Virus record (IMG/VR): IMGVR_UViG_3300029732_000280
DNA length: 64,000 nt
Source: a virus
Taxonomy: Duplodnaviria; Heunggongvirae; Uroviricota; Caudoviricetes
Strand: one strand, 5' to 3'
The notes beneath the pieces were generated by a model. That model searched no databases. It had not been told where the DNA came from and was given only the letters and a program-made list of their open reading frames with translations. Position 1 is the first letter of the stretch, and the number at the start of each line of letters is the position of its first letter. The translations under genes were made by a program, and so were the position numbers. Positions 1 through 64,000 of this stretch are shown piece by piece.

Positions 1-233
1 ACGCACTTGATCTCGCAGCTGTTGCTCACAGTCAGCTTCGGTGTCTTATGAGCTCCTGCATCCTCAGCCGTACAGTTCTGCACAGCTACCTGTTTTGCCT
101 CTCGGTTGTACAGAAAGCGATAGTGGGTTGGCCAGCCTAATGCTTCCAACGTGCTGCGGAAGATTGTGATCCTTCCATCCTCGACATTAAAAGTCAGACC
201 CAGCATCCGCTGGTTCCATATTCTTTCGTTCAC
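1..233 (-). CDS. Partial CDS (N-terminus in window, GTG start at 233). Third copy of a recombinase-associated domain, possibly DUF4368-like.
   Basis: RBS AAGGAGGGGAG precedes the GTG. The translation ...LTFNVEDGRITIFRSTLEALGWPTHYRFLYNREAKQVAVQ resembles the ITFNTAC/LRFNTAC region of ORF 290..982 and of the recombinase C-terminus at 975..2807. Confidence 0.4.
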   Translation of the reverse strand, partial: MNERIWNQRMLGLTFNVEDGRITIFRSTLEALGWPTHYRFLYNREAKQVAVQNCTAEDAGAHKTPKLTVSNSCEIKC

Positions 234-289
234 TACTCTCCCCTCCTTAAAAATGGGCGCACTTCCCCCTTGGAATCCTAGTGGCCGTT

Positions 290-982
290 TTAATCAAGCC
301 CGGTGTCGGGGACGGTCTTACCCGTCAGCATCCCCACTGATACATAGCCATCCATTTGCTTAACTTCAGATTCTTTCAGATGTTCTTCTACAGGTACGCC
401 AAAAGTACCCGCAATATCATCGGGGTAAAATCCCTTTCTGGTATTTGCAGGCTTTGTCTCTTGCGCATTTTTCTGGTCTGTTCCATTTTTTCGCTTCTGT
501 CCCTCATGGAAGATCTCCGGCACGAGCAGGTCAAAAACATACAGAGTTTCCCCTTCAAACGAAATTCTGTATCCAAGCATCTTATATCGGCAATCGGTAT
601 CCCAGCCCATTTCCTTATACACCAGTTCTGAAAACGGTTTGCAGGTCATCTTCCGGCTTTTACGTTTATCCGGCTTGGCGATGCACCAGCGCAGGGCATC
701 CTTGTCATTTTCATCACAGCCTCGCACAACAATGCGTTTCAACTCGCTGTTGAACATGACATGTACATAAACCACATCTTCCAGCCCGGTGATGCAGGCT
801 GTGTTAAATGTGATGCTGTCCTTGCGGATCACAATCGCGGGGTCACGAAGATGTGCAAACAGCTCCTTCCGCACGACCTGGTATCCATCATAGGAAAATG
901 TACTTTCTAATTCTTCCGCTCTTGCGTCTCTATCATTTTCTGCCTGCTCTTCCGGTGGCATGGCGTTCGTATTTTCATTCAT
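290..982 (-). CDS. Hypothetical protein sharing a domain with the C-terminus of the adjacent serine recombinase. Translationally coupled to it (ATGAATGA overlap).
   Basis: QVVRKELFAHLRDPAIVIRKDSITFNTACITGLEDVVYVHV aligns with EVVRAQYFATLQNPAMTISNGKLRFNTACLKKFEDVEYVEL of the 975..2807 product. Start verified as ATG. Confidence 0.6.
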   Translation of the reverse strand: MNENTNAMPPEEQAENDRDARAEELESTFSYDGYQVVRKELFAHLRDPAIVIRKDSITFNTACITGLEDVVYVHVMFNSELKRIVVRGCDENDKDALRWCIAKPDKRKSRKMTCKPFSELVYKEMGWDTDCRYKMLGYRISFEGETLYVFDLLVPEIFHEGQKRKNGTDQKNAQETKPANTRKGFYPDDIAGTFGVPVEEHLKESEVKQMDGYVSVGMLTGKTVPDTGLD

Positions 983-2807
983 CTGTGTCAGTCCATCCTT
1001 CCATTATTTTTTCCGCTTCATGGAGCAGAGCATTCAGGCCATCTGCGGTAAAAGTATTCATTTCTTCTATCTCTGCTGCCGGCCGGAGCACATCCCAGTT
1101 TCCTGCATAATGTTCCTGCTGCCAAATGCCAACCTGTGCAATACTTGTGATCGGTTTTCCAAAAGTACCTGCCCATTCTGGCGGGAAGATATAGATCGTC
1201 TGCTTGACGGTTTTTCCCTCTTCATCCTGTTCCTTGGATGGCAGGACAATTTCTTCCACCTTAACCATTTCCGGCTCATCCAGTTCAAACAGCATCAGCT
1301 TGTCATCGTTCTTTCCCACGAGCTGCCCACGGAAACGGTATTTCAAACCTTCTTCCCATTCCATCATGTCAAAAAGGGCTTTTGCCAGACCGCGGCATCC
1401 GAGTGTACTGGCGCACCAGCGTCCCTCTTTCAGTCTGCCCCAGCGGATTGCGTTCGGATTATCCTTTTCGCATGGGCGAATGGCAATGCAGCGGTCAACC
1501 GAATTCAGGAGCAGTTCTACATACTCCACATCTTCAAACTTTTTCAGGCAGGCTGTATTAAAACGCAACTTGCCATTGGAGATCGTCATAGCCGGATTCT
1601 GTAAAGTAGCAAAATACTGTGCCCGCACAACTTCATATCCGCTGAGGTCTAAACGGTTCATGACTTCTACCGTATCCTGCTGTTTTTCCCGCATGACGCT
1701 TTCAGATGCTTCCCGGTATTCTTCTGCCGAAAAGCCGGTCCAGTCCTTATCAAAAGGCACATATCCGCGTAAGATTCCATCATCCACCACACTCAGGACT
1801 GGAAGTGGGCGATTTTTCTTTGTATAACTCCGGGATGCCCGCAGATGATTTGCCGCATTATAGACTTCCCTGGACACGATTGCCTCATGATGATCTCTCT
1901 GCCGGTACTGCGTCCGGTCGTTATTGTTTTTCTTTGATTTATGCGTCAGGAAATTCGGTGTGAAGGTCTTCCTTGCCAACACATCCCCACAATGGCGTTC
2001 ATTAGCAATGACTCCTGCAAGAGTGCCGGGATTCCACTCCGTGTTCCCCAGTTTTGTCTTCCGGCCATAATCTGTCAGTAGCTCTGCAATCTCGGTGAAA
2101 GAAAATCCGTTCAGGTACAGATAGTAAATCACCTTCACCGTCTGTGCTTCGTTCTGATTCACCACAAGGCTGCCATCCTCGTCCTGGTCATATCCGAGCA
2201 GGGCCGGCGTAAGGAACAGTCCACGGCTGAACCTGCGGTCAATGGACCAGTTCATAATGATAGACTTGGAATGAGATTCTTCCTCTGCCACGGATGCCAA
2301 AATCGTCAGGATCATGCGGCCGTTACTGTCCAGTGTGTAGATGTTGTCCGCTTCAAATTTTACACCCACGGGCGGGTCAAGATTTTTCAGTGTTTCAATG
2401 ACGGAAAGACAGTCCACAATGTTTCTGGCGAAACGGGCGATGGACTTTGTGAGGATCAGGTCAATCTTTCCGGCCTTACAGTCCTCGATCAGCTGCTGCA
2501 TTCCTTTGCGATGCTCCAACGATGTACCGCTGATGCCTTCATCATCATAGATTCCAACGAATTCCCATCCCGGCTGTGCCTTGATATAATCCGTGTAATA
2601 ATTTTTCTGAAGTTCATACGAAGAAGTCTGTTCATCATTATCAGTGGAAACACGGACATATGCGGCAACACGACGGATAGAGGTGCTTTCTCCAAGCCCC
2701 TCCACAGTTTTTGCCGGGATAACTTCCAACTCAGAAGTATCCACGCCTTTATATCTGTCTCTGATTCTCTGCTTGCGGTCTGCCGCCTCTGCTCCACTGC
2801 TTATCAT
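975..2807 (-). CDS. Large serine recombinase/integrase (resolvase catalytic domain, recombinase domain, C-terminal accessory domain).
   Basis: AAYVRVSTDNDEQ catalytic-serine motif, SIARFARN and LILTKSI motifs, 610 aa, ATG with RBS. Confidence 0.9.
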   Translation of the reverse strand: MISSGAEAADRKQRIRDRYKGVDTSELEVIPAKTVEGLGESTSIRRVAAYVRVSTDNDEQTSSYELQKNYYTDYIKAQPGWEFVGIYDDEGISGTSLEHRKGMQQLIEDCKAGKIDLILTKSIARFARNIVDCLSVIETLKNLDPPVGVKFEADNIYTLDSNGRMILTILASVAEEESHSKSIIMNWSIDRRFSRGLFLTPALLGYDQDEDGSLVVNQNEAQTVKVIYYLYLNGFSFTEIAELLTDYGRKTKLGNTEWNPGTLAGVIANERHCGDVLARKTFTPNFLTHKSKKNNNDRTQYRQRDHHEAIVSREVYNAANHLRASRSYTKKNRPLPVLSVVDDGILRGYVPFDKDWTGFSAEEYREASESVMREKQQDTVEVMNRLDLSGYEVVRAQYFATLQNPAMTISNGKLRFNTACLKKFEDVEYVELLLNSVDRCIAIRPCEKDNPNAIRWGRLKEGRWCASTLGCRGLAKALFDMMEWEEGLKYRFRGQLVGKNDDKLMLFELDEPEMVKVEEIVLPSKEQDEEGKTVKQTIYIFPPEWAGTFGKPITSIAQVGIWQQEHYAGNWDVLRPAAEIEEMNTFTADGLNALLHEAEKIMEGWTDTDE

Positions 2808-2817
2808 TTGCTCCCTC

Positions 2818-3798
2818 TCATTCCTCCGGCTTCATGCTCCAGTACCACTGTCGCATCTTCCGATAACTCCGGATGCCGAGTTCTTTCTTTGTATTTTCTG
2901 CTGTCCTGCGGCTGATACCTTCATCGCTCATCCGCATATAGATTTCTCTGGATCTCATGTCACCCCCGGAAAGCAGCTTCTTGATCAGATACGCCGCCTT
3001 CTCAGATTTTGACTCAAAAACTGGTGTTTCCGGCTCCGCTGATGGATCTGGCTTAATTTCACACTCCAGCCATTTGAAGCCCTGCTCCGCTGTTATCGAG
3101 AATTTGATTTCACCATCTGACGGAGCCAGACTGTTTTTTATCTGCCGCACAATGCGGATATCTGACTTTTCCGCATCCCGTTCTACTTGTAGAACGCTCC
3201 GGGCAGCCGCAACAACATCGATGCTGCCAAGGCTCCGGTAAAGACCCTTTGTTCCCTCTTTTTTATTAAGGTGTCCGATCAGCACAATGGCACAGTCATA
3301 CATAGATGCCCACATGCCAAGACGCTGCATCAGCCTTCTGGCTCTTCCTGCAATCTGGAGGTCGGAATCACTTCCAAGATATGCCTGGATCGGATCGATA
3401 ACTACCAGCCGCGGCCGGAATTCTATAATAGCCTGCCGGATGCGCTCATCATCCAGTGTCAGGCCACTGTATGTTTCTTCATTTATGAAGGCCACATTCC
3501 TGCAATCTGCCCCACATTTTTCAAGCCGGGGCTTAATGGTATCTGAAATGTCATCTTCTGAGCACTGGTAAATAGCCCTTTGCGGCATTCCGATGGTTTT
3601 ACCATCTGGCAGGGTTCCTCCCTTAGACAGCTCGGCTATCAGGTGCATCATCATTGTGGATTTGCCATCACCGGGGTCACCTTGCAGCAATGTGATCTTT
3701 CCAACTGCTATGAATGGATACCACAGCCAACGAACAGAAGTCGCCTGTACATCACTGTATAATGTAAGAATCCCTTTTTCTCCTTTGTTCGTCATCAT
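2818..3798 (-). CDS. RecA-like AAA ATPase (AAA_25/DnaB-C-like), first gene of the operon divergent from the XRE repressor.
   Basis: Walker A GDPGDGKST, Walker B LVVIDPIQAY, typical of mobile-element RepA/primase-associated ATPases. Confidence 0.75.
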   Translation of the reverse strand: MMTNKGEKGILTLYSDVQATSVRWLWYPFIAVGKITLLQGDPGDGKSTMMMHLIAELSKGGTLPDGKTIGMPQRAIYQCSEDDISDTIKPRLEKCGADCRNVAFINEETYSGLTLDDERIRQAIIEFRPRLVVIDPIQAYLGSDSDLQIAGRARRLMQRLGMWASMYDCAIVLIGHLNKKEGTKGLYRSLGSIDVVAAARSVLQVERDAEKSDIRIVRQIKNSLAPSDGEIKFSITAEQGFKWLECEIKPDPSAEPETPVFESKSEKAAYLIKKLLSGGDMRSREIYMRMSDEGISRRTAENTKKELGIRSYRKMRQWYWSMKPEE

Positions 3799-3860
3799 CG
3801 TCCCTTTCTGTGTGCAGTCTTTTCTACATTTATATTATAAGGTTTGATCGATGATTTGAC

Positions 3861-3879
3861 TGCTACCTATCATGTAGCA
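3861..3879. promoter_or_regulatory. Operator palindrome O1 (TGCTAC-N7-GTAGCA) in the divergent promoter region. Overlaps a TTGACT -35 for the plus strand and AGTCAA-17-TATAAT for the minus strand.
   Basis: Perfect 6-bp inverted-repeat arms seen directly. Lies between the XRE gene and the divergent ATPase operon. Confidence 0.6.
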
Positions 3880-3890
3880 CGTTTCGCATT

Positions 3891-3911
3891 TTGCTACATA
3901 TCAGGTAGCAA
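3891..3911. promoter_or_regulatory. Operator palindrome O2 (TTGCTAC-N7-GTAGCAA).
   Basis: Perfect 7-bp arms, 12 bp from O1, same half-site. Confidence 0.6.
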
Positions 3912-3978
3912 AACAGCCTTAGACCACATAACAGATAGAGGTGTAGACCTTTGCGACCTTAGATTTCCTGTAATCAAG

Positions 3979-4047
3979 TTGCTATGTATTTTTCTCTGCG
4001 GGATAATCGTAACAGCCTTATGCGGGTACACATAAGGAGGAACATAC
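3979..4047 (+). promoter_or_regulatory. Promoter of the XRE gene: TTGCTAT-N17-GATAAT, then RBS AAGGAGG. A member of the repeated TTGCTAT...CTGCGG...ATTAT promoter family found in the accessory island.
   Basis: TTGCTATGTATTTTTCTCTGCGGGATAAT here, compared with TTGCTATATATGTGTTTCTGCGGCATTAT at 43805. Confidence 0.55.
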
Positions 4048-4389
4048 ATGGCTATTGATTATGAATCTTTAGGTAAACGTATCGCAAACGCACGTAAACA
4101 GACCGGAATCACACAGGAGGCTCTCGGTGAACAACTTAATATGACCCGAAAACACATCAGTGTTATCGAAACCGCCATTAATCGTCCCAGTCTTGATACA
4201 CTGGTTGATATTGCCAACGCACTAAATGTCTCAGCAGATGATCTTCTTGTAGACAGTTTGACGCACTCCGCATCCACTGCCGACTCCGAGATCCACCGTC
4301 TGCTTTTAGACTGTAATGCAATTGAGCAGGAGATTCTCACCCGGATGGTAAAGGAGATGAAAGCAATTTTATACGGCTTAGGAGTTTGA
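4048..4389 (+). CDS. XRE-family helix-turn-helix transcriptional repressor (CI-like, no peptidase domain).
   Basis: TQEALGEQLNMTRKHISVIETAINRPSLDTLVDIANALNVSADDLL is an HTH_3 signature. ATG with strong RBS, divergent from the ATPase operon with operators in between. Confidence 0.85.
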   Translation: MAIDYESLGKRIANARKQTGITQEALGEQLNMTRKHISVIETAINRPSLDTLVDIANALNVSADDLLVDSLTHSASTADSEIHRLLLDCNAIEQEILTRMVKEMKAILYGLGV

Positions 4390-4621
4390 TTTTATAACTT
4401 GTTGATCATATAACAAGAAGCCCGCATAAGCCACAACTGCACTTTGGAACACACCGAAGTGCTGTCTGTGGTTTATGCGGATAAGGACAAAAAAGAAGCC
4501 CACCAGCGTACCATGTAGGAATCTACACAATACGCCAGTGGGCCGATAAGTTTCAATTATGCACTTCTTTTCTCATCCAGTTCTTTTATCTCATCAACTG
4601 CAGACTTCTTAAATTCCTGTA

Positions 4622-5017
4622 TTATCTCTCTCCCCGCCTTAGACACCGATAAGCATCTTCGATAAAACTTATGAACTCCTCGCTGGCACACTCGATCAGG
4701 CATTTTCCATCCACGGCTTTCAACTTTTCAATAACCATTTCAGACAGTGCATTCCCATGCCCTCTCATCTTCTGAGTAGCAAACGCCACGGACTCATCGA
4801 TGAACGCAGCGTACTTTGCACCATCAATATTGCTTTGTACCGGCACGCCTTCGCCACTGTCAAGCCGGATCACTTTTGGCCCATACACAGCCCTCACCTT
4901 TCTCAGTGCCTCTGCCGGCTCCATGCTCTGGAGATATAATTTCATAGCACCGGCCGCCACAATCTCATCAGCTGTTGCACCATATTTTTCTGCCAGCATC
5001 CCAGCTACATCTTTCAT
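4622..5017 (-). CDS. Hypothetical protein (131 aa). True start is the ATG at 5017, not the GTG at 5026.
   Basis: RBS GAGGAG 8 nt upstream of ATG. Own promoter region containing a TATGTGTATTT x2 direct repeat. No recognisable domain. Confidence 0.45.
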   Translation of the reverse strand: MKDVAGMLAEKYGATADEIVAAGAMKLYLQSMEPAEALRKVRAVYGPKVIRLDSGEGVPVQSNIDGAKYAAFIDESVAFATQKMRGHGNALSEMVIEKLKAVDGKCLIECASEEFISFIEDAYRCLRRGER

Positions 5018-5162
5018 TCCAAACACTCCTCGCTATGTGTATTTTCTGTCGTATGTGTATTTCTCGCCACCCACAACATATAACAGGATTCTGCACATAG
5101 CAATCCTTACGGGTAAAAAAGACCAGACAAAAAACAGGCAAACTAGCAGCACAATAAAACCT

Positions 5163-5217
5163 TAAAAAACAAAAAAAGCCCTGCCAGATGCAGCCACAAA
5201 AGCCACACCCGGCAGGG
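5163..5217 (-). terminator. Rho-independent terminator after the second serine recombinase.
   Basis: Minus-strand hairpin GCCCTGCC...GGCAGGGC followed by TTTTTTTGTTTTTT. Confidence 0.75.
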
Positions 5218-5232
5218 TTCTGTCTCCTTTCA

Positions 5233-7533
5233 TCACACCGCTTCTTCCCTCTCGCGCTTCGCTGCAGTTGTCAGGTATCTGCGGTACTGAATGCTGAATC
5301 CGTACACCTTATAAGGAGCATCCACATAGACCACATTGCCGTCCATGTCACTCCGCTTATAACCCATGAAGCTGTCGAGCGTTCTGCGGTTGCCTTTTGA
5401 GGTCAGTGTCACACCGAAGTTTGTCTTATAGGTTGCCACATCCCCCTGCAGTACCCCGCTCTCAACAAAAGCACAGTAGATGCCTTTTTCAAAGTGGAGC
5501 ATATCTGGTGCTTCTGCGATCCGCTCAGGAGTCAGCTTGAGCTTTCCGCTGGTGATGGCACGTTTCCGGCCTTCGATGGCATTTCCGTCCACATCCCGAA
5601 GCAGGGTTCCCTGTACATCCAGACCGTTGACTCTCAGCGGCATTCCGCCTGCATTGGTATCCGGCAGTTCTTTCAGACAGGCAAGGAAGTATTCAAAGTT
5701 CTTTTTCATGATCGCCAGCACACCCTGTTCTTCCTCTATCGTCTGCCGTTCCTGTTGGAGTGTTTTCAGCCGTTCCTGCAGGTCGTTCACAAGTTCTGTA
5801 TAAATCTGGGCTTCCGAACCTTCCTCCGTTTCCGTTCCATAGAAGCTCACTCCGATGCTTCCCGGTGTCAGTCCGCTCCGGATGTCCAGGTCGATGTCAT
5901 CAATGGTCACCTCCCCGTTGGAAAGGGCTTCATTCAGTTCCACGTTCTGTTCCAGTGCAGCTTCCCGAAGCGCCGCCACCTGATGGCTGATGGCATCCTG
6001 CAGGCGTTCTTCCATCTCCTTGATCTGATTTTCTACCGTTGCCATCCTCTGCACCGAGATGCTGTTGTTATTCGCCAGCCGGACAGCCTGCTCATAGGCA
6101 TTGTCAAACATCGTCACGATCATGGAGGCATCACCGTGCTGTTCAAAGTCACGCTTCATGCTGTAGAGCAGTTCCATGAAACTCTGCTCCAGCGCACACT
6201 CATGGTAGCGTTCTGAGGGGCAGCGCTTGTTTGCCGCTTCCTTTTCCTCATCCGACATGCAGCCTTTCTTGCTCCGGCAATACGCTTTCTGGTCGGGAGA
6301 ACCGTTCTTCGGCGGCTCACCGTCCCGCTCCCCGACCTTACGCTTGCACCGCCAAACGGGATACGAATAGGTGTATTTTTCCAGATACTCTCCGGTATCC
6401 TCACCAGTCGCCTTAAGACTTCGCTCATCGCTGTAACCATTTGCCACACCCGTGTAGGTTGTACGGAAGAATCCCTCCCCGCAGGGCTTTCCGGCATCCG
6501 GCCCATTCTCCAGGATCGCACCGCAGCGCAGGTTTCCAAACGGAGAACCCTTAATGCTCTTTACCTTTTTCTTGCCGGGGCCTTTCGTCATATCTGCCCT
6601 CGGCTTCTCGAACAGCATGGTCTGTACCTTATCCCAAGTCACACGGTCGATGATGCCCACATGATGGTTCTTCACATAGTACCGGGGTGCTTCGCCCTTA
6701 TTGATGCTGGAACGGTGGGTAAGGAAGTCCTTCGTGATGGTCTTCTGCATCTCAATGTCGCCCACATACTTCTCATTCCGCAGGACGATCAGGATCGAGC
6801 TGGCACTCCACTTCTTCCCATTGACCGTGAACTTTTCCATCTGGTTCAGCTCCTGAGCGATCTTATTCGCCGTTTGGCCTTTCACGAAACGGTCAAAAAT
6901 GTAGCGGATGATCTCTGCCTGCTCCGGCACGATGACCCACTGCTTATTTTCCCCAAGCTCATATCCCAGCATCCGTTTCAGATTGATATGCGGGACACCA
7001 GACTGGAACTTCTTCTGGATGCTCCATCGGATGTTATCGGAAATGGAACGGCTCTCATCCTGTGCCAGTGCAGAAAGGATCGTCAGGATCAGCTCACCTT
7101 TGGCATCCAGCGTGTCGATATTTTCTTTCTCGAAATAGATACCCACTGGCGGCTTCAGCTGCCGAAGCTCACGGGTACATGTCAGGGAGTCAATGGTGTT
7201 TCGCGCGAATCGGGAAATGGACTTTGTAACGATGTAGTCCAGCTTTCCATCCATCGCATCTTTTATCATGCGGTTGAATTCTTCTCGATGTTCCCGGTTC
7301 GTACCAGATTTTGCTTCATCCGCGTAGATGCCGGCAAAGATCCAGCCGGGCTTCCGGGTGATGAGGTCTTTGTAGAATGCTTTCTGTGTCGTGTAGGAAG
7401 TCTGCTGGCTTTCATCTCCCGTGGAAACACGGCAGTAAGCCGCCACACGGATGTTGGTCTGGCTTTTCAGCTGCCCGCCGTTCTGTACCGAGCGCACACT
7501 GGCGGGGATCACATCCACTTTTTGTCTTGTCAT
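5233..7533 (-). CDS. Large serine recombinase (766 aa).
   Basis: AAYCRVSTGDESQ, SISRFARN, long coiled-coil C-terminal half. ATG with RBS GAAAGGAG. Confidence 0.9.
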   Translation of the reverse strand: MTRQKVDVIPASVRSVQNGGQLKSQTNIRVAAYCRVSTGDESQQTSYTTQKAFYKDLITRKPGWIFAGIYADEAKSGTNREHREEFNRMIKDAMDGKLDYIVTKSISRFARNTIDSLTCTRELRQLKPPVGIYFEKENIDTLDAKGELILTILSALAQDESRSISDNIRWSIQKKFQSGVPHINLKRMLGYELGENKQWVIVPEQAEIIRYIFDRFVKGQTANKIAQELNQMEKFTVNGKKWSASSILIVLRNEKYVGDIEMQKTITKDFLTHRSSINKGEAPRYYVKNHHVGIIDRVTWDKVQTMLFEKPRADMTKGPGKKKVKSIKGSPFGNLRCGAILENGPDAGKPCGEGFFRTTYTGVANGYSDERSLKATGEDTGEYLEKYTYSYPVWRCKRKVGERDGEPPKNGSPDQKAYCRSKKGCMSDEEKEAANKRCPSERYHECALEQSFMELLYSMKRDFEQHGDASMIVTMFDNAYEQAVRLANNNSISVQRMATVENQIKEMEERLQDAISHQVAALREAALEQNVELNEALSNGEVTIDDIDLDIRSGLTPGSIGVSFYGTETEEGSEAQIYTELVNDLQERLKTLQQERQTIEEEQGVLAIMKKNFEYFLACLKELPDTNAGGMPLRVNGLDVQGTLLRDVDGNAIEGRKRAITSGKLKLTPERIAEAPDMLHFEKGIYCAFVESGVLQGDVATYKTNFGVTLTSKGNRRTLDSFMGYKRSDMDGNVVYVDAPYKVYGFSIQYRRYLTTAAKREREEAV

Positions 7534-7567
7534 AATCTGCTCCTTTCTTCCAGCCTTGCAACTGGTC

Positions 7568-9928
7568 TTATCTTACATACCTCTTCCGCTGGCTGCCGTC
7601 GCGCATCGTATGCCCGTCATAATAGCTTGCGGTATTGCGGTAATCTTCGATATTGGAATCCATCTCTACCTCGGTCTTGGTGTCATCGAACCAGTGGACC
7701 GTAAACTTCAGCGGTGAATGGATCGTGATGGAGAGGAGGAATGCCTTGCAGTGTTCTTCGGTCACTTCATTCAGAAAGGCCACCGTACCATCCCGCCCCG
7801 CCGGGAGGTTCTTCATCCACTCGATTGCCTTTTCCCTTCGTTCATAGTCGCCCTCCAGTTCTTCCCAGTAGTCTTCCATATAGTCGAGCTGTTCGGTCAG
7901 TTTCTGCTCAGTGTCCGTGTCCTTCTGAATATCACACTCCAGTTTCTCAATGAGCTTTTTCTTCTCCTCAATAGAAGCAGGGTCGATCATCTCGTCACCG
8001 AGAAGTTCCAGACGGGTCTGCATCACATCCACCTGACTTTTCAGGATCCGGATCTTCTTACTGGTGCTTTCCACACTGGTGTGTGCGGCCGCTATCTGCT
8101 TTTTATAAAAAGCACGGTCGCGTTCCATAAAATCCAGCTTCTGAATGCTCTCCAGCCGTGCAAGCATCTGGCTTACAAAAGAATCTGCTTCCGTGGTGAA
8201 GTTGTCATACTGCTCTTTGAACCGGCCGCTCATGATGTCTGCCACAGCCACGTTGTCATGGATGGGCTTAAGCGTCAGCCGGAACCGCTCCAGAACTGCT
8301 TTACGGAAGGCTCGGACAACCTGTTCCTCGTATACTTTTTCTGCATGGCAGATACGTTTTCCTGTCGTCCGGCTGCTCGTCGGGCACCGCCAGATGGGAT
8401 AGTTCCCATTTCCGTTTGTCACATGGAAAAAGCGGCCGCACTCCCCGCAGATTAGTCTTTGGGAAAACGCTCTCGGCTTCTTGCTGGATCTTGTCCTGTT
8501 ATATAAATCGCTGTTTACTTTTACAACTTCCTGTGCCTTTTCAAACAGGTCCTCGTCAACGATTGCCGGATGATGGTTCCGGACAAAATACTGAGGAACT
8601 TCGCCTTTGTTGTCCCGGACTTCATGTGTCAGGTAATCCGATGTGAACTTCTTCTGGATAAGGACTGCACCCATGTACCGCTCGGCACGGACGATCCGCG
8701 TGATATTCCCGCCTGTCCATCCATCCAGCAGATCACTGTTTAACTGCCCTTTCTTGGATTTTTTCTTTCTTACTCTCACTGCGTCGGTGACAGGAGCCGG
8801 AATCTTGTCCATGTTCAGTCCCCTTGCAATCTCCGTATAGGCTTTCCCTTCCACAACTTCATGGAAAATGCGCCGGACGACCCTGGCTTCTTCCTCAACG
8901 ATCTCAATATCTTTATACTCATATCCGCTCTCGGAGGTAACCATCTTCCCATTGTAGCGGTATCCGTACATGATCTTGTTTGGAACATCCCCCTTCGGAA
9001 AGCGCATCTTCTGCCCCAGCCGGATGTTGCTGGAAATGCTGCGGCTTTCTTCCTGTGCAATGGCTGCCAGTGTCGTAAGGATGAAGTCGCTGGTCGGGTC
9101 TGCCGTATCCAGATTTTCTTTCTCGAACAGAATCGTTACCCCGCAGTCATGCAGGACATCCAGTGCACTCATAAAGTCAGCCGTGTTTCGGGCAAATCGT
9201 GATATGGACTTGCACACAATGCGGTCGATCTTCCCGTCCTTACAATGGCGCATCAGTCGGCGGAATCCGGTTCTCTTTTCCTTTGAAGTGCCGGAGATGC
9301 CGTAATCGGAGTACACACCGACTGCATTCCATGCCGGATTATTTTCAATCAGCTGGTTAAAGTATTTTTCCTGCGTTTCATAGGAGTTCTCTTGGTCGCT
9401 CATGTCCGTAGAAACGCGGATGTAAGCTGCCACATTAAGGGTTCCGGCTTTCTTTTTGGTAGCCCGGAAGGTCGCCGTCGAAACGAACTTGTTATCCTGC
9501 GGTTCTTCCGGTGTGAAGAGCTTCGTAAACTCACTCTCCATACTGCTCTGCAGCCGTTCTACAATGTCCGGCTCTGCCATGACCTTTTTGGCATCCAGAG
9601 CTTTCTGGATAAGAGCTGTGATACCGGCGTCCACGATGTCTTTTGATTTTTGGGGTGTCTGTTTTTTATCTGATGCGTTTTTGGGTTTTTGTTGAGTAGA
9701 CCTGCCCTGGTGCGTATCAGCCAGTGGTAAAAAAGAAGCTGTGGCAGCATCCGTACTTTGACGAACATCTGCCACAGCTTCCACAGGTTTCTTTTTCCCA
9801 AGAGCGGCTTCCAGTAAAGCCGAGACATCCACAGCAGATGCATTTACTCTCTTCTGCTGTTTCTGCTGTACTGTATTCTTCACAGTCTTTTTCTGCAGAT
9901 TTGCAAGGAAATCCGTACCAGTACTCAT
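7568..9928 (-). CDS. Large serine recombinase (786 aa) with a ~160-aa basic N-terminal extension.
   Basis: AAYIRVSTDMSDQ, SISRFARN, Cys-rich zinc-ribbon region CGECGRFFH...CPTSS. ATG with RBS GGAAAGGAG. Confidence 0.9.
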   Translation of the reverse strand: MSTGTDFLANLQKKTVKNTVQQKQQKRVNASAVDVSALLEAALGKKKPVEAVADVRQSTDAATASFLPLADTHQGRSTQQKPKNASDKKQTPQKSKDIVDAGITALIQKALDAKKVMAEPDIVERLQSSMESEFTKLFTPEEPQDNKFVSTATFRATKKKAGTLNVAAYIRVSTDMSDQENSYETQEKYFNQLIENNPAWNAVGVYSDYGISGTSKEKRTGFRRLMRHCKDGKIDRIVCKSISRFARNTADFMSALDVLHDCGVTILFEKENLDTADPTSDFILTTLAAIAQEESRSISSNIRLGQKMRFPKGDVPNKIMYGYRYNGKMVTSESGYEYKDIEIVEEEARVVRRIFHEVVEGKAYTEIARGLNMDKIPAPVTDAVRVRKKKSKKGQLNSDLLDGWTGGNITRIVRAERYMGAVLIQKKFTSDYLTHEVRDNKGEVPQYFVRNHHPAIVDEDLFEKAQEVVKVNSDLYNRTRSSKKPRAFSQRLICGECGRFFHVTNGNGNYPIWRCPTSSRTTGKRICHAEKVYEEQVVRAFRKAVLERFRLTLKPIHDNVAVADIMSGRFKEQYDNFTTEADSFVSQMLARLESIQKLDFMERDRAFYKKQIAAAHTSVESTSKKIRILKSQVDVMQTRLELLGDEMIDPASIEEKKKLIEKLECDIQKDTDTEQKLTEQLDYMEDYWEELEGDYERREKAIEWMKNLPAGRDGTVAFLNEVTEEHCKAFLLSITIHSPLKFTVHWFDDTKTEVEMDSNIEDYRNTASYYDGHTMRDGSQRKRYVR

Positions 9929-10028
9929 AGTTTTCGCTCCTTTCCTGCCCGTTTTCTTCTCTTTGGGCAGTCACATATTCCCTCTGTTTCGTGATATTAT
10001 CAAGTAATTTCGGCGCAGAAAGACGGAG

Positions 10029-10047
10029 AATAATCTGGGAGATTATT
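10029..10047. repeat. Perfect palindrome AATAATCT-GGG-AGATTATT about 100 bp upstream of the third recombinase gene. Candidate recombinase-binding or att-core-like site.
   Basis: 8-bp perfect inverted arms seen directly, in an AT-rich non-coding region. Confidence 0.3.
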
Positions 10048-10166
10048 GTCTTATCTGCACGATTTTTATTTTTATTTTGTTTCTTTTTCCAGTTGCGATT
10101 TTTCCGATTCCGCATATACTATTACTGAGCGTGATAGTTCACACGCCACAAATTATTCCAGAGTAC

Positions 10167-10194
10167 TTGTGTTCTGGTTATTTTGTGTTATAAT
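10167..10194 (+). promoter_or_regulatory. Strong sigma-A-type promoter: TTGTGT-N16-TGtTATAAT (extended -10).
   Basis: Seen directly. About 190 nt upstream of the 10392 CDS start. Confidence 0.6.
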
Positions 10195-10198
10195 GAAC

Positions 10199-10375
10199 TT
10201 AGAGGATAGCGGCATTGACCAGCTATCGTGGCGTTGAAGCAGTGGACTGGTTCGGTTTCAGCCGATTGTGGAGCCTGCCCGTGGGTTATGCGACAACCAC
10301 AAGCCGAATAGATTCTTTGAATCGAACAAAAACGCTTAATGAGAGCCTTGCTACGGCAGGGCTCTTATTTTTTGG
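10199..10375 (+). ncRNA. Candidate structured 5' leader or small RNA (about 175 nt) ending in an intrinsic terminator just before the CDS. Riboswitch/attenuator-like layout, class not recognised.
   Basis: Promoter, then a region with multiple stem possibilities (GATTGTGG...CCACAAG, GATTC..GAATC), then the terminator, then RBS AAAGGAG and ATG at 10392. Confidence 0.35.
10342..10375 (+). terminator. Intrinsic terminator/attenuator inside the leader.
   Basis: AGAGCCTTGC-TACG-GCAGGGCTCT stem (one G-U) followed by TATTTTTTGG. Confidence 0.7.
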
Positions 10376-10391
10376 CAAAGGAGATGATGGC

Positions 10392-10997
10392 ATGAGTACC
10401 GATATACTATATGAAGCGGCATTAACGTGGAAAGAACTAATGCAGTTCAATTACGTTTTTACATATGGCTACAAAAAGCAGCTTCATACCATCACTCTCG
10501 CTTTCCCACCTGAGCGATTTCCGCATCTTGCAGGTTTTCAATATTTGACTGATGTCAGTCTGCCACGATTCAACCGGTCAAAAACGCTTGACATGATCCT
10601 GCGTAAAAAAATCATGCTTTCTCAGATCGAAAAAGGCTCTCAATATCAGGAAAGTGTAAAGCCCCGCCTGGAAGCATTGGTTCGCTTAAAGCAAACAATT
10701 GAACAGGACTTTATCCTCCATTCCTACATGCCGCGTTTTTATTCCTTCAGCACCCAAATACAAGCTGATTACCTGATTTCTAAAGCTACACCGCCAATTG
10801 ATTTTATCTTTATCATCCGATCAACTTCATCAGGTGACATTTCCGTTTGTGATGTTGTTTGCTGCTCTGCTTTTACACAAACAGACCGAGATTACCGTGA
10901 GAACCAGCGCCCACGAACAATCCTGAAAAAAGAACGGATTTGCGTTTCAACATCTGAAACTGTTATCTTATATGATCGGCTAACCGGACAGGAATAG
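10392..10997 (+). CDS. Hypothetical 201-aa moron protein with its own promoter, leader and terminators, sitting between the lysis cassette and the recombinases. The ORF-track start at 10215 is a TTG reading through the leader; real start is the ATG at 10392.
   Basis: RBS AAAGGAG 8 nt upstream of the ATG. Plus strand, opposite to the phage genes. No confident family match. Confidence 0.55.
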   Translation: MSTDILYEAALTWKELMQFNYVFTYGYKKQLHTITLAFPPERFPHLAGFQYLTDVSLPRFNRSKTLDMILRKKIMLSQIEKGSQYQESVKPRLEALVRLKQTIEQDFILHSYMPRFYSFSTQIQADYLISKATPPIDFIFIIRSTSSGDISVCDVVCCSAFTQTDRDYRENQRPRTILKKERICVSTSETVILYDRLTGQE

Positions 10998-11009
10998 CCC
11001 ATTTTGAAA

Positions 11010-11042
11010 GGCACAGCCCACACCTGGTTCTGTGTCTTTTTT
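11010..11042 (+). terminator. Terminator after the moron gene. A second hairpin (CCCCGCC...GGACGGGG plus T5) lies at 11093..11122.
   Basis: GGCACAGCCCACACCTGGTTCTGTGTC hairpin followed by TTTTTT. Confidence 0.65.
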
Positions 11043-11120
11043 CATATTCTTTAACATTCAGCTAATTCACCTCGCAATAATGTTTATGTACGCCCCGCCC
11101 TGTAAGGACGGGGACTGTTT

Positions 11121-12584
11121 TTAGATACGGGATGCAAAGTCAAGTGCGATCCAGCCTGCACCGGATTTCAGCTTGCCCCAGCCCTTTGCAGAACCAGCAC
11201 CGGCAGCTTCTGCCACGATGGTAAACACGCCCTTTCCGGTGTAATAACCGGTCTTACCGTAATTCGTGCCCGGTCCCTTGCGGATGTTGAGGTCTTTAAT
11301 GGATACACGCACAGTGTACGGGACTGAAGACTTCGGTTCCGGGTAGACGGCCTTACCCGCCGGGTCAAAAACATAATAGCCCGGATTCTTATCCGCGCAC
11401 TGCTTTGCATAGGTGAGGTCGTGGAACGCACCTTTCTGGGAAGCGGCATTCTGCCAGCTCTTACGGACACGGTACCAGCCGGAAATGGTGGTGCTTCCAG
11501 CAGCCGCATTGTACTGCGTCAGGTTCCAACGCTCGATGATATTGCAGAGATCCTGCACATAGGTGTGACTGGTAGCATAGCCACCATCCTTGATGATCTG
11601 TGCCGCTTTCTTGTAATCAGTGCAGCCTGCCAGACCCTCGTAGCGTTTCCTGCTGCCGTTCATCGCACCGAGCAGATATGCCGCATGGTCGGCAATGGAG
11701 TCTTCCACACAGGCGTACTTACGGAAGTCAGCGGTGATCGTGACCATCGAACCGTCATCGTTCTGCTCCTGCGTTTTCTTGGTATAGACGGACTTGCCAT
11801 CCCAACTGCTGCCGCTCCAGCTGTTCCCGGAAAGCGAAGTCTTCATGCCGAAGCAGTTATTGGCATTCTGTGCCAGCTCAGATTTGCCGTAGCCGGATTC
11901 CAGAATGAACTGTGCCATCGACACGCAGGCAAGGATGCCCGTGGTTTTCTGGTTCGCAGTAAACAGCGGACCGATCTTTGCCACGGCTTCTGCTTCCGAG
12001 AGATTCTTGAGCGAAGAAGCCTGCATGCCGGATGAGGATGAACCGCCCAGTGCTACAGTTACCCTTGCGGCCAGATCACCCAGGCGGGCATACAGCCAGT
12101 TTCCAGGGCAGCTTTTGTTGGCAAACCAGCGGTGAACGGTCAGCACCATTTCATCTGCCGCCGGAACATAGTTGAGTGTCTTATTTTTATCACCCAGCCA
12201 CAGGAGCTTCTTCTTCCCGTTACGCTTGCAGATATCGATGCAGAGCTTGACGAGAGAGTCATATACGGCACTGTTCATGGCATACGGCTCATTCATGTCG
12301 CTGGCGCACTCGATGGTGACAGCCCTCTGGTCATTGGCATTGCTGGACGAACACCAGCTGCGGTTCTTTTCCTCGACACAAAGTGACACCCGCCCATCCG
12401 TACCGATGCCGTAGTTGCAGCTTGCCTGACGGCTCGTGCTGGTAAAGCAGCCGCAGATGCTCTCCGCAGAAAGCTGACCGACCACACAATGCGGTGTGAT
12501 GCGGTCGATACTGTGTGTCCTCTGCCCGGAATGGTTCGGGGAGAGCTTGGTGTAAACAACGAGTGGACTATTGGTATATCCCAT
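11121..12584 (-). CDS. Modular endolysin: N-acetylmuramoyl-L-alanine amidase (Amidase_2/PGRP-like), a glucosaminidase domain, a shared wall-binding domain, and a C-terminal SH3b domain.
   Basis: Amidase_2-like N-terminus. FILESGYGKSELAQNANNCFGMK is a glucosaminidase (LytD/FlgJ-type) motif. The C-terminal NIRKGPGTNYGK...GWGKL region is SH3b-like. Confidence 0.85.
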   Translation of the reverse strand: MGYTNSPLVVYTKLSPNHSGQRTHSIDRITPHCVVGQLSAESICGCFTSTSRQASCNYGIGTDGRVSLCVEEKNRSWCSSSNANDQRAVTIECASDMNEPYAMNSAVYDSLVKLCIDICKRNGKKKLLWLGDKNKTLNYVPAADEMVLTVHRWFANKSCPGNWLYARLGDLAARVTVALGGSSSSGMQASSLKNLSEAEAVAKIGPLFTANQKTTGILACVSMAQFILESGYGKSELAQNANNCFGMKTSLSGNSWSGSSWDGKSVYTKKTQEQNDDGSMVTITADFRKYACVEDSIADHAAYLLGAMNGSRKRYEGLAGCTDYKKAAQIIKDGGYATSHTYVQDLCNIIERWNLTQYNAAAGSTTISGWYRVRKSWQNAASQKGAFHDLTYAKQCADKNPGYYVFDPAGKAVYPEPKSSVPYTVRVSIKDLNIRKGPGTNYGKTGYYTGKGVFTIVAEAAGAGSAKGWGKLKSGAGWIALDFASRI

Positions 12585-12653
12585 AATGATTTCCTCCTGC
12601 TAAAAAGTCGAGGCCCAGATCACTCTGAACCTCGTGCTGTGGTTATTCTGTTG

Positions 12654-13382
12654 TTACGGGATCAGCAGTTTCATGCCGACCCGGATGGCGTTGGAAGTCA
12701 GCCCATTCAGCACACGGATATCTGCACAGCGGCTGCCGCTTCCCAGTTCCTTATCTGCGATCTTCCAGAGATTATCACCGGGAACAACGGTATAGATCCT
12801 GCCTGCTGTGAACGCATAGGTATCCGCACTGTTCAGGACATATGCCACACCGTCCTCTGCCTCGGCACACTTGATCTTCAGCCAGCCATCACAGAACTGC
12901 ACCACTTCCACAAGGGCATTCTTCTTATAGACCGCTACGACCTCCGCTTCCAGACTCGGCTTTTTGCGGATGTTCATGAGGGTCTTGAGCTTGCCGTAGG
13001 CAATGGTCGCCGGAAGCTCCTCCGCAGTCGGGAACTCATTCTCATCCACAGCGGACTCCTCATTCTTATCAACTTCATCCTCTGCTTCCTTTTCCGCCGG
13101 GGTATCTTCCACAGGGGTTGTGGTTTCCGGCTTATCTTCCGGGATATCGTCCACGACTGCTTTCTCCTCACTCTCATCTGCGCCGGTATCCGGGACAGCC
13201 TCTTCCGGATAGATCACGTTGCCGTCATTGTCGAACACTCGGCTGCCGGGGTTCTCATCGCACTTGGCTTTTGCATTCGCCAGCAGACGGTACGCGCCAA
13301 ACTGGGATGCCTCATCTTCCCAGACTTCACGCACACGGTAATAACCGGTCGTCAGTTTTGCGGGATACTCTTTCTTACTCAT
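12654..13382 (-). CDS. Cell-wall-binding protein: N-terminal domain shared with the endolysin, an acidic linker, SH3b and a C-terminal LysM.
   Basis: YTVVPGDNLWKIADKELGSGSRCADIRVLNGL is a LysM motif. GYYRVREVWEDEASQFGAY...ENPGSRVFDNDGNVIYPE is paralogous to GWYRVRKSWQNAASQKGAF...KNPGYYVFDPAGKAVYPE in the endolysin. Confidence 0.7.
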   Translation of the reverse strand: MSKKEYPAKLTTGYYRVREVWEDEASQFGAYRLLANAKAKCDENPGSRVFDNDGNVIYPEEAVPDTGADESEEKAVVDDIPEDKPETTTPVEDTPAEKEAEDEVDKNEESAVDENEFPTAEELPATIAYGKLKTLMNIRKKPSLEAEVVAVYKKNALVEVVQFCDGWLKIKCAEAEDGVAYVLNSADTYAFTAGRIYTVVPGDNLWKIADKELGSGSRCADIRVLNGLTSNAIRVGMKLLIP

Positions 13383-13396
13383 ATTGCTTTCCTCCT

Positions 13397-13430
13397 AAAA
13401 ATTGAGGGAGAGGCTGTTACACCTCTCCCC
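13397..13430 (-). terminator. Terminator plus RBS junction after the holin gene. A similar junction lies at 12601..12634.
   Basis: Minus-strand GGGAGAGG...CCTCTCCC hairpin followed by TCAATTTTTAGGAGG and ATG. Confidence 0.55.
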
Positions 13431-13435
13431 ATTGA

Positions 13436-13849
13436 TTACTCGTCCTTATTCTCCTTTTCTTCCTTCAACTGTGCCAGCATCTCCTTGAGCTTCTCCGGCA
13501 CCGGAAGACCGATAACGGCTGCGTTTTCGAGGCAGCTCAGGCCCTCATTCGCCAGATAGAAAAACACCACTGCTGTACGGATGGCCGCTCCATTCTGGAG
13601 GATCTGTGTGTCAATGATGTTGGCAATGCCGACCAGTACGAAGATGCACACCTTCTTGGCGATGCCCTTAAAGCCAACTTCAGAAGAAAGCTCATGCTTG
13701 ATCGCTGCCGCCAGCACTCCGGTGAAGTAGTCACAGACCACGAACACTACAAGTGCATACAGGAAGCCGTCAAACCCGCCAAAGAACCAGCCCAGGAAAC
13801 CACCCAGACCTGCGAACATCCATTCAATCTTGTCGATCACATTCTGCAT
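13436..13849 (-). CDS. Holin (toxin-secretion/phage-lysis holin family, TcdE-like), 137 aa from the MQNV start.
   Basis: Two to three TM helices, GFLGWFFGGFDGFLYALVVFVVCDYFTG, charged C-terminus. RBS GGAAAGGA precedes the second ATG; the upstream ATG has no RBS. Confidence 0.75.
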   Translation of the reverse strand: MQNVIDKIEWMFAGLGGFLGWFFGGFDGFLYALVVFVVCDYFTGVLAAAIKHELSSEVGFKGIAKKVCIFVLVGIANIIDTQILQNGAAIRTAVVFFYLANEGLSCLENAAVIGLPVPEKLKEMLAQLKEEKENKDE

Positions 13850-13978
13850 AATCTTGTCCTTTCCTGCCCATTTGGGCATAAAAATAGACGGTCAATGCCG
13901 CCTTGTGTATACTCCTTCTATAATGAACACCGTTTCACAGGCATTTGGGAGGTATGTCTGTCAGGGACGGTGGAAATT

Positions 13979-16432
13979 TTACAAACTTCTCATGAAGTTT
14001 TCGATAAATGTGGACTGATACTCATGCGCCCTCCAGTTCGGATGAGAGTTTGTATCAGACACCGTAAATGCCTTATTTCGGAGGTCTCCTGCTGTTTTAC
14101 ACAGACCAAGACTGTTTTCACGATACATCATAACAGGAACCTTATCATCTCCCATCATATCCAGATACGGAATGCCCCATTTAGCAGCCACCTCTCTGGT
14201 TGCCTGTCGATACTTCTCGCCACCGCGATCTGTAATGATAATACCGATTTTAGCAAACGGATAGTTTTTAATAAGATATTCCAGTACTACATTCCAAGCC
14301 CCATAAAAAGTGAGGTTCGTTGTATCTGCCAGTTCTCCCAGATTGGTATGTCCACTATCATTAATGCCAAACCACAGCGTAATATAGTCTGCATCTTTAG
14401 GAATCGCTTTGTACCGATTCAAGGAAAATGGATTTCTCGTAGTAATGGATACTTTGGTCGGGTCTGCTACATAACTCTTATCCAGAGCCATAATCGTTCC
14501 ACATTTTGCTTCATTGATGACGGTCATATTATTTCGCTTTCCAATAAAATACGGATAGACCTTTTTATTTCCATCGGCGTCTTTCCAATCAGAATCGGTT
14601 GCACCATTAAAGTCCCCTTCCGTAAAGCTGTCACCACAGGCAATCCATTTCTTACCCCACAATGGATTCGACGCTTTCAATGATTCTACCATCTTGTTCA
14701 TGCTTGCCAAATCAGACTCCAACGTATCAAGCTGTTCAACCATATTGGAATATTTAGTGCCCAATACATCTACAGTGTCTTTTAATTCCATACAGAGCCT
14801 ACTGTAAACAACATTTTCTGGGTCACCCCAAAAAACGCGATAATGGTTATACACCGTCTCCGCAAGTCCAGATAAGTTCCAAGAATCATTCCGATAAAAC
14901 ATGAGCCAGAAATCGTCCTCATATTCCCTCTTTACAAGGCCAGACTGAAGAAGCTGCTCATAAAGCTCATCAAATGCAGCCACAAACCACTTTTCCCTAA
15001 GAGGTTTGAAGAGCATCTGCACATCCACATAGGTTCCACCGCCCCAGGAGTGCCCGCCATTCAAGGCCATTCGTTTTAAGGGAAATGCTTCATCTCGACA
15101 AATAAGAACATCTTTGCCTTTTAGATAATCCAGTTTACCGAGATTCACGCTGAATCCAGCATCCCCAGCTCTCGGAGTGTCTTTATCAATGGCCATCAAA
15201 ACACTGCTCGTACTCAGAGTCACATTGACTGTTTTGATCCTGCTTGCATATCCCATTTTCTGAATGGCTTTTACTACGCCTGCATTATCTGAATATTCTG
15301 CTTTTCCTGCCTGTTCAGCCTGATTTGAATTTTCAGCATGCACAGACTCTAGCGAATGATATCCCTCATGGCTATATCCGGCAAAAGAACTCACAGGCAC
15401 AGCATCGTACCCCACAAGAGCTGCTCCCAGTGCGGTTGTATCATAAATAGAAAATCGAAATGCTGCTTCACCGGTGGGCGGCTGCATTTTACAGTCATCA
15501 TAGACACCAAACAGATAATGCAGGTAGAAATATTCGCAATCACTCTGGATTTTAAGTGCCTTGAAATCATCTGATCCACAGTCAATCCGAAGCTCATTGT
15601 ATCCTTTCTTCAAATGCATTACTTCCTGCAAGGTATAATTTCTTTTGTAACTGGTAAGGAATCCCCACCCCATCAGGACATCACACTCCACGGACGAGCA
15701 CACCTGAACGGTCATCAAATGACCGACATACATTTCCTGAAAGTCTGCCAATGGAATTGTGAAGAAGCCTCGAATAAAGTTCGACCCATTTTTATTGCAA
15801 TGCACATATGTCAATCTGACATCTGCTGCAACACATCTGCCTTCAGCGATAATTTGCTCTACCTGTCCTGTGCTCTCATTATCAGATTCTCCTTTGAGGG
15901 TTACCTTGCCGAGTCCAATTTCTACTTTCAACTCTGATCTTAAAGCACCATCAGTGCGGCGCAGTGCTGAACCAAGACTGGCATAGCCATGTCCATGAGC
16001 ATCTACCCGTGCATCCACAACCTCTGCTGCATAGTCCTTATCCTTGTCAGTCGAAGCAGACACATTAGCCTCCAGTCGCTTGTCCAACGTATCCATACGG
16101 CTGTTCAACTCTGCCTTGTTGCTATTAGTAAGGCTTTCAGCAGAATTCACCCGACTGTTCATGTTGGATTCTGCGGTATCCACATACTGGGTGAGACGTG
16201 CTTCTGTATCTTCCATTTCCTTGACAGCCTCTGCAATCTGTGCACTGTAAAGGCTGTATTGCATCCAGTAACTTTCATCTGAGATTGCAGTACCGACTGG
16301 CACAGGCTTTCTGCTGATATAGCTCTCACCGGACGCCTTATCCAGAACGATACTGAGTTCTTCGTATTCCTTATCGATTTCCCATACACCATCGTGTTTC
16401 GGAACAATTCTTCTTCCAATAAATTTAGACAT
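13979..16432 (-). CDS. Tail fibre/receptor-binding protein 2 with a C-terminal SGNH/GDSL hydrolase (carbohydrate esterase-like) domain.
   Basis: N-terminal MSKFIGRRIVPKHDGVWEIDKEYE is paralogous to fibre 1. The C-terminus has IACGDSFTEGDF (GDS block) and a DXXH-type end. Start is the ATG at 16432 with RBS AAGGGAG; the track start at 16456 is a TTG. Confidence 0.7.
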   Translation of the reverse strand: MSKFIGRRIVPKHDGVWEIDKEYEELSIVLDKASGESYISRKPVPVGTAISDESYWMQYSLYSAQIAEAVKEMEDTEARLTQYVDTAESNMNSRVNSAESLTNSNKAELNSRMDTLDKRLEANVSASTDKDKDYAAEVVDARVDAHGHGYASLGSALRRTDGALRSELKVEIGLGKVTLKGESDNESTGQVEQIIAEGRCVAADVRLTYVHCNKNGSNFIRGFFTIPLADFQEMYVGHLMTVQVCSSVECDVLMGWGFLTSYKRNYTLQEVMHLKKGYNELRIDCGSDDFKALKIQSDCEYFYLHYLFGVYDDCKMQPPTGEAAFRFSIYDTTALGAALVGYDAVPVSSFAGYSHEGYHSLESVHAENSNQAEQAGKAEYSDNAGVVKAIQKMGYASRIKTVNVTLSTSSVLMAIDKDTPRAGDAGFSVNLGKLDYLKGKDVLICRDEAFPLKRMALNGGHSWGGGTYVDVQMLFKPLREKWFVAAFDELYEQLLQSGLVKREYEDDFWLMFYRNDSWNLSGLAETVYNHYRVFWGDPENVVYSRLCMELKDTVDVLGTKYSNMVEQLDTLESDLASMNKMVESLKASNPLWGKKWIACGDSFTEGDFNGATDSDWKDADGNKKVYPYFIGKRNNMTVINEAKCGTIMALDKSYVADPTKVSITTRNPFSLNRYKAIPKDADYITLWFGINDSGHTNLGELADTTNLTFYGAWNVVLEYLIKNYPFAKIGIIITDRGGEKYRQATREVAAKWGIPYLDMMGDDKVPVMMYRENSLGLCKTAGDLRNKAFTVSDTNSHPNWRAHEYQSTFIENFMRSL

Positions 16433-16532
16433 AGGATTCTCCCTTCTGCCGGACAATTCCGGCTACAACTACTATCGGTTTATCCAGCAGATTGGGAGGC
16501 CCTGTCTTGGGGAAATCAAGGGTTACATAGTA

Positions 16533-16541
16533 CCCCCCCCC
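16533..16541. repeat. C9 homopolymer (G9 on the coding strand) in the intergenic region between the two fibre genes, 98 nt upstream of the fibre-2 start. Candidate slipped-strand phase-variation tract.
   Basis: Seen directly. On the coding strand it sits between the -35-like TCGTCA and TACTAT. Confidence 0.5.
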
Positions 16542-16592
16542 GAATTTTCTGACGATTCATCATATTGTTTCCTTTCCCGGCATAATGCCGTT

Positions 16593-19500
16593 TTATTTGC
16601 TGTCTTCCGTCAGCCATGCACGGATCTGGCAGTAATAGCCGTCTGCCCATGCCTGATAGCCTCTTCCGGAAGGATGGATACTGTTGGTCAGCGTCCGGCT
16701 GGTTTCCGTGAATCGGTTCGTCACCGGCTTATCCGAATACGGAAATGCCAGACGGCGGTCCGTGCGAAGACCGTGGGCAAAACAGGTCACGTTTTTGCGA
16801 TACTTGCCGGCATCAAATGCCTTGATCAGTGCAAGGTTCAGCGTGTTGATGCTCATATGGAAGATACCCATGCTGGAACCGCACTGATAAGAATAATCCG
16901 AGCCGGGACCACAAAGACCGATACCGATCTTGCAGTTCGGGAAGCCCGTTTCCTTATCCAGCAGCGCATCGATGAACTGCTTCGCCTGATCCACGAACTT
17001 CTGCACCTCTGCTTCCGTGCGGTACAGTGTAGTGCCCTGTGACACATCATTGGTGCCAAGTGCGATCAGGAAGTAATCGATGCCCTCATAGCCGTTGGTC
17101 TCGCAGTATTTCTGGAAATCCAGACGGCCTTTGATCTTGTCCCAGAACGCATTCGTTTTGCCGGCGTAATCCGTGTCTGCCAGATACCGGGCAAAGGTCC
17201 AGCTGCCGCGTCCTTCGTGCTTGCCGCCAGACGGTCCTCTCGTTCCCAGCTGGTGGATCACGCAGTCATTATCCTCTGCCAGCAGACGGTACACTTCTGT
17301 TGCCACAAAACCATTGTCCACGAGAGAGTCTCCACAGATGCAGATATTCTTCGTGAGCTTGTCCTTCAGCTTATGGTGGACCCTGACCTGGACAGGTTTG
17401 GACGATACCGTATGGCAGTCATCTTCATCCAGACGGCGGACGGTCAGTGCAAAATCCGTACTGTCCTTCGTCGGCGTGTAGTTCATGCAGTACTCGTTCC
17501 GGGTCAGGCTCGGTGCATTCGTGCCTCTGGCGAGCACATACAGATTTTCCTTGCCATCGTGGCGGGAAAGACAGTCAAAGAAGATGGAAAGCTGGCGTCC
17601 CTCCATGCAGTCCCAGTGGGACGGGGTCACGATGTCATCCTCTACAGCCGGAGTAATGGCTTTCTGCACATAATCCGTGATACGCTTCGGGATGAAAGAT
17701 GCCGCGTTATCTGCGAAGAGATCACCCGCTTTGTATTCCTTACCGCCCACAATGAACTTCACATCCGGGTGAATGTGCGGATTATACAGCTTGCTCTGAT
17801 ACCAGGATGCAATATAGAAACCATTCGTACCCAGCTTTCGGAACAGGCTGGTGTCGTACAGATTGATGGTTTTCGTACCGGCATCATAAGCGAGGATGCG
17901 CATCGGCATACCAAATGTCGAGCTGGGTGTGTTAAATGCCATCTCTACCGGATCGCCTGCCATGATCCACTCATAGTGGAACGTATCCGGAACACCCAGA
18001 CACTTGGTACTGACCTGGATCGTACCGGCATCCTGGTCAATGGTAATACCGCCGCTTGCCAGATACATATGGCGGGAATCCTTACCGGCAAGATCCGTGC
18101 GGAGCTGCTGAAAGCGGTCCTCATACTTCTTTTCGATATAGGAATCACGCCGTTCTTCATCGAAAAGCTCACCGGCCTTATAAGTCGTGCCATCCAGCAC
18201 AATGCTGAAAGAGGAACCCATGTGCGGATACCAGAAATGGTTTTCATACCATGCGGCGATATAGTAGCCATTTACTCCCAATGCCCGGAACTGCGCAGTA
18301 TTGTAAAGATTGATCTGATCTATGGACGAGTCATAGGCAAGGATCAGCATGTGATGCTTTTCTGCTTCCGTACTATCCAACATCGGTACCGGCTCCTCAC
18401 TAGCACTGATCCAGTAGTAAGCACCGTTATCGACAACCGCCAGGATACGTTTCGTGACCTGAATGGTGCGGTTGACCGTATCGATCGCAAACTGGCCTGT
18501 AGCGAGGAACATCTTTGCTGAACGGTACTTGTGCCAGGTCATCACAGTATTCGCAATCTTGGCTGGATTGCCATAATCGATCCCGTTGATGACTGTACCG
18601 CTGCTCGAAGGAGCTGCGTATACCACATTCCAGTCAAAAAAGACCGCAAACACAAAGCGGCCCTTTGTGAATAGATCGCCCCAGCTATCGCCGCTTGTAT
18701 TTTCCACCTTAATGACAGGGACTTCTGTCTTTTCTCCCGTCTCGTTTGCGGATGCTTCCGCACCATCATAGTAGATCGCCCACCATTTTCCCACTACTGC
18801 AAAGTCAAACGAGGTACTGTTTTCCGCCACCAGTTTCGTCTGCTCGTACTGTATACCATTTGTACGGCGGCAGACATATACACTCTTTCCCTCCGGGAAT
18901 GTGACTGTCACCTTGCTGCCCGTGAACCTGATATCCACGCTGCCGTTCATCCACTGCCAGCCTGTTGCGTAATTTGACAGCAATCTCATCGGGAGCATGT
19001 TGTCATAGAGGTACACCGAGAGCTTCGAAAACAGCTTTTCATTGGTGGTGACAGAGATGAAACGGGTATTCGGAAGTAGTGTGATCACATAGTTGTCATA
19101 GACCTTGCCGCTCTCTGCCCGGAAACACCCACCGAGGAACTTACGGTCCATGTCATAGCAGACCACGTTGTTATAGTCATCCCGGCCGCTCATATAGCCG
19201 AACTGACCGTCCACCAGAATCGCATCACCGCTGACCGGGACCATGTGCGCCACGCGCCAGCTTTCCGAAGCTACAAGGTTGCCGTTCTGGTTTGCGTAAC
19301 CATTTTTGATCACCCAGTTCTTCATGATATTCTGCATGGAACGCACCCTGCCGACCGCACGGATATTGTCACCGGCTGTGGGATAAGTCTTTCCCTCATC
19401 ATCCACACGGGCATCTACAAGCTCCTGTGCATAGTTGGCATTTTTATCTGTAGATGCCTTGACGTTGGCATTGATCTGGGCTTTCAGCGTTTCTGCAGTC

Positions 19501-19898
19501 TTATCCATCTCGGACTTACTGGCCGCAACCGCACTGTTTGCGGCATCGACCTTCTGGGTGATATCCGCTACATCCTGTGCGGTCATCTTGCGCAGGGCTG
19601 CCACATCTGATGCAGTATCTGCACGAAGCTGTTCTACATCTGCTGCAGTATCCTTGCGGAATTGCTCCACTTCTTCTGCCGTATTCTGGCGGTACAGAGC
19701 CATCTGCTCCGAGAACCGGGAACACATCGCCCAGTATTCCTCCTGTGACAGAAGTGTTCCGGCCGGCACAGGTTTCCGGCTCATATAGCTGTCGCCTGTG
19801 GATTCCTCATACACAATGGTAAGAGGCTCATATTCTTTTGCTTTGTCCCAGACACCATCATGGCGAGGGACGATTCGGTTGCCGATATATTCCGACAT
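16593..19898 (-). CDS. Tail fibre/receptor-binding protein 1 (1101 aa) with a C-terminal SGNH/GDSL hydrolase domain.
   Basis: N-terminal MSEYIGNRIVPRHDGVWDKAKEYE, paralogous to fibre 2. C-terminal ICICGDSLVDNG and LIALGTNDV are SGNH blocks I and III. ATG with RBS. Confidence 0.7.
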   Translation of the reverse strand: MSEYIGNRIVPRHDGVWDKAKEYEPLTIVYEESTGDSYMSRKPVPAGTLLSQEEYWAMCSRFSEQMALYRQNTAEEVEQFRKDTAADVEQLRADTASDVAALRKMTAQDVADITQKVDAANSAVAASKSEMDKTAETLKAQINANVKASTDKNANYAQELVDARVDDEGKTYPTAGDNIRAVGRVRSMQNIMKNWVIKNGYANQNGNLVASESWRVAHMVPVSGDAILVDGQFGYMSGRDDYNNVVCYDMDRKFLGGCFRAESGKVYDNYVITLLPNTRFISVTTNEKLFSKLSVYLYDNMLPMRLLSNYATGWQWMNGSVDIRFTGSKVTVTFPEGKSVYVCRRTNGIQYEQTKLVAENSTSFDFAVVGKWWAIYYDGAEASANETGEKTEVPVIKVENTSGDSWGDLFTKGRFVFAVFFDWNVVYAAPSSSGTVINGIDYGNPAKIANTVMTWHKYRSAKMFLATGQFAIDTVNRTIQVTKRILAVVDNGAYYWISASEEPVPMLDSTEAEKHHMLILAYDSSIDQINLYNTAQFRALGVNGYYIAAWYENHFWYPHMGSSFSIVLDGTTYKAGELFDEERRDSYIEKKYEDRFQQLRTDLAGKDSRHMYLASGGITIDQDAGTIQVSTKCLGVPDTFHYEWIMAGDPVEMAFNTPSSTFGMPMRILAYDAGTKTINLYDTSLFRKLGTNGFYIASWYQSKLYNPHIHPDVKFIVGGKEYKAGDLFADNAASFIPKRITDYVQKAITPAVEDDIVTPSHWDCMEGRQLSIFFDCLSRHDGKENLYVLARGTNAPSLTRNEYCMNYTPTKDSTDFALTVRRLDEDDCHTVSSKPVQVRVHHKLKDKLTKNICICGDSLVDNGFVATEVYRLLAEDNDCVIHQLGTRGPSGGKHEGRGSWTFARYLADTDYAGKTNAFWDKIKGRLDFQKYCETNGYEGIDYFLIALGTNDVSQGTTLYRTEAEVQKFVDQAKQFIDALLDKETGFPNCKIGIGLCGPGSDYSYQCGSSMGIFHMSINTLNLALIKAFDAGKYRKNVTCFAHGLRTDRRLAFPYSDKPVTNRFTETSRTLTNSIHPSGRGYQAWADGYYCQIRAWLTEDSK

Positions 19899-19920
19899 AT
19901 TTTCCCCTTTCCCGGCTCTA

Positions 19921-20589
19921 TCAGCCGTTTGCAAATTCTACGATCAATCGTCCATCACCATCCATCGAGAAGATGAGCTTCAGACCATCCTCGGTGGTGA
20001 AAGCAAGATAACCGTCATCCGTAACCGTACAGTTCAAAAGATTTTCGATGAATTTCTGGATTGTGCTGGATTCCGACTTGTCACTGAAGCCGAGTCCGTC
20101 CTCCGACACAATGGCAAAATAGCCATCGTCCGTGATATACACTTCCAGCAGTCCCTGGCGGATGGCTTCCACAACACCGGCGTAGGTATAAGTGGCGATC
20201 TTGCCGTTGTTGATGGCTGCCCGCTCCACCTTCAATGTGAGGGAGAACGAACCAAGGACATCACCCGCTGTGCTGAGCATAACAACATCCAGCGGAAACC
20301 GCCCGGCCTGTGCGGTCATGAAGGTCGTGATCGTAAAGACGACCGCCCCATTTTCAACAAACACAAGGTCGGATGCTGTTTCGCTGGTGTAGTGAAAGAT
20401 CGTACCGTCCGGTCTGGTACCGGAACAGGCAACGATGCAGTCCTGTGGCACGAAATACTGCACCGAGTTGTTATACAAAACACAGCGAACTTTCCGTGCT
20501 TTGTTGTCATACTGCTTAACCGGAACTGTCACCGGGATCAGGTTCTCCGTCAGCGACAGCTCCACTTCCTGATAAATGCTTGTGACCAT
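19921..20589 (-). CDS. Baseplate protein, BppU-N-like (upper baseplate / fibre attachment).
   Basis: Position between Tal and the fibres. N-terminal beta-rich region VELSLTENLIPVTVPVKQYDNKARKV resembles the BppU_N fold. Low sequence certainty. Confidence 0.35.
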   Translation of the reverse strand: MVTSIYQEVELSLTENLIPVTVPVKQYDNKARKVRCVLYNNSVQYFVPQDCIVACSGTRPDGTIFHYTSETASDLVFVENGAVVFTITTFMTAQAGRFPLDVVMLSTAGDVLGSFSLTLKVERAAINNGKIATYTYAGVVEAIRQGLLEVYITDDGYFAIVSEDGLGFSDKSESSTIQKFIENLLNCTVTDDGYLAFTTEDGLKLIFSMDGDGRLIVEFANG

Positions 20590-22538
20590 TACGCGCCCCC
20601 TCCTTCCTGATTGGTCTTCTTATCATCTGTTTCTTCTTTGCTCCCATTATCTTTTCCTTCGGTGTCCGGGTTCTCCGGTTCCGTCGGTGTGGTCGGTTCC
20701 GTTGGCTGTTCCGGCTCATAGCCGATGGTCTGCCACTGTTCTCCATCCCAGAGCTTTAACTGCAGGTTCTTCTTATCGACCCAGAGCGTATCTGCTGCCG
20801 GGACTTCCGGTGCGGTTTCCGATACCGGGACACTCGGCTGGTACTTTTCATCCAGTTCTTTTTCGACCTCTTCCGACAGCTTCTTCGCCGCACTGTATCT
20901 CTCGTCCAACTCCTTTTGCAGATCTTCTGAGATTTCCGTAAGGGTGCCATACCGCTTATCCAGTTTCTCATACAGCTCTTTGGACAGCTTTTTGGCAGTT
21001 TCGTACCGCTGATCGAGTGTTTTCTGAAGCTCGGCAGAGATAGCGGTCGCTGTTTTGTACCGCTCATCCAGTTCCTTCAGCAGCTCCTCGGAAAGCTCCG
21101 TGGCTTTCTTGTAGCGGTCATCCAGTTCCTTGAGGGTTTGTTCCAGCAGGATCGCCGTCCTGACTGCCGTGTCATCCGACTCCCAGCCATAGCCCCACGT
21201 TTTACCGCCATCCGTGGATACAAACAGCCCGGCAGAGCTGTTCTTCCATGCGACCGTGGACTGTTTCAAAGTTGCCGCATTGAATGCATAACGGGTCGTG
21301 TTTCCCTTGCTGTCCGTCTCATTTTTATAATGTAGTCCAAACAGCGCAGCAAAAAGCGTACCGTCATAAATGATGGATGCCGTGATTCCACCGACCTGCT
21401 CTCCCACTGCTGTCTCCGCACGGACTGCCGTATCGTAGGCAATCGTTGCTGTATTCCGGATGCTGTTGAGCGAACCAGTCAGAGAAGAATTCCGGCTGCT
21501 GACCGTGGAGTTCGACAGCGTAATGCTGTTATAGCGTTCCAGCAGCGCATCATACTCGGTTTCGGTGACTTTGGAACTGACCTCAATGCCCAGCTTTGAG
21601 ATATACACATGGACCGTATCGCAAAGGGAGACACGCTCTGCTTCCACGATGTCCTCATACCCCGGCGTATTCCAGAGCTGTAAAAAGTCGATCTTGATGT
21701 CGATCTCCGGCTCCGTTAAGTCCGTGGTGTCGATATAGTTCTGTGCGTATTCCCGGAGTGCCGCTTCACTCGGCTTTTCCTGAAAATTGCTGGTACAGTC
21801 CAGCACGGTAACCTTCTGGTAAGGAATTGACCGTTTGCTTTGCAGCACCACCTTCTCCGGCAGTTCCATAACCGCCTGGGTTTCATTGTCCACCCAGTAC
21901 GGATGCACACCAGTGATCGTATTCTCGATGGATTTCTCCATCTTGAAGTCTGTCAGGTTCTTCCCGTAGATGATGTGGACATTGTGATCCGCACCTCTGG
22001 TTTTATGAAACTTGACCGTGTAGCGATCCCACTCAAATTCACCGCCGAAGGTATCCAGCACGGAAGCATCCATGCCACCCAGACAGTTACGGAAGGACGA
22101 TGGAACGCCCAGCGTAAAAGTTGCACTGGAGTCCACATCCGTCCAGACATCGAAAGGGCAGTCAGAAGCAGCGTGGCTTTTCAGCCCCTGCATTGCTCCC
22201 GCACACCCAGTCACTGAGAACGGGGAAACTGTGATGAAGTTCAGCTGGTAGGAAATGTGCCGAGCCTGAACTTCCAGCTTTCCATCTATCGGGGTCGTGA
22301 TCTTGTAGATGCGGAACGGCTGAGACTGCATGGTATCGGATGGCTTGGCAAGGATGATATTCCCCTCCTCCAGCATCTCTGCATGGATGCCATCTGCCGG
22401 ACAGACCAGCTTCAGTTCATAGCTTCCGTTTCTCTTTTCCGTTACGGTACAAGACTGTGCATCTGCCAGCTTTCCAATACCGTTATGATTGAACTTCATC
22501 TCTGTTGATGCATATAAACATGGGATCACTGGCTGCAC
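20589..22538 (-). CDS. Tail-associated lysin/endopeptidase (Tal, prophage tail endopeptidase family) with C-terminal tandem coiled-coil repeats. Start is uncertain: GTG at 22538 or 22529, or ATG at 22499.
   Basis: Position after Dit. About 6 tandem ~17-aa repeats (LKELDERYKTATAISAE...), then a Pro/Thr/Glu-rich tail. Confidence 0.6.
   Translation of the reverse strand: MQPVIPCLYASTEMKFNHNGIGKLADAQSCTVTEKRNGSYELKLVCPADGIHAEMLEEGNIILAKPSDTMQSQPFRIYKITTPIDGKLEVQARHISYQLNFITVSPFSVTGCAGAMQGLKSHAASDCPFDVWTDVDSSATFTLGVPSSFRNCLGGMDASVLDTFGGEFEWDRYTVKFHKTRGADHNVHIIYGKNLTDFKMEKSIENTITGVHPYWVDNETQAVMELPEKVVLQSKRSIPYQKVTVLDCTSNFQEKPSEAALREYAQNYIDTTDLTEPEIDIKIDFLQLWNTPGYEDIVEAERVSLCDTVHVYISKLGIEVSSKVTETEYDALLERYNSITLSNSTVSSRNSSLTGSLNSIRNTATIAYDTAVRAETAVGEQVGGITASIIYDGTLFAALFGLHYKNETDSKGNTTRYAFNAATLKQSTVAWKNSSAGLFVSTDGGKTWGYGWESDDTAVRTAILLEQTLKELDDRYKKATELSEELLKELDERYKTATAISAELQKTLDQRYETAKKLSKELYEKLDKRYGTLTEISEDLQKELDERYSAAKKLSEEVEKELDEKYQPSVPVSETAPEVPAADTLWVDKKNLQLKLWDGEQWQTIGYEPEQPTEPTTPTEPENPDTEGKDNGSKEETDDKKTNQEGGGA
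20810..21150 (-). repeat. Tandem ~51-bp coding repeats (KELDERY units) inside the Tal gene.
   Basis: Protein-level repeats ELDDRYKKATELSEELLK / ELDERYKTATAISAELQK / TLDQRYETAKKLSKELYEK / LDKRYGTLTEISEDLQK / ELDERYSAAKKLSEEVEK. Approximate coordinates. Confidence 0.5.
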
Positions 22539-22545
22539 CTCCCTC

Positions 22546-23328
22546 TTACAGCGTCCACCAGCGTGGAGTCACCTCCACCGCCGTGATGCCGCCTGTCCAT
22601 GCGATTTGTGTCTTTCCCTCCGGCAGTTCCGGGAAATCATCCGAAAGGATGGTCTCATTGCAGAAGCCGGAAGCGTTGTAAGCGTTGTGCGTTTCACAGT
22701 TGAGCAGCACGTAGTCCTTGATGCTGTGGATGGTGATCTTCTCCTCACCCACATACAGTTCGCCGCCAGAATCCCCGTAGATCTTGAAGATAGGCTGTGC
22801 CGGAAAAGCGAAGGGGTTCTTTAAGGTCGACCTGCCATCCAGCCGGATCACCCTCTGCCCATCCACGCTCCAACGCTGGGGCTTACAGTTGAATGTCAGC
22901 TCCATCTCAGCGGCTTTCTGGGCTGTCACATCAAATTCCAGGGCGTCCTTGCAGACTGCCATCCGGAAGAAATCCGGGTCGTAGGTGTCCTGCAATTTCT
23001 GATACCCGATCGGAGATAACAGCCATGCCTTGACCGCTGCGGTCTTGGCAGGCAGACCGTTGAAGAAAAATGCCTTATACTTGATATCCACGTTCTGATA
23101 CCTACGCCTGCCTGTCCTTGCATTCTCGGTGATGATGTCCCCGTTCCTGCCGGGTACGGAGGTGCTCTCCACATCCGCAGCCGGGGAATCATACACACCG
23201 GGACCAGACAAATATAAAAGGAAGTCCTTGCTGGACTTCCCGGCAAAGGACAGATACTGTCTGGCATATCTGCCTTTGAGCTGAAACTGTGATACTGTCT
23301 GCTTTGGGGTGTTATAGCCCATACGCAT
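22546..23328 (-). CDS. Distal tail protein (Dit, siphovirus tail component family).
   Basis: Position immediately after the tape measure. 260 aa beta-rich. ATG with RBS AAAGGAGGAG. Confidence 0.65.
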   Translation of the reverse strand: MRMGYNTPKQTVSQFQLKGRYARQYLSFAGKSSKDFLLYLSGPGVYDSPAADVESTSVPGRNGDIITENARTGRRRYQNVDIKYKAFFFNGLPAKTAAVKAWLLSPIGYQKLQDTYDPDFFRMAVCKDALEFDVTAQKAAEMELTFNCKPQRWSVDGQRVIRLDGRSTLKNPFAFPAQPIFKIYGDSGGELYVGEEKITIHSIKDYVLLNCETHNAYNASGFCNETILSDDFPELPEGKTQIAWTGGITAVEVTPRWWTL

Positions 23329-23336
23329 CTCCTCCT

Positions 23337-26300
23337 TTACTTGAAGACCGAATCATCCTCGTGGATCATGCCGTTGATCTTATCGGCAACGGTCTGTGCG
23401 AGTTCATCATCGTTCCGGGCATTATAGCCGTTGACCGTGATATATACGCCACCAAGGTTGGTCGTCCGGGTGGTACCGCCTCCGGCCAGAGCCGCCTGCG
23501 GGAAATTCCAGCCAGAGCCATCGAAGTGCGGCAGGGTCAGTTCCGGCAGACTGAAGGAACTGATGCCCTCCATACCCTGCTGCACCTTTGCTGCCATCGA
23601 CCTGATCTGGCTGATTAGTCCGCCCTCGCCTTTCTTGATGCCGCCGGAAAGCAGCTTCATAAAGTCTGGCATATAGGTGTCCGCATCTGCCAGAGGTCCT
23701 TCATCCGGCACAGAGAAGTGCAGGAACGAACGGATACCGCTTGCCACACTCTTGACCGCACTGCCGACCCAGCTCACACCCTTCTTGATGCCTCCTGCAA
23801 TACCGCCAACGATATCCTTGCCCCAGCTGACTGCCGAGGAAGCCACGTTCTTGATACCGCCCCAGATGGACGATGCCACGTTGCCGATGGCAGAAGCCGC
23901 ATTGGAGATACCGTTCTTGATGGCATTTACTCCATTCGAGAATACCGAAGTGACCTTGTTCCAGATATTCGTGACTCCTTCCCGGAAGCCATCGCAGTTT
24001 TTCCAGAGAGCGGTCAGTCCAAGACCGATGCCGCCAACGGCCGCCACTGCGATACCTGCAGGACCCGCCAGACCAGCAAGTGCTGTGCCTGCGGATGCGA
24101 GGAAACCACCTGCGGAGCTTGCTACGCCTGCAAGAGCCGTACCCGCACCTGCCGCCAGACCAGATACGGCCGTGCCAACCGAGCCGAACAGTCCTGCGAT
24201 TGCGGAGCCGGCAGAACCAGCAATTCCGCCCAATGTGGAACCCACACCAGACAGAAGCCCAGAAAGACTGCCGCCTAAGCCACCGATCTTCGTCACTACA
24301 CCGGAAAGCAGCCCGCCCAGATTCGACAGGATTCCCCCACCGCTGGAGCCAAGGCTTCCCAGCTTCGAGATGATACCGGAGATTCCCTCTCCCAGACCAC
24401 CCATTTTGGAGGTCAGCCCGGAGATCAGGTTGCCAAAGTTCGACACGATCTGACCGCCGTCTGCACTGCCGATCTTCGACAGGAAACTGCCGAGGTTAGA
24501 CAGCAGACCGCCTCCGTTTTCGGAGCCAAGGACATTGCCGAGGTTCTGCAACGTACTTCCGAGGTTTCCGATGGTGTTCTTCATGGAGCCGAGCTTGTCC
24601 ACAAGACCAGTAACTGTATTGACCGTGTCACCGACTTTGTTGATGCCGCTTCCCAGGTTCTTTAGGAAGTCCGAATTGAAGGTATCGCCAAGGCTGCGGA
24701 TCGCATTCCCAAGGGAACTGGTCTGAGAACTCAGTTCTCCAATGGAATCCTTCATATCCGTAAAGCCCTGCTTCACTTCATCGCTCATACTGCCGACTGC
24801 AGTTTTGGTGATGCCCTGCAGGTCAGTCCAGAGCTGCTGGAACTGTGTTTTCAGCCCGGAAAGCCCGGTCATCAGCTGAGACTGGATACCGCTTCCCACA
24901 TCCCTTGCAGCACTGCCGACACCGCTCTGGCTTCTCTTGATCGTGGTAGCAAAACTGCCGACCACAGAATCCATCCAGTCGCCCAGAGAATCCACCGGAG
25001 TCGTGAGGTTACTGCTCATAGACCCGGCAAGCCCCTGCACAGCCTTCACCACCGACTTGACATTTTTCTTAATGCCGGTCGCCAGCAGCTTCATGAAGTC
25101 AGGCATATAGGTGTCTGCATCGGACAGAGGTCCTTCGTCCGGCACAGAGAAATGCAACAGACTTCTGACCCTGCTTGCAACATTTTCTGCCGCCGCGATC
25201 ACGGAACCAGCCGCTGCCCGGACACCTGCCGCCATCTGGGAACAGATATCTGCACCCCAGCGGTATGCCGAAGAAGCAATCGAACCGAGCGAGTTAAAGC
25301 TGCTCCTGATACTTGCAACACCAGAAGAAACCGTGCTGCGCAGGCTGGACATTGCCGAAGACACCGTGGACTTGATGCTGTTGAAAGCAGAGGTCGTAGT
25401 GGATTTCAGTGTGTTCCAGCCGCTTGTGACCGTACTACGGACAGCTGTGACAGAAGAAGTCGTAAGGGACTTGATACTATTCCATGCAGTCGTAATGACT
25501 GTTTTGATACCATTCCAGCTAGTGTTTGTCAGAGTTTTCACTGCGTTCCATGCGCTGGTCATGGACGATTTTACAGAAGCAGTCGCCGAAGTAGTCAGAG
25601 ACTTAATTCCGTTCCATGCTGTGGTGATAACGCTCTTGATTCCGTTCCAGCTGGTCGTTGTCAGCGACTTCACTGCATTCCATGCACTGGTCATGGACGT
25701 TTTCACTGCTACTGTTGCGGAAATCACATTAGATTTCACCGCCGCAAAGCTGGTTTGGATGGTGGTCTTGATGCTGTTCCATGTGCTGGTGGTACTGGTC
25801 GTAATGGAACTCCATGCGGATCTCATCGCGGCACTTACACCTGCCGTTCCGGTTCTTGCCGTCTGGCTGATGGCTGTCCAGCTCTTACTGTATGCCTGCT
25901 CCACTCCCCTCATGGAGTTGGTGATGGAGGTAGACAGCGTGGTGGACAGGTTCTCCGCCGCCGCAGTCACAAGGCTGGTGTTGGTCGTGATACCGTTTGC
26001 CAGACCCTGCATGAAGTCCGGCATCCAGCTTTCCATATCAGCCAGAGGTCCCTCATCCGGCACAGAGAAATGCAGGAAGGAACGGATACGGTCCGCCACT
26101 CCCGATACGGCACTTGCCACATCCTGAATCCTCGACTGGATACCCGACACAATGTTGCCAATCATGTCAGAGCCCCACGAGAATGCCTGTCCAGCCAGCC
26201 CCTTGATAAAGGAGACTGCACTGTTAAAGCCGTTCGTGATGGTGGTCTTGATACCGGAAATCGTAGAGGAAATCCCGGATTTCATCGAGTTAAAGGCTGT

Positions 26301-29246
26301 GGTCGCTGCGCTCTTGATGCTGTTACTGAGGGACGATACCGTGGATTTCATGGCATTCCAGCCGGAAGAAACCACCGATTTGATTCCATTTACCACACCA
26401 GAGATCTTGCTGCTGATGGCTCTCCAGATGGAAGAAACCGTGGACTGGATCGCAGAAAGGACTGTCGAAATGACCGTCTTGATCGCATTCCATGCCGTGC
26501 TCATCCTAGTCTGGATGCCAGTCAGCAGCGGAGACAGGAAGGATACAATGGCGTTCCATACAGTTGTCACTGCGGTCTGGATTGCAGTCAGCACCGTGGA
26601 GATGGCTGTCTGGATTGCCGACCAAACCGTAGAGAAAGTCGTCTGCAGTCCAGTCAGGAGCGGAGTCACAAAGGCGACGATAGCGTTCCAGATGGAAGTG
26701 ATCTTCGTCTGAATTGCGGTCAGTGCCACGCCGATCAGAATCTGGATCGCCTGCCAGATGGTCTCAAACAGATATTTGAACGCATCCAGCAAAGGCTTGA
26801 TGGTGTTGTAGATGCCGTTCCACACCGAAGTGATCGTCGTACTGATGGTGTTCATGACCGTAGAGATCGCGGTCGAGATCGCCGTCCACACAGTTGTCAC
26901 CGTGGTATGGATCGTATTCAGCACAGACGAAACTGCTGTGGAAATGGCCGTCCAGATGGTGCTGAAGGTCGTCTGGATACTCGTAAGGACAGTCGTAAAA
27001 AAGCTCGAAACCGCAGTGAACACAGTCGTCGCCACACTCTGGATAGCAGAAACTGTGTTTGAGAAGAAGCTGCTGATTCCGTTCCACACGGTCTCGAAGA
27101 AGTTCTTGATACTGCCCCAGACAGTCTGCCAGTCCGTACCGAACAGACCAAGGAACACATCCAGCGCACTCTTCAGAGCAGTAAGGGTCGTGGAGAAAAT
27201 GGACTTCACGCCATCCCAGATACTGGAGAAGATGCCCTTTGCCGCTTCCCATGCGCCGCTCCAGTTGCCGGAGAACACATTGGAAAAGACATCAAATAGA
27301 CCGAGCAGTGTATCCAGAACCGTACTCAATACCGTAGCCACAATCTGGAACGCTCCCTCAAACAGCGGTGCAAGCACCTGACAGAAGCCATCCCATACTG
27401 CCTTCAGTACCTCAGTGACATCCTTAAAATCAAAGCCCAGCCCATTGATCCGCTGTGTCAGCTGGTCGCAGAAGCCTTTCACCTTGGAAACGATGTCGTT
27501 CCAGATGCCGGTAATGGCAGTACGGAACTCCTCGTTGGTGTTCCAGAGATTCATGAACGACGCCACCAGTGTACCGACGACCGCCACCACTGCTACGACC
27601 GGGCCGGACAGACCACCCAGAACCACACCCAGCTTGCTGAACACACCGCTGGCACTGCCCACATGGGTGATAAGAAGCCGGACACCCTTTGCAAGAGAAC
27701 TGAATCCCCGCATCGCTGTGCCGACGGTCGATATGGTCTTGCCAAGCACAATGAGCAGCGGACCAATGGAGGCTGCCAGGAGTCCGATCTTGATGATCGT
27801 TTCCCTGGTACTTTCATCCATGCTGTTGAGCTTGTCCACGAACTGCTGCACGGCAGATACGATCTTGCGGATGGTGGGCATCAGAATGTCGCCAAAAGAA
27901 ATAGCCAGCTCCTCCAGCTGAGATTTCAGGATGGTGAGCTGACCATTTAAATTGTCCTGCATGGTCTCTGCCATGCTCTCGGATGCGCCATCGCAGTTTT
28001 CAATGGCTCCACGCAGTTTGTTGATGTCTGTCTCGCTGGAATTCATCAGGGCAAGGAAGCCGGACATGGCATTCTTGCCAACCAGTGCCTCTGCATTGGA
28101 TGCTTTTTCAGATTCAGTCAAGCCAGAAAATGCTACACGGCAGTCTGCAAGGATATCGTTCAGGCTCCTCATACTGCCATCTGCATTGCTGGTGGCAATC
28201 GTAACTTCACCGATGTTCTTGCCCGCAAAGGTCACTTCACCGGAAAGGTTGTTCATGATGGTACGAAGGGACGTACCAGCCTGCGAAGCCTTGATACCAC
28301 TGTTTGCCATCAGACCGATGGCTTCTGCGGTATCCTCTGCCGAGAACCCCAGCGCACCGGCGATAGGCGCGCAGTACTTGAACGTTTCGCCCATCAAGCT
28401 GACATTGGTGTTCGCATTGGAAGAAGCGGCTGCAAGGATATCTGCAAAATGCCCAGAATCCGCAGCGGATAAGCCGAACGCGGTAAGGGCATCGGTAACA
28501 ATATCTGAAGTCGTAGCGAGGTCTTCACCCGAAGCGGCCGCGAGGTTCATGATGCCCTCGATGCCGTTCAGCATGTCAGAAGTCTTCCATCCGGCCATGG
28601 CCATGTATTCCATCGCTGAAGCTGCCTCGGATGCAGAGAACTTGGTCTTTGCACCCATCTCACGGGCTTTCGCACGGAGCTGATCAAAGTCATCCCCGGT
28701 CGCACCGGAAATGGCAGAGACCTTACTCATCTCGGAATCGAAATCGGCTGCGGTCTTCACTGCTGCCGTACCAAGACCCGTTACAGTGGCAGTCACCGGC
28801 AGGAACTTCTTACCGACATTCTCCACAGAAGATCCGATGTTCTGGAGCTTTTCTCCGGCTTCATCGATTTTGGCAAGAGTCGCATTGGTAGTAGCCGCCT
28901 GATCCTGTAAGGATCGCAGATTCTGTTCGGTCTCCACGATCTCACGCTGAAGAGCATCGTACTGCTGCTGGGTGATCTCACCGTTGGCAAGCTGCTCATT
29001 GGCCTGCTGTGCGGCAGTTTTCAAAGTTGCCAGCTTTTCCTTAGTGGCTTCAATGGCATCCTTCAGCATCTTCTGCTTCTGGACAACCAGTTCTGTATTG
29101 GAGGGGTCCAGTTTCAGGAGTTTGTTGACATCCTTCAGTCCTGACTGCGTCCCCTTAATTGACTTGTTTACACTTTCCAGTGCTTTGGAGAGCTTTGTGG
29201 TATCGCCGCCGATCTCAACGGTGATGCCCTGGATTCTGGATGCCAT
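23337..29246 (-). CDS. Tail tape measure protein (1969 aa) with three internal copies of a ~35-aa motif and very long Thr/Ser/Ala-rich repeat stretches.
   Basis: AMEYMAMAGWKTSDMLNGIEGIMNLAAASGEDLATTSD is a TP901-type TMP core. The motif RSFLHFSVPDEGPLAD..YMPDFM occurs three times. Start is ATG 29246 with RBS AAGGAGGTG; the track start at 29291 has no RBS. Confidence 0.9.
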   Translation of the reverse strand: MASRIQGITVEIGGDTTKLSKALESVNKSIKGTQSGLKDVNKLLKLDPSNTELVVQKQKMLKDAIEATKEKLATLKTAAQQANEQLANGEITQQQYDALQREIVETEQNLRSLQDQAATTNATLAKIDEAGEKLQNIGSSVENVGKKFLPVTATVTGLGTAAVKTAADFDSEMSKVSAISGATGDDFDQLRAKAREMGAKTKFSASEAASAMEYMAMAGWKTSDMLNGIEGIMNLAAASGEDLATTSDIVTDALTAFGLSAADSGHFADILAAASSNANTNVSLMGETFKYCAPIAGALGFSAEDTAEAIGLMANSGIKASQAGTSLRTIMNNLSGEVTFAGKNIGEVTIATSNADGSMRSLNDILADCRVAFSGLTESEKASNAEALVGKNAMSGFLALMNSSETDINKLRGAIENCDGASESMAETMQDNLNGQLTILKSQLEELAISFGDILMPTIRKIVSAVQQFVDKLNSMDESTRETIIKIGLLAASIGPLLIVLGKTISTVGTAMRGFSSLAKGVRLLITHVGSASGVFSKLGVVLGGLSGPVVAVVAVVGTLVASFMNLWNTNEEFRTAITGIWNDIVSKVKGFCDQLTQRINGLGFDFKDVTEVLKAVWDGFCQVLAPLFEGAFQIVATVLSTVLDTLLGLFDVFSNVFSGNWSGAWEAAKGIFSSIWDGVKSIFSTTLTALKSALDVFLGLFGTDWQTVWGSIKNFFETVWNGISSFFSNTVSAIQSVATTVFTAVSSFFTTVLTSIQTTFSTIWTAISTAVSSVLNTIHTTVTTVWTAISTAISTVMNTISTTITSVWNGIYNTIKPLLDAFKYLFETIWQAIQILIGVALTAIQTKITSIWNAIVAFVTPLLTGLQTTFSTVWSAIQTAISTVLTAIQTAVTTVWNAIVSFLSPLLTGIQTRMSTAWNAIKTVISTVLSAIQSTVSSIWRAISSKISGVVNGIKSVVSSGWNAMKSTVSSLSNSIKSAATTAFNSMKSGISSTISGIKTTITNGFNSAVSFIKGLAGQAFSWGSDMIGNIVSGIQSRIQDVASAVSGVADRIRSFLHFSVPDEGPLADMESWMPDFMQGLANGITTNTSLVTAAAENLSTTLSTSITNSMRGVEQAYSKSWTAISQTARTGTAGVSAAMRSAWSSITTSTTSTWNSIKTTIQTSFAAVKSNVISATVAVKTSMTSAWNAVKSLTTTSWNGIKSVITTAWNGIKSLTTSATASVKSSMTSAWNAVKTLTNTSWNGIKTVITTAWNSIKSLTTSSVTAVRSTVTSGWNTLKSTTTSAFNSIKSTVSSAMSSLRSTVSSGVASIRSSFNSLGSIASSAYRWGADICSQMAAGVRAAAGSVIAAAENVASRVRSLLHFSVPDEGPLSDADTYMPDFMKLLATGIKKNVKSVVKAVQGLAGSMSSNLTTPVDSLGDWMDSVVGSFATTIKRSQSGVGSAARDVGSGIQSQLMTGLSGLKTQFQQLWTDLQGITKTAVGSMSDEVKQGFTDMKDSIGELSSQTSSLGNAIRSLGDTFNSDFLKNLGSGINKVGDTVNTVTGLVDKLGSMKNTIGNLGSTLQNLGNVLGSENGGGLLSNLGSFLSKIGSADGGQIVSNFGNLISGLTSKMGGLGEGISGIISKLGSLGSSGGGILSNLGGLLSGVVTKIGGLGGSLSGLLSGVGSTLGGIAGSAGSAIAGLFGSVGTAVSGLAAGAGTALAGVASSAGGFLASAGTALAGLAGPAGIAVAAVGGIGLGLTALWKNCDGFREGVTNIWNKVTSVFSNGVNAIKNGISNAASAIGNVASSIWGGIKNVASSAVSWGKDIVGGIAGGIKKGVSWVGSAVKSVASGIRSFLHFSVPDEGPLADADTYMPDFMKLLSGGIKKGEGGLISQIRSMAAKVQQGMEGISSFSLPELTLPHFDGSGWNFPQAALAGGGTTRTTNLGGVYITVNGYNARNDDELAQTVADKINGMIHEDDSVFK

Positions 29247-29304
29247 TTGCGTAACCACCTCCTTGCAGGCATGAAAAAAGCCCATCTGCACGGGACAGAC
29301 AGGC

Positions 29305-29360
29305 TAAAAATGGGTATAAAAATGGGTATAAAAATACCCCGTCAGATTTCTCCAACGGGG
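29305..29360 (-). terminator. Intrinsic terminator closing the AbiE cassette. Contains a duplicated 12-mer (TGGGTATAAAAA x2 on the plus strand).
   Basis: Minus-strand CCCCGTTGGAGAAATCTGACGGGG hairpin followed by TATTTTTATACCCATTTTTATACCCATTTTT. Confidence 0.75.
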
Positions 29361-29370
29361 TTGCTACCGA

Positions 29371-30210
29371 TTATTGAATTATACTCCATAAGAGCATTGT
29401 GCTCTCCATAATATCCTCATAGCTGATATCAGTAGCATACGGATATTTCTTCTGGTAGGACTTCCAAAGTGTATGTAACTGTGCGTCATCACTGACGGCA
29501 GCCATAATTTTGGGTGCTTCCTCTTTCAGATTTTCGGTGCTTCTTTTCTTACAGGTTGCCTCAAATGCCTTTTTCAGCACATCAGCATCGATGTCCTGCT
29601 CGTAAATAGAAAGCAGGGTCTTGATATCATAGAAGTCTCTCATTCGGGTATTCAAAAGACCTCTTGCAAGGACCGTCTGAAGTTTTTCTGCCAGAATTGT
29701 TTCCAAATTATACGACCAAAGGCTGATGGAACGGTCATCCAAGAGCAATTTATAGTTGTACTCGATTGCTCTTGGCGTGATAACATCTCCTGTAGAAATA
29801 TCAATCTTCATCGGTGTAACGAGTTTTCCCATCACGGCATTCATAGTAAACCGAATACCCGGATATTCCATTTCATCCATGATATTGGAAACTTCCTTAA
29901 CCTCAAAGGTCACTCCATCGCCAAGGTCGATGTCCTTGATTTCATCCACAATCCGTCTGGCATCTTCTGCCGACAGATTCTGATTTTTAATACTCGTATC
30001 GATATCCATCGTGGACCGCAATGCTACGCCAACCATTGCTGTCACCAGCATTCCGCCTTTGATGATAAAATTATCTTTATACTGCGAATTGGCAACTCTC
30101 TCAAGGAAACGCTCCATCATATAAATTCGCATGAGCGTTCTGGCATCTGCCTTGTTTTCCTTTGCCACATTCTTAATTCTTCCCTTAACCTGTTCAGGTG
30201 TCAGCTGCAT
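29371..30210 (-). CDS. abiEii: AbiEii-type nucleotidyltransferase toxin (type IV TA / abortive infection, DUF1814).
   Basis: FIIKGGMLVTAMVGVALRSTMDIDTS matches the GG..L....R.T.DID nucleotidyltransferase motif of AbiEii/AbiGii. Start is 1-2 nt after the AbiEi stop. Confidence 0.8.
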   Translation of the reverse strand: MQLTPEQVKGRIKNVAKENKADARTLMRIYMMERFLERVANSQYKDNFIIKGGMLVTAMVGVALRSTMDIDTSIKNQNLSAEDARRIVDEIKDIDLGDGVTFEVKEVSNIMDEMEYPGIRFTMNAVMGKLVTPMKIDISTGDVITPRAIEYNYKLLLDDRSISLWSYNLETILAEKLQTVLARGLLNTRMRDFYDIKTLLSIYEQDIDADVLKKAFEATCKKRSTENLKEEAPKIMAAVSDDAQLHTLWKSYQKKYPYATDISYEDIMESTMLLWSIIQ

Positions 30211-30211
30211 T

Positions 30212-30796
30212 TTACAATAATACCCCCATATATCTGCGGATCACATTATCAACCCGAAACAGCTTTGCATATTCCATGAGTCGATTTAGGTCCTTGTTTC
30301 TTCTGGAAACATATGTCTTCAGAACGGAATTGAAATCCTGTGCTTCAATACTGCTCCGGCTTCTCATCAGATCACAAATCGTTCGTTCCAAGTCATACAT
30401 TGGAATCATGTTCCCATCGTTGTCTTTCACAATGATCTTTCCGACATCCAGTAATTCCCGTTTTACCGTATATACTTTACAACTTCCATCCGCTATAAGT
30501 CGATGTGCATTGTAACCGCTGTATATGGTAAGTGTGTGGACAAACGGTTCTCTGTCTGTCAGACCATGATAATAAAAGGCCTCATCATGTGAAAAAACAG
30601 CATTCGGGCATCTCTTATGAAGCACATATAACTCATCGACCCAATCCGATCCCGTAGAATACACACCACGGCTGACCGGCTCCAATCCGTTTTCTCGAAC
30701 ATATTTGTAAAATTTAAATTTTGAAATTCCAGATTTTCCCGCGATTCTCGGCGTAAGGTAATCATGATTTTGAACTAATCTTGTCATCTCATTCAT
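30212..30796 (-). CDS. abiEi: AbiEi-type antitoxin/transcriptional autoregulator (N-terminal AbiEi_4 wHTH plus C-terminal AbiEi domain).
   Basis: GISKFKFYKYVRENGLEPVSRGVY is AbiEi_4-like. Gene order AbiEi then AbiEii. Operator palindromes lie in its promoter. Confidence 0.75.
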   Translation of the reverse strand: MNEMTRLVQNHDYLTPRIAGKSGISKFKFYKYVRENGLEPVSRGVYSTGSDWVDELYVLHKRCPNAVFSHDEAFYYHGLTDREPFVHTLTIYSGYNAHRLIADGSCKVYTVKRELLDVGKIIVKDNDGNMIPMYDLERTICDLMRSRSSIEAQDFNSVLKTYVSRRNKDLNRLMEYAKLFRVDNVIRRYMGVLL

Positions 30797-30813
30797 AGAA
30801 TCACCATCCTTCC

Positions 30814-30841
30814 GTGCTTATATTGTAATCGAAATAAGCAC
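30814..30841 (-). promoter_or_regulatory. AbiE promoter (TTGACT-17-TACAAT on the minus strand, about 30822..30852) overlapping inverted repeat IR1 (GTGCTTAT-N12-ATAAGCAC), a putative AbiEi operator.
   Basis: Perfect 8-bp arms. Near-consensus promoter hexamers seen directly. Confidence 0.6.
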
Positions 30842-30860
30842 GATAGTCAAGTAAAATCAA

Positions 30861-30900
30861 ACGAGCGTGCTTATTTCACATTTAATATATGCACGCTCGT
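30861..30900. promoter_or_regulatory. Inverted repeat IR2 (ACGAGCGTGC-N20-GCACGCTCGT), second putative AbiEi operator. GTGCTTAT half-site recurs inside.
   Basis: Perfect 10-bp arms seen directly upstream of the AbiE promoter. Confidence 0.5.
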
Positions 30901-30914
30901 CGAGTTTTATTCTG

Positions 30915-31456
30915 TCAAAATTTGTCAAAATCAGCTTGCGAGGCCAGCTCTTTGTACGGATAGTCGTCGTTCTGCCGTTCCGTGAACATATCATTGACCA
31001 ACCCGATGGTCAGCAGGTCGAGGTCGGCGATGCTGATACCGAGCTGTACACAGCGCAGCAGAAAGAGCGGGGTGGTCATTTCCCGCTCACTTTTGCGAGG
31101 TTTTTTCTGGATTCCACCTCGGTCTGCACATTCAGACCCCACAGTTCGATCAGCTGGGGCAGGATCTGATAAATGGAGAAGGTGTTGAACTGGTCCAGGA
31201 ACTCCTCCGGGCTGTCCGGCACCTTTGCCGGGTCTGCATGACGGGCCATCAGCCATGCCAGGTCCTCGAACATTTCCAGACTGAACAGGTCGAGGTTGGA
31301 ATTGTCCTCATCGTTCTCTCCCACGCTCTTTTCCAGCTGGCGCAGGTCTTTGTAAATGTCACGGCCAAACTTGATGCGGTACAGGCGGGGTACAGCGGCA
31401 CTTGCCTTAAAGGTGACTTCCTTGCCATCGATCTCGATTTTCTTCGTAACTGCCAT
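30915..31456 (-). CDS. Tail assembly chaperone GT fusion made by a -1 programmed frameshift at 31100..31106.
   Basis: The -1 frame after A_AAA_AAC continues as KKPRKSEREMTTPLFLLRCVQLGISIADLDLLTIGLVNDMF... to the stop at 30915. Confidence 0.6.
31076..31456 (-). CDS. Tail assembly chaperone G (gpG-like).
   Basis: Position between major tail protein and tape measure. KFGRDIYKDLRQLE motif. Slippery site near its 3' end. Confidence 0.7.
   Translation of the reverse strand: MAVTKKIEIDGKEVTFKASAAVPRLYRIKFGRDIYKDLRQLEKSVGENDEDNSNLDLFSLEMFEDLAWLMARHADPAKVPDSPEEFLDQFNTFSIYQILPQLIELWGLNVQTEVESRKNLAKVSGK
31100..31106 (-). other. -1 programmed ribosomal frameshift heptamer A_AAA_AAC (zero frame R-K-N).
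   Basis: Codon phasing verified against the gpG reading frame. Canonical X_XXY_YYZ slippery sequence. Confidence 0.65.
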
Positions 31457-31515
31457 AATCGTAATCCTCCATAAATTTCATGTAAAATTGGCAGAGCCGA
31501 AGCCCTGCCATATAT
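31457..31515 (-). repeat. Downstream copy of a ~50-bp direct repeat flanking the SPFH gene (hairpin GCAGGGCTTCGGCTCTGC, then TTACAT, then GGAGGATTACGATTATG).
   Basis: Compare with 32352..32405. Contains a terminator-like hairpin plus the RBS/start context of gpG. Confidence 0.55.
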
Positions 31516-31523
31516 CGTGTTTC

Positions 31524-32351
31524 TTACTCTGCCGAGTCAATGCTGACCAGTGCATTACCGCCGCTCACAGTGGGCAGCTTGCCATCCCACTTCTGAACCT
31601 TCTGGTAATCGATCAGCGTATCGGACAGGCTTTCTGCCAGTTTGCGGTTTGCCTCTGCCTGTGCGTCTGCGGCAATGGAAGTTTTCTGTGCTTCCGCCTC
31701 TGCATTGGTGATCGCCACCTGCTTATCCGCTTCTGCCTTGGCAATGGCAGCTTCATTCTCAATCTTCTGCTTATCTGCGTTCTGCTGTGCAATGGACTTC
31801 TGCTGGATGGCTTCGTTATAGGCATCCTCGAAATTCATGTCGTTGATGACGACCTTGTTTACGAACACAACGTCCTCACCATATTTCTGCACAATGGACT
31901 CTGCCAGCTTCTGCTGTGCCAGAGGCTCGATCTTGGTGCGGTTTGTCACCTCATTGGGGGCAAGTTCAGCCATCGCAGACTTAATGGCCGATGCCACCAG
32001 CTCGTCACCGACCAGACTCTTGATGTCGGACACATTCGCATACAGCCATGCACTCTTCTCAGGAAGCACCTGATAGGTCACGATCACATCAGCGGCATAC
32101 ACCGGAGTCTTGTCGGAGGCTTCGCCCCAGACCTGCGCTTCGATGTGCTTATCCTGCTGCTTGTTGTTGACCTTGTGGATGCTCTGCACAAAGGGAATGC
32201 AGAAGTTGAGCTTGCCGCTCTGGATGGTGGTTTCCTGGATCTGACCGAAGCTGGTCTTCACGCCCGTGTAACCGGTGGGGATGATGTGGAACGAGCAGAC
32301 AGCCAGCACCAGAACGATGATCACTGCGAACAAAGGAAAAATCTTCTTCAT
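31524..32351 (-). CDS. SPFH/band-7 (prohibitin/HflC-like) membrane protein, a moron inserted between the major tail protein and gpG.
   Basis: N-terminal TM helix. PTGYTGVKTSFGQIQETTIQSGKLNFCIPFVQSIHKV is an SPFH signature. Ala/Glu/Gln-rich coiled-coil C-terminus. Confidence 0.8.
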   Translation of the reverse strand: MKKIFPLFAVIIVLVLAVCSFHIIPTGYTGVKTSFGQIQETTIQSGKLNFCIPFVQSIHKVNNKQQDKHIEAQVWGEASDKTPVYAADVIVTYQVLPEKSAWLYANVSDIKSLVGDELVASAIKSAMAELAPNEVTNRTKIEPLAQQKLAESIVQKYGEDVVFVNKVVINDMNFEDAYNEAIQQKSIAQQNADKQKIENEAAIAKAEADKQVAITNAEAEAQKTSIAADAQAEANRKLAESLSDTLIDYQKVQKWDGKLPTVSGGNALVSIDSAE

Positions 32352-32405
32352 AATCGTATACCTCTTTATAATAATGTAAGCAGAGCCAAAGCCCTGCGGT
32401 GTGTG
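32352..32405 (-). repeat. Upstream copy of the SPFH-flanking direct repeat (hairpin GCAGGGCTTTGGCTCTGC, then TTACAT, then AGAGGTATACGATTATG).
   Basis: Seen directly. 18 of 19 hairpin identity and a shared GAGGwwTACGATTATG start context. Confidence 0.55.
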
Positions 32406-32413
32406 CCGGTCAC

Positions 32414-33028
32414 TTAGCCCTGCGGCTCCTCGGTATGACCGGTATCTTCGGTGTCCACAGCTTCTGCCTGCGGCTCATAGACCGCATCGTACCACTTGTT
32501 ATAGACATCATCGGTGGTGTTGGTACCGGTCTTGGCCTTGACATAACCGTTTGCCAGAGGGGTTGACTGCAGGTTCAGGGTGTCCGTCTTGACTTCCTTG
32601 CTGTCCTCGTTGGTCTCACCCTCGATGGACGGACGGCTTGCCACACAGTTGTACAGCACATGACGGATGTGGCGCTGGTCGCCATCGAACTCGAACAGGA
32701 AGGCGAAATGCTCCAGTTCCACATTGGCGTTCTCAGCAAGCACGCCGTTGCCATCCAGTTCCTCGTGCATGATGTCCGTGAGGAAACTCTCCGGGATCAG
32801 CGCGATCTCCAGATCACCCTCGTAGCCGGAGTTGTTATTCACGACATAATAGGCGATATTGTCCGCATAGAACGGCTCGATCTCACCGTTAGCATCCATA
32901 GAAAGACTGACTGCACCGGGGATGCGGACCGGCTTTGCATAGGTGACACTGCCATCTTCGTCAAAGGTTGCCTTAGCATAATGGCAGTTTTTCAGGCCAA
33001 ATTTGACCTTATTGCTTTTCTTCGACAT
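32414..33028 (-). CDS. Major tail protein (TP901-1/phi13-like).
   Basis: KFGLKNCHYAKATFDEDGS N-terminus typical of siphovirus major tail proteins. Position before gpG and tape measure. Confidence 0.8.
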   Translation of the reverse strand: MSKKSNKVKFGLKNCHYAKATFDEDGSVTYAKPVRIPGAVSLSMDANGEIEPFYADNIAYYVVNNNSGYEGDLEIALIPESFLTDIMHEELDGNGVLAENANVELEHFAFLFEFDGDQRHIRHVLYNCVASRPSIEGETNEDSKEVKTDTLNLQSTPLANGYVKAKTGTNTTDDVYNKWYDAVYEPQAEAVDTEDTGHTEEPQG

Positions 33029-33062
33029 AGTGTTCCTCCCATAAAAATATCCTGCATGAGCA

Positions 33063-33380
33063 TCACACGGTCAGCTCATACAGGACTTCATACATCTTTT
33101 CGGTTTCGATCCAGACTTCACTTTTCTCGTAGTAGAGTTCATGTGCAGTCAGGACTTCTTCAATATTTGCTTCCATATCCGGGTCTTTGTAATCGGTGTA
33201 CACCTCAATGTCCAGCCGGTTGAAATGATGGTACACAAGGTTATCCGCACCAAAGTTCTCGGCTTTCGGATACAGGAAGCAGATAAACGGTGGATCAGGA
33301 CTCTCCCCTTCTGCGAAATGGTCATACGCATAGGGAAGCCCCATCTCCTCCACCAGAGCTTTTACTTCTTCGTGGGTCAT
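33063..33380 (-). CDS. Tail terminator-like protein (position-based).
   Basis: 105 aa, located between the tail-completion protein and the major tail protein. Confidence 0.35.
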   Translation of the reverse strand: MTHEEVKALVEEMGLPYAYDHFAEGESPDPPFICFLYPKAENFGADNLVYHHFNRLDIEVYTDYKDPDMEANIEEVLTAHELYYEKSEVWIETEKMYEVLYELTV

Positions 33381-33389
33381 AGACTCCTC

Positions 33390-33767
33390 CTATTTCAGTG
33401 CCTTTTCGATAAGGGATTGGAGCTGCTCAATACCAGCCTGTTCTGCCGGAGCGATATGCGGTCTTCCTGCCACCCGGCCACCGCCGCGCTTGGCATGGCC
33501 TTTTTCCAGCAGATGTGCCAACTGGTAGCGGTTCTTGGAATGCACCACCATCTGAAAGCTCTGGCTGGATTCCGACTGTTTGGTCGCCACCCAGCTTCCT
33601 TTGTATGCTCCCGTTCTGGACGGTGCGCCGGACTGAATCTGCTCCTTGACGGTCTTGGCTGATTTTCTCACAGCCTTCTTGACCTCGGTGGAGGCAAGGG
33701 TCGCATACTCTTTCAGGCCTTCATTGATGGCATCTGCCATCTCATCGATGCTGACGGTTCTGCTCAT
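33390..33767 (-). CDS. HK97 gp10-family tail-completion / head-tail joining protein.
   Basis: Size, position and basic C-terminus. Overlaps the next gene. Confidence 0.45.
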   Translation of the reverse strand: MSRTVSIDEMADAINEGLKEYATLASTEVKKAVRKSAKTVKEQIQSGAPSRTGAYKGSWVATKQSESSQSFQMVVHSKNRYQLAHLLEKGHAKRGGGRVAGRPHIAPAEQAGIEQLQSLIEKALK

Positions 33768-34098
33768 CCGGCTGCCTCCTTTCCAAACGGCAATGAATCT
33801 TCAGGATCTTCTTCTGATAGTTCATCGGGTCAACGGATTCGATATTGTAGAGCTGCTCCCGGAAGCGGATACGGTAACCAGTGGAAGTCAATCCTCTCGT
33901 CTCACTGCACCAGCGAACCGTAAACACCACGCTCTTCTGTTCGGCTGTGACCTCACCCTCGTCTTCCTGCGCCTGATAGGTCGAAGCGTAGGCAAAGCAG
34001 GTGAAATATTCCTCCCATGTGTTCCGATGGTTTCCGACCTTATCGGTCACGACCGTGCTTTTCTCGATCGTGATCCGCTCATTCAGTTTCTCGATCAT
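33742..34098 (-). CDS. Head closure / head-tail adaptor protein.
   Basis: Position after the gp6-like connector. ATGA coupling at 34098. Confidence 0.5.
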   Translation of the reverse strand: MIEKLNERITIEKSTVVTDKVGNHRNTWEEYFTCFAYASTYQAQEDEGEVTAEQKSVVFTVRWCSETRGLTSTGYRIRFREQLYNIESVDPMNYQKKILKIHCRLERRQPDEQNRQHR

Positions 34099-34436
34099 CA
34101 GAACACCCCCTCCCTCACAGCAAACAGAATGGAACGAAGCGTCAGCATCAGCTGGTGATGGTCAGCTTCGTCCCGGTGCTCATAGAGATACCCCAGCGCA
34201 TACAGAATCGCCACAACGCAGGTGCTGCGCAGGGCTTCCAGTTCCCTTGTAGGCTGTACTCCGTTCTCCGCATCCCGGTCAGCGGCATTAACTGCCTCCC
34301 ACTGGTCTTCCGAAAGACGGCCCACGTCCTTGCACATCTGCTCCGCAGAAGATAAAAGGATGCCGATCAGGGCATCCTCATCACTGCTGTCTACGCGGAG
34401 ATAGGTCTTCGCTTCGTAAAGCGGGATCAGTGCCAT
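34098..34436 (-). CDS. gp6-like head-tail connector protein.
   Basis: AKTYLRVDSSDEDALIGILLSSAEQMC motif typical of the Phage_connect_1 family. Confidence 0.6.
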   Translation of the reverse strand: MALIPLYEAKTYLRVDSSDEDALIGILLSSAEQMCKDVGRLSEDQWEAVNAADRDAENGVQPTRELEALRSTCVVAILYALGYLYEHRDEADHHQLMLTLRSILFAVREGVF

Positions 34437-34462
34437 AACCGGCTCCTCCTTTCCTGGCTTTC

Positions 34463-35668
34463 TTAGCCCTGCGGTGCCATCTGCAGAAGCTGTACGGCTT
34501 CCGGCAGGATCAGCTTGCCATCCACACGCTGGGTGGTCAGGAAGCCGACCTGATCAGTACGGGCATACAGCTCGTTCAGACGGCGGAAGGTGCGGTTCTG
34601 GCGATCAGCCACCCAGTAGTAGCTGTAATCGCCAAAGGCCATGACCTTGCTGCCGCCCTTGATCTCCGGCATGAAGGCGGAAGTCTTCAGAGGACGGTTC
34701 AGCAGGGTATCAGGCTTGCCGATCTCCAGACCCGGCTTCCAGATATAGTTGCCGTTGTTGTCCTTGATGGTCATCAGCTGCAGCACCAGGGCTTCGTTGC
34801 AGAGGAACTGTGCCTTCTTGCGATACGGAGCCTTCAGTGCATAGTAGAGCTTGAAGATCTCATCGAAGGTAACGGCATCCTTCTGGGCAGCGGTCACACC
34901 GACCTTGGCACCGCCAGTCTCTGCCAGCAGACCCAGAGGCTTGCCCACACCATCGCCGGTGATAAAGGCGCGCTCCTCTGCGTTGCCCATACGCACACCG
35001 AAACGGCGGGCAATATAGGTGGCAAGGTCGAATGCGGAGTCGTTCAGAAGCTCGTTAGAAATCTTGATCATAGTGCCCAGCTTGTACGCAGACAGCATGG
35101 TCTGACCGAAGGTGGTATCGCTCTCCGGGATCTCCTCACCCTCATCGATCCAGCTTGCCTCACCGGTATCCTCTGCGATGGGGATCTTACGGGTGCCGGA
35201 GCTGGTGCGGATGACGGTCGCCAGACCACGGAAGATGTTGTTCTCCTCCAGTGCCTCCACCAGTTTCTTCTCGAACTCGTCGGGAACGGTAAAGCCGCCC
35301 TCGGTATCCTCACCCACAGACAGGGCATTGCGGACCTCGCCGTAATGGCCGCGGTTGCGGATCATGTTCCAGAAGTTATCGGCATACTCGGCAGTGGCGG
35401 TCGGCTTGACATCCTTCTTGGCACCGTTCTTCGGGTCAGTGTGGACAGGACTGGAAGTCGGTGCGGACAGCTGTGCCTCGATCTGTGCCTGCTGCTCCAG
35501 ACGCTCGATCTCTGCACCCAGGTCCTTGACCTCCTGTGCCATCTTGTTGTACTGCTCCACGGCTTCAGCCTTAACCAGACCGTTCTCGCCGCGGTTCTTC
35601 TCCAGAAAGTCCTTGGTCTGCTCCCAGAGAGTGTTGCGCTTGGTGCGCAGTTCCAGAATCTTACTCAT
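34463..35668 (-). CDS. Major capsid protein, HK97 fold.
   Basis: 401 aa. N-terminal coiled-coil delta-like region then capsid core. Follows the ClpP-like prohead protease. Confidence 0.9.
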   Translation of the reverse strand: MSKILELRTKRNTLWEQTKDFLEKNRGENGLVKAEAVEQYNKMAQEVKDLGAEIERLEQQAQIEAQLSAPTSSPVHTDPKNGAKKDVKPTATAEYADNFWNMIRNRGHYGEVRNALSVGEDTEGGFTVPDEFEKKLVEALEENNIFRGLATVIRTSSGTRKIPIAEDTGEASWIDEGEEIPESDTTFGQTMLSAYKLGTMIKISNELLNDSAFDLATYIARRFGVRMGNAEERAFITGDGVGKPLGLLAETGGAKVGVTAAQKDAVTFDEIFKLYYALKAPYRKKAQFLCNEALVLQLMTIKDNNGNYIWKPGLEIGKPDTLLNRPLKTSAFMPEIKGGSKVMAFGDYSYYWVADRQNRTFRRLNELYARTDQVGFLTTQRVDGKLILPEAVQLLQMAPQG

Positions 35669-35725
35669 AGTGTTTTTCCTCCATAGATTGATTTGTGGTG
35701 ATATGAAAAACAGCCCGAATGCACA

Positions 35726-36592
35726 TCACTTCATGCACTCAAGCTGCTTCATCAGGATATTGTAGGGGATACTGCCATCCTCGGTCTTGCCGTCCATGTC
35801 AAGGACAGGCCCCGGATTGGCAGGCGGTTCTGCCGGAGGGGTTTTCTCCGGCTCTTTGGCTTTTGGCTCGGTCTGTTCCGGCTTCACACCCAGACGGTTC
35901 AGGACGATTAGATCCATCTGACGGCTGGAGAAAAGATGCCCTGCCGTATCCTTTTGGAACGGCTTCTTTTCTCCGCCCCCGCCCGGTTCACTGTCGGGGT
36001 CTTCTTCCGGATCCTCCGGGTCTGCCGGGTCACTGTCCGGCTCCTCCTCTTTCTTTGCAAAGAGGATCTCGTCTGCAAAGCCCAGCTCCACCGCCTTCTT
36101 CGCATTCATCCAGGTCTCATTGCTCATGAGGTTGGCGATACGGGCATGGCTGAGGCCGCTCTTCGCTGCGTAGGCATTGATGATGCTCTCCTTGACTTCG
36201 TTCAGCACCTCGATGGCTTTCTCCATGTCCTTGGTGTTGCCCATCGCAACGGTGCTGGGGTCATGGATCATCAGCATGGCAACGGGACTCATCTGAACAG
36301 TATCACCGGCCATCGCCACAACGGATGCCGCCGAAGCTGCAATCGCATCGACCTTGACCGTAATGCTACCCTTGTAGTCCTTAAGCATGGTATAGATCTC
36401 GGCAGCGGCGAACACATTGCCGCCCGGAGAGTTGATCCAGACGGTCACATCCCCCTCGCCGGATTCCAGCTCATCCCGGAACATCTGCGGCGTGATCTCA
36501 TCACCCCAGAACGATTCCTCATCAATGGGGCCTTCCAGCCGGAGGATTCTGGTATCGTCACTGTTTTTGATCCAGTTCCAGAATTTCTTCAT
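35726..36592 (-). CDS. Prohead maturation protease, ClpP/S14 family.
   Basis: INSPGGNVFAAAEIY...SAASVVAMAGD ClpP-like catalytic region. Acidic Pro-rich C-terminal scaffold-like tail. Confidence 0.85.
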   Translation of the reverse strand: MKKFWNWIKNSDDTRILRLEGPIDEESFWGDEITPQMFRDELESGEGDVTVWINSPGGNVFAAAEIYTMLKDYKGSITVKVDAIAASAASVVAMAGDTVQMSPVAMLMIHDPSTVAMGNTKDMEKAIEVLNEVKESIINAYAAKSGLSHARIANLMSNETWMNAKKAVELGFADEILFAKKEEEPDSDPADPEDPEEDPDSEPGGGGEKKPFQKDTAGHLFSSRQMDLIVLNRLGVKPEQTEPKAKEPEKTPPAEPPANPGPVLDMDGKTEDGSIPYNILMKQLECMK

Positions 36593-37995
36593 CGGGTTCT
36601 CCTTCCATTTTTCCGTGGCTTATTCTCACTCAGCCGGTTATCGCTGTCAGGTTCTTCTTCCGGGTCTTGTTCCTCTGGCTGTGTCTGCTTGGGCTGATTC
36701 TGCTGGACGGCGGCCGCTTTGTTCTGCTGCGCCGCCCCTGCATCCTTCAGCTTCACATAGCCGCCGTTCAGGTAGTAGTCGTCACCGCCCTCCTCTGCCG
36801 GGATGAGATCCATGTTCTCCAGACGATGCACATCATTCGGAGAGAGGAAACCGTTGCTGATTCCGGTCGCATAACCGTTCATCCGGCTCTGGTAATCGCC
36901 ACGGAGCAGACCATCCACATTGAATTTCGGGAAGTAGGTATCCTGCTCCTCCTCCAGCAGCAGATCCTTGATGATGCCCTGCTCGATGCGGACAAGCCAC
37001 GGGGTCAGGGAGTGCATTACGAAGTTCAGCGACTGGTATTCAATGTTGGAGAAGGTCGCCCTGGACAGATCGGCTACCAGATGCGGCGGCACACGGAAGA
37101 TGCGGCAGATTTCCGTCACGGAAAACTGCTTTGTCTCCAAAAACTGGCTGTCCTCCGGTGGCAGGGAGATCGGTTTGTAGGCCATACCCTCTTCCAGCAC
37201 TGCCACACGATGGGCATTGGCTGCACCGCCATATGCTGCCTCCCAGCTATCCCGGATACGGTTCGGGTCTTTCACAACGCCGGGATGTTCCAGCACACCG
37301 CTTGGCTGTGCGCCGTTCTTGAAGAAGGACGAGCCATACTTGTCCACCGCAATGGATGTGCCGAGGCTGTTCTTCATCATGGCGATCGGTGAAAAACCGA
37401 TCAGACCATTGAAGCCCAGTCCCGGCACATGGAAGATCTCGTCCCGGCGGAAGTAGAGATCTTTATTCTGCTCTCCCGGAACTTCATCCGTGTATGCGTG
37501 GTAGATATAGTAGAGCTCGCCGCTCTCATCCCGGTCCACTTCGACATTTTCCGGTAAAAGCGGATACAGACCCAGTACCGTATTCTTGCCATCCCGGACG
37601 ATCTGTGCGTAGGCGTTGCCCCAGAGGAGCAGATGGGTCATCAGCGTTTCCCAGAAGACAAAGGATGTCATCTCCGGGTTGGGCTGGCGATACAGAATCT
37701 TGTACAGCGGATGATCCCGCGCCTTTTCCTTGTTTCCATTATCGTCTGTCACCCGGTAGAGATGCAGCGGCAGTGCCGCAATGGACTCCGCCAGCAGACG
37801 AACACAGGCATACACAGTCGGGATCTGCATGGCGGCTTTCTCATCCACCTGCTCCCCGGCATTGGAACGCCCAAACACAAAGGTCTGCCCGGAATCGCGG
37901 ACGTTATCCGTGACCTTCGGCAGACCTTCTTTTGGCTGTTCTGTTTTGGGAGAATCCCTTGGATTCTCAAACCCCATCCATTCCCAGAATCCCAT
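36589..37995 (-). CDS. Portal protein, HK97 family.
   Basis: 468 aa. FVFWETLMTHLLLWGNAYAQIVRD portal core. Between TerL and the protease. Confidence 0.9.
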   Translation of the reverse strand: MGFWEWMGFENPRDSPKTEQPKEGLPKVTDNVRDSGQTFVFGRSNAGEQVDEKAAMQIPTVYACVRLLAESIAALPLHLYRVTDDNGNKEKARDHPLYKILYRQPNPEMTSFVFWETLMTHLLLWGNAYAQIVRDGKNTVLGLYPLLPENVEVDRDESGELYYIYHAYTDEVPGEQNKDLYFRRDEIFHVPGLGFNGLIGFSPIAMMKNSLGTSIAVDKYGSSFFKNGAQPSGVLEHPGVVKDPNRIRDSWEAAYGGAANAHRVAVLEEGMAYKPISLPPEDSQFLETKQFSVTEICRIFRVPPHLVADLSRATFSNIEYQSLNFVMHSLTPWLVRIEQGIIKDLLLEEEQDTYFPKFNVDGLLRGDYQSRMNGYATGISNGFLSPNDVHRLENMDLIPAEEGGDDYYLNGGYVKLKDAGAAQQNKAAAVQQNQPKQTQPEEQDPEEEPDSDNRLSENKPRKNGRRTR

Positions 37996-38210
37996 TAAGC
38001 CTTATCTCCTTTCTCCAGTTCCGGCAGGCCGGCAAGGCTGGTACCAAGGGACGTAACACCTGCCACAATAGCCGCGCTGCCAACTGCAACCCAGTCCACA
38101 GTGCCGCCGGGCATCTGTGTCACGACCAGAGCCGCACCAGTCTGGAACATCGTCTTTGCAGCACGGATGCCGGCTGCCTTCCACCATTCTGCACTCATCA
38201 GATACTTCAT
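37995..38210 (-). CDS. Small membrane protein (71 aa) between TerL and portal. Holin-like in shape, function unknown.
   Basis: Start ATG 38210 with RBS GGAGGA (the track start at 38225 is a TTG). Two hydrophobic segments. Confidence 0.4.
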   Translation of the reverse strand: MKYLMSAEWWKAAGIRAAKTMFQTGAALVVTQMPGGTVDWVAVGSAAIVAGVTSLGTSLAGLPELEKGDKA

Positions 38211-38234
38211 TGTGTTTTCCTCCAAATCTTCATA

Positions 38235-39860
38235 TCAAAAAACGATCATGTCACGTTCGTCGTAGACGCTTCCCTGCTGCTGACCTTCATTTCGGATGCA
38301 GCGGTCCAGTGCCATGATCGCAGCGACGATACCATCGATCTTCTCCGGCGACTTCGCCTTGGTCGGCTTGATGTTGCCAGCCGGGTCGGTATCCACGACC
38401 ACATTCCCCGCCATCCATGCCATAACCGGATTGCCGCCGTGGATGATCCTGCCTTCCATCAGGAGCTTGTAGAACTCCTTGGTAGGCGGGCTCATATCTT
38501 TAAAGCCCTGACCGAAAGGAACGACTGTGAATCCCATCCCCTCAAGATTCTGGGTCATCTGCACGGCTCCCCATCGGTCAAAGGCAATCTCTAAAATATG
38601 GTAGGTCTTGCCTAGTTCCTCGATGACCTTTTCAATAAATCCGTAGTGGATGACATTGCCTTCTGTCGCCATCAGGTAGCCCTGCTGATACCAGACATCA
38701 TACGGAACGGATGCCCTGCGCACCCGCTGGGGGATCGTATCCTCCGGTATCCAGAAAAACGGAAGCATGATGTACTTCTCCTCTGGAACTCTGGGCGGGA
38801 ACATCAGCACAAAAGCCGTGATATCTCCGGTGCTGGACAAGTCCAGTCCTCCATAACAGTCACGGCCTTTGAGGGCTTCCATATCGATTGGCTGATTGCC
38901 GAGGTTGTAGATGTGTTCCGGTATAAACCGGGTCAGCGAGGACACCCACATATTCAGACGAAGCTGCTTGAATACATTCTCCTCCGCCGGGTTGTCCAGT
39001 GCTTCCTGATACGCATCCCGGACACGCTGGATCTGAATGGTCTGCCCCAATGAGGGATTTGCCTTATACCAGTTGGCTTCATCATGCCAGTCATCCTCAT
39101 CTGTCAGTCCATAGACCACAGGATAAAAGGTGTGGTCGATCTTACGTCCAGCCAGCAGGTCAAGGGCTTTCATGTGGAGCTCGTAGCAGATGCTCTCCTT
39201 GTCCGTGCCGGCCGTGGTGATCAGGAAGAACAACGGCTGCTCACGGGCATCACCGGAACCTTTGGTAAGGACATCGTAGAGTTTTCGGTTTGGCTGAGCA
39301 TGAACCTCATCCAGAACAAGACCTGACACGTTCAGACCGTGCTTCGTACCAACTTCGGCAGACAGAACCTGATAAAATCCTGCGTTCCCGTAGTTCACGA
39401 TGCGCTTGGTGGCTGCCATGATCTTGCACCGTTTCAAAAGTGCCGGGGTCATCTGCACCATCTGGTGGGCAACATCAAAAACAATGGATGCCTGCTGGCG
39501 GTCAGCCGCCGCACCATAGACTTCGGCAGATGGCTCATTATCGGCAAAAAGCAGATACAAGGCCACCGCAGCGGCAAGTTCGGACTTGCCGTTCTTCTTA
39601 CCTATTTCGACATAAGCCGTGCGAAACTGACGGTTTCCCTTTTCATCCACGATGCCGAACACATCCCGGATGATCTGCTCCTGCCAAGGAAGCAGCCAGA
39701 ACCGCTTGCCCGCCCACTTGCCTTTGGTATGACGCAGGTTTTCGATAAAAGTCACTGCCCGGTCTGCTTTTGCGGCATCGTAATGGCAGCTGGGAAGCAT
39801 GAACCGGCTGGGTTTGTAGTCCTTCAGTTTCGGATAGTTTTGGGGTCTGCACTCTGCCAT
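38235..39860 (-). CDS. Terminase large subunit (Terminase_1 family).
   Basis: 541 aa. ATPase region VEIGKKNGKSELAAAVALYLL and a C-terminal nuclease region. Confidence 0.9.
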   Translation of the reverse strand: MAECRPQNYPKLKDYKPSRFMLPSCHYDAAKADRAVTFIENLRHTKGKWAGKRFWLLPWQEQIIRDVFGIVDEKGNRQFRTAYVEIGKKNGKSELAAAVALYLLFADNEPSAEVYGAAADRQQASIVFDVAHQMVQMTPALLKRCKIMAATKRIVNYGNAGFYQVLSAEVGTKHGLNVSGLVLDEVHAQPNRKLYDVLTKGSGDAREQPLFFLITTAGTDKESICYELHMKALDLLAGRKIDHTFYPVVYGLTDEDDWHDEANWYKANPSLGQTIQIQRVRDAYQEALDNPAEENVFKQLRLNMWVSSLTRFIPEHIYNLGNQPIDMEALKGRDCYGGLDLSSTGDITAFVLMFPPRVPEEKYIMLPFFWIPEDTIPQRVRRASVPYDVWYQQGYLMATEGNVIHYGFIEKVIEELGKTYHILEIAFDRWGAVQMTQNLEGMGFTVVPFGQGFKDMSPPTKEFYKLLMEGRIIHGGNPVMAWMAGNVVVDTDPAGNIKPTKAKSPEKIDGIVAAIMALDRCIRNEGQQQGSVYDERDMIVF

Positions 39861-40339
39861 CAGCTTCCACCTCCTCCCAGCAGATTCTCCATCTCATCAG
39901 CTGCATCCGCAGGACCGCCGTCCGAAGCAATGATCCGGCTTCGGGAGGACGGGGTCAGACCGAATTGCTCTGCAAACTTGTTCATGATCTTCAGATAGGT
40001 CTGGGCGATGGACACCTGCGGCACCTGCTGCCAGTACCCGGACGGGGTCTTGACGATAGTGCCGTGCTGGGTGATGAACTCCTCTGCCTCCTTCCATCGG
40101 GCATACGCCTGACAGTAACCGGCAAAGGCCGCCATGTCCACTTCGGTCAGGATGCCGATGGCTTCCATCTGTTTGGCAAGTCTACGCCACTCTTTCTTTG
40201 CTTCCGGCTCCAGCCACTTCGGACAGGCCGGTGCTTTCTTATTGGGCTTCGGTTCGCTGGTGTTCAGCGGATGCTTGCTCGGATTACCTTCCAGTTCCTT
40301 CATGGCGGTCGGCTTTGGTTTTCTGCCTCTGGTAGCCAT
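39860..40339 (-). CDS. Terminase small subunit, P27 family.
   Basis: MATRGRKPKPTAMKELEGNP N-terminus. Start ATG 40339 with RBS AAAGGAGGAG; the longer track ORF lacks an RBS. Confidence 0.8.
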   Translation of the reverse strand: MATRGRKPKPTAMKELEGNPSKHPLNTSEPKPNKKAPACPKWLEPEAKKEWRRLAKQMEAIGILTEVDMAAFAGYCQAYARWKEAEEFITQHGTIVKTPSGYWQQVPQVSIAQTYLKIMNKFAEQFGLTPSSRSRIIASDGGPADAADEMENLLGGGGS

Positions 40340-40530
40340 TGGCATCTCCTCCTTTCTGCAAAAATGGGTAAGGAAAAAGGACCTCCAAAGAAGTCCTCGA
40401 AATATCATTTTCCTAAACAAGAAACTTTTCTGTATAACTAACAAATAGTTTCCCATTTCGGCAACTTTATATAAAACACATCGGATACGAGGCACAGCCC
40501 CTTTTCGGGGCGTGTACCTTTTGGGTGCTG

Positions 40531-40908
40531 TTAGGCGTTGGGGTTGGCTTCCTTCCAAGCCTCGTATTCATCGACCAGCTCCGCTTCCTCGATGACCTGC
40601 CAGACGCTGCAGAAGCGGCTTCTCTGCTGCTCGATCTCCGCTTCCGTCCAGTCTTCCGGCTTGCGGCTCATGTCGTGGTAGGCGTCCATCTCCGCTTTCG
40701 TCCGGAAGAAAAGGATCTGCTTCAGCTTCAGCGTTTCCTCATTGTTACGCAGGCTGTACCGCCTGTCTTCTGCCGCCCTGCAAAGGCTTCCGAGGTCGCT
40801 GCAGCTGAGGGTCATGTCCTGCTTGAAGGCGATCTCGATGCCAATCAGCTTCTTCTCGGTGTCGGCTCCCTGAATGTTCTTAAGGTAGGTTTTTGCTTTG
40901 TTCGTCAT
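40531..40908 (-). CDS. Hypothetical protein (125 aa), accessory-island cassette 1.
   Basis: Start MTNKAKTYLK with RBS ACGGAGGA. Preceded by promoter-leader copy A. Confidence 0.5.
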   Translation of the reverse strand: MTNKAKTYLKNIQGADTEKKLIGIEIAFKQDMTLSCSDLGSLCRAAEDRRYSLRNNEETLKLKQILFFRTKAEMDAYHDMSRKPEDWTEAEIEQQRSRFCSVWQVIEEAELVDEYEAWKEANPNA

Positions 40909-40995
40909 GGTCTGTATCCTCCGTGTGTTTTGTTTTCCGTAGGGCTTTCCCCTTCGTTGTGACTGTATATTACCGTCACTGCCCGGACATAGCAA
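40909..40995 (-). promoter_or_regulatory. Promoter-leader module copy A: TTGCTA-N17-TAATAT then a conserved ~60-nt 5'UTR (ACAGTCAC..CGAAGGGGAAAGCCC..GGAAAACAAAACACACGGAGGA).
   Basis: Seen directly. Family consensus described in findings. Confidence 0.6.
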
Positions 40996-41107
40996 GCGGC
41001 TATGCTGCACGATCATACACACCTCTTTTTGTCGGATTTATGTGTATTTCCACACTGGAAGAATCCACCACTACGAGCAAAAGCCCCCGAAGGAGCTCTG
41101 CCCTTTT

Positions 41108-41392
41108 TCAGTGTGCGTTCCTGATGCACCACTCGATTGCGTGACCGGCATCCGTGTAGGTCTCATCGGAAATCTTCAGAAGTTCCAGCCGGCATTCAAT
41201 CGGTGACCAGCCTTCCTCCGGGTCTTCCACAAAGCCGTATACCGCTCCCTCCAGCATGCCATTCCAGTTCATCTGGGCAACCAGAACCCGGTCACTGAAC
41301 TGCATGATGCTATCGTAGCAAGGTCTGAGCCGGTCGTAGAAGCTCTCGATGCTGATGTTGTTTTCCGGGAAGTCGATCAAATGCTTTTTCAT
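41108..41392 (-). CDS. Hypothetical acidic protein (94 aa), cassette 2.
   Basis: ATG with RBS GGAGGA. Preceded by module copy B and followed by a hairpin plus TTTTGC terminator. Confidence 0.5.
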   Translation of the reverse strand: MKKHLIDFPENNISIESFYDRLRPCYDSIMQFSDRVLVAQMNWNGMLEGAVYGFVEDPEEGWSPIECRLELLKISDETYTDAGHAIEWCIRNAH

Positions 41393-41478
41393 AGTGAATT
41401 CCTCCGTGTTTTCGTTTTTTCCTTGGGGCTTTCCCCTTTCGGTATGTGCATATTACCGTCAGGTGCAGCAGATAGCAA
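41393..41478 (-). promoter_or_regulatory. Promoter-leader module copy B: TTGCTA-N17-TAATAT then the TGCACATACCGAAAGGGGAAAGCCCC leader.
   Basis: Seen directly. Confidence 0.6.
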
Positions 41479-41527
41479 GCGGCTAAAGTACACGATCTTC
41501 TGCCCGGAATACCAAGCAGAATGTACA

Positions 41528-41734
41528 TCACTCTGCATCCTGTTCCATGAGTTCCACAATGGTATCGTAGAAGAACTGCGGGTCATATGCCAGCGGTTCC
41601 CGTCCGGCTTCCTTATCCATCCTGATCTGGTCTTCCACCATATCCTCGGCATCCTCCAGCGTAAAGGCATCCTTATCGCTGTCATCCATGTGGTTGTAGA
41701 TTTCCACGATGACATCCATCATCCGCTCTTCCAT
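41528..41734 (-). CDS. Hypothetical very acidic protein (68 aa, MEERMMDVIVEIYNHMDDSDKD...).
   Basis: ATG 41734 with RBS AAAGGAGAAG. No module copy upstream; instead a TGCCACCCGTGGCA palindrome and a GCCCCTGTGT direct repeat lie upstream. Confidence 0.45.
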   Translation of the reverse strand: MEERMMDVIVEIYNHMDDSDKDAFTLEDAEDMVEDQIRMDKEAGREPLAYDPQFFYDTIVELMEQDAE

Positions 41735-41864
41735 GTGCTTCTCCTTTCTGGCGCATCCACGCCGCCACATCTGCCCCTGTGTTGGACGTTGTCGGTTCAT
41801 TCGGATCGTTTTTTGCCACCCGTGGCACAAGCCCCTGTGTGGGGCTGTGTCGGGGGCTGTCGGT

Positions 41865-42056
41865 TTATCTGGTCATCCGTCCCAGCAGGTAGGCTTCTTC
41901 CATTGCTTTCTGGATGCCCCAGACCGGAACCTCAATGAAGTCCTCGCTGTCATTATCGCGGGCTTCGAGGTCGCCCCGGCTGTCTACCGCTGCCATCAGG
42001 CGCTTGGCGATCTCCAGCAGGGCTTTTTCCTCTTCCTTGGTGATGTTCTTCTTCAT
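41865..42056 (-). CDS. Hypothetical protein (63 aa), cassette 3.
   Basis: ATG with RBS. Preceded by module copy C. Confidence 0.45.
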   Translation of the reverse strand: MKKNITKEEEKALLEIAKRLMAAVDSRGDLEARDNDSEDFIEVPVWGIQKAMEEAYLLGRMTR

Positions 42057-42129
42057 GGTGGTTTCCTCCGTTTTTCTTGGTTTTCCGTTTCGGTATGTGC
42101 ATATTACCGTCTATGTCACACACTATCAA
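42057..42129 (-). promoter_or_regulatory. Promoter-leader module copy C: TTGATA-N17-TAATAT then the TGCACATACCGAAACGGAAAACC leader.
   Basis: Seen directly. Confidence 0.6.
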
Positions 42130-42226
42130 GCGGCTATACTACACAAATATGTTCCCCCGGAACTGTGCGTATTACGGCAGAAGAAAAGGGCCGCCGTTTC
42201 CGGCAAGCCCCATGTGTTTCTCTGGC

Positions 42227-42676
42227 TTAGTAGTCTTCATCGTCCTCGTAATCTTCCTCTTCGTCCCAGTCATCTTCCTCTTCATCCCAGCTGTCATCCT
42301 GGTCTTCTTCCTCATCTTCGAAGTCCCACATATCTTCAGTCGGCTGGTTTCTAAGGTCTGGGTTCTGCTCGACATAGTCGGCAACCGCTCCGCAAAGGAT
42401 GTCCAGAACCTTTTCGTAGGCTTCCTCGCTGTAGACTGCCCAGGCATCTGCAGTCAGCTTTGCGATTTTGTCGTTGCCCTTGACTCCAAGGAACCGCCCT
42501 GCAGGGTTGCAGGTTTCCTTGCCGTAGCCGATGCCCAGCTGGTCGCCATCGTTGTAAAAGCGGTATCCGATGCGGCTCATTGCCCTTACCAGCTCCCCTG
42601 CGAGGCTGTCTGCCTTGCCCGTCTCCGGTACCAGTTCCTTGAAAAGTTTATTGATGCGTTCTTCGTTCTTCGTCAT
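42227..42676 (-). CDS. Hypothetical protein (149 aa) with an extreme poly-acidic C-terminal tail (DEEEDQDDSWDEEEDDWDEEEDYEDDEDY), cassette 4.
   Basis: Start MTKNEERINK with RBS ACGGAGGA. The longer track ORF simply translates the leader (..SDGNIQ..). Confidence 0.5.
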   Translation of the reverse strand: MTKNEERINKLFKELVPETGKADSLAGELVRAMSRIGYRFYNDGDQLGIGYGKETCNPAGRFLGVKGNDKIAKLTADAWAVYSEEAYEKVLDILCGAVADYVEQNPDLRNQPTEDMWDFEDEEEDQDDSWDEEEDDWDEEEDYEDDEDY

Positions 42677-42749
42677 TGTCGTATCCTCCGTTTTTGTTGT
42701 TTTCCCCTTTCGGTGACTGTATATTACCGTCACCTCGGAGCACTATCAA
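42677..42749 (-). promoter_or_regulatory. Promoter-leader module copy D: TTGATA-N17-TAATAT then the ACAGTCACCGAAAGGGGAAAAC leader.
   Basis: Seen directly. Confidence 0.6.
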
Positions 42750-42878
42750 GCGGCTAAACTACACGATCATTCAATCCTGTAATTGTCATATTTATGTGCT
42801 TCTCATGCCAGCTTTCGGAAGACAGACACGAGCAAAAGGCTGGTCATTTCCAGCCCCTTGCGCCTGTCGGTCTTGCCT

Positions 42879-43139
42879 TTAGCGGATGATTTCAAGGTAG
42901 CTTACGTTGCCCCAGCAGTCCGTTCCCTTGAAGCGGATGCGCTTGTCGTTCTCCCTGTCGAGGGTGAATTTCCGCAGGAGCTTCATCTTCTGGATGCGGT
43001 TCAGAAGGTCCTTGCCGTTCTTCGCATCCTCAACGGCATCCCTGATCTCGACCACCGCGCTGTCGCTTCCGTACCAGAGGTTGCTGAGTGCCTCTGGAAT
43101 TCCGTTTGCAATGTAAAGGCTGATTTTTGTGTAGGTCAT
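42879..43139 (-). CDS. Hypothetical protein (86 aa), second gene of cassette 5.
   Basis: ATG with RBS GAGGAG, 11 nt after the upstream gene. Confidence 0.45.
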   Translation of the reverse strand: MTYTKISLYIANGIPEALSNLWYGSDSAVVEIRDAVEDAKNGKDLLNRIQKMKLLRKFTLDRENDKRIRFKGTDCWGNVSYLEIIR

Positions 43140-43150
43140 GTTTTTTCTCC

Positions 43151-43357
43151 TCAGAATGTCATCGTTTCCAGAATCTCATCCATGCCTGTCTCCCAGTCAT
43201 GGCAGCTAAGTTCGATTTTGCTGTACATCTCTGCGCTGTCCGGCTCATCGAAAAGCCGGAAGCATTCTCTTGCCAGCTCCTCGCTGGTGTGCTGCTGGAT
43301 TTCATCCGGCTGTCCATCCAGCCGTGTAAAGATAATCTCGTAAGTGTAGCGTTCCAT
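43151..43357 (-). CDS. Hypothetical acidic protein (68 aa), first gene of cassette 5.
   Basis: ATG with RBS AAAGGGG. Preceded by module copy E. Confidence 0.45.
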   Translation of the reverse strand: MERYTYEIIFTRLDGQPDEIQQHTSEELARECFRLFDEPDSAEMYSKIELSCHDWETGMDEILETMTF

Positions 43358-43416
43358 GTTCTTTGCCCCTTTCGTTTTGGTAGCTGTATATTACCGTCAC
43401 TGCCGGACACTATCAA
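43358..43416 (-). promoter_or_regulatory. Promoter-leader module copy E: TTGATA-N17-TAATAT with a shortened leader.
   Basis: Seen directly. Confidence 0.55.
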
Positions 43417-43497
43417 GCGGCTAAAGTACACGATCATCTGCGCCCTGAACTGGTGGATTTATGCGTTTATCCGGGGAAGTTTCCCTCCCCGTTTTTC

Positions 43498-43674
43498 TTA
43501 GCTGAACATCTCTGCCGTGTCATCGTCGATCCAGAGGTGCATGCCGTCTGCTTCCATGATTGCGTGGTCTTCATGAACCTCGGTGATGATTCCTTCCCGG
43601 CTTCCGCTACCATCGAATTCGTCCCAGTGCCATGTTGTCTTTCTTCCTTTTTTCCATGTTCTCCAATCAGCCAT
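43498..43674 (-). CDS. Hypothetical acidic protein (58 aa), cassette 6.
   Basis: Start MADWRTWKKG with RBS AAAGGAGGA. Preceded by module copy F. Confidence 0.45.
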   Translation of the reverse strand: MADWRTWKKGRKTTWHWDEFDGSGSREGIITEVHEDHAIMEADGMHLWIDDDTAEMFS

Positions 43675-43734
43675 TCTGCTGTCCTCCTTTGCTTTTTGTA
43701 GCTGTATATTACCGTCACTGCCCTGTGATAGCAA
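43675..43734 (-). promoter_or_regulatory. Promoter-leader module copy F: TTGCTA-N17(ending GACGG)-TAATAT with a short leader.
   Basis: Seen directly. Confidence 0.55.
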
Positions 43735-43804
43735 GGCCATAAAACCTCATATTATCAACGATCTTCGTCCCTCATGTTTGGTACATATATGACCCCTGAT
43801 TGAC

Positions 43805-43883
43805 TTGCTATATATGTGTTTCTGCGGCATTATACACACAACGAAAGCAAAGAAAACCAAACCAAAAACGGAGGACAAAAACC
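43805..43883 (+). promoter_or_regulatory. Promoter-leader module copy G on the plus strand (TTGCTATATATGTGTTTCTGCGG-CATTAT ... CAACGAAAGCAAAG...ACGGAGGA).
   Basis: Same architecture in inverted orientation. Drives the plus-strand gene at 43884. Confidence 0.55.
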
Positions 43884-44135
43884 ATGAAAAAGACCATTAC
43901 AGAAGTTGAAAACGCAATCGAAAACCGCATCGCAGAGCTTGAAGAAGAATACGAGCTGGACATTTACGACCGCAACGACATCCGAGAAGAAGAATACCAG
44001 AAAGCCGGATGGCGGCACGACCCTTTCCCAGAGGAACTTGAGGAAGAAGCCGAAGAAGAGGAAGAGGATTGGCACTACCACAGCATGGAGGAACGACTGA
44101 ACGAGGTCGGCATGAGCATGAGGGATTTCTTCTAA
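43884..44135 (+). CDS. Hypothetical very acidic protein (83 aa, EELEEEAEEEEEDWHYH).
   Basis: ATG with RBS ACGGAGGA. Followed by two plus-strand hairpin plus T-tract terminators (about 44148..44200 and 44224..44255). Confidence 0.5.
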   Translation: MKKTITEVENAIENRIAELEEEYELDIYDRNDIREEEYQKAGWRHDPFPEELEEEAEEEEEDWHYHSMEERLNEVGMSMRDFF

Positions 44136-44254
44136 GGAATCCCCAGAGGCTCCCCAGCAGAGGCTGGGGCTCTGCCTCGTATCCCCCGTTTTGGTTTGGT
44201 ATGATACACAAAACCGCTGCCAGATGTTTGTGTACATTATGGCGGCGGTTTTCC

Positions 44255-44330
44255 TTGCTATCGTTGCTTTCCAGAGGTAATATACAGTAAACTGGAAGGG
44301 GGTTCTCATTCTTTTGAGGCCCCCATTTTC
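44255..44330 (+). promoter_or_regulatory. Promoter module copy H on the plus strand (TTGCTA-N17-TAATAT) followed after ~15 nt by a GGGGG-N17-CCCCC hairpin plus ATTTTCC. No downstream ORF with an RBS. Possible short RNA or decaying copy.
   Basis: Seen directly. The downstream plus-strand ORF 44361..44861 lacks an RBS and is antisense to real minus-strand genes. Confidence 0.35.
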
Positions 44331-44333
44331 CGT

Positions 44334-44525
44334 CTAATCGGCTTCGCCCTGTATTGCCTGATGCATCACCCTGCGGTTATGCGCTCTGGCTTTCTTTTTC
44401 AGATTTCTTTTCCATCTGCGGATGGTCATCGCCTTGCAGTGATTTCTCGACCATTCGTATTCATCCAGAATGTATCTGCCGCCGTGTTCCCTCTCGCCAT
44501 AAGCAGGCATCTTCCTGTGTCCCAT
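44334..44525 (-). CDS. Hypothetical small basic protein (63 aa).
   Basis: ATG with RBS AGGAGGAG. Last gene of the GGCT-1 operon. Confidence 0.45.
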   Translation of the reverse strand: MGHRKMPAYGEREHGGRYILDEYEWSRNHCKAMTIRRWKRNLKKKARAHNRRVMHQAIQGEAD

Positions 44526-44596
44526 AGGCTCCTCCTGTTAAACCAAGCCCTCCCGGTCTTTTCTGGCCGAGAGGGTATTTTTCTGATTGTGCTATC

Positions 44597-44968
44597 TTAT
44601 TCCGGCTTCGTTCCGTCATCCATCTGGATGACTGCCATCTGCCCGAACATGCTGACGAATGCCTCCGGCACCCAGAAGCGTTCCCTGAATTTCTGGATGA
44701 GATCCTGGGGCAGCTCTGCGAAATCTTCCTCGCCCAATCCGCAGATGAAGAAGTTCCCCTTGATGGGCTGCTCCAGTTCCGGGATGTATCTGCTGAATGA
44801 CTTCTCAGTGAACAGCCCGTTGTCATCGGTGACCAGGGCGGCGCGTTCTTCCCACGGGTAGGTGGCTGTGATACAGTCGCAGTCGAGGATGCGGTAGAAC
44901 TCTTTCAGGGAGTTTTCAATGTCCACCACCTGCGGATGCTCCATCGGTTTGATCAGAAGAACCTTCAT
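44597..44968 (-). CDS. Hypothetical protein (123 aa), DUF3846-like N-terminus (MKVLLIKPMEHPQVVDIENSL...).
   Basis: RBS GAAAGGAGG. ATGA overlap with the upstream gene. Confidence 0.45.
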   Translation of the reverse strand: MKVLLIKPMEHPQVVDIENSLKEFYRILDCDCITATYPWEERAALVTDDNGLFTEKSFSRYIPELEQPIKGNFFICGLGEEDFAELPQDLIQKFRERFWVPEAFVSMFGQMAVIQMDDGTKPE

Positions 44969-45432
44969 TCGACCCAGCCTCCTTTCACGATTGCCCAGTC
45001 TGCAAGATGCATCTTCTGCTGTCCGCCCCATGCAATGTCCTCTAATGCTTCCTCCGTTCCGCAGCGGTTGCAGATCTGAATGGCCGCCCTTCGGCTGAGC
45101 GCCTGCTGCTGATGGTCGTAGCAGTCAGGCTTTGCTCCGCACCTGGGGCAACGTGGGCCGGTCTGTCGCGTTTTACCAAGGCGGTCGAGCGACACCTTGA
45201 CCTCGGCATCCGTTGCCACACGGTGGCAACTGTCCGCACCGTAGGCAACGTTCAGATGGCTTCCGGTATCCCAACTCACCAAGATGTTTCCGGCATCATC
45301 GACCCCGTTGCAGGTTCCCTGCGTTCCGATGGGCGGTGCCTGCCTGTCATCCATCTCATCGAGAACGATCCGGCATCCGACCGGGAACTCTTTTCTCAAC
45401 TTCTTGACCATTTTCTGATCTGCGAAATTCAT
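44965..45432 (-). CDS. Hypothetical Cys-rich (zinc-ribbon-like) protein (155 aa).
   Basis: CPRCGAKPDCYDH...ICNRCG motifs. RBS GAGGAGGTG. 4-nt overlap with GGCT-1. Confidence 0.45.
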   Translation of the reverse strand: MNFADQKMVKKLRKEFPVGCRIVLDEMDDRQAPPIGTQGTCNGVDDAGNILVSWDTGSHLNVAYGADSCHRVATDAEVKVSLDRLGKTRQTGPRCPRCGAKPDCYDHQQQALSRRAAIQICNRCGTEEALEDIAWGGQQKMHLADWAIVKGGWVE

Positions 45433-45908
45433 GCCTGCACCTCCTCGATCATCTGCTGGGCGGCATCCTTATCCATGCATTCCTTCAGCGCACCTTCGAG
45501 GATGTGCATCGGGAAGTGGAATGCCTTGTAGCCGTCATGCAAAACTTTGTAGTAATACCGGCTCGGTGCGCGGTGTCCGAAGTCATTCTCCATGATATAT
45601 ACCATTGCGGTCACCATCTCCGGTTCTGCCCCTTCCCGGAGCAGTTCGATGTTCAGGTCTTCCTTGCGGTAGTAGTTCGGGTAGCCCTCATAGAGGTCGA
45701 GGTTTCCTTCGTCTCTTTCCGAGATCTCCCACACCAGAACCGGCGTGTTCTTCTTCGGGTTCGGTGCGATGGTGGCGCAGCCGCGGAACAAAAGCTCCCA
45801 GCCGGCCAGCACCGCCTGCCCTGCAATTTTTGCATCCGGGCATCGGTCTGCCATCTGCTCCACCGACAGGTTGCTGCCGTAGGCGATGTAATATTTCTTG
45901 TTCTTCAT
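45429..45908 (-). CDS. GGCT/AIG2-like (gamma-glutamyl cyclotransferase fold) protein, paralog 1.
   Basis: N-terminal YYIAYGSNLSVEQMADRCP matches the YxAYGSNL motif of GGCT-like enzymes. Preceded by module copy I. Confidence 0.6.
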   Translation of the reverse strand: MKNKKYYIAYGSNLSVEQMADRCPDAKIAGQAVLAGWELLFRGCATIAPNPKKNTPVLVWEISERDEGNLDLYEGYPNYYRKEDLNIELLREGAEPEMVTAMVYIMENDFGHRAPSRYYYKVLHDGYKAFHFPMHILEGALKECMDKDAAQQMIEEVQA

Positions 45909-45985
45909 TTGAATCTCTCCCTTCGGTTTTCTCCGCTCTTGTCTGGCGGTATGGTATATATCACTCTTCTGCCCTGATTTATCAA
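45909..45985 (-). promoter_or_regulatory. Promoter-leader module copy I, diverged: TTGATA-N17-GATATAT then ACCATACCG..GGAGAAAACCGAAGGGAG.
   Basis: Seen directly. Confidence 0.5.
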
Positions 45986-46038
45986 GGCCGATGAGCATCA
46001 TATACTGCACAATGTTTTTTGCTTTTGATCGTGTACTC

Positions 46039-46560
46039 TTACATCATCTGCCGCTTCTTCAGATACCGGATGGCTTCCGCCCTTCCGATACTGGCTGCCA
46101 GTCCACGCTTCAGTGTGTCCAGCGGAAACTCCCAGTCGCTGTATCCGCCCTGCAGCAGTTCAAAATACTCGGCATCCGGGCAGCCAAGCCGCCGGTCCTC
46201 GTGCATCACATAAGCGATGCAGGGCTTTGCCTTTTTCATGCGGTTCCCGTTCAGGTTCCAGACCGGAAGCTGGAACTGCTTCTTGTAGTAGTATCGTGGG
46301 CAGCCCTCGTACCGGTCCAGCAGGAGTTCATCGTATTCCGAGAGTTTCCAGACCACCGCAGGTACGCTTTCATTGGCATCCTGCTCGATGGTGGCATAGC
46401 AGCCGGTCTTGCTCTTTTTGAACAGAAGCCGGTAGCCCTTGATCTCGGTCGTGCCGACCACCACAGCGTAGGGGCATCTCTTTCCCATCCGCTCCATGTC
46501 GAGGTTGCTTCCGTAGGCAAGATAATATCTGGATGGGACTCGGCTGATCAACTCAAACAT
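46039..46560 (-). CDS. GGCT/AIG2-like protein, paralog 2.
   Basis: RYYLAYGSNLDMERMGKRCP motif. Start overlaps the stop of the upstream 78-aa gene by 8 nt. Confidence 0.6.
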   Translation of the reverse strand: MFELISRVPSRYYLAYGSNLDMERMGKRCPYAVVVGTTEIKGYRLLFKKSKTGCYATIEQDANESVPAVVWKLSEYDELLLDRYEGCPRYYYKKQFQLPVWNLNGNRMKKAKPCIAYVMHEDRRLGCPDAEYFELLQGGYSDWEFPLDTLKRGLAASIGRAEAIRYLKKRQMM

Positions 46561-46789
46561 CTGCCTCACCGTCCTCCCTGCCAGTGAATTCCACGCCCTG
46601 GAAATCCTCTGTCCCAAGCTCGATCTGGCTGTCCTGCCACCAGTCCTCTGCCACACGCTGTGCTTCCTCCACGGTCGGCTCTTTCATCTCGGATTCATAA
46701 ATGGTCACCGTTCTCTGGTAGGTCTCGGTGATGGTCACCTTAAAGGTTCTGCCACCCGGTGTGTTTTCATTTTTTAACGTGCTTTTCAT
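46553..46789 (-). CDS. Hypothetical small protein (78 aa) between the amidoligase and GGCT-2.
   Basis: ATG with RBS GAAGGAGGTG. Translationally coupled to GGCT-2. Confidence 0.45.
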   Translation of the reverse strand: MKSTLKNENTPGGRTFKVTITETYQRTVTIYESEMKEPTVEEAQRVAEDWWQDSQIELGTEDFQGVEFTGREDGEADV

Positions 46790-46856
46790 AGACCTGCACC
46801 TCCTTCTACCACCTCAAGGGCGGTTGCCCGCCCAAAAGGTGCCCGTGCATCCCGGC

Positions 46857-47795
46857 TTATTTGTTCCGCCAGGATGCGTTGCCCTCCATGTTCCGCAGAA
46901 GGATTTCCCTTGCCGTTGCAAATTCATCCCCGATGAATCCCAGCCTCAGCATCCAGCACCGCATCGCATACTTTTCATTGTCGGTCTGCTGGGGCTTTGG
47001 GCTTGCCGTCCTGACCATCTTGGCAAGCTGGCTCATTGCGAGGCAAAGCTGGATATAGGCTTTCATCTCACCGGCGTGCAGTCCGTTGCGCTTTCCGTCC
47101 GCTGGGTCTGCGAATTGGAAAAGGCGGAATTCAATGGTCCCTTTTGTAAAGGTGGCATGGAGGTTCAGCATATGGTACCGGCTTGAATTGTAGTGGGCAT
47201 TCCGGTTTTCCCAGCTGGAACCGTTGCCTTCGTACCAAATGTCTTCCAGCTTGCGCATGGTGGTCGGCTTCTCGCGGTTCAGCCGGTCGAGGAAGCGATG
47301 GTTGACCACCTGGCAATATTGTCCGGTGCGCCCTGCATCGATTCGGATGGCTCTGCCGATCTGCTGTTCGTGCGCCGCCATGATATTCACAAGGTTGCGG
47401 ATGGTCTTTGCGGTGTGGTCGCCTTTGCCGATGTGGATGTGAACCCCGCATCCGCGGCTTGGGCCGCTCTTTGCGCCTGCCTTTCGGAGCAGTCGGATAA
47501 TCTCCTGCAGGGTTTCGATGTCGTCGTAGGTGAGGATCGGGGTGACCAGTTCGCATTTTTCTGCGTCCGGTCCGTAGATGCTCACATCCCTCTGGAATTT
47601 CCAAACCCTGCCCTGTCCATCCTTGCAAGCCCAGCTGTAATATCCGTACTCGCTGGCCGCGTTCCATGCTCTGGTTCCGAAGTACTCGGCGACCTTTCTT
47701 GCCGCTTTTTCTCTGGTGATGTTGTTCATCTCGATCTCAACCCCGATGGTCTGGTTCTTCATGGCTTCAATCTGCTCTCTTGTTTTATCGTTCAT
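46857..47795 (-). CDS. Amidoligase (glutamine-synthetase-like carboxylate-amine ligase fold, Amidoligase_2-like), 312 aa.
   Basis: IGVEIEM (E-x-E strand) and GCGVHIHIGKGD (H-x-H) motifs typical of GS-like/GCS2-like amidoligases. Firmicute-type neighbourhood with AIG2/GGCT-like genes. Start ATG 47795. Confidence 0.55.
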   Translation of the reverse strand: MNDKTREQIEAMKNQTIGVEIEMNNITREKAARKVAEYFGTRAWNAASEYGYYSWACKDGQGRVWKFQRDVSIYGPDAEKCELVTPILTYDDIETLQEIIRLLRKAGAKSGPSRGCGVHIHIGKGDHTAKTIRNLVNIMAAHEQQIGRAIRIDAGRTGQYCQVVNHRFLDRLNREKPTTMRKLEDIWYEGNGSSWENRNAHYNSSRYHMLNLHATFTKGTIEFRLFQFADPADGKRNGLHAGEMKAYIQLCLAMSQLAKMVRTASPKPQQTDNEKYAMRCWMLRLGFIGDEFATAREILLRNMEGNASWRNK

Positions 47796-47880
47796 GGTAT
47801 GTTCTCCTTTGTTTTTTCCTTGTTTTCCCTTTCGGTATGTGCATATTACCGTCATTACCGTCAGGTGCGGATAATAGCAA
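47796..47880 (-). promoter_or_regulatory. Promoter-leader module copy J: TTGCTA...GACGGTAAT GACGGTAATAT (9-bp internal duplication) then the TGCACATACCGAAAGGGAAAAC leader.
   Basis: Seen directly. Confidence 0.55.
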
Positions 47881-48036
47881 GGATATAAAAGAACATATAT
47901 TCGACAAATATAAGGCAGAATGATCGTGTACATTTCTGCAGTTTTTCCGCTTGATAATATACATTTTCAGAGCTAATATCGGTACAATGGAAGAGGGTCT
48001 CGCATATTTTCCGGCCCCCATTGGGGGATTGGGAGC

Positions 48037-49221
48037 TTACGCTCCCGCCTCCAGCATCTGCGCCGTGTCTGCCCCACAATCGGGCTGTGTCGGCTGGTTT
48101 TCTTCCTGTTCGACCGTTTCCCCTGTGGCAGGATCGCCGTTCTGTGCCGCCAGTTTCGCGGCTTTCAGGGCATCCCGTTTTGCCTTTTCCCTTGCAAGGA
48201 ACTTCTGTGCTTCCTCATCCGTGCGGAAAGCCGCATGGCCGGAAAGGTTCTCCATGAGGATCTTGCGTGTCTCTTTGAAATCCGGACCGTTCATCCCCAG
48301 CCGCAGGAGCCATGTGCGGAGTGCGTATTTCTCATTCTCATCGTTGACATCCTTTGCCTGGATGCGCTTCTGGCTGATAGCCTGCTGGTTCATCAGCACC
48401 GCCAGCTGTGCAAAAGCCGTCAGATGTTCGTGGTCCGGTGCAGTCGGGAAGCCGGTAAAGGTGACCTTCTCGGTGGTGATCTTCAGGCCTTCCAGTGCAG
48501 CACCATGTTCAGTCTCATAGTCGCTGACCGCATTGATGAAGTTCATGATGGCAAAGGTGCAGCTATCGTCCTTCAGCTTCTCGACCAGCCCCTCTTCCAC
48601 ATGGAAGTGTCCTCCAGTCGCCTTGCCGATGAGCTTGCCGCGGCTGTAAAGAAGGTTGACCAGGTTGCGGAGTGTCACACCGTTGTGCTGGCTGACCGGG
48701 AATGCAAGTTCCAAGTCCAGCGGCACCTCTTCCGGCTGATCTTCTGTCTCCTGCGATTCTGCATCCGGCTCATCCTCTATGGTATCATCCTCAGCCGTAT
48801 TGTCCGGCTCCAATGCATCCTCGGCTCCTGCTTCCGCAGGTTCATCTTCTGCGGTATCTGCATCTTCGGATTCCTGCTCGTCCAGAACCTCCAGCTCTGC
48901 TTCGGGCATCTGCTCAGTTTCCGCTTCGGTCACAGGCTCCTCATCCATATCCGCTGTCAGCTCTGTGTCCTCCGGCTGGTCATCCGTGCTCTCAATACTC
49001 TCGCCGCCGCGGATCAGTCCCTCATTCAGCAGGGTCGTCAGCAGCTCGGCATCTGCATTCTCCGGCTCGACCAGAAGGTTGCCATTCCGGTCGATGGTGT
49101 AGCTCCCGATGTCGTAAGAATACAGAGGTGCTTTGGTATAGTAAGGGTGGATGCCGGTCAGCTCCTCCATGCGTTTTGCGAGGGTCTTTCTCTCGGCTAC
49201 GTTCAGTTTAAATTTCAACAT
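48037..49221 (-). CDS. Hypothetical 394-aa protein: unknown N-terminal domain, a ~100-aa poly-acidic linker, and a C-terminal region homologous to the amidoligase C-terminus.
   Basis: NDENEKYALRTWLLRLGMNGPDFKETRKILMENL here, compared with TDNEKYAMRCWMLRLGFIGDEFATAREILLRNM in the amidoligase. Preceded by module copy K. Confidence 0.5.
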   Translation of the reverse strand: MLKFKLNVAERKTLAKRMEELTGIHPYYTKAPLYSYDIGSYTIDRNGNLLVEPENADAELLTTLLNEGLIRGGESIESTDDQPEDTELTADMDEEPVTEAETEQMPEAELEVLDEQESEDADTAEDEPAEAGAEDALEPDNTAEDDTIEDEPDAESQETEDQPEEVPLDLELAFPVSQHNGVTLRNLVNLLYSRGKLIGKATGGHFHVEEGLVEKLKDDSCTFAIMNFINAVSDYETEHGAALEGLKITTEKVTFTGFPTAPDHEHLTAFAQLAVLMNQQAISQKRIQAKDVNDENEKYALRTWLLRLGMNGPDFKETRKILMENLSGHAAFRTDEEAQKFLAREKAKRDALKAAKLAAQNGDPATGETVEQEENQPTQPDCGADTAQMLEAGA

Positions 49222-49312
49222 AATTCATCGCTCCTTTTCGTTCATTTGTTTTTGTGCATCCCGATGTTCTTTTCGGTAGCACATATATCACTCTAAAACG
49301 GATGAATAGCAA
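49222..49312 (-). promoter_or_regulatory. Promoter-leader module copy K, diverged: TTGCTA-N17-GATATAT then TGTGCTACCGAAAAGAACA...AAAGGAG.
   Basis: Seen directly. Confidence 0.5.
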
Positions 49313-49444
49313 GGCCATTTCCCGATATTCTTCATGTTCGACCATTTACACAAGGGACCGCAAAATCTGTTGTGTAAATAGGACCAATATGTAAGCCCAC
49401 CATATCAACAGGTCGCTTTCTACCTAGTAATATAGCGGGCCAGT

Positions 49445-51694
49445 TTATTCTTCCAGACCTGCACACCACGCGATGCCGGCCAGAACAAAGAATGCGTTGG
49501 CTAAGCAAATGCCGTTGCCCCAGATACGGTACTCTGCCGAATCCGTATATGGGTCAGCCAGCCATTTCCGGATCTGCTTCTCCGTCTTCGGCTTCTTGGC
49601 ATGGGTCACGATCTTACGGTGTGTTTCAAACACATCCGCCCAGAACGCCAGATCTTCCTCGGTTGGGTTTTCCGTTCCGAGATCTCTGCACCACCAGTCA
49701 GGGAATCCCTGCAGTCTGGCACACTCGGTCGGTGTCAAACGGCGGACGGTATAGGTCACAGGTGCGGGCTGTGCTTCCGGATTGTCGATGACCAGACGGT
49801 CATTGAAGGCATCCTGCCCGTTGAAGCCGCTGGGATGTGCCCCGGTTACCACGGTTCCCATGACACCCTCGTTCAGATGCGGCACCGGTGCGATAGTGGT
49901 TGGGTCTTTGTAGTCCCGTGCCATCAGGGTCGGTGCGACTTCTTTTGCCACCTGCATATAGGAGCCGGTGGTCATGGCATACACATCCTCCGGTGCGCAG
50001 ACTGCATGGCGGTCAGTGGCATCCAGTGTAAAGCAGACATCCTCATTGACGCCATCCCCCTGCGGACCGTTCTCATCCTTGCGGCCGATCATGTTGCCCT
50101 GCAGGACGAAGGTCTGCATCTGGTCACTCCGGGTCGCCATCAAAGCGCCGGATTTGCCATGCAGATCGATCAGCTCATTGCGCTGGTTCACATGGAACGC
50201 AGTCATCTCTTCCGGCTGTGCCACAAAGGTCTGCTGCTTCATCCCCGGCTCTGCTGCCAGTGCCGCTGACTTCTCTCCCAGATCCCTGACTTCATCCCTC
50301 TGATTCTGGGTAAAGGCGACCGGCTCTACCACACAGATGCCGCCCTGATTGCAGGTCGGGTCACCACCGCTGCGGTCCAGTGTCCGGGAGGTCTCCGCTT
50401 CATAGAAACCGCTATGCGGATTGTCGGACATCATGGAGTGGCTGGCTTTGGAGCAGACACCATAGCATTTCGGAACGAACAGTGTCTGGTCGTTATTGCA
50501 GCCGAGTGTGGCAGATTTTTCTTCCTGCCAAATGGCTCCCTTGCCGCCACCCTCGCAACCGGAACGGATCTTCAGCGTGACTGCCGGGGAGTTTTCAACT
50601 TCTTTCACCGGACTTTCCACTGAATTTTCAACAGCGTCTATGACCATCGGGACATTACCGCCACCTGTACCGCACCGGCTTGTCAGTGTCTGCACCTTAC
50701 CATCCTCGGAAATCTTCACCCGGCTGTCAGCAGGATGATTTTCCAGTGCGATGGCGGCAGGCACAACACCAGCCCGGAGGGTCGGTGAGCGTTCCTCCTC
50801 GTATCCGATGCTTCTGGCATCTGCCGAATGCTCGGTACAGAAACCGGCAGCTTCTAGAACACACGGCTGATGTCCATGCTCCTCTGCCCGGAGGGTACCG
50901 GTCACATCCTGGGAAACATCCATCTGCTTACCGCCCTGGTCGTTCAGACAGATCCGCCCTCCTGCTCCGCTGAAGCCTGCCTCTCCAGTGCCGCTTTCAG
51001 CACCGGCGGCAGCTCTTTGCCACGCATGGAAGCCCTCCGCAGAATACCGAGACACGCCTTCGGACTCAAATAGTACCTTTGGGGCACTCTGGTCTGCAAA
51101 ATCTGCGACAAGGTAGATACGTTTTCTTCTTTGGGGAACGCCCCACCATTGTGCATCAAGAACTCGATACGCGACGCTCCATCCGTCTCCCACGTAGTAG
51201 TCAGCGTCGGGCCATCCTTTCTTCTCAGGCGCAGGCACCGAGGCGGACGGTTCTTTAACACCGATGACTGCTTCGAGGACTGCTTTGAAGTCCTGCCCTT
51301 TGTTTGAGGAGAAGGCCCCTGGCACATTCTCCCACACGATAAATCTTGGTTTTTCTCCATTGGTCTTACACCTCATTTCTTTCACGATTCGGATTGCTTC
51401 GTAAAACAGACTGGACCGTGAACCATCCAGACCGTCCCGCTTACCGGCGATGGACATATCCTGACAGGGACTGCCAAAGGTGATGATGTCCACAGGCGGC
51501 AGGTCTGCGCCGCTGATGGCGGATACATCTCCGTAGTGCCTCACCTGTGGCAGACGTTTGGTCGTGACCCGGATGGCAAAGGGCTCGATCTCGCTGCTCC
51601 ACAGCGGAGTGATCTGCCCGGTCAACAGACCGCCCAATGGAAAACCCCCGGAGCCATCAAAGAGGCTGCCGAGGGTCAACTGTTTATTCTCCAT
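49445..51694 (-). CDS. DNA (cytosine-5)-methyltransferase, 749 aa, with an unusually long variable region (multispecific-like).
   Basis: Motif I LFDGSGGF, motif IV GSPCQDMS, motif VI FIVWENVPG, motif VIII QRRKRIYLV, C-terminal RLQGFPDWW. About 450 aa lie between motifs VIII and IX. Confidence 0.9.
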   Translation of the reverse strand: MENKQLTLGSLFDGSGGFPLGGLLTGQITPLWSSEIEPFAIRVTTKRLPQVRHYGDVSAISGADLPPVDIITFGSPCQDMSIAGKRDGLDGSRSSLFYEAIRIVKEMRCKTNGEKPRFIVWENVPGAFSSNKGQDFKAVLEAVIGVKEPSASVPAPEKKGWPDADYYVGDGWSVAYRVLDAQWWGVPQRRKRIYLVADFADQSAPKVLFESEGVSRYSAEGFHAWQRAAAGAESGTGEAGFSGAGGRICLNDQGGKQMDVSQDVTGTLRAEEHGHQPCVLEAAGFCTEHSADARSIGYEEERSPTLRAGVVPAAIALENHPADSRVKISEDGKVQTLTSRCGTGGGNVPMVIDAVENSVESPVKEVENSPAVTLKIRSGCEGGGKGAIWQEEKSATLGCNNDQTLFVPKCYGVCSKASHSMMSDNPHSGFYEAETSRTLDRSGGDPTCNQGGICVVEPVAFTQNQRDEVRDLGEKSAALAAEPGMKQQTFVAQPEEMTAFHVNQRNELIDLHGKSGALMATRSDQMQTFVLQGNMIGRKDENGPQGDGVNEDVCFTLDATDRHAVCAPEDVYAMTTGSYMQVAKEVAPTLMARDYKDPTTIAPVPHLNEGVMGTVVTGAHPSGFNGQDAFNDRLVIDNPEAQPAPVTYTVRRLTPTECARLQGFPDWWCRDLGTENPTEEDLAFWADVFETHRKIVTHAKKPKTEKQIRKWLADPYTDSAEYRIWGNGICLANAFFVLAGIAWCAGLEE

Positions 51695-52955
51695 CAGCGA
51701 CCTCCCTTTCCGGCTCGAAGGTTGCCACTTCCTCGAACTTCAGCTTCTGGCCGTCACGGACAACAAACACATCATCGTAGTGACCATCGCTGTGTTCGAT
51801 GTACCGCTTCACAATCACATCCACGAACTTCGGGTCCAGCTCGATACCCCGGCACACACGGTCGGTCTCTTCACAGGCGATCAGGGTCGAGCCGCTGCCG
51901 AGGAACGGATCGAGGACGATGCCGTTGGTCATAGTGGAATTGCGGATCGGATAGCTCATCAGGCCAATGGGCTTCATGGTCGGGTGGTCCTTGTTGGACT
52001 TCGGCCGGTCATACTCCCATATGGTCGTCTGCTTCCGGTCGGAATACCACTGGTGCTTCCCCTTTTGCTTCCAGCCGTAAAGACACGGTTCGTGCTGCCA
52101 CTGGTAAGGACTGCGGCCCAGCACCAGCGCATTCTTCTTCCAGATACAGCACCCGGACAGGTAGAACCCTGCATCCTTGAATGCCTTTCTAAAGTTCAGC
52201 CCTTCCGTATCTGCATGGAAGATGTAGATGGAGCCGTCGTCTGCAAGATGGCCGTACATCTGCTGGAAAGCTGCCAGAAGGAACTGGTAGAATTCCGAAT
52301 CGCCCATGTTGTCATTCATGATCTTACCGGCAGTCTCTTCCACATCCACGTTATAAGGGGGATCGGAAAGGACCAGATTTGCCTTGGTTCCGTCCATCAG
52401 GGTGTCGTAGCATTCTGCTTTGGTGGAATCCCCGCACAGAACGATGTGCTTTCCCAGATGCCAGAGGTCACCATCTTTGGAGAAGCATGGCTGCTTCAGC
52501 TCGGATTCCACATCGAAGTCATCTTCCTTGACCTCTTTGCTGTGGACTTTGTTGAACAGCGTCTCAATCTCCGGCGGCTCAAAGCCGGTCTTACCAAGGT
52601 CGAAGTTGGAATCCTCGATGTCCTTCAAAAGATCAGCCAGCAGAGAATCATCCCATGCACCCGTAATCTTATTGAGCGCAATGTTCAGGGCTTTCTCCCT
52701 GGTCTTGTCGATGTCCACCACCGCACAAGGCACTTCGGTGTAGCCCAGCTCCATCGCTACGGTCAGTCTCTGGTGGCCGCCGATGATCGTCATATCGGCA
52801 TTGACCACCAAAGGATCTGCGAACCCGAACTCCGTGATGGAGTTCTTGATCTTCTCGTACTCTTTATCCCCCGGCTTCAGCTTTTTCCGGGGATTGTATG
52901 CGGCCGGCTTGAGTACGGACACCGGCAGCATCTTCAGTTCAGCAGTCGCTTTCAT
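51684..52955 (-). CDS. ParB-like N-terminal nuclease domain fused to a DPPY-class (N6-adenine/N4-cytosine) DNA methyltransferase.
   Basis: IIGGHQRLTVAMELG is a ParB/Srx motif. VLSDPPYNV is MTase motif IV. FLGSGSTLIA is the AdoMet-binding motif. Confidence 0.85.
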   Translation of the reverse strand: MKATAELKMLPVSVLKPAAYNPRKKLKPGDKEYEKIKNSITEFGFADPLVVNADMTIIGGHQRLTVAMELGYTEVPCAVVDIDKTREKALNIALNKITGAWDDSLLADLLKDIEDSNFDLGKTGFEPPEIETLFNKVHSKEVKEDDFDVESELKQPCFSKDGDLWHLGKHIVLCGDSTKAECYDTLMDGTKANLVLSDPPYNVDVEETAGKIMNDNMGDSEFYQFLLAAFQQMYGHLADDGSIYIFHADTEGLNFRKAFKDAGFYLSGCCIWKKNALVLGRSPYQWQHEPCLYGWKQKGKHQWYSDRKQTTIWEYDRPKSNKDHPTMKPIGLMSYPIRNSTMTNGIVLDPFLGSGSTLIACEETDRVCRGIELDPKFVDVIVKRYIEHSDGHYDDVFVVRDGQKLKFEEVATFEPEREVADGE

Positions 52956-52976
52956 GTAAGCCCTCCTAATTCAGAT

Positions 52977-53201
52977 TCACATGCGCATGACCCCGGAGAA
53001 CGGCACGAAAAAGGAGCCGAACAAAAAGCCCGACTCCATCTCATCTCCATCTTCCTGCGGCTGTTCAGCCATCTCGCACCATTCCGGGTTTTCCCCGTTC
53101 ACGGATGCCAGGACCTTATCTTCCGCATCGTCAATCGCATGTACACAGATACCCCCGGTGTTGAACATCGGAAACACACCGATAATCTTACTCACCCTCA
53201 T
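52977..53201 (-). CDS. Hypothetical small acidic protein (74 aa).
   Basis: ORF only. Compact operon context. Confidence 0.3.
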   Translation of the reverse strand: MRVSKIIGVFPMFNTGGICVHAIDDAEDKVLASVNGENPEWCEMAEQPQEDGDEMESGFLFGSFFVPFSGVMRM

Positions 53202-53688
53202 CCACTCCCTTCATCCCGTATCGATAATCCCAGTAACAATTCAGACTGCAGAACTTCCGCTGCCGTTTTCCTTCATCTACGGCATGGAACTCCCTTCCAC
53301 AGTTTTTACAGACCGCGATCCGAAAAGGCTTATGCTGCCTGTAATATTCCTCCCGGCAATCAGGAGAACAGAACCGTCTCCGACCACTGTTCCCTCTCTG
53401 TACGAGAATGCGTCCGCAAACCGGACAGCGCCGTTCCCCCGACCCATCCGGTGGCTGTAACTGGCAGCTCCCCGTTTCCGGCAGACCCAGTTCCCGGCAG
53501 TAATCTGTGACCTGTTCCAAAGAAAGCCCTGTGTTTTCTGCGATCTCCACACATTCAAACCCTGCAAGCCGCTGGCTTCGGACTTCTTCTCTCTCCGGGC
53601 GGTACTCATAGCCCTCAAACACACAGTCCAGCCGGACACCGTTCTTTACCACATCACGTTCTATGTTCAGCGGTTCTTCCATTTGCAT
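53188..53688 (-). CDS. Hypothetical Cys-rich protein with repeated RRFCSxxC / RKFCSxxC zinc-ribbon-like motifs.
   Basis: Start ATG 53688 with RBS GGAAGGAGGG. Paralogous motifs shared with 53654..53974. Confidence 0.45.
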   Translation of the reverse strand: MQMEEPLNIERDVVKNGVRLDCVFEGYEYRPEREEVRSQRLAGFECVEIAENTGLSLEQVTDYCRELGLPETGSCQLQPPDGSGERRCPVCGRILVQRGNSGRRRFCSPDCREEYYRQHKPFRIAVCKNCGREFHAVDEGKRQRKFCSLNCYWDYRYGMKGVDEGE

Positions 53689-53974
53689 CGCCCTCCTTCC
53701 AGCGTCCTTTGTTTGCACAGGCACGGCTGCAATATTTCCGTTCCAGACCATACTGGTGCCGGTAGGAAAACTCCCTGCCGCACACCGGGCAGATCTTCGA
53801 CCGCACGGTCTTCCAGTTCTCCGGCTTTGGATGGGTGTTGTTCCACCGTGACCGGCATTCCGGTGAGCAGAACTTCCGTGGTCTGCCTTTATGGTTTGGT
53901 ACGATTGCCGTACCGCACTGAGGGCAGAAGGAAAAAGCCATGTCCCTGATCATCTCAGCCGTGTAATCTTCCAT
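53654..53974 (-). CDS. Hypothetical Cys-rich protein (106 aa), paralog of the preceding gene (RKFCSPEC, RKYCSRAC).
   Basis: ATG with RBS GAGGTGAGGG. Confidence 0.45.
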   Translation of the reverse strand: MEDYTAEMIRDMAFSFCPQCGTAIVPNHKGRPRKFCSPECRSRWNNTHPKPENWKTVRSKICPVCGREFSYRHQYGLERKYCSRACANKGRWKEGDANGRTAEHRT

Positions 53975-54375
53975 CTGCCCTCACCTCACTCTCATTTTTC
54001 GCCGTTTCTTCGGCGGTTTCTTAGAAAAATTTCAAAATACATACGAAAAGCAGCGAAGTTGAAATCGGCACTGCCCCGCCAGGTTGGATCGTTGTTGCGA
54101 CGGCCGATTCCCGCTCGCCCCTGCTCCTCCCGGAACAAGCTAAAATGTGCGAAAGCTCCCTGTTTACGAGAGGTTTCACACACATTGGTTCATTTCGGGG
54201 AAAAAGAATGGCACCGGAACCGAAGCTCCGATGCCTGTACATTTTCCTGTTTCATTTTGCGCCGTTAATCCTCTGACCCCCGGCCTATCAATTTTGCGGT
54301 TTTTCACAGAAAAGGGCGCACCGGTCTCCGTGTGACTTCACTGTAGAGAAGTGACCCCGGCCCCGGTGGGGGGTG

Positions 54376-54735
54376 TCAGTAGGTGTAGGTCGGGTTGATG
54401 TCCTCGGTCAGCGTCTTCTTATCGTGGCAGTTCTTGCAGAGAGCCTGCCAGTTGTTCTGGTCCCAGAAAAGTTTCTGGTCACCACGGTGCGGAATGATGT
54501 GATCCACCACCGTTGCCCGGACGTACTTACCCTGCTTGGCGCACTGCACACAGAGCGGATGAGCTTCGAGATATGACTTTCGGGCTTTCTGCCACCGCCT
54601 GTTGTATCCACGCTTCGCCGCCGGGCGGGTTACTTCCGGGTGGAGAAGCAGGTGCTTCTCACAGTAGAGCCGGCCGGCTTCCACCAGCTCCGGGCAGCCG
54701 GGATGATGGCACGGTGTCTTTGGTCTGTACGGCAT
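54376..54735 (-). CDS. HNH endonuclease.
   Basis: CxxC...H-N-H arrangement (CEKHLL...VDHIIPHRGD...CKNCHDKKT). Confidence 0.8.
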   Translation of the reverse strand: MPYRPKTPCHHPGCPELVEAGRLYCEKHLLLHPEVTRPAAKRGYNRRWQKARKSYLEAHPLCVQCAKQGKYVRATVVDHIIPHRGDQKLFWDQNNWQALCKNCHDKKTLTEDINPTYTY

Positions 54736-54738
54736 GGG

Positions 54739-55806
54739 TCAGTCCTCCCACGGAAGACCAGCCTTGCCGAAGTGACCGTAAGCACTGACCTTGTTGTAAT
54801 CTACATCCAGCAGTCCCAGCCGCTTGATGATACCCTGCGGGGTCAGGTCGTAGCTGTCATGGACGTAGGCTTCGATGAAGTCAAGGGACTGGTGCTCCGT
54901 ACCGAAGCACTCCACCGACACACCCACCGGCTGTACCACACCAATGGCGTAGGCCAGCTGGACTTCGCACTTGTCAGCGTAGCCCGCCTGCACGATGTCC
55001 TTGGCAATCTTCCTCGCCATGTATGCTGCGGAACGGTCCACCTTGGTGGGATCTTTACCGCTCAGAGCGCCACCACCCATGCGACCGATGCCACCGTAGG
55101 TATCGCACGCCAGCTTCCGGCCAGTCACACCACAGTCGGCGTAGCTGCCGCCCAGCACGAAACGACCGGTCGGATTGACGAGCTTCGTGAAGTCACCGTC
55201 CAGACCGTATTCGCAGGCGGCCAGTACCATCATGGATTCGATGATGTGCCGGAAGTCGCTGACCTCCACATCCGGGCTGTGCTGTACGGAGCAGAGGAAG
55301 GTAGTGATGCGTCCGGTGTCGTAGTCGTAGCTGACCTGTGCCTTGGCATCTGCACGGAACATCTTGGACGGATGATTCTTCAACAGCTGCAGGAACTTGG
55401 TGGCGACCATGTACGGAATCGGCATCTGCTCTGCCGTTTCATTGGTGGCATAGCCATACATGATGCCCTGGTCACCTGCACCGCCCTTGTCCACACCGAG
55501 CGCAATATCCGAGGACTGCTTGTCCACCAGAATGCCGACGCGAAGAAGCTCGGTCAGGTTCCACCCCAGCTTTTCGGCACCGACGAGGTTGAACACATTG
55601 TGGACGATCTGGTTGTAGTTTGGCCGGTAGTCGGTGGTGACCTCACCGGCAATAAAAAGCTGGCTCTTTTTCAGCAGACACTCGATTGCCACACGGGCGT
55701 TCCTGTCATGCTGAAGGATGTCGGTCACGATGGCATCTGCGATCTGGTCACAGATCTTATCGGGATGGCCATTGCTGACCTGTTCACAAGTGATGATCTT
55801 ACTCAT
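54739..55806 (-). CDS. metK: S-adenosylmethionine synthetase (MetK), phage-encoded, compact (355 aa).
   Basis: GHPDKICDQIADAI, GAGDQGIMYGYA, GGGALSGKDPTKVDRSAAY signature motifs. Confidence 0.9.
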   Translation of the reverse strand: MSKIITCEQVSNGHPDKICDQIADAIVTDILQHDRNARVAIECLLKKSQLFIAGEVTTDYRPNYNQIVHNVFNLVGAEKLGWNLTELLRVGILVDKQSSDIALGVDKGGAGDQGIMYGYATNETAEQMPIPYMVATKFLQLLKNHPSKMFRADAKAQVSYDYDTGRITTFLCSVQHSPDVEVSDFRHIIESMMVLAACEYGLDGDFTKLVNPTGRFVLGGSYADCGVTGRKLACDTYGGIGRMGGGALSGKDPTKVDRSAAYMARKIAKDIVQAGYADKCEVQLAYAIGVVQPVGVSVECFGTEHQSLDFIEAYVHDSYDLTPQGIIKRLGLLDVDYNKVSAYGHFGKAGLPWED

Positions 55807-55944
55807 GTTCTATCCTCTCTTTCCTATATCACAAAGCAGGCCGTTTTTGTCCTTGCCCACAAATAGGCTCCCACAAAGACTGCCTGCCCTGTCTCAGTTC
55901 ATGGTTTCCGTTCATTCTCTTATTTTGCTTTCTTCTTCTCAACT

Positions 55945-55972
55945 CATGTAGCATGTAGCAACCATGTAGCTG
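55945..55972. promoter_or_regulatory. Triple direct repeat CATGTAGC(A) (CATGTAGCATGTAGCAACCATGTAGCTG) sharing the GTAGCA half-site of the XRE operators. Candidate repressor-controlled early promoter or origin iterons.
   Basis: Seen directly between the primase stop and the MetK start. Followed by a ~60-bp AT-rich tract. Confidence 0.45.
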
Positions 55973-56030
55973 AATTTTATATAAGAAAGCTATAAAAGAA
56001 AGTAATAATAAAAAAGGTTATGAAATCTCG

Positions 56031-56054
56031 GCTACAAATCAGCTACATGCTACA
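56031..56054. promoter_or_regulatory. Inverted partner of the repeat at 55945 (GCTACAAATCAGCTACATGCTACA, the reverse complement TGTAGCATGTAGCT), flanking the AT-rich tract.
   Basis: Seen directly. Confidence 0.45.
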
Positions 56055-56078
56055 AAGCACCCAAAATCAGAAAAAAGA

Positions 56079-58508
56079 TCACAAAAGGCTGTCCTTTGGC
56101 TTATATGCATCCTGTACCGTCAGGTCTTCTGCTCCATCTTCTACTTCCTTGAACTTGCAGTCCATGATCAACGTAGTCTGTCCGCCACCACCTTTGGGGC
56201 GCTTTCGGACCACTTTGAAATGCACGCCGATAGCATTTTTAAAGTTCTTCTGGTTCTCCGAGGAATACCCGTTCTCCTCACACCACTTTGTGTACAGCTG
56301 GTATGCTGCTGCCGTCCGAAGTTCCGATCCTTCCTCTTTTTCAAGCCACGCCTCAATGAACTGTCCGATCCGATCAGAATCATCCTTGTAATCTTCCGTG
56401 GCTTTCGTGACAGCCTGCGGAAGTTCCAAACCCCGCTGGCAGAACTTTTTGTACCCTTCCAGACACCAGTTGAAAATACCTGACAGGTTCTCCGGCTTCG
56501 CAAACTGCCCCTTCAGCCCCTGATCCTGTTCTCCCTCTTCAAAGTGACGGTTAAACGGGATGATCTTCAGTCGGCCGGATTGGAACAAGGTCATATCATT
56601 GACATTGGGCAGGTAGTTCGTATTGATAAAAATCTTGAAAACCGGCACAAAATCAAAGCTGTTCTCATTCAGGAATCGAGCATTGATGGTGTCGTTGCCA
56701 GTCATTCTTTTTACGAGAGCCGCATTAAATGTGATCTTCTTCTCCGGCTCAGAGATATTTACAAATCTGGAGCCAACCAGACGAGCTACTTCTTCCGAAG
56801 GTCCGCCTGTGTTCCCACCACGGAATTTAGCTGCCAGCATATCCGGATTCGATGTCTTTCCATAGTCGCCCATGATCTTCAGAAATGTTTCCATTGCAGT
56901 GCCTTTGCCGTTTCGGGAAGTGGCACCGTAAAGGATAAACATACACTCCTGCGAGGTATCTCCTGTCAGAGCGTATCCCAAAGAACGCTGAAGGAAGTCT
57001 GCCAGATCCGCATCCCCGCACATGACCTCCTTGATAAACGAGTGCCAGCGTGGACAGTCTGCTTCCGGGTCGTAGGTAATACCGGATTCCATTGTGAGAT
57101 AATCCTCCGGCCGATGCTCCCTGAATTCCAGTGTCCGCATATCCAGCGTTCCATTTTTGCAGTTGAAGAAATACTTATTCCTGTCGAATGCCTGCATGGA
57201 GATCGGGTACACGGACATGGCATCTCTTAACATCGTTTCCCGATTCTTACGCAGCTGCAGTTTTCGGACACGGTCGATGAACCGCTTCCTGGCATCCTCT
57301 TCGGTGATCGTCAGGGCAAACACATACAGCTTGTCAGCCAGCAGCTTTGCCAGTTCCGACACCTTGAGATTGCCTTTGTCCGGCCGCCAGACAGATCCGT
57401 CATAGACATACCAGCCTTTACGTTCACTGTTGTACCGGGCAATCTGCTTGAAATAATCCGCAAACATATTGCCCATGCCGATCTCATTTCTGCCATACCG
57501 GGCATTTGTGTGCGGTGCCATTTCTTCCAGCGTGATCGTAATTTTGGTAAGATCCGGCTGGAACTCGATATAGTCATCCTCATCCAGCTTGGAAAACTCT
57601 TCATCCACGATATCCTGTGCGTTGACCGGCATATAGACGGCCGCACAGGTATTGACCGTGTTACGGATAGAGATTGCACCGTAGGTCGAACCAGCCTGTT
57701 TTCGGTCCCACTTGGGGCGCATCAGACCAGATGTGCGGAAGATACGGTCCATCTGCTCCTCATCACAGCCGCACCAGAATGCCAGGATAGACAAGAGTGC
57801 CATGTCTGCATCCGACTGGCTGCCGTAGAGGTCTTCCCACTCACCGGCAAAGAGCTTTTTGAACTTTTCAGAGTTACTGGCCTCGTTAGCGTGTGTGATA
57901 ACAGCCTCATCATCCAGATACGAATGGTGCTGAAAATGAGTCTGCTGTACCTGTTTGTTCCGCTTCATGAGCGTATCGAGCAGTGTGGTCATCGCCGTTT
58001 CATCGTTGGGAATTTCACCTGTGCGGTAAACATCTCCCGTTACGGTGACGAAGCGGTTTGTCGCACCGGGCATATACACTTCCAGACCTTTGCTGCGGTT
58101 GTTGATGTAGTAGACCGTCTTGTCGTAGACGTAGTCTTCTGGCACATGGAAGAATCCACGCAGACCTTTGCCGGACGGTGACTTCTCTACATACGCTGTA
58201 GAAAAGATTGAAAGTACGGTGTCCGCTGTGTCATTCAGCGTCCCGTCCTCACGGATACAGTGGTCGATGTCAAAAGCTCCGATACCACTGCCCACAGCAA
58301 TGCCGATGCCGTCATAGCCGCCCATTGCATAAGTGACAAGCGTGGTCTTGAAATCTGCAAAGGTGCGGAGATCATTGATCCTGGCTCTATCACCATTCGC
58401 CGGGTTATACGGCATCTTGGTCTTCTGACCGTTTCGCTTTTCAAATTTCCAGACACAAAACCGGCAGGAGGTCTTCAGCTCCGCCGGGATATTTTTGATA
58501 TCCACCAT
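56079..58508 (-). CDS. Bifunctional primase-polymerase (PrimPol N-terminus) fused to a D5/P4-type SF3 helicase (phage/plasmid primase).
   Basis: GIGIAVGSGIGAFDIDHC is the PrimPol DxD motif. FILYGATSRNGKGTAMETF is Walker A. 809 aa. Confidence 0.85.
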   Translation of the reverse strand: MVDIKNIPAELKTSCRFCVWKFEKRNGQKTKMPYNPANGDRARINDLRTFADFKTTLVTYAMGGYDGIGIAVGSGIGAFDIDHCIREDGTLNDTADTVLSIFSTAYVEKSPSGKGLRGFFHVPEDYVYDKTVYYINNRSKGLEVYMPGATNRFVTVTGDVYRTGEIPNDETAMTTLLDTLMKRNKQVQQTHFQHHSYLDDEAVITHANEASNSEKFKKLFAGEWEDLYGSQSDADMALLSILAFWCGCDEEQMDRIFRTSGLMRPKWDRKQAGSTYGAISIRNTVNTCAAVYMPVNAQDIVDEEFSKLDEDDYIEFQPDLTKITITLEEMAPHTNARYGRNEIGMGNMFADYFKQIARYNSERKGWYVYDGSVWRPDKGNLKVSELAKLLADKLYVFALTITEEDARKRFIDRVRKLQLRKNRETMLRDAMSVYPISMQAFDRNKYFFNCKNGTLDMRTLEFREHRPEDYLTMESGITYDPEADCPRWHSFIKEVMCGDADLADFLQRSLGYALTGDTSQECMFILYGATSRNGKGTAMETFLKIMGDYGKTSNPDMLAAKFRGGNTGGPSEEVARLVGSRFVNISEPEKKITFNAALVKRMTGNDTINARFLNENSFDFVPVFKIFINTNYLPNVNDMTLFQSGRLKIIPFNRHFEEGEQDQGLKGQFAKPENLSGIFNWCLEGYKKFCQRGLELPQAVTKATEDYKDDSDRIGQFIEAWLEKEEGSELRTAAAYQLYTKWCEENGYSSENQKNFKNAIGVHFKVVRKRPKGGGGQTTLIMDCKFKEVEDGAEDLTVQDAYKPKDSLL

Positions 58509-58513
58509 AGCGG

Positions 58514-59164
58514 TTAGACCTCCTTCCTGCTGTATACAGTGTTGCTGCCGTAATTGGCATTGCTGCCGCGCACAGCATTTTCGTCTGTATTTTGTTTGTT
58601 TTTCTTAGTACTGTGCATATCAAACTGTCTTGCCACAGCCTGTTCAATCTCCTGCTTTTTCTCAGCAGAGATCACCCTGCAAAGGCGTCCAAACAGTGCC
58701 GACTGGTCGATCGTTGTGATCTGCTCGACCAGCAAAATGGAATCCTCCAGTCGTTCCGCTCTGAGCATCTCACAATGTGCTTCTGTCAGCACGATATGTG
58801 TTGGCAGGTCGAGCTTTTTCATCTTGCTCGTAAGCGGAATAACTGTGAAGGTCTGCGAATAACGGTTCGCAATATCGTTTGTCAGGATCAGCACCGGACG
58901 GTTCCCACTCTGCACACAGGTGCCATAATGGTTACCAAGCTCTGCAAACCAGATCTCATACTGCTTCGGGATTCTGGTCGTCGGCCAGTTGTAAGCGGGG
59001 AAGCTGTCATAAGTTGTGTGGCTGCTTTCCTGCTGCTTTTCGGTGCTGTGGTTATGCGTGGCGGCGCTTTTATGCTTGGTGCAGCCACGCTTGTTGATGT
59101 ACTTGTTCACATGGATCTTCCTGCCACGCGGCAGAATCCGTGCGTTGCTTTTCTTTCTCCCCAT
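58514..59164 (-). CDS. MazF/PemK-fold protein with a ~100-aa basic N-terminal extension.
   Basis: YEIWFAELGNHYGTCVQSGNRPVLILTNDIANRYSQTFTVIPLTS fits the MazF/PemK G..RP.LV.S.D....V.P.T pattern. Start ATG 59164 with RBS GAGGTG. Confidence 0.55.
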   Translation of the reverse strand: MGRKKSNARILPRGRKIHVNKYINKRGCTKHKSAATHNHSTEKQQESSHTTYDSFPAYNWPTTRIPKQYEIWFAELGNHYGTCVQSGNRPVLILTNDIANRYSQTFTVIPLTSKMKKLDLPTHIVLTEAHCEMLRAERLEDSILLVEQITTIDQSALFGRLCRVISAEKKQEIEQAVARQFDMHSTKKNKQNTDENAVRGSNANYGSNTVYSRKEV

Positions 59165-59364
59165 TCTGGATTTCACCTCTTCTCTCCTGATACAAAAACA
59201 GCCGTTCGGAATCCGAATCCGTGACGGCATAACATGTAAAAAGCGGATAAAAATACCGGGCAGCTTTCGCTCCCAGCACTCTTATCCGCTCCCGGTTTTA
59301 TCTTATTTTCCTAGTATAAAGTATAGCAAAAAGCCGATGTACGCATAAGAAGCAGTTTTCCTAA

Positions 59365-59835
59365 TTAACTGCTGTTTTTCCTGAAAAAGCCCTCTTTTTC
59401 CAAATTTACTACAAATTCTTTGAAGCCTTTTCCCTTGTAATAATCTGCCCTGCTTTTTCCAAAAGAACAGCCGTTGGAATCCTTCATCGACTTCAACGGA
59501 ATACGCTCAAAATAGAACTGTCTGACTGCTACCCTCGCATCAGAATCAGACACCCGGCTCAGAGCCAGTTCCATAATACGAAGCCGTGTGCTCTGCTTAT
59601 CGTATTCCCTTTTGCACTCCGTATACATCTCTTCCTTGATGCCGCGCTCCAAATCGGAGATAGCCGCTGCCTGTTCCTGTTTGATCTCGGCCAGCATTTT
59701 CTCCTTTTCTGCAATGTCTGCCTTGAGTTTTTCATAACCGCCGCAGGCATCTTTTGCTATGGCTTCATGCCGTTTATCCGGCTGAAAACTCCACTTAATC
59801 GGTCTTCCCACATTCTCCCCTCCTGTGTCTGTCAT
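59365..59835 (-). CDS. Hypothetical protein (156 aa), 41-nt overlap with the upstream gene.
   Basis: ORF with coiled-coil region. No recognised domain. Confidence 0.4.
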   Translation of the reverse strand: MTDTGGENVGRPIKWSFQPDKRHEAIAKDACGGYEKLKADIAEKEKMLAEIKQEQAAAISDLERGIKEEMYTECKREYDKQSTRLRIMELALSRVSDSDARVAVRQFYFERIPLKSMKDSNGCSFGKSRADYYKGKGFKEFVVNLEKEGFFRKNSS

Positions 59836-60337
59836 GCAAACGGATCACATCCGCAATCCCCTGCAATGCAGTTTCTTTCTCTCGCTCCACCACCCGGCGG
59901 CTTAAAGTTCTCCCATCCAAACCAGTGATCTCCGACTGCTTTCTGCCGTCCACAAAGAGCTGCTCTGCCACGATCCGCGTACACCCCCGAAGACTGCGCA
60001 GTCCAACCTCGAACAGCTCAATATCTTCACAGACCTTGTAATAGGGTTCCAGAAACTGCTCGGTGCGCTGGGTCTGCACTTCCCGGTTCATGGATGCCAG
60101 CACCTTGTCACAGTTCAGCACGGTGCGCTCCACCGGATTTGATGTACCGCTGGTCTGGACACGCTCGGATTCCTCATGTGCGCCCTGCGACAACTTGTAG
60201 ATGATCTCGTCCTTAGTGTAAAACCAGGACCGGGAATCCTCGTACTGCTGCCGGAGCATATCCCGCCTGTGTACCAGCAGCCTATAGGAATCAGCCAGTT
60301 CCTTTGCCTGTTCCATATAATCCATCTCGTCTGCCAT
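59795..60337 (-). CDS. Putative transcriptional regulator with a sigma-70 region-4-like HTH (candidate late-gene activator).
   Basis: C-terminal RIVAEQLFVDGRKQSEITGLDGRTLSRRV HTH-like segment. Weak assignment. Confidence 0.35.
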   Translation of the reverse strand: MADEMDYMEQAKELADSYRLLVHRRDMLRQQYEDSRSWFYTKDEIIYKLSQGAHEESERVQTSGTSNPVERTVLNCDKVLASMNREVQTQRTEQFLEPYYKVCEDIELFEVGLRSLRGCTRIVAEQLFVDGRKQSEITGLDGRTLSRRVVEREKETALQGIADVIRLHDRHRRGECGKTD

Positions 60338-60370
60338 ACTGCACCTCCTGTTCTGGTCTATTTATTTTTA

Positions 60371-60751
60371 TCACGCAATATCACCTAATGCCCGGATGTT
60401 CTCTGGAGTCAGAGCAGCACCGGCTTCCGTGAGCAGCTTCACGAGCTTTTTCATCTCTCGCTCCGCTTTCCGGCGCAGGTTTTCTGCCCTCCTCCTTCTA
60501 CGCTCCACAGCTTCAACCTTCACTCTTGCCTGCACGCCTGATATGAGTGTGCAGGCATCCAGATCCGTCAGCGTATTGTACCAGTTGGAGTGAAAGAAAC
60601 CTTCCAGCCTCTTTTTCTCAAATTGCGCATCCCGATTGTTTGGATGATCCTCCAAACGGAACAGTACGGTTTTGTAATCCTTAACAGCCTGCAGGATGAT
60701 TGCATTCGCCAGATTCTCGTAGCATTCCAGATTGTCCGCTGCCATTCCCAT
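60371..60751 (-). CDS. Hypothetical protein (126 aa).
   Basis: ATG with ATGA coupling to the upstream gene. Arg-rich coiled coil. Confidence 0.4.
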   Translation of the reverse strand: MGMAADNLECYENLANAIILQAVKDYKTVLFRLEDHPNNRDAQFEKKRLEGFFHSNWYNTLTDLDACTLISGVQARVKVEAVERRRRRAENLRRKAEREMKKLVKLLTEAGAALTPENIRALGDIA

Positions 60752-61518
60752 CAGTCGTTCACCCTGCCCTTTCCTGAATCATTCTCTTTTGTGTCGTACC
60801 ACGGTGCCGGCACCTTCTGTTCATCCAATCCATACTTGAACATATAGATGGAATACCATGCCGCCTCATACATGCAGTCGATCAGTTTGCGGTTCGGCTC
60901 CGGCATCAGGGCTGCATTCCGCACAAACAGGTCAACAAAGTTTTCTTTTTCTTCCCTGTCTGTCACCAGACGGTGCTCCTTCGCGTCGATCAGGATCTCA
61001 GCAAAGCGATAGCACTTCCTCTTGTTCTGCTGAATCCAATCGAAACGCCAGGTAACCGCATCCAGAATCGTCTGTCTGGTATCCTCCGCCGTCAGCTTCG
61101 GTGCATCCGGGTGTTTGCCTGCCGCCACTGCTTTCGCATAGCATTCCTCCGCACGGTCTTCCGCACAGAAACGCTTGTGAAACTGAAGCTCGTAGGCTTT
61201 TGCCTGACACATGAGCAGTTCGATCTCATGCTCATAGGCTTCCTTCGCCAGCATATCCTGTGTAACTCGCAGGTCAGAGGTCTTACGTGCGGGTGTTTCC
61301 CCGAAGATCGCACAGAGCAGGCCGGTGCCACTGTACGGACGGAACATCGCATACGGTGTGAAAAATCCGTCACTGTCGCGCTTCCGCTTGCCGGTCTGCA
61401 CATGCGTTGCAGTCTTGTAGTGATATCGGTCCGTGTCCATAACACTGGAGCTGCGCTTTCTCTCTGCGGCGCGGTCCTTTGCATTCAGAAATTTGTAATT
61501 GCTCGTATTCTTTTCCAT
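60751..61518 (-). CDS. Hypothetical replication-module protein (255 aa).
   Basis: ORF in an operon with the helicase. No recognised domain. Confidence 0.4.
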   Translation of the reverse strand: MEKNTSNYKFLNAKDRAAERKRSSSVMDTDRYHYKTATHVQTGKRKRDSDGFFTPYAMFRPYSGTGLLCAIFGETPARKTSDLRVTQDMLAKEAYEHEIELLMCQAKAYELQFHKRFCAEDRAEECYAKAVAAGKHPDAPKLTAEDTRQTILDAVTWRFDWIQQNKRKCYRFAEILIDAKEHRLVTDREEKENFVDLFVRNAALMPEPNRKLIDCMYEAAWYSIYMFKYGLDEQKVPAPWYDTKENDSGKGRVND

Positions 61519-61527
61519 AATCTTCTC

Positions 61528-62910
61528 CTACTCCTCCAGCCGTGCTCTGACGGCAGATATCAGCTTTTCCTGTGTCATGTCCTTCTGCTCCAGCGCAGCC
61601 ATGACATCCTCGTCTACTGTGTTTTTCGTGATGATGTGGTGAATGGTCACCACATGGGTCTGTCCCTGCCGCCAAAGCCGGGCATTGGTCTGCTGATACA
61701 ACTCCAAAGACCAGGTCAGCCCAAACCAGATCAGGATGTGTCCGCCCTGCTGGATGTTCAGACCATGTCCGGCCGATGCAGGGTGGATCAGTGCGACCGG
61801 GATGTTCCCGGCATTCCAGTCCTTGATGTCAGTGCTGCTCTTGATGTCCCGAACTTTGATTTTCAGCTTCGACAGATGGCTGATGATACGCTCCCTGTCA
61901 TGCTTAAACCAATAAGCTACCAGCACCGGCTGTCCGTTGGCGGCTTCGATCAGGTCTTCGAGAGCTTCCAGCTTGTGATCGTGAATGACTCTCGCCTTGC
62001 CATTCTCGTCATATACCGCGCCATTGCTCATCTGCAACAGCTTCCCTGTCAGTGATGCAGCATTGGCAGCGTCTATGTCACCGTCTTTCAGCGGAATCAA
62101 AAGATCCTGCCGGAGCATATCGTAGAGTTCCCTTTCCTGCGTGTTCATCTCAACTTCATACCTTGTAGGTACACAATCCGGCATATTGAGATAATCCAGA
62201 GCCTTCATAGAAATCGTGATGTCAGAGATCCGCTGGTAGATCATCTCCTCTGCTCCCTGTCTGGGCACATACTGGAACACGATTCCTGTTGCCGGGTTCA
62301 TCGACCCAGCCTTAAAGTAGGCTTCCCGGTAGCGGCCGATAAACTTTCCAAGGCGCTCCCCGCCATCCAGAATCCCAATCTCTGCCCACAAATCCATAAG
62401 GCCGTTGGAAGAAGGTGTGCCGGTCAGACCAACCCACCGCTTCACAAACGGGCGGACTTTTCGCAGGAACTTAAAACGCTGGGACTGATAGTTTTTGAAC
62501 GATGACAGCTCATCGATCACAACCATGCCAAAATCCCAGCGCATGCCATTTTTCTCGTAATACTCCACCAACCACTTGATGTTCTCCCGATTGACAATGT
62601 AGATCATCGCCGGGTGGTGGACTGCCGCAATCCGGGTCTTAACATCTCCAACAATAACGGAAATGTCCAGACCTTTCAGATGGTCCCATTTCTCGATTTC
62701 TGCCGGCCATGTGTCACGGGCAACTCGCAGCGGTGCGATGATGAGGACCTTGTTGACCTCAAAAGTCTCAAGCATAAGGTCTTTGATGGCAGAAAGTGTA
62801 ATAACGGTCTTTCCTTAACCCAAGCCCATATCCAAGAAAAGTGCTGCAATCGGGTGCGTTTTAATATACTCGGTGCAGTAACTCTGATAATCGTGTGGAA
62901 TGAACTTCAT
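61528..62910 (-). pseudogene. SNF2-family (SF2) helicase interrupted by an in-frame TAA inside the Walker A motif (DMGLG*GKT). The N-terminal 31 codons run 62818..62910 and the rest is ORF 61528..62775.
   Basis: MKFIPHDYQ...LFLDMGLG then TAA (minus-strand codon, 62815..62817) then GKTVITLSAIKDLMLETF..., all in the same frame. Deleting 6 nt (TTAAGG) would restore DMGLGKT. DEAH-like VIDELSS and the helicase C-domain are present downstream. Confidence 0.6.
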
Positions 62911-62917
62911 AGCGGCA

Positions 62918-63325
62918 TCACCTCCTCCCGGCATCCTGTGCCCGTGTTTCCGGCTCATCGCTTTGTGTATCTCCCTGCGGCAGCGTAACTTCCGGCATCT
63001 CCGGGATCTTTGCTCCGATTCCCTGTGGGAGAGGTTCACCCGGCGTCCAGTGCAGGAGTGCGTCCACCGCAGGCTGAATCTGCTCCAAACGGTCAACGCA
63101 GAACACTGGAAAGCCCAGTGCCTCCAGCTGCTGTCTGCGCTTCCGCTGAAGGATTCGCATCTGCTTGCCCGGAGCTTTCAGCTCCACAAACGCACACTTG
63201 CCACCGATCAGTAGAACCAACCGATCCGGCACGCCGTTCATAGTCTGACTGGTAAATTTAAGGGCCTGTCCTCCGACGGCCCTTACTGCTTCCACAAACC
63301 GCTTTTCGACTTCATTCTCCCTCAT
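62918..63325 (-). CDS. VRR-NUC domain nuclease (PD-(D/E)xK).
   Basis: MNGVPDRLVLLIGGKCAFVELKAPGK motif. Start ATG 63325 with RBS GAGGAGG. Classic partner of phage SNF2 helicases. Confidence 0.75.
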   Translation of the reverse strand: MRENEVEKRFVEAVRAVGGQALKFTSQTMNGVPDRLVLLIGGKCAFVELKAPGKQMRILQRKRRQQLEALGFPVFCVDRLEQIQPAVDALLHWTPGEPLPQGIGAKIPEMPEVTLPQGDTQSDEPETRAQDAGRR

Positions 63326-63518
63326 CCGACTTCGCCTCCTCTGCCCGCCATACACCGATGCGTGGGCGTTTTCTTTTCTTGTGTTTTTTCTTGCCTTCTT
63401 CCCGGATCACATTACTGATGGCTTCATCTGCAGTCGGGTCCGGGTGGCTGTGGCTGACTTTCCTGTTCGGAGGGTTCTCCTCTTTGTGTTCTGTAACCCA
63501 GTGAATGACATCTTCCAT
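63312..63518 (-). CDS. Hypothetical small basic protein (68 aa).
   Basis: ORF. KKKHKKRKRPR tract. Confidence 0.3.
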   Translation of the reverse strand: MEDVIHWVTEHKEENPPNRKVSHSHPDPTADEAISNVIREEGKKKHKKRKRPRIGVWRAEEAKSDEGE

Positions 63519-63527
63519 ACCGTCACC

Positions 63528-63983
63528 TCACTGATTGATCTGCTTCCACTGCTGCAGCTCCATCGTGGCGACCTGCCAGCCGATGCCTTCCAGTGTGGTG
63601 GCACGGTCATAGGAAACCACGTCCTGCGATGCGCGGGTCACCGCATTGGAAAGGCCGTACAGAGAAAGGTCGCCGCCTTCGATGAGGTACTTGAGGATGC
63701 CTTCCTGCTCCTCGGCATTGATGCCGTAGCTCTGGGCAGTCAGCTGCACCACGTCCTGCACCTTGCCGGTGATCGGTACTGCCATAGATTCCTGCAGGCG
63801 ACCGACCACCTGAGAGAAGCGGCTCTCATCAATAGCTGCCATCGTAGTGTCACGCAGCTTCAAGAGGAAAGCCTTGTCCTCCGCTTCCATTGTCTCATCG
63901 GAATACAGTGCAAAACTGTCCTCCACTGCCTTTGCCTGACGGCCCACATGATGACGGCGTTCGCCCATGTCATTGACCACCAT
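63528..63983 (-). CDS. Hypothetical phage protein (151 aa, possibly longer; start near the window edge).
   Basis: ORF in replication-module orientation. Confidence 0.4.
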   Translation of the reverse strand: MVVNDMGERRHHVGRQAKAVEDSFALYSDETMEAEDKAFLLKLRDTTMAAIDESRFSQVVGRLQESMAVPITGKVQDVVQLTAQSYGINAEEQEGILKYLIEGGDLSLYGLSNAVTRASQDVVSYDRATTLEGIGWQVATMELQQWKQINQ

Positions 63984-64000
63984 GCCGTTGGTGCAGACCA

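Follow-up and report, generated by a model that had tools for sequence, protein, structure and literature searches.

The window, by which we mean the whole 64,000-nucleotide stretch of DNA that was analysed, belongs to an element that is a temperate siphophage of gut Clostridia and that encodes three large serine recombinases. On the minus strand of the window, a gene for an SPFH/band-7 protein lies between the major tail protein gene and the gene for the gpG-like tail assembly chaperone, as the initial annotation had described, and all the features that it had reported there were recovered at the same positions:

32414..33028, minus strand: major tail (tube) protein gene, its product ending in EEPQG before the stop codon; upstream boundary of the cassette
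32352..32413, minus strand: upstream junction copy (U), from sequence reading and alignment to the downstream copy
32380..32397, minus strand: U hairpin, GCAGGGC-UUUG-GCUCUGC, with a 7-bp stem that includes one G.U pair
32374..32379, minus strand: TTACAT box directly 3′ of the U hairpin
31524..32351, minus strand: SPFH/band-7 gene, 275 aa (Pfam Band_7, PHROG 200)
31457..31523, minus strand: downstream junction copy (D), from sequence reading and alignment to the upstream copy
31490..31509, minus strand: D hairpin, GGCAGGGC-UUCG-GCUCUGCC, 8 bp in the folding run, with an 18-nt core at 31491-31508
31480..31485, minus strand: TTACAT box after the D hairpin
31076..31456, minus strand: gpG-like tail assembly chaperone gene (PHROG 709); downstream boundary of the cassette
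31100..31106, minus strand: A_AAA_AAC slippery heptamer in the gpG frame, where a -1 slip leads into the gpGT extension that ends at 30915

The gene at the upstream boundary encodes the tail tube (Pfam PF06488 at 9.5e-07; PHROG 88 'major tail protein' at 1e-57). The gpG call for the downstream neighbour is based on its position between the tail-tube and tape-measure genes, its match to PHROG 709 and a -1 frameshift arrangement, in which a -1 ORF (30915-31256) overlaps gpG and extends 54 codons to 30915. This flanking gene has both the position and the -1 slippery heptamer by which gpG/gpGT chaperones are recognised. The slot beside the cassette, between gpGT and the tape-measure gene, is a hot spot in which Abi and toxin-antitoxin (TA) cargo is found. 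No partner gene (NfeD, a second SPFH subunit or FtsH) was found near the SPFH gene, no ftsH gene is present within the region of the window examined, and the neighbouring tail tube and gpG proteins contain no NfeD domain. The sole ClpP-like protein is the prohead protease, encoded 3.4 kb upstream of the SPFH gene. A weak NfeD1b_N match in a related locus (L150) had raised the idea of a link between the SPFH protein and the ClpP/NfeD-like prohead protease. This link was dropped because the enzyme is an ordinary prohead protease at that distance and the SPFH domain is predicted to be extracytoplasmic.

The assignment of the 275-aa product to the SPFH/band-7 proteins, proposed originally from the letters of the sequence, was confirmed by a profile search, in which Pfam Band_7/SPFH (PF01145) matched residues 23-209 at 1.1e-16, with 61.9 bits against a curated cut-off of 23.6. 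An AlphaFold2 monomer model with a mean pLDDT of 85.4 comprises a transmembrane (TM) helix (residues 4-19), an SPFH domain (21-174), a coiled-coil helix of 66 residues (176-241) and a disordered C-terminus. The model therefore contains the membrane anchor, SPFH alpha/beta domain and long coiled-coil helix that make up the build of cage formers. Full-length Foldseek matches were to HflC, HflK, prohibitin (PHB1/2), erlin, stomatin and QmcA at 1e-14 to 1e-12, while NCBIfam returned only sub-threshold HflC matches (28.7 vs 427 bits and 22 vs 134.4 bits). The subfamily is phage-borne, corresponding to PHROG 200, a phage 'lipoprotein' family whose profile matched residues 1-266 at 2e-38. The 'lipoprotein' label was rejected because a lipobox Cys is not conserved across lineages; the Cys of the LAVC motif is confined to the crown clade, and L144, L150, L164, L078 and L160 have no Cys there. 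In all lineages KK, KKR or KKHR precedes the TM helix. Such a short positive N-terminus followed by one TM helix leads to a predicted N-in topology, and by the positive-inside rule the bulk of the protein is predicted to be extracytoplasmic.

SPFH homologs with 40-73% identity were found in the early or DNA-metabolism modules of other phages, and more distant ones in large phage genomes (about 136-252 kb), such as those of Acinetobacter and Bacillus phages. The carriers include Vi01-like phages and kayviruses, which we take to be virulent. The early and DNA-metabolism locations, together with the large phage genomes, point to a role in lytic development. No experimental function for any phage SPFH protein was found in the literature searched. 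At E <= 0.01 the SPFH protein had no match among the PADLOC-DB 2.0 defence models, and its AbiEi and AbiEii neighbours were matched strongly in the same search.

Relatives were found via their proteins, giving a comparison set of about 230 related loci; megablast of the region against 50,697 GenBank phages yielded one 193-bp fragment match only. Tube-gpG adjacency was scanned in 80 loci of species-representative genomes. All relatives with a tail-tube identity of 68% or less, as well as L162, have a tube-gpG gap of 8-65 nt without an SPFH gene. When the tail-terminator, tube and gpG proteins were concatenated and placed in a neighbour-joining tree, the SPFH-bearing loci all fell into one clade, and SPFH-less tips occurred inside its crown only. 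At the level of these sequence comparisons, this demonstrates a single gain of the SPFH gene at the base of one clade. An extra gene between two genes that adjoin in relatives is a hallmark of morons (PMC3594210), and it is seen here by comparison with the outgroups, L162, and L013 and L022. The initial annotation held that the SPFH protein is not a tail component, and the comparison agrees in that an accessory gene has been inserted between two genes that are direct neighbours in related phages. Its further suggestion, a cassette inserted by recombination at this junction, holds for the insertion between adjoining genes, but the gain was single and old and the hairpin was there beforehand.

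Since its acquisition, the SPFH gene has diverged in step with the genes beside it, down to about 71% amino-acid identity. It has done so under purifying selection, with dN/dS of 0.04-0.16 and the same dS as its flanking genes. Identities for tube, SPFH and gpG are 72, 78 and 78% in L144, and 74, 71 and 71% in L150. We conclude that the cassette is a real, long-resident, moron-like accessory gene that is stably inherited.

A classical moron, close to what the initial annotation had in mind, would be an independently transcribed lysogenic-conversion gene that is on in the repressed prophage and acts in superinfection exclusion or in FtsH-tuned lysogeny. The element is temperate, as its serine recombinases attest, and the gene encodes a membrane protein, sits between genes that adjoin in relatives and has a terminator-like hairpin at its 3′ side. 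The Abi/TA hot spot next to it is also where HK97 carries its exclusion moron gp15 (PMC3594210), and earlier work has counted prophage SPFH genes among morons or virulence factors (PMC5834331; PMC9872710). However, no sigma-70-like promoter was found upstream of the SPFH gene on the coding strand in a simple scan for sigma-70-type sites. Deviant base composition, another mark of morons, is not a feature of this gene: its GC/GC3 of 0.530/0.692 matches that of its flanks (0.535/0.68-0.71), unlike the neighbouring AbiE pair at 0.40-0.42, which is clearly foreign. Its co-divergence with the tail genes spans dS > 1.5, and the homologs in early or DNA-metabolism modules and large phage genomes, as well as the lack of a PADLOC match, also count against a classical moron, which we consider possible but doubtful. 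The idea of prophage expression in particular is weakened by the failure to find a promoter and by the homologs in early and DNA-metabolism regions. As no promoter of its own was found, the SPFH gene most likely relies on read-through together with the tail genes for its expression, although a phage-specific or non-consensus promoter could exist.

The two junctions that bracket the SPFH gene share an order of parts. Copy U consists of a 16-nt spacer, the hairpin, the TTACAT box, an A-rich spacer, a GAGG Shine-Dalgarno (SD) sequence, TATACGATT and the SPFH ATG, and copy D of a 14-nt spacer, the hairpin, AAUUUUACAU, a spacer, GGAGG, ATTACGATT and the gpG ATG. Their gapped local alignment has 54 columns, of which 39 are identical, and 10 gap positions, and its score of 41 was reached by 0 of 5000 shuffles (mean 12.4, maximum 26). 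The blocks common to both copies are the hairpin (17/18), TTACAT (6/6) and the RBS-to-ATG segment GAGGnnTACGATTATG (14/16). What had been described as a ~50-bp direct repeat is thus a genuine pair of related junctions, although it takes the form of three conserved blocks split by unrelated spacers. Within the 64 kb, the hairpin GCAGGGCTTYGGCTCTGC occurs exactly twice (32380-32397 and 31491-31508) against 0.12 occurrences expected, even with three mismatches, and GAGGNNTACGATTATG is found only at the SPFH and gpG gene starts.

The D hairpin has a folding energy of -19.3 kcal/mol with z = -3.6, compared with z = -1.3 for the U copy. Only the D copy passed a simple terminator scan, which gave it a 9-bp stem, one pair beyond the folding run (31489-31510), a UUCG loop and an AAUUUUA tail. 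The hairpins are without a strong U-tract and may act as attenuators, stabilisers or processing sites. Rfam contained no family for either of them, its single chance match to a miRNA (E = 0.75) lying elsewhere. The TTACAT and TACGAT elements were flagged at the D copy as a promoter (TTTACA-17-TACGAT), which was rejected for driving the following gene because its -10 box stops one base short of the ATG and the TACGAT element is not conserved; L144, L150 and L164 conserve TACAT but not TACGAT. A motif had also been reported to recur at the 3′ ends of the capsid and major tail genes, and it is real, with just two copies of the 13-mer CCGCAGGGCTAAG, one at the stop codon of the capsid gene and one at that of the tail-tube gene. 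The capsid copy is restricted to the crown clade and has neither a hairpin after it nor any associated structure, and the likeness of the two gene ends is probably incidental.

Hairpin matches in 2.09 Mb of loci searched were located at the tube/gpG junction in 299 of 299 cases. SPFH-less relatives with 60-63% tail-tube identity have an identical hairpin sequence at that junction, and stems are kept by compensatory change, for example GAGGCAGG/TCTGCTTC vs GAGGCGGG/TCCGCTTC. Joint travel of the hairpin and the SPFH gene was rejected on two grounds: the 73%-identical SPFH gene of an unrelated phage, L147, has another terminator behind it, one that is AT-rich, and the hairpin is already present in the SPFH-less outgroups. 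Comparison of the loci places the hairpin before the SPFH insertion and indicates that it was not imported by the cassette. The terminator-like hairpin that the SPFH gene was thought to own exists, in so far as D passes the terminator scan, but it is the ancestral hairpin ahead of gpG and is not cassette-borne. In every lineage that carries SPFH, a YTACAT box lies 3′ of each of the two hairpins; it is missing at the SPFH-less outgroup junction.

The degree of likeness between U and D varies among lineages. In L164 they are identical at 44 of 48 positions, in a sequence different from that of the window (39/54), and in the L071 group one G-to-A change is common to both copies. Their similarity is weak in L150 and absent in L144, the two basal lineages, in which the upstream hairpin differs in sequence and the layout of hairpin, TACAT and SD is present at both junctions. 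The two copies have been homogenised in some lineages, that of the window included, and could have originated either by duplication at insertion or by later conversion. Alternatively, the junctions could be unrelated by duplication or recombination and represent independent punctuation, each with a terminator and a strong RBS, that is alike through shared constraint. The layout retained in L144 and L150 despite their differing hairpins is in line with such constraint, as is the functional conservation of the hairpin in outgroups. Against it, the likeness reaches into the SD-ATG spacer (TACGATTATG), which is normally unconstrained, and the 48-nt sequence shared by the L164 junctions is quite different from the window's. 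The common G-to-A change of the L071 group and an excision allele that joins the copies exactly inside the common 18-mer argue in the same direction. We regard independent punctuation as improbable.

The SPFH gene is dispensable and has been lost or broken in 8/74 contigs. L013 and L022, which come from two different samples, exhibit a precise 889-bp excision, the absent segment being exactly that between two hairpin copies that match perfectly over their 18 nt. What is left is exactly one hybrid copy of the repeat. Retention of exactly one copy by SPFH-less relatives is the outcome for which the initial annotation had proposed that such relatives be inspected. The flanks of both loci are 100% identical to those of the SPFH-bearing L020 over 3015 and 1518 bp. 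These flanks and their position inside the crown of the SPFH clade led us to reject L013 and L022 as ancestral empty sites. With flanks identical to L020 and a single old gain, presence or absence of the gene among close relatives reflects loss, not gain. The other broken alleles comprise internal deletions of 371 bp, common to three contigs, and of 509 bp, in one contig, and frameshifts in two contigs (L010 and L066), which are single-base changes and may be metagenome sequencing errors.

The SPFH-less and truncated alleles could be assembly artefacts, with the gene possibly essential, given that these are metagenome assemblies in which repeats can cause mis-joins and that the L010 and L066 frameshifts may be errors. 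This is very improbable, as the precise deletion was recovered in two contigs (47.8 and 29.4 kb) from different samples and the 371-bp deletion in three contigs, and outgroup clades as a whole, isolate genomes included, have no SPFH gene. The usual assembler k-mers are, moreover, longer than the 18-nt repeat. It is scarcely credible that the SPFH protein contributes to tail structure or assembly, for example as a membrane platform on which the tail or tape measure is assembled: its gene lies co-oriented inside the tail operon and is conserved to the same degree as the tail genes, but more distant relatives with homologous tails all lack it, the eight losses and disruptions concern otherwise intact close relatives, homologs elsewhere lie outside structural modules, and the N-terminal charges predict an SPFH domain that faces outside the membrane.

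We favour, with a probability of roughly 0.65, an account in which the SPFH gene is an old accessory cassette in the late tail operon that is expressed by read-through and whose product forms a membrane cage. The gain itself is evident from the tree, and an ancestor of the clade acquired the gene between the tail-tube and gpG/gpGT genes. The pre-existing GC-rich hairpin upstream of the gpG RBS may serve as an attenuator or mRNA-stability element, which would separate the abundant tube protein from the low-abundance chaperones. Following insertion, a junction of hairpin, YTACAT and SD stands ahead of both SPFH and gpG, and gene conversion or re-duplication could keep the two copies alike. Because these copies are direct repeats, recombination or replication slippage in the 18-nt hairpin core could excise the 889-bp unit precisely and leave one hybrid copy. 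While the phage develops, the SPFH protein may assemble into a membrane-anchored cage on the outer side of the host membrane and might thereby modulate an enclosed membrane protein, perhaps an FtsH-type protease or a component of phage DNA entry or lysis. Such a cage would confer a fitness benefit without being required for virion assembly. The biochemical function is suggested by likeness to distant SPFH proteins with 17-24% identity.

A bolder combination of ideas is unlikely and is offered as speculation, namely that the hairpin, YTACAT and RBS constitute a portable recombination boundary and that the SPFH protein represents a phage-specific class of extracytoplasmic cage that sequesters a host machine. 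The boundary unit could allow a lineage to gain, homogenise and precisely shed accessory genes within the tail operon, and the sequestered machine could be FtsH or a DNA-entry or lysis factor. If true, this would provide a first mechanism for the large PHROG 200 family, along with natural isogenic knock-outs.

Current views stand: it is already established that tail operons carry accessory genes and that phage mosaicism arises through short homologies. The SPFH cassette is a well-documented and fairly ordinary phage accessory gene. The SPFH/prohibitin-like proteins of PHROG 200 are nevertheless among the larger phage protein families, with carriers among phages of gut Firmicutes, enterobacteria, Acinetobacter, Bacillus and marine bacteria. 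The locus offers an unusually clean natural experiment in a very common human-gut temperate phage (>200 contigs plus isolates), with natural alleles that are identical over 4.5 kb of compared flanks and differ only by the precise excision or internal deletion of the SPFH gene. Isolate lysogens include Blautia faecis DFI.3.66 and Faecalibacterium intestinale CLA-AA-H281. It also documents a short structured intergenic element as a substrate for cassette loss and for the concerted evolution of gene boundaries.

The gene 15 moron of HK97 (Juhala et al., 2000; Cumby et al., 2012; reviewed in PMC3594210) is likewise an accessory membrane-protein gene in the tail operon of a temperate siphophage, located between genes that adjoin in relatives and dispensable for virion assembly. 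Its gpGT/tape-measure slot neighbours that of the SPFH gene and holds Abi/TA cargo in the present phage. HK97 gp15 differs in being a small YebO-like protein whose gene has deviant GC, carries a promoter and a terminator of its own and is expressed from the prophage, whereas the SPFH gene encodes a 275-aa scaffold, has a flank-like composition and a long history of vertical inheritance, and no promoter was found for it.

The best sequence and fold matches to the SPFH protein are the HflK and HflC of the E. coli HflK/HflC-FtsH complex (PDB 7VHP/7VHQ/7WI3/9CZ2), which have an N-terminal TM helix, an SPFH domain, a long coiled coil and the N-in/C-out topology that is predicted here. Their identity to it is 18-24%, with equivalog scores far under the cut-off, and they are paired subunits, whereas the phage has a single SPFH gene. 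QmcA, which faces the cytoplasm, is a full-length fold match at 4e-12. In SPFH-NfeD operons (QmcA-YbbJ, PDB 8Z5G; PH1511-PH1510) the SPFH gene has an NfeD partner, where here its neighbours are the tail tube and gpG.

Phage-borne kin include gp21 of the Faecalibacterium phage FP_Toutatis ('prohibitin family protein'), a 'band 7 protein' of the Escherichia phage Skarpretter, MbpS of kayviruses and proteins of Vi01-like phages; tblastn matches among phage-borne SPFH proteins have 23-44% identity. These other genes lie in early, DNA-metabolism or lysis regions instead of between a tail tube and a chaperone, and flanking direct repeats and natural excision alleles, undescribed for them, are both documented here. 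Work associated with Susskind and Botstein, with Clark et al. in 2001 and with Juhala et al. in 2000 reportedly dealt with the mosaic genomes of lambdoid phages, with their conserved boundary (linker) sequences and with recombination at short homologies. Lambdoid linkers resemble the junctions described here in that short conserved intergenic boundary sequences act as recombination points for the gain and loss of modules. Unlike those linkers, the present element is a structured hairpin with an RBS, which exists as a direct repeat in one genome, has been homogenised and has been precisely excised.

In this part of the window every gene is encoded on the minus strand, and the SPFH gene lies between those of the major tail protein and the gpG-type chaperone. 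From portal to tape measure, the features in order of transcription are as follows, with the recombinase genes added last:

36589-37995, minus strand, portal
between the portal and capsid genes, minus strand, ClpP-type prohead protease
34463-35668, minus strand, HK97-type capsid
capsid to tail-tube interval, minus strand, head-tail connector genes and tail terminator (33063-33380)
32414-33028, minus strand, major tail protein (Pfam tail tube; PHROG 88 at 1e-57)
31524-32351, minus strand, SPFH ORF of 275 aa (Pfam Band_7/SPFH)
31076-31456, minus strand, gpG-type chaperone of 126 aa, assigned by position and frameshift heptamer
30212-30796, minus strand, AbiEi, paired with AbiEii, 3′ of gpG
29371-30210, minus strand, AbiEii, paired with AbiEi, 5′ of the tape measure
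after the AbiE pair, minus strand, tape measure of 1984 aa
975-2807, 5233-7533 and 7568-9928, minus strand, three large serine recombinases (Resolvase and Recombinase domains; 610, 766 and 786 aa)

An A_AAA_AAC heptamer (31100-31106) is in the gpG reading frame, and a −1 slip there leads into 54 further codons, to 30915, which is the usual G/GT arrangement. The window also encodes an endolysin, a large terminase, a primase-helicase and the three serine recombinases, and the element is a temperate siphophage. The recombinase genes are grouped at one end of the element.

The initial annotation had described an SPFH gene flanked by direct repeats, and both parts of this description were borne out. 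The ORF matches Pfam Band_7/SPFH at 1.1e-16 (61.9 bits; cut-off 23.6), and the intergenic regions on either side of it, upstream (U, 32352-32413) and downstream (D, 31457-31523), have three blocks in common. These are the 18-nt hairpin GCAGGGCTTYGGCTCTGC (17/18 identical between copies, with just two matches in 64 kb when three mismatches are allowed), TTACAT, and GAGGnnTACGATTATG (14/16 identical and confined to these two sites in the window). Gapped local alignment of U and D gave 39 identities in 54 columns, a score reached by 0 of 5000 shuffles. The hairpin had been called terminator-like, and a terminator scan flagged the D copy, a good stem-loop (−19.3 kcal/mol, z = −3.6, cUUCGg tetraloop); the U copy is weaker (z = −1.3). 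A third strong hairpin, CCCCGTCCTTACAGGGCGGGG (~11086-11110, minus strand, −16.8 kcal/mol), stands where the late operon ends, just 3′ of the endolysin gene (11121-12584), and has TACAT after it in place of a U-tract; hairpin plus TACAT may be the phage's usual transcript punctuation.

A motif reported at both the capsid and tail-tube gene ends was likewise recovered as the 13-mer CCGCAGGGCTAAG (…PQG stop; 34462-34474 and 32413-32425, minus strand), with two matches in the window against 0.06 expected. In the upstream hairpin, CCGCAGGGCT also serves as the 5′ arm (32390-32399). The capsid-end copy of the 13-mer is limited to the crown clade, the close relatives within the SPFH-bearing clade, and has no hairpin after it; the sharing is possibly incidental.

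Protein-guided scans yielded 143 loci from viral contigs and 80 from species-representative bacterial genomes. Tail-tube and gpG genes are directly adjacent, without SPFH, in all genome-scan relatives at or below 68% tail-tube-protein identity and likewise in L162 (77%), with 8-65 nt between the two genes in the SPFH-less genome-scan loci. When tail-terminator, tube and gpG proteins are concatenated and placed in a neighbour-joining tree, all SPFH-bearing loci form one clade with L162 as sister, and every member lacking SPFH or carrying a broken copy is a tip inside the crown. Most simply, the gene was gained once and then lost several times in the recent past. The suggestion of an inserted cassette thus holds in that an extra gene stands between neighbours that adjoin in relatives; the single insertion is, however, ancient rather than recent. 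SPFH divergence keeps pace with that of its neighbours in the two basal SPFH-bearing lineages, L144 (tube 72, SPFH 78 and gpG 78% identical) and L150 (74, 71 and 71%), and its dS equals that of the flanking genes up to saturation. Its dN/dS of 0.04-0.16 is as low as that of the tube and chaperone genes, and the gene is under purifying selection. Its GC and GC3 (0.530 and 0.692) match the composition of its neighbours, whereas the adjoining AbiE pair (GC 0.40-0.42 vs 0.53) is plainly foreign. The SPFH gene is old in this lineage.

The hairpin is older still and was not brought by SPFH. Relatives that lack SPFH and have only 60-63% tube-protein identity show GGGCAGGGCTTCGGCTCTGCCC in the stretch from the tail-tube stop to the gpG ribosome-binding site, and this is the window hairpin sequence, G.U pair and UUCG loop included. 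A search of the collected loci (2.09 Mb) for the 18-mer with up to two substitutions gave 299 matches, every one at the tail-tube/gpG junction, and other lineages have different stem sequences that still pair through clean compensatory changes; the hairpin is therefore a constrained pre-gpG element. An unrelated AT-rich phage carries a 73%-identical SPFH gene with a different terminator after it, and this confirms the hairpin as part of the recipient junction.

At both junctions of every SPFH-bearing lineage, YTACAT begins 0-6 nt after a hairpin; the TACAT box was not found at the junction of outgroups. The U and D copies of L164 are identical at 44 of 48 positions with an entirely different hairpin (GGGGyGGGGAAACCyGCCCC), the L071 group has the same G-to-A change in both copies, and likeness is weak in L150 and absent in L144. 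As this likeness is lineage-specific and dS between the lineages exceeds 1.5, it points to copies that have been homogenised more than once, through gene conversion or re-duplication, and not passively retained from an original duplication. We also observed a 231-aa HNH-AP2 homing endonuclease between the SPFH hairpin/RBS and gpG in L079 (2917-3698), L080 (3378-4073) and L160 (about 5455-6234). The insert took the former gpG ribosome-binding site, and gpG now has a new one.

Losses were counted in the first 80 viral loci, 74 of which have both tail-tube and gpG genes. SPFH is intact in 66 of these and absent in two (L013 and L022); three share a 371-bp internal deletion, one has a 509-bp deletion and two have frameshifts. 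The junction of L013 and L022 reads tail-tube stop, GTGACCGACACACAC, T, GCAGGGCTTCGGCTCTGC, CAATTTTACATGAAATTTTGGAGGATTACGATTATG, gpG. Exactly one hybrid copy therefore remains, made up of the U left flank, one hairpin and the D right flank, as the proposed alignment against relatives lacking the gene was meant to reveal. L013 matches SPFH-bearing L020 at 100.0% identity along 3015 bp of upstream and 1518 bp of downstream flank, and in L020 the two hairpins form a perfect 18-nt direct repeat with a spacing of 889 bp. Given the hybrid copy and the identical flanks, SPFH was excised precisely, by way of the 18-nt repeat, and very recently; two different samples show this allele. SPFH is dispensable for the virion.

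The interval from gpG/gpGT to the tape measure (29292-31075 in the window; the same slot in L001-L232), which corresponds to that of the HK97 gp15 moron (PMC3594210), is a hypervariable hot spot of about 150 to about 4050 bp for cargo, Abi and toxin-antitoxin genes included. Near-identical phages carry AbiEi/AbiEii, Abi_2, YoeB/RelB, a ParE/Phd-like pair, DUF3990, an ATPase_2+DUF234 ATPase, an HTH+DUF6036 nucleotidyltransferase, Fic/DOC, an RT-like ORF or nothing there. Just 5′ of AbiEi, nested imperfect inverted and direct repeats (30813-30909; 35-nt arms, 77% complementary) overlap a promoter-like TTGACT-17-TACAAT (30850-30822) and are probably the operator/promoter of the AbiE cassette. Essentially one prophage was observed across bacterial families or orders, in Blautia faecis DFI.3.66 (L153), Faecalibacterium intestinale CLA-AA-H281 (L154), Clostridium fessum (L155), Blautia sp. 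(L156) and Lawsonibacter MAGs (L158-L160). L153 and L154 match at 99.27% identity across the full 12.6 kb that was compared, and this may reflect an unusually broad host range or recent transfer, or contamination. The tail-tube gene stops short in two loci, L165 (Blautia luti) and L183 (Oribacterium MAG), near residue 133-138, and the truncated gene of L165 abuts an inverted segment with gpG, AbiE and tape measure; these are either rearranged or decaying prophages or mis-assemblies.

The SPFH gene is an accessory gene of long standing, conserved and now and then lost; both the phage family it belongs to and the kind of position it occupies are known already. It is of interest chiefly because this phage family lacks a known function and because there are natural knock-outs whose flanks are identical. 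Since a scan of the upstream sequence for sigma-70-like sites found no promoter, SPFH would be expressed with the late tail operon by read-through. From what is generally known of late operons, the hairpins, which lack a strong U-tract, may act as an attenuator or mRNA-stability element dividing a very abundant protein from low-abundance chaperones. Homologs at 41-78% identity lay in phage genomes in every context inspected, two in the same tail slot and the others in early or DNA-metabolism modules, and the subfamily is phage-borne. More distant homologs occur in isolated phages (FP_Toutatis, Lelie, Skarpretter, phiFN37, and large Acinetobacter and Bacillus phages). A lytic-programme function is favoured over classical lysogenic conversion by the negative promoter scan, by the native composition, and by homologs that sit both in early/DNA-metabolism modules and in the genomes of large phages, some of which we take to be virulent. 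The literature searched on phage SPFH genes offers annotations or speculation only.

The protein is not an HflC orthologue (equivalog scores fall far under the cut-off), nor, on lineage comparison, the conserved lipoprotein of its PHROG 200 label. PADLOC defence models gave no match, and neither NfeD nor a second SPFH partner was found next to the gene. Sequence searches of solved structures returned HflC, prohibitin 1/2, QmcA and HflK at 1e-5 to 1e-3. The AlphaFold2 model (mean pLDDT 85.4) has a TM helix (4-19), an SPFH domain (21-174), a 66-residue helix (176-241) and a disordered tail. Modulation of FtsH, or superinfection exclusion, would be possible roles; the protein could assemble outside the cytoplasm as a ring or cage and modulate a membrane protein of the host while the phage develops. 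Full-length Foldseek matches to the model (1e-14 to 1e-12) are HflC/HflK, prohibitins, erlins, stomatin and QmcA, all of which form membrane-anchored rings or cages, and the modelled architecture is of this cage type. KK, KKR or KKHR precedes the TM helix in all SPFH lineages, so the positive-inside rule predicts an N-in topology with the SPFH domain outside, the same orientation as in HflK/C.

What the first reader, a model, noticed from the sequence alone, without database searches (positions are those of the whole stretch)
40531..49312. Accessory island of single-gene cassettes, each with a near-identical promoter plus conserved 5'UTR (at least 11 copies, both orientations)
Between the methyltransferase block and TerS, almost every gene is preceded by the same ~60-90-bp module. 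The module is CTTGCTAT or CTTGATA, then N13-15 ending in GACGG or CTGCGG, then TAATAT, GATATA or CATTAT, then a conserved A-rich leader (ACAGTCAC or TGCACATA, CCGAAAGGGGAAA..AAAAC) ending in the SD ACGGAGGA. Each cassette is also followed by its own hairpin terminator. Copies lie at 40909, 41393, 42057, 42677, 43358, 43675, 47796, 49222 and 45909 on the minus strand and at 43805 and 44255 on the plus strand. The XRE promoter at 3979 belongs to the same family. Most products are small (58-150 aa) and strikingly acidic (poly-D/E tails, EEEEEDW), which is the profile of DNA-mimic anti-restriction or anti-defence proteins. The ORF track's in-frame SDGNIQ / PDGNMHIPKG peptides are translations of the leader itself. 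So many independently promoted and terminated cassettes in a compact phage genome are unusual. They suggest a modular, recombination-driven anti-defence or early moron island, with a shared leader that could carry a common regulatory signal.
Basis: partly seen in the sequence, partly recalled or inferred. Interest (0 to 1): 0.8.

Follow-up and report, generated by a model that had tools for sequence, protein, structure and literature searches.

The report
Repeated promoter-leader cassettes in gut phage
A temperate phage of human-gut Clostridia puts the same ~100-base promoter-plus-leader in front of each small accessory gene just upstream of its DNA-packaging genes, and related phages have swapped, gained and lost genes behind these repeats, much as T4-type phages do with their "PeSL" cassettes.

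Summary
Eight full copies of a ~90-115-nt module lie only at 40.9-47.9 kb (nhmmer E 1e-16 to 1e-25). The module is an upstream GATCGTGTA box, then CTTGMTA, a 17-nt spacer ending in TGACGG, TAATAT, a purine-rich unstructured leader with GAAAGGGG, and usually a second SD. Four more promoters belong to a diverged subtype. Two of these face antisense and have no gene.

The module recurs in at least 120 IMG/VR contigs and about 30 Clostridia genomes, in 3-9 copies, always between the methylase/amidoligase block and TerS. Among 506 harvested copies the spacer is 17 nt in 472. Its sequence varies freely except for the invariant TGACGG. This is the signature of selection on a sigma-A-type promoter.

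The module precedes at least 28 unrelated protein families. Relatives differ by whole-cassette indels and replacements, with breakpoints enriched in the modules.

The best reading is PeSL-like promoter-leader cassettes in a hyperplastic region. The anti-defence/DNA-mimic reading is unproven. Most products are acidic, but there is no homology or fold match to ArdA, Ocr or any named anti-defence protein.

Promoter activity, timing and any dedicated regulator remain inferred. This is a new variant of a known kind, of moderate interest.

The parts
40909..41025 (-). Module copy 1 (type A). -35 TTGCTA at 40990-40995, -10 TAATAT at 40967-40972. 58-nt leader with GGGGAAAGCCC mini-hairpin and SD ACGGAGGA. 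Drives gene 40531-40908.
   Evidence: nhmmer E 5e-21; coordinates
41393..41508 (-). Module copy 2 (type A). -35 at 41473-41478, -10 at 41450-41455. Drives the Nmad4 gene 41108-41392.
   Evidence: nhmmer E 2.5e-23; Pfam
42057..42159 (-). Module copy 3 (type A). -35 TTGATA at 42124-42129, -10 at 42101-42106. Drives the DUF6900 gene 41865-42056, probably together with 41528-41734, which has no module of its own here.
   Evidence: nhmmer E 1.9e-23
42677..42779 (-). Module copy 4 (type A). -35 at 42744-42749, -10 at 42721-42726. Drives the 149-aa acidic protein gene 42227-42676.
   Evidence: nhmmer E 8e-25
43358..43446 (-). Module copy 5 (type A, short leader). GAAAGGGG itself serves as the SD. -35 at 43411-43416, -10 at 43388-43393. 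Drives the bicistron 43151-43357 plus 42879-43139.
   Evidence: nhmmer E 7.7e-21
43675..43764 (-). Module copy 6 (type A, short leader). -35 at 43729-43734, -10 at 43706-43711. Drives the 58-aa gene 43498-43674.
   Evidence: nhmmer E 3.6e-17
43775..43883 (+). Module copy 7, opposite orientation. -35 TTGCTA at 43805-43810, spacer ending CTGCGG, -10 CATTAT at 43828-43833. Drives the 83-aa acidic gene 43884-44135. Divergent from copy 6.
   Evidence: nhmmer E 1.5e-16
47796..47910 (-). Module copy 8 (type A) upstream of the amidoligase operon (46857-47795, 46553-46789, 46039-46560). -35 at 47875-47880. A private 9-bp tandem duplication GACGGTAAT at 47844-47861 makes the spacer 26 nt, or the -10 TAATGA.
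   Evidence: nhmmer E 2.5e-19; the duplication is absent from about 50 orthologous copies
45909..45990 (-). Type-B promoter. TTGATA at 45980-45985, 17 nt ending AGAGT, GATATA at 45957-45962. Leader TACCATACCG... Drives the operon GGACT (45429-45908), DUF4314 (44965-45432), DUF3846 (44597-44968), and perhaps 44334-44525.
49222..49312 (-). Type-B promoter. TTGCTA at 49307-49312, GATATA at 49284-49289. Leader ...CTACCGAAAAG... Drives the 394-aa acidic amidoligase-like gene 48037-49221.
44255..44332 (+). Orphan type-B promoter (TTGCTA-17-TAATAT at 44255-44283) followed by a hairpin (44294-44331), with no ORF. It is antisense to the 3' end of gene 44334-44525. Paralogous to 47951-48035.
47951..48035 (+). 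Second orphan type-B promoter (TTGATA-17-TAATAT at 47951-47979) plus a similar hairpin-forming stretch. It is antisense to the 3' end of gene 48037-49221 and has its own GATCGTGTA box at 47922-47930.
40531..44135 (.). Small-cassette half of the island. It holds ten ORFs of 58-149 aa. Nine lie on the minus strand: 40531-40908, 41108-41392, 41528-41734, 41865-42056, 42227-42676, 42879-43139, 43151-43357 and 43498-43674. One lies on the plus strand: 43884-44135. Most are acidic ORFans. Nmad4 and DUF6900 are the only Pfam hits.
44334..49221 (-). Operon half of the island. In order: 63-aa basic protein, DUF3846, DUF4314, two GGACT/AIG2 cyclotransferase-like proteins, DpnD/PcfM-like, Amidoligase_2, and a 394-aa acidic amidoligase-like paralogue.
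42825..42868 (-). Strongest inter-cassette hairpin (dG -27.6, followed by UUUUGCU within the stem). It is an example of the GC hairpins that end cassettes. Others lie at 40492-40517, 41082-41097, 41500-41519, 41814-41845, 42189-42209, 43472-43491, 44136-44173(+), 44549-44574 and 46810-46841.
40377..40398 (-). Canonical intrinsic terminator (9-bp stem plus T run) in the 185-nt non-coding gap between the last cassette and the TerS start (40345). It separates the island from the late/structural operon.
   Evidence: (TerS)
9975..10004 (-). Only family-like promoter outside the island (type B: CTTGATA-N17-GAATAT). It lies 46 nt upstream of the serine recombinase gene 7568-9928.

Best explanation
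The repeats are portable promoter-leader modules. Each carries a host sigma-A-type promoter: -35 CTTGMTA, a strict 17-nt spacer and -10 TAATAT. After it comes a short, unstructured, purine-rich 5'UTR. The UTR holds an SD-like GAAAGGGG and, in the longer versions, a second SD (GGAGG) next to the start codon.

Each module independently transcribes and translates one or two small accessory genes. GC hairpins between the cassettes, and a canonical terminator in front of terS, keep the units apart from each other and from the late operon.

The same ~100 nt flanks many unrelated genes in many related phages. It therefore also serves as a patch of homology at which cassettes are inserted, lost, replaced and reordered. 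This makes the zone between the methylase/amidoligase block and terS a hyperplastic region of an otherwise conserved HK97-like temperate phage of gut Clostridia. In function it matches the PeSL cassettes of T4-type phages.

Shown here: the repeat, its restriction to the island, its conservation pattern, its spread, the diversity of downstream genes, and cassette-level polymorphism with junctions at the modules.

Inferred: that it fires as a sigma-A promoter, the time at which it fires, and that the invariant TGACGG and the upstream GTGTA box are contacts for a common regulator.
For: - Repeat: 8 full copies at E 1e-16 to 1e-25, confined to the island. Core pattern 6 hits against 0 expected, and 9 against 0.01.
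- Orientation and position: the module always points at the downstream start codon. It sits 30-62 nt from the -10, also for the plus-strand gene.
- Constraint pattern: the spacer is exactly 17 nt in 472 of 506 copies. The -35, the TGACGGTAATAT block and the ACC-AAAGG leader are conserved at up to 2 bits. The first 11 spacer positions carry almost no information.
- The leader is not a structured RNA (z -1.45 to +1.07). Rfam has no match. It is not coding, because leader lengths fall in all three frames.
- The module precedes 28 unrelated protein clusters.
- Cassette order strings differ among relatives.
- Gene 43151-43357 is precisely absent in L054, with the junction in the leader. In L077 it sits behind a different module copy.
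- Two genes that lack a module of their own in the window have one elsewhere: cluster 7 in 22 loci and cluster 18 in L129.
- 18 of 77 distinct alignment breakpoints fall in the 9.9% of the island occupied by modules, p = 4e-4.
- The same gene carries different -35 and initial-transcribed-region variant combinations in different phages.
- In L021 only the ORF of cassette 42227-42676 drops to about 75% identity. It lies between flanking modules that are 95-100% identical.
- The position between the amidoligase/GGACT genes and TerS is conserved in relatives whose TerS/TerL are only 79-90% identical. These carry 3 to 9 modules.
- The PeSL definition and behaviour come from PMC2839356 and PMC4122927.
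Against: - There are no transcription data, so promoter activity, strength and TSS rest on consensus likeness only.
- The generic promoter scan is not enriched over shuffles (8 against 6.2).
- TAATAT is only 4/6 to TATAAT. The invariant TGACGG is not part of any sigma-A consensus I know, so a phage factor may be required.
- Many inter-cassette hairpins lack U tracts, so insulation may be leaky.
- Breakpoint enrichment is moderate, about 2.4-fold, and relies on BLAST HSP ends.
- At least one indel junction lies in the purine-rich SD region rather than in the promoter proper.
- The harvested loci were found through the core pattern itself. This inflates apparent conservation of the -35 and -10 for at least one copy per locus.
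Confidence: 0.68

Rival explanations
1. The modules are a regulon under a dedicated phage- or host-encoded factor rather than plain constitutive sigma-A promoters. In this reading the invariant TGACGG abutting the -10 and the upstream (C/T)GTGTA box are the binding site of that factor. The factor could be a repressor, as with Reg on the EGeRS2 promoters of plasmid p576, Aca on anti-CRISPR promoters, or stoperator-type immunity repressors. It could instead be an activator or sigma appropriator that times the whole island. This can coexist with the cassette-shuffling role.
For: - TGACGG is conserved at about 2 bits across 28 paralogous contexts, while the rest of the spacer is free.
- GATCGTGYA occurs 6 times exactly, all in the island, including upstream of the orphan plus-strand promoter.
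- The distance from this box to the -35 differs by about 10 nt in the 47951 copy, one helical turn.
- Type-B promoters replace TGACGG by AGAG-NN and are used for other genes. This suggests two regulatory classes.
- The EGeRS2/Reg precedent is described in PMC8708921.
Against: - No island product hits a DNA-binding family.
- The two modelled proteins show no HTH, RHH or sigma fold match.
- The motif is not palindromic or tandemly repeated as most operators are.
- The XRE repressor's own promoter lacks TGACGG.
- The motif is conserved across hosts of different families. This fits a universal RNAP contact as well as a phage factor.
Confidence: 0.3
2. The island is an anti-defence ('leading-end') island. 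In this reading the small acidic products are DNA mimics or other inhibitors of restriction or other defences. They would be expressed immediately from their own promoters, because this end of a cos genome is injected first.
For: - 12 of 17 products have pI 4.0-5.1, several with poly-D/E tails.
- The cassettes are ORFans with high turnover.
- The island adjoins two DNA methyltransferases and a SAM synthetase.
- Nmad4 and DpnD/PcfM are families named for association with DNA modification or R-M and conjugative elements.
- The HK97-like head module, a Terminase_4 TerS and an HNH gene suggest cos packaging. That would place the island at the last-packaged, first-ejected end. This rests on lambda/HK97 precedent only.
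Against: - No homology to ArdA, Ocr, KlcA, ArdC, Acr or any named anti-defence family in Pfam, PHROGs or NCBIfam.
- The 149-aa acidic protein is a confident helical bundle with no PDB match (best E 2.8). Its charge sits mainly in a disordered tail.
- The cos site and genome ends were not mapped.
- Acidity is common among small phage proteins of many functions.
Confidence: 0.3
3. The repeats are mobile-element ends (MITE or IS remnants) or integron-like attC sites rather than promoters.
For: Multi-copy ~100-nt repeats occur in both orientations. Cassette-like gene turnover is seen.
Against: - No terminal inverted repeats or target-site duplications surround a copy. The only inverted pairs are whole modules in opposite orientation.
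- Every copy is oriented towards, and ends at, a start codon at a near-fixed distance.
- The strict 17-nt hexamer spacing is a promoter property, not a recombination-site property.
- No integron integrase lies next to the island. The serine recombinases are 30 kb away.
- The predicted strands are unstructured, unlike attC.
Confidence: 0.03
4. The similarity is only a relic of recent tandem duplication or gene conversion, or is a conserved N-terminal coding extension, and carries no regulatory meaning.
For: - Copies within one genome are 61-86% identical over 44-99 nt.
- Public gene calls often extend the ORF through the module. For example, 161-aa versions of the 125-aa protein exist.
- In-frame SDGNIQ peptides are visible.
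Against: - Conservation is position-specific. Hexamers, spacing and TGACGG are fixed while the intervening spacer is scrambled. Duplication or conversion alone would not produce this pattern.
- The module is read in all three frames relative to the downstream ORF. A good SD sits at the proper distance from the internal ATG.
Confidence: 0.04

Closest known systems
PeSL (promoter-early stem-loop) cassettes of T4-type myoviruses (Arbiol et al. 2010, PMC2839356; Comeau et al. 2014, PMC4122927)
   Same: - Multi-copy sigma-70-type promoter motifs ending in an SD and start codon.
- Concentrated in hyperplastic regions in front of small ORFans.
- Accompanied by GC stem-loops that separate the units.
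- Indel and replacement junctions between close relatives fall at the motifs.
   Different: - The sequence is unrelated.
- The host is Gram-positive gut Clostridia and the phage is a temperate HK97-like phage, not a lytic T4-like one.
- The stem-loop is a separate element 23-90 nt upstream of the -35, not embedded in the promoter.
- There is no AT-rich upstream region. A conserved GATCGTGTA box and an invariant TGACGG take its place.
- A conserved 5'UTR with a second SD-like element is part of the repeat.
- Promoter and terminator activity and mini-circles are untested here.
EGeRS2 establishment-gene regulatory sequences of plasmid p576 / pLS20-family clade II (Val-Calvo et al., PMC8708921, PMC6294495)
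   Same: - Several 50-68% identical copies of a strong sigma-A promoter region sit upstream of separate small operons of variable, mostly unknown-function genes in a Firmicutes mobile element.
- The repeat served there as the handle that defined the regulon.
- Conserved sequence lies immediately upstream of the -35.
   Different: - There, the repeat contains a defined dual-heptamer operator bound by an RHH repressor. That repressor is encoded in the regulon, and an ArdC anti-restriction gene anchors the function.
- Here no operator repeat, repressor gene or known anti-restriction gene was found.
- The element here is a phage, not a conjugative plasmid.
Morons of lambdoid and other temperate phages (promoter-gene-terminator units; Hendrix concept, from established knowledge)
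   Same: Autonomous small transcription units with their own promoter and hairpin. They are inserted between conserved modules, and GC is slightly lower than in the flanks.
   Different: - Morons are usually single, each with its own unrelated promoter, and are defined by expression in the lysogen.
- Here a whole array shares one promoter-leader family.
- Expression state is unknown.
Start-associated sequences (SAS/ESAS) of Cluster K and stoperators of Cluster A mycobacteriophages (PMC3203893, PMC9283540, PMC6550527)
   Same: Short, asymmetric, orientation-specific conserved motifs repeated many times in intergenic regions just upstream of genes in temperate siphoviruses. They are presumed or shown to coordinate expression.
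   Different: - SAS is a 13-bp element at the RBS. Stoperators are 13-14-bp repressor sites spread across the whole genome that block elongation.
- Here the repeat is a complete ~100-nt promoter plus leader and is confined to one island.

Membership tests
PeSL-type regulatory cassette | Repeated sigma-70/sigma-A-like promoter (-35, ~17 nt, -10) ending in an SD and the start codon of the downstream ORF | tested here: met
   TTGMTA-17-TAATAT in all full copies. The spacer is 17 nt in 472 of 506 harvested copies. SD and ATG lie 30-62 nt downstream. This is sequence evidence only.
PeSL-type regulatory cassette | Stable stem-loop forming one composite motif with the promoter (within it, overlapping it, or just upstream) | tested here: inconclusive
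   GC hairpins (dG -11 to -28) lie 23-90 nt upstream of the next -35, after the preceding stop codon. None is embedded between or over the hexamers. Only some have U tracts.
PeSL-type regulatory cassette | [quoted passage not shown] | tested here: not met
   The upstream 20 nt is the conserved ATGATCGTGTAnnTTAGCCG or TTGTGTACATTATGG box, about 45-55% GC.
PeSL-type regulatory cassette | Concentration in a hyperplastic region in front of ORFans, with indel and replacement junctions between related phages at the motifs | tested here: met
   (18 of 77 breakpoints against 9.9% expected, p = 4e-4)
PeSL-type regulatory cassette | Demonstrated promoter and terminator activity; mini-circle formation | not testable with these tools
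   Needs reporter assays, RNA 5'-end mapping and PCR across circular junctions.
EGeRS2/Reg-type establishment regulon | Repeated operator motif flanking the promoter and a repressor gene inside the regulon preceded by the same sequence | tested here: not met
   No dual or tandem operator repeat is seen. The conserved boxes are single and asymmetric. No island product matches a DNA-binding family. Two modelled products show no HTH or RHH fold match.
EGeRS2/Reg-type establishment regulon | A recognised establishment or anti-restriction gene (e.g. ardC) among the regulated genes | tested here: not met
   No such family is found in Pfam, PHROGs or NCBIfam for any of the 17 island products.
DNA-mimic anti-restriction proteins (ArdA/Ocr type) | Strongly acidic protein | tested here: met
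   pI 4.0-5.1 for 12 of 17 products. Net charge is -30 for the 149-aa protein and -21 for the 83-aa protein.
DNA-mimic anti-restriction proteins (ArdA/Ocr type) | Sequence or fold membership in ArdA, Ocr or another solved DNA mimic | tested here: not met
   For the 149-aa protein, the profile search against PDB sequences gives a best E of 0.061 to an unrelated enzyme. The AF2 model has pLDDT 88. Foldseek against PDB gives a best E of 2.8 and TM at most 0.46. Only this one acidic product was tested for fold.
DNA-mimic anti-restriction proteins (ArdA/Ocr type) | Inhibition of a restriction or other defence system | not testable with these tools
   Requires plaque or transformation assays.
Moron | Own promoter and own terminator flanking a gene inserted between conserved phage genes | tested here: met
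   GC is 47.6-53% in the cassette half against 54-57% in the flanks.
Moron | Expression from the repressed prophage | not testable with these tools
   Needs a lysogen transcriptome.
Stoperator-type repressor sites | Short asymmetric site, orientation tied to transcription, many copies across the whole genome | tested here: not met
   TGACGGTAATAT is asymmetric and co-oriented with transcription. However, exact copies occur only in the island: 7 exact, with the other matches carrying 1-2 mismatches and scattered.
MITE / transposon ends | Terminal inverted repeats and target-site duplications; placement independent of genes | tested here: not met
   There are no TIRs around single copies. The position relative to start codons is fixed.
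Known structured RNA leader (riboswitch, attenuator, Rfam family) | Match to an Rfam model or a significantly stable or covarying fold | tested here: not met
   No Rfam hit at E <= 1 apart from a chance snRNA match. Leader fold z-scores are -1.45 to +1.07.

The most novel reading that the evidence does not exclude
The module may be more than a promoter. It could be the docking and regulatory unit of a promoter-delimited cassette-exchange system, an 'integron without integrase'. In this reading a common factor reads the invariant TGACGG-TAATAT and the upstream GTGTA box. It fires the whole array at once from the first-injected end of the genome. The interchangeable cargo is a pool of still-unknown anti-defence or host-takeover proteins, traded among temperate phages that are found at 95-98% identity in isolates of different Clostridia families.
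Probability: 0.2. Interest if true: 0.75.

Novelty: new variant of a known kind. Interest (0 to 1): 0.52.

Why it matters
1. It extends the PeSL principle from lytic T4-like phages of Gram-negatives to an abundant family of temperate phages of human-gut Clostridia. The principle is that shared regulatory repeats act both as expression signals and as recombination scaffolds. This suggests a general route to accessory-gene turnover.

2. The module is a precise search key. With one pattern I recovered several hundred cassettes and 28 protein families. This works in the same 'guilt by promoter' way that EGeRS repeats or aca genes were used to define establishment and anti-CRISPR genes. The result is a ready candidate list for anti-defence or host-takeover screens.

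3. The part is compact: about 60 nt of promoter plus about 40 nt of unstructured leader with an SD. It is conserved in elements resident in Blautia, Faecalibacterium, Clostridium fessum, Lawsonibacter and others. That makes it an attractive candidate expression part for genetically difficult gut anaerobes.

4. The invariant TGACGG next to the -10 is an unexplained promoter feature and could reveal a new RNAP contact or regulator.

5. On the practical side, gene callers frequently extend ORFs through the module, so public annotations of these cassettes are often wrong at the N terminus.

Tried and rejected
- My first collection scan used the wrong spacing (N14-18 before GACGG) and found nothing. 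That was my error, not biology.
- Megablast of the island against GenBank phages gave only one unannotated fragment, MT836278. There is therefore no annotated reference phage.
- Rfam found no family for leaders, orphan promoters or hairpins.
- The structured-leader idea is rejected, because fold z-scores are not significant.
- A leader peptide or uORF is rejected. There is no start codon after the first SD-like element, as the leader sequences themselves show.
- The coding-extension idea is rejected, because the module is read in all three frames.
- The MITE/attC idea is rejected.
- Methylation control through GATC in the upstream box: GATC is not unusual in this genome (obs/exp 0.78, 330 sites). 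I dropped this for lack of signal.
- I considered alternative sigma factors by eye (SigD, SigF/G, ECF) for the GGTAATAT/TGACGG region. None fits both hexamers and the spacing better than sigma-A. This is memory-based and not a formal test.
- The search for a regulator or late activator among island products gave nothing. I used Pfam, PHROGs, NCBIfam, PDB profile searches and two AlphaFold models with Foldseek.
- The afdb50 fold library was unavailable.
- The literature search found no description of this motif or phage group.

Full report
WHAT IS THERE

The window is a phage. Its minus strand reads, in the direction of transcription:
- SNF2 helicase, D5-type primase-helicase and a MazF-like protein;
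- an HNH endonuclease, a SAM synthetase, a ParB-N6 methylase and a C5 methylase (49.4-62.8 kb);
- the island (40.5-49.3 kb);
- an HK97-type head module: Terminase_4 TerS at 39860-40345, TerL, portal, ClpP protease and capsid;
- tail genes, lysins and three large serine recombinases with an XRE gene at the left end.

THE REPEAT IS REAL

Reading the upstream 150 nt of every island start codon shows a common module. I built a profile from the clearest copies. It hits eight places at E 8e-25 to 1.5e-16 and nothing else in the 64 kb better than E 0.007.
- Minus-strand copies end at start codons 40908, 41392, 42056, 42676, 43357, 43674 and 47795.
- One plus-strand copy ends at 43884.
- The exact core CTTGMTA-N12-GACGGTAATATRCA occurs six times against 0.00 expected.
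- The looser CTTGMTA-N17-KAWWAT occurs nine times against 0.01 expected.

All eleven coordinates in the finding hold a TTGMTA, 17 nt, A/T-hexamer element in the stated orientation.

In type B the six bases before the -10 read AGAG-NN rather than TGACGG, and the hexamer is GATATA or TAATAT. The only family-like promoter outside the island is also type B. It lies at 9975-10004, upstream of a serine recombinase gene. The XRE promoter at 3979 shares only a generic TTGCTAT...CTGCGG-GATAAT layout and none of the leader.

ANATOMY OF THE MODULE (5' to 3' on the transcribed strand)
1. An upstream box, ATGATCGTGTAnnTTAGCCG, or TTGTGTACATTATGG in other subtypes.
2. C-TTGMTA, the -35.
3. A spacer of 17 nt. 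Its first 11 bases vary freely and its last six are TGACGG.
4. TAATAT, the -10.
5. One of three initial-transcribed variants: ACAGTCAC, ACAGCTAC or GCACATAC.
6. CGAAAGGGGAAA.
7. An A-rich stretch.
8. ACGGAGGA, then 6-8 nt, then ATG.

In the two short-leader copies (43357 and 43674) the GAAAGGGG or AAAGGAGG element is itself the Shine-Dalgarno sequence.

The predicted leaders are unstructured, with MFE z-scores from -1.45 to +1.07. Rfam has nothing in the region. The module is not coding. The distance from the -10 to the start codon takes values in all three frames.

TRANSCRIPTION UNITS

In 40.5-44.2 kb, eight modules head ten small ORFs. There are two bicistrons: 43151-43357 with 42879-43139, and probably 41865-42056 with 41528-41734.

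In 44.3-49.3 kb there are only three promoters, and they head operons:
- type B at 45909: GGACT, DUF4314, DUF3846;
- type A at 47795: Amidoligase_2, DpnD/PcfM-like, GGACT;
- type B at 49222: a 394-aa acidic amidoligase-like protein.

GC-rich hairpins (dG -11 to -28 kcal/mol) follow nearly every unit within about 25 nt of the stop codon, but only some carry a U tract. A canonical terminator at 40377-40398 sits in the 185-nt gap just before terS.

SPREAD

Two single hits, in a Zixibacteriota MAG and a Pristimantibacillus chromosome, look like chance matches. All other genome hits are Clostridia, with up to seven copies per locus: Blautia, Faecalibacterium intestinale, Clostridium fessum, Lawsonibacter, Wujia, Acetatifactor, Oribacterium, Acutalibacteraceae and Oscillospiraceae. 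The profile finds 564 copies in these loci, 347 of them unique.

In relatives whose TerS/TerL are only 79-90% identical, the array (3-9 modules) still sits between the amidoligase/GGACT/DUF4314 genes and TerS.

SELECTION, NOT JUST COPYING

Among 506 anchored copies the hexamer spacing is exactly 17 nt in 472. I took consensus sequences of the module in front of 28 different genes and compared them. The conserved parts are CTTGcTAt, tGACGGTAATAT and .CA...ACc.AAA.G.AAA. The rest of the spacer is scrambled.

Fixed hexamers and fixed spacing with a free spacer are what selection on a sigma-70/sigma-A-type promoter produces. Duplication or gene conversion alone would not spare just those positions. 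The invariant TGACGG and the upstream GTGTA box go beyond the sigma-A consensus. They are the best candidates for a shared regulatory contact.

One caveat applies. Each locus was found through the core pattern, which inflates conservation of the hexamers for at least one copy per locus. The other copies, the leader and the upstream box were not selected for.

CASSETTE TURNOVER
- The module precedes at least 28 unrelated protein clusters.
- Order strings differ among relatives. The window type is 5-6-4-2-3-1-0. Others are 5-4-7-2-3-1-0, 6-7-2-12-3-1-0, 2-9-6-8-10 and 21-3-26-8-2-27-1-24-0.
- The window and L054 are near-identical, except that gene 43151-43357 is precisely absent from L054. The junction lies inside the leader (GAAAGGG|). 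In L077 the same gene sits behind a different module copy at another position.
- Two genes without a module of their own in the window have one elsewhere: 42879-43139 in 22 loci and 41528-41734 in L129.
- Of 77 distinct alignment end-points in the island against 151 loci, 18 fall in the 9.9% of sequence occupied by the eight modules (p = 4e-4).
- The same gene is found behind different combinations of -35 variant and initial-transcribed variant.
- In L021 only the ORF 42227-42676 falls to about 70-80% identity. The modules on either side are 95-100% identical. This is a single-cassette replacement bounded by modules.

WHAT THE PRODUCTS ARE

Pfam names the following:
- Nmad4: 41108-41392
- DUF6900: 41865-42056
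- DUF3846: 44597-44968
- DUF4314: 44965-45432
- GGACT/AIG2, twice: 45429-45908 and 46039-46560
- DpnD/PcfM: 46553-46789
- Amidoligase_2: 46857-47795

PHROGs adds only 'gamma-glutamyl cyclotransferase' and 'amidoligase'. NCBIfam adds nothing.

Twelve of 17 products have pI 4.0-5.1. The most acidic cassette protein has 149 aa and a net charge of -30.
- It has 784 homologues, none annotated.
- Its AlphaFold model is confident (pLDDT 88). It shows a helical bundle with a disordered acidic tail.
- It has no sequence or fold match in the PDB: best profile E 0.061 and best Foldseek E 2.8.

The 125-aa protein of the last cassette before terS is likewise a confident all-alpha model with no match. The DNA-mimic/anti-defence reading is therefore neither supported nor excluded. 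It rests on charge, ORFan turnover, and the neighbouring methylases and SAM synthetase.

MOST LIKELY MECHANISM

Each module is an autonomous sigma-A-type promoter with an unstructured, ribosome-friendly leader. The array expresses many small accessory genes independently. Hairpins, and the terminator in front of terS, limit read-through into the late operon. The shared ~100 nt provides homology for exchange of cargo among co-infecting or resident relatives.

The dual SD-like leader is most simply explained as the footprint of such exchanges. The ancestral short leader uses GAAAGGGG as its SD. Genes arriving with their own SD then create the long form (inference).

By lambda/HK97 precedent, a cos site just upstream of a Terminase_4 terS would make the island the last-packaged, first-injected end. 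That would suit immediate expression. This is inference only.

COMPARISON WITH THE KNOWN

The closest functional analogue is the PeSL of T4-type phages. PeSLs are strong sigma-70-like promoters with stem-loops in hyperplastic regions, in front of ORFans, with recombination between them driving indels (PMC2839356, PMC4122927).

Differences from PeSLs:
- the sequence is unrelated;
- the phage is temperate and HK97-like, in Gram-positive gut anaerobes;
- the hairpin is a separate element;
- there is no AT-rich upstream tract;
- a conserved leader is part of the repeat.

A second analogue is the EGeRS2 repeat of plasmid p576. There, similar strong promoters with Reg operators define an establishment regulon (PMC8708921). 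Here no operator repeat, repressor or ardC was found.

Morons, Cluster K start-associated sequences and Cluster A stoperators share single features only.

I found no paper describing this motif or this phage group.

VERDICT

This is a genuine and widespread regulatory repeat. It is a new variant of the known 'promoter cassette in a hyperplastic region' theme. Promoter function and regulation remain to be shown, and the anti-defence label is unproven.

Noticed in passing
window 44255-44332 (+) and 47951-48035 (+): Two paralogous ~85-nt elements, about 60% identical. Each is a type-B promoter (TTGMTA-17-TAATAT) followed after ~12 nt by GGAAGrGGG...GGCCCCCATT, a hairpin-forming stretch, with no ORF. 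Each points antisense into the 3' end of a minus-strand gene (44334-44525 and 48037-49221). Both are conserved at 87-100% in about 41 related loci. They could make ~45-50-nt cis-antisense RNAs or act as convergent insulators.
   Followed up: partly
window 47844-47861: A private 9-bp tandem duplication (GACGGTAAT x2) in the promoter of the amidoligase operon stretches the 17-nt spacer to 26 nt, or leaves a TAATGA -10. None of about 50 orthologous copies in relatives has it. It is either a promoter-down mutation in this genome or an assembly artefact.
   Followed up: yes
L140, L147, L148 versus window 40300-49400: The island is 98.0% identical in the isolate genome of Faecalibacterium intestinale CLA-AA-H281 (Oscillospiraceae). 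It is 96.5% identical in Blautia faecis DFI.3.66 (Lachnospiraceae) and 95.6% in Clostridium fessum SNUG30386. Near-identical prophage DNA thus occurs in isolates of different families. The phage is about 55% GC. Either host range is very broad, transfer was recent, or there is contamination.
   Followed up: partly
window 40346-40530, terminator 40377-40398 (-): A 185-nt non-coding, AT-richer gap lies between the last cassette and terS. It contains a canonical intrinsic terminator about 30 nt before the TerS start, with no obvious promoter after it. Late-operon expression may need read-through or antitermination. The gap is also the likeliest place for cos.
   Followed up: no
window 975-2807, 5233-7533, 7568-9928 (-); 2818-3798 (-); XRE at ~4048 (+): Three large serine recombinases (610, 766 and 786 aa) lie at the left end, together with an AAA_25/KaiC-like ATPase and an XRE gene. 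The 786-aa recombinase is preceded by the only family-like (type-B) promoter outside the island.
   Followed up: partly
window 49445-55806 (-): A self-methylation block lies directly upstream of the island. It comprises a 749-aa C5 methyltransferase, a ParB-N6/N4 methyltransferase fusion, a phage-encoded SAM synthetase (MetK, 54739-55806) and an HNH endonuclease (54376-54735). GGCC and ACGT are strongly under-represented in the window (obs/exp 0.46 and 0.42), which suggests restriction avoidance.
   Followed up: partly
window 48037-49221 (-): This 394-aa protein matches the same PHROG (2443, amidoligase) as its neighbour 46857-47795. It shares that neighbour's C-terminal motif (NEKYA.R.W.LRLG) but has no Pfam Amidoligase_2 hit. 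It carries a long, extremely acidic central insert (net charge -54). It may be a degenerate or repurposed paralogue.
   Followed up: no
public proteins P0123, P0125, P0129 and others; P0005, P0004: Public gene calls for cassette proteins are often 36-65 aa too long, for example 161 aa instead of 125 aa. The ORF stays open through the module, so gene callers pick an upstream GTG or ATG inside the promoter. This is a systematic N-terminal mis-annotation in this phage family.
   Followed up: partly
window 23337-29291 (-): The 1984-aa ORF, presumably the tape measure, contains extensive 33-, 66- and 132-nt periodic direct repeats (families D1, D2, D6, D7, D9 and D16).
   Followed up: no
window 58514-59230 (-) and 10215-10997 (+): A 238-aa protein with a C-terminal PemK/MazF toxin domain lies next to the D5 primase-helicase. 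A PBECR4 (Barnase-EndoU-ColicinE5/D-RelE-like) nuclease gene lies on the opposite strand between the lysin and recombinase genes. Both are possible toxin or abortive-infection cargo.
   Followed up: no
window 46027-46050 (+): A sixth exact GATCGTGTA box lies on the plus strand, followed by GCCGCTTCTTCAGATA. This looks like a decayed plus-strand module. It now overlaps the last codons and the stop of the minus-strand gene 46039-46560.
   Followed up: no

Follow-up and report, generated by a model that had tools for sequence, protein, structure and literature searches.

Neighbourhoods in which an amidoligase of the Amidoligase_2 family (PF12224) stands next to an AIG2-like or gamma-glutamyl cyclotransferase (GGCT) gene were reportedly predicted in Firmicutes phages and plasmids by Iyer, Abhiman, Burroughs and Aravind in 2009. 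The initial annotation of the locus described here held that no such system had been characterised, and our literature searches agree: for the amidoligase-GGCT pair they returned annotations or speculation only and no experimental report, and for Amidoligase_2, structure and literature searches found no solved or characterised member. The prediction is more than 15 years old, and we found no report of the pair's function; once a single member is understood, thousands of phage genes would gain an annotation, and an unrecognised route by which phages change host metabolism or immunity might come to light. An ATP-dependent gamma-glutamyl ligase followed by a later remover is known from PuuA/PuuD, which act on putrescine, and from BtrJ/BtrG, which handle the protecting group of butirosin; BtrG has the GGCT fold.

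We analysed a 64,000-nucleotide stretch of viral DNA (the window), in which every open reading frame of the initial annotation is present on the minus strand, with unchanged coordinates. The central gene (46857–47795, minus strand) encodes a 312-residue protein assigned by Pfam and PHROGs to the carboxylate-amine ligases related to glutamine synthetase and glutamate-cysteine ligase (GS/GCL). The motifs first taken as signs of an amidoligase, IGVEIEM and GVHIHIG, are present in its translation, and the Amidoligase_2 profile is matched at full length (positions 1–244 of 245, E 7.7e-55, 186.9 bits against a cut-off of 22), as is phrog_2443 (1e-104). The AlphaFold model (pLDDT 96) matches solely GS/GCL enzymes, in keeping with the fold that had been proposed, and points to a glutamine-synthetase-like catalytic fold; identity to the solved relatives is 9–16%, and sequence search detected no relative of solved structure even at E ≤ 10. 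The active-site residues (ExE strand, E82, HxH, R206 and ExR) are all present, and they are at least 90% conserved among 69 diverse homologs (35–87% identity). With a GS/GCL fold and near-invariant catalytic residues, the amidoligase looks active. At its C-terminus it carries an extra three-helix module, common to the 394-residue paralog discussed below; a Pfam search with this module was negative up to E ≤ 10.

Directly upstream of the amidoligase start lies a repeated promoter-like or 5'UTR element of ∼130 nt (47800–47925, minus strand; nhmmer E 4e-22), which is one of seven strong minus-strand copies found by nhmmer and belongs to families D2, D4 and D6 of the repeat search. Its core reads TTGCTA .. 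TAATAT .. ACCGAAAGGG .. RBS, the copy at the amidoligase has a 9-nt duplication (GACGGTAAT), and an Rfam search gave no hit there. Within the module nhmmer places a strong copy upstream of the amidoligase only. Separate promoter cassettes had also been proposed for the second GGCT gene and the 394-residue paralog; these are weak look-alikes by eye, for which nhmmer and a sigma-70 scan were both negative.

Two GGCT/AIG2-like paralogs follow, as initially described from YYLAYGSNL and YYIAYGSNL in the translations. GGCT_A (46039–46560, minus strand, 173 residues) and GGCT_B (45429–45908, minus strand, 159 residues) score 36.9 and 44.0 bits against a Pfam cut-off of 22.8 (PF06094), with matches to GGACT at 6e-9 and 4e-11 and to phrog_2520 at 8.5e-37 and 2.1e-41, respectively; GGCT_B also matches AIG2_2. 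The two are paralogs of each other (34% identity, E 4e-31). GGCT_B matches human GGCT (2pn7, E 1.2e-4), whose catalytic E98 aligns to the motif LYEG. In human numbering, YGSN, E98-G99, Y105, Y125 and Y139 are kept in 19/19 orthologs of GGCT_A and 20/20 of GGCT_B, so that YGSN and the Glu98 equivalent are found in 39/39 sequences. Both proteins look active as gamma-glutamyl cyclotransferases. Their true starts are likely 46560 for GGCT_A, not 46656 of the frame 46039–46656, and 45908 for GGCT_B, not 46010 of the frame 45429–46010.

A 78-residue DpnD/PcfM-like protein (46553–46789, minus strand; Pfam 6.5e-7) is encoded between the amidoligase and GGCT_A in most loci of the window type, and its stop overlaps the GGCT_A start by 8 nt. 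The protein first noted as Cys-rich belongs to DUF4314 (44965–45432, minus strand; Pfam 1.9e-27, phrog_3782 and phrog_2945) and ends in a Cys-rich, zinc-ribbon-like CxxC..CxxC tail, and the DUF3846-like protein was likewise recovered (44597–44968, minus strand, 123 residues from MKVLLIK; Pfam 7.5e-23). The DUF3846 gene, which is found in most window-type loci, likely starts at 44968 and not at 45031 of the frame 44597–45031. ATGA overlaps join GGCT_B to the DUF4314 gene and the DUF4314 gene to the DUF3846 gene. Last comes a basic 63-residue protein (44334–44525, minus strand), which matches no Pfam or PHROGs family and has homologs only in the closest relatives (L002–L004). After it, a stem-loop (44289–44335, minus strand; RNAfold −18.7 kcal/mol, z −2.84) is a possible terminator at the block end, with a weak U-tract and no call by the terminator scan. 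None of the eight module proteins was matched by NCBIfam or by the PADLOC defence-system search, and no signal peptide or membrane protein is evident on reading their sequences.

The 394-residue protein (48037–49221, minus strand) had been described as sharing the C-terminal module of the amidoligase and carrying an acidic linker. Both features are there, the latter as a disordered acidic insert of ∼105 residues (63–167), and the protein ends in a Lys/Ala-rich helix; however, its homology is not confined to the C-terminal module. It matches phrog_2443 over residues 2–345 (6.9e-39) and is therefore a whole diverged paralog; hhalign aligns it with the amidoligase family at 99.8% probability (E 3.8e-30), while Pfam gives no significant match, and none to Amidoligase_2 at E ≤ 0.01. 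Its structure model was built from an alignment mixed with amidoligases and is biased toward their fold. In place of the active site, ExE has become K/K, HxH is lost, the 187–213 block is deleted and E222/R224 have become T/T. Because these residues are lost across 17 paralogs, we regard the protein as a full-length but catalytically dead amidoligase paralog, a pseudoenzyme.

How firmly are these genes tied to one another? A GGCT gene lies downstream of the amidoligase in 36/36 related loci with enough downstream sequence to be counted (23/23 genome and 13/13 viral loci), spanning 99% to ∼40% identity. The profile matches to Amidoligase_2 and to GGCT/AIG2, which the initial annotation had proposed to seek by HMM search, and the conservation of the neighbourhood in related phages are thus both found. 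In the clade L032–L050 the enzyme pair is inverted as one cassette with the neighbouring genes unmoved: amidoligase and GGCT are inherited and have moved together. Annotations show the pair in two unrelated phages as well, Bacillus phage 035JT001 and Geobacillus phage GR1. An amidoligase is found without a recognisable GGCT in FP_Taranis, where the two genes after it have no Pfam match, and in a Porphyromonas phage; the ligase can therefore work without a GGCT. Arthrobacter phage Salgado has a different partner, a protein with a glutamine-amidotransferase domain, in keeping with what the Pfam note on PF12224 reportedly describes. Scans of viral contigs with a diverse alignment (A1) and two distant homologs gave nothing usable. 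The enzyme pair is very common: close homologs number over 8000, a single cluster at 90% identity contains 3767 sequences, and the family comprises 4556 clusters at 50% identity.

Other members of the block behave differently. Streptococcus phage Javan630 carries the 394-residue paralog and DUF4314 without the enzyme, and both there and in L032–L050 DUF4314 pairs with the paralog and not with the enzyme. Because the two are found without the enzyme, and stay fixed in place when the enzyme pair is inverted, they belong to the phage backbone and not to the enzyme pair. Of the three cassettes first thought to co-occur, the linkage of enzyme and GGCT stands, but they do not form one obligate system, the paralog being separable.

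The element is a siphovirus-type prophage, that of a temperate Clostridia gut phage related to Ca. Heliusvirales, with genes for terminase, portal, ClpP, capsid, tape measure and lysin. Ca. Heliusvirales have nine marker genes (PMC9226167), of which TerL, portal, Clp protease, major capsid and an SNF2-like helicase are present; DUF2800, DUF2815, PolA and VRR-NUC were not found in the window and may lie past its end or in unscanned frames. In the phage collection, the genomes with the best amidoligase matches and the same gene order (PV0364xx) carry a Ca. Heliusvirales label. High prevalence in human guts has been reported for this heliusvirus-like lineage (PMC9226167, PMC11283538); the papers describing it do not mention the enzyme pair, nor does the polyvalent-protein paper mention the amidoligase/GGCT module families. 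A conjugative element, suggested by the PcfM, DUF3846 and DUF4314 domains, was ruled out by the phage genes and the absence of T4SS genes. The module lies between SAM-synthetase/DNA-methylase genes (SAM synthetase, a ParB-N6/N4 methylase and a 749-residue C5 methylase) and the terminase, and the prophage also encodes AbiEii and a MazF-like protein. The accessory island of anti-defence cassettes first proposed is thus a prophage segment between methylases and terminase, its anti-defence character being suggested only by neighbours (an Nmad4 domain, DUF6900 and small acidic frames).

What would such a pair do? The gamma-glutamyl chemistry of the ligase and the GGCTs is predicted by analogy with their superfamilies. 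The ligase would spend ATP on converting the gamma-carboxylate of glutamate to an acyl-phosphate and would then couple it to an amine, the likeliest partner being a small molecule (amino acid, polyamine or other amine metabolite); in the GGCT reaction the free alpha-amino group of the glutamyl moiety would attack the gamma-amide, releasing the amine and 5-oxoproline. Together the enzymes would form a write/erase cycle for gamma-glutamylation, and if both shared one compound the net reaction would be glutamate + ATP → 5-oxoproline + ADP + Pi. A ligase and the enzyme that undoes its work would be futile in one operon unless substrates or timing differ, and the cycle does not account for two conserved GGCT paralogs; these points, like the amidoligases of FP_Taranis and the Porphyromonas phage that lack a recognisable GGCT, speak against it. 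The dead paralog, with its acidic disordered insert, may serve as a binding or decoy subunit.

On balance we lean, by a modest measure, toward an accessory module in which an active-looking ligase and two cyclotransferases run a gamma-glutamyl write/erase cycle, with the dead paralog in the backbone. Counter-defence, exclusion of other phages and metabolic takeover are candidate benefits to the phage. Against this reading, the tight embedding among DNA methylases and SAM synthetase could hint at a nucleic-acid-related role. It is quite improbable, in our estimate, that the three enzymes write and erase gamma-glutamyl groups on a macromolecule of the host or on a messenger of immunity or stress (a polyamine, say, a signal with an amine group or a lysine of a protein), with the acidic pseudo-ligase as decoy or adaptor; if true, this would be a new class of phage counter-defence or prophage-encoded defence in a lineage that ranks among the most prevalent phages of the human gut.

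The futility could itself be the purpose: with ligase and GGCTs on the same amine, glutamate and ATP would be turned into 5-oxoproline, poisoning or reprogramming the cell in abortive infection, superinfection exclusion or host takeover. No simpler net reaction can be written for the two conserved enzymes, and the combination of glutamate-cysteine ligase and GGCT overproduces 5-oxoproline in glutathione-synthetase deficiency. The inverted, separately transcribed, moron-like pair of L032–L050 and the AbiEii and MazF-like toxin/defence genes fit as well. We nevertheless judge this reading unlikely: there is no sign of a regulator or of antitoxin-like control, a lytic phage (035JT001) retains the pair too, a second GGCT would be unnecessary, and PADLOC found no match. 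Pup-like tagging, raised in the initial annotation, would attach a small protein (the 78-residue protein or the paralog with the acidic insert), through a C-terminal or side-chain glutamate, to lysines on proteins of the host or the phage, and the GGCTs would take the tag off again. That seems a long shot, since the C-termini of the 78-residue family vary (the window copy ends GEADV) with no conserved Gly-Gly-Gln/Glu, the 63-residue protein is restricted to the closest relatives, and the nearest folds are small-molecule ligases and not PafA/Dop.

The module follows directly after the SAM synthetase and the two methylases, the L022/L026 pair lies between a weakly C5-methylase-like frame and a SAM synthetase, a gene with an Nmad4 ('nucleotide modification associated') domain lies close by, and amidoligase-domain genes co-occur with thymidine-hypermodification genes in viral contigs (PMC8989533). 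All this would suit a ligase that decorates a DNA base or nucleotide with a group of the amino-acid type as anti-restriction self-protection. Against it, a Pfam scan of the frames, several small ones of which match no family, revealed no enzyme generating 5-hmdU or 5-hmC, no base kinase, no (aGPT-)pyrophosphorylase and no TET/JBP, and the Bacillus and Geobacillus phage pairs have no annotated methylase within ∼3.5–4 kb on each side. GGCTs are not known to act in DNA-modification pathways, and we consider this reading very unlikely. Least credible is an action on the cell envelope, in which the ligase would change an amine or carboxylate of peptidoglycan or of a receptor and so leave lysogens resistant to the adsorption of other phages: the module is carried by a temperate phage, but it lacks an evident signal peptide or membrane protein and any Mur-ligase-like or lipid-II-related partner, and the possibility, raised for phage amidoligases with reference to Iyer et al. 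2009, is purely speculative in its source (PMC11318856).

Set beside known systems, the favoured write/erase cycle would share its ligase-then-remover logic with PuuA/PuuD and BtrJ/BtrG. Unlike the phage pair, however, these use a GATase-like hydrolase (PuuD) and an ATP-grasp enzyme (BtrJ), and the phage module is without their oxidase, ACP or transferase partners. Compared with glutamate-cysteine ligase or YbdK (GCS2) and the gamma-glutamyl cycle, the phage ligase is only 9–13% identical, is much smaller at 312 residues and has the extra C-terminal three-helix module, and the phage has no glutathione synthetase. PafA/Dop pupylation differs in its Pup tag with a conserved C-terminus and its proteasome context, neither of which accompanies the phage module with its cyclotransferase partner, and Dop keeps its active site, whereas the phage paralog has lost it. 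In contrast, the neighbourhoods of the 2009 prediction, PF12224 and phrog_2443 with phrog_2520 share with our locus the full-length ligase family, the GGCT partner, the Firmicutes phage host type and the predicted gamma-glutamyl or peptide-bond chemistry; nothing essential is different here. Since both the Pfam note and PHROGs already record the pairing, the module is not new as a sequence finding: it is a real and very common example of a known, uncharacterised pairing. To the 2009 prediction our evidence adds that the GGCT comes as two conserved paralogs, that a dead ligase paralog bears an acidic insert, that the position before the terminase is fixed in heliusvirus-like phages and that the enzyme pair moves as a cassette.

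Every gene of the module (44334-49221) lies on the minus strand, and the translations contain the motifs quoted in the initial annotation, which had described an amidoligase accompanied by two GGCT/AIG2-like paralogs. Translations and profile searches bear out this description far beyond chance, with significant matches to both families: the 312-aa ligase (46857-47795) covers the entire Pfam Amidoligase_2 profile (E 7.7e-55) and matches PHROGs phrog_2443, 'amidoligase enzyme' (1e-104), while the ORFs of GGCT_A (46039-46656) and GGCT_B (45429-46010) match GGACT/AIG2 in Pfam and phrog_2520, 'gamma-glutamyl cyclotransferase', in PHROGs. Pfam also assigns the 78-aa protein PcfM78 (46553-46789) to DpnD/PcfM, a protein with a Cys-rich tail (44965-45432) to DUF4314, and the product of 44597-45031 to DUF3846; it gives no significant match for the 63-aa (44334-44525) and 394-aa (48037-49221) proteins, and NCBIfam matches none of the eight module proteins. 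A PDB sequence search with the ligase detected no relative. An exhaustive homolog search returned 4556 clusters at E ≤ 1e-3, and this high abundance makes the family a good target for experiments; from that search we took an alignment of 69 homologs (35-87% identity), which yielded an AlphaFold2 model with pLDDT 96.3 and pTM 0.94.

The two cyclotransferase-like proteins share 34% identity (E 4e-31), and their duplication is older than the divergence of the ligases to roughly 61-73% identity. Alignment of GGCT_B with human GGCT (2pn7; E 1.2e-4) places the catalytic Glu98 at the E of LYEG. Because the equivalents of Y22-G23-S24-N25, E98-G99, Y105, Y125 and Y139 are all kept in 19 GGCT_A and 20 GGCT_B orthologs, both paralogs look catalytically competent.

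Our genome scan gave 27 loci with ligase identities from 99% down to 40%, and a GGCT directly follows the ligase in all 23 that have downstream sequence. Most loci show the order ParB-methylase, C5-methylase, paralog, amidoligase, PcfM-like, GGCT_A, GGCT_B, DUF4314, DUF3846, ..., TerS, TerL, portal. A clade of viral contigs (L032-L050) is arranged differently: Portal <- TerL <- TerS <- ParB-methylase on the left is followed on the right by amidoligase -> three small ORFs -> GGCT ->, then <- DUF4314 <- paralog <- SAM synthetase. Here the ligase-GGCT pair forms a single inverted cassette and the backbone retains the paralog and DUF4314; GGCT is present in 13/13 loci with sufficient downstream sequence. 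In one contig of this clade (L045), an ORF just upstream of the inverted pair and on the same strand (4125-5444, +) shows, by eye, a Fic-type HPFADGNGR motif. Beyond these loci, an amidoligase has a GGCT close by in two unrelated phages, Bacillus phage 035JT001 and Geobacillus phage GR1; the ligase partner in an Arthrobacter phage is a glutamine-amidotransferase-domain protein, and in a Porphyromonas phage and FP_Taranis no partner of the amidoligase was recognisable. The Pfam family note agrees with this pattern. Thus the core functional unit is ligase plus GGCT.

The 394-aa protein is homologous to the ligase (hhalign probability 99.8%, E 3.8e-30), and its residues 2-345 match phrog_2443 (6.9e-39). 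In the 17 paralogs compared, the ExE strand has become K/K, HxH is gone, the W187..H213 block is deleted and E222/R224 are replaced by T/T; on these substitutions we regard the protein as a pseudoenzyme, with binding, decoy or mimic as candidate roles. It is separable from the ligase-GGCT pair, because Streptococcus phage Javan630 carries it alongside DUF4314 yet lacks both ligase and GGCT (a 195-aa, apparently dead paralog and a short DUF4314 protein, 4644-5617 of that locus), and because it is missing from loci at 40% ligase identity that have the pair. Its family carries the annotation 'virulence-related protein' in streptococcal phages, as do the Javan630 genes, where an experimental basis for the label is not evident.

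How might this pair of enzymes work? By analogy, we lean slightly toward a two-step reading, the best supported of those considered, in which the ligase would use ATP to gamma-glutamylate an amine, a small molecule being the likeliest candidate, and the GGCTs would free the amine again with formation of 5-oxoproline. Consistent with this, the nearest folds to the ligase model are small-molecule ligases, and all known GGCT-fold enzymes act on small gamma-glutamyl compounds; moreover, the partner seen instead in other phyla comes from a family whose members include thiol hydrolases that cleave gamma-glutamyl bonds. Should the two activities share one substrate, Glu and ATP would in net terms be converted futilely to 5-oxoproline; this might in itself be what the pair is for, though we think it unlikely.

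Pup-like protein tagging, which the initial annotation had favoured, is weakened by our results to a distinctly unlikely option: the tag C-terminus expected of such a system is not conserved, small proteins and paralog alike can be separated from the ligase and GGCT, and the folds of PafA and Dop are more distant from the ligase model than those of small-molecule ligases. Only the methylase, SAM-synthetase and Nmad4 neighbours, together with a remark in PMC8989533, point to DNA or nucleotide modification; no precursor-generating enzyme was found among the ORFs scanned, and we give this proposal little credence. Envelope modification, an idea drawn solely from cited speculation, seems the most improbable.

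A repeated element of ~130 nt (..AGCCGC TTG(C/A)TA N17 TAATAT .. ACCGAAAGGGG .. RBS) occurs in seven strong minus-strand copies (nhmmer E 1e-22 to 1e-32), each immediately 5' of a small gene: one lies before the ligase (47800-47925) and six before small cassettes at 40.9-43.8 kb (span 40922-43792). Weak plus-strand copies lie at 43742-43873, 44204-44289 and 47889-47957; one precedes the only plus-strand gene (ATG at 43884), and that at 44204-44289 is oriented so as to read antisense into the terminal part of the 63-aa gene. The element has no Rfam match; it may act as a promoter or regulator site specific to the phage, or mark a hotspot of cassette exchange. Separate promoters had been proposed for the second and third cassettes, a claim that loses ground here: the regions before GGCT_B and the 394-aa gene resemble the element by eye only and were detected by neither nhmmer nor a sigma-70 scan. 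PcfM78 and GGCT_A overlap by 8 nt, and GGCT_B/DUF4314 and DUF4314/DUF3846 overlap at ATGA; judged from this layout, the three pairs are probably translationally coupled. A stem-loop 3' of the 63-aa gene has z -2.84; that 3' of the 394-aa gene is not significant. A strong GC-rich hairpin without a U-tract (46800-46845, -; -30.3 kcal/mol, z -2.2) separates the ligase stop codon from the ribosome-binding site ahead of the 78-aa ORF and may serve in mRNA processing, stability or attenuation. Among the small cassettes, two, at 41108-41392 (-) and 41865-42056 (-), have family matches, to Nmad4, 'nucleotide modification associated domain 4' (5.6e-19), and DUF6900 (6.7e-19); a relative named Nmad5 is reported as an anti-Tmn protein (PMC11846954). 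The remaining small ORFs have no family match, and several are strongly acidic, among them 42227-42733, which carries a tail of poly-Asp/Glu.

The window is a siphovirus-type prophage. Its minus-strand order runs SNF2 helicase, MazF-like protein, D5-type primase-helicase; SAM synthetase, ParB_N-N6/N4 methylase, 749-aa C5 methylase; the module, then about seven small cassettes; TerS, TerL, portal, ClpP, capsid; AbiEii gene, 1984-aa tape measure, tail proteins, lysin and three large serine recombinases (975-2807, 5233-7533, 7568-9928). A conjugative island was rejected in view of the terminase, portal, ClpP, capsid, tape-measure and lysin genes and the lack of T4SS genes. The AbiEii nucleotidyltransferase toxin gene (29371-30210, -; E 6.3e-42), within the structural/tail module, and a PemK/MazF toxin domain in a 238-aa protein adjoining the primase (58514-59230, -) may both represent defence or addiction genes carried by the prophage. 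Between the lysin gene and one recombinase gene lies a drum RNA (RF02958; 10229-10340, +; 91.9 bits against a gathering score of 43, E 3.3e-16). The Pfam match of the C5 cytosine methylase (49445-51694, -) falls in three separate stretches, which suggests a large insertion, and the protein is possibly a multispecific phage enzyme with several target-recognition domains.

Three isolate assemblies, of Blautia faecis, Faecalibacterium intestinale and Clostridium fessum, which we take to represent at least two bacterial families, contain a near-identical phage (94-97% nucleotide identity to window 36.8-58.5 kb over about 19-21 kb; ligase 98-99%). The explanation is either an exceptionally wide range of hosts or contamination/mis-assignment. 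In a phage collection, the top amidoligase matches (60-67% identity) are PV0364xx genomes labelled Ca. Heliusvirales, with identical gene order; the two papers defining this group mention the methylase and SAM synthetase, not amidoligase or GGCT. Module B of C. difficile Tn6164 has a matching order: SAM synthetase, N4/N6 methylase, 'virulence-related protein', amidoligase, AIG2/GGCT, terminase.

The finding stands: the module is well conserved and makes enzymatic sense. Its kind is already known: Iyer and colleagues are said to have predicted a ligase-AIG2 neighbourhood in Firmicutes phages in 2009, annotations of Pfam and PHROGs record the pairing, and phage genomes are routinely annotated with such genes, so that the discovery itself is not novel and its presence would not surprise a specialist. 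PADLOC has no model for the module, and our literature search found no biochemical or genetic characterisation of the pairing; what has been claimed about function is all speculative ('AMGs for nitrogen metabolism', PMC10945688; 'host metabolism, phage defence', PMC11318856). To this known kind we add two conserved, active-looking GGCT paralogs, an acidic, apparently dead paralog that is a separable gene of the backbone, the behaviour of ligase and GGCT as one cassette, and the prevalence of the module in heliusvirus-like gut phages.
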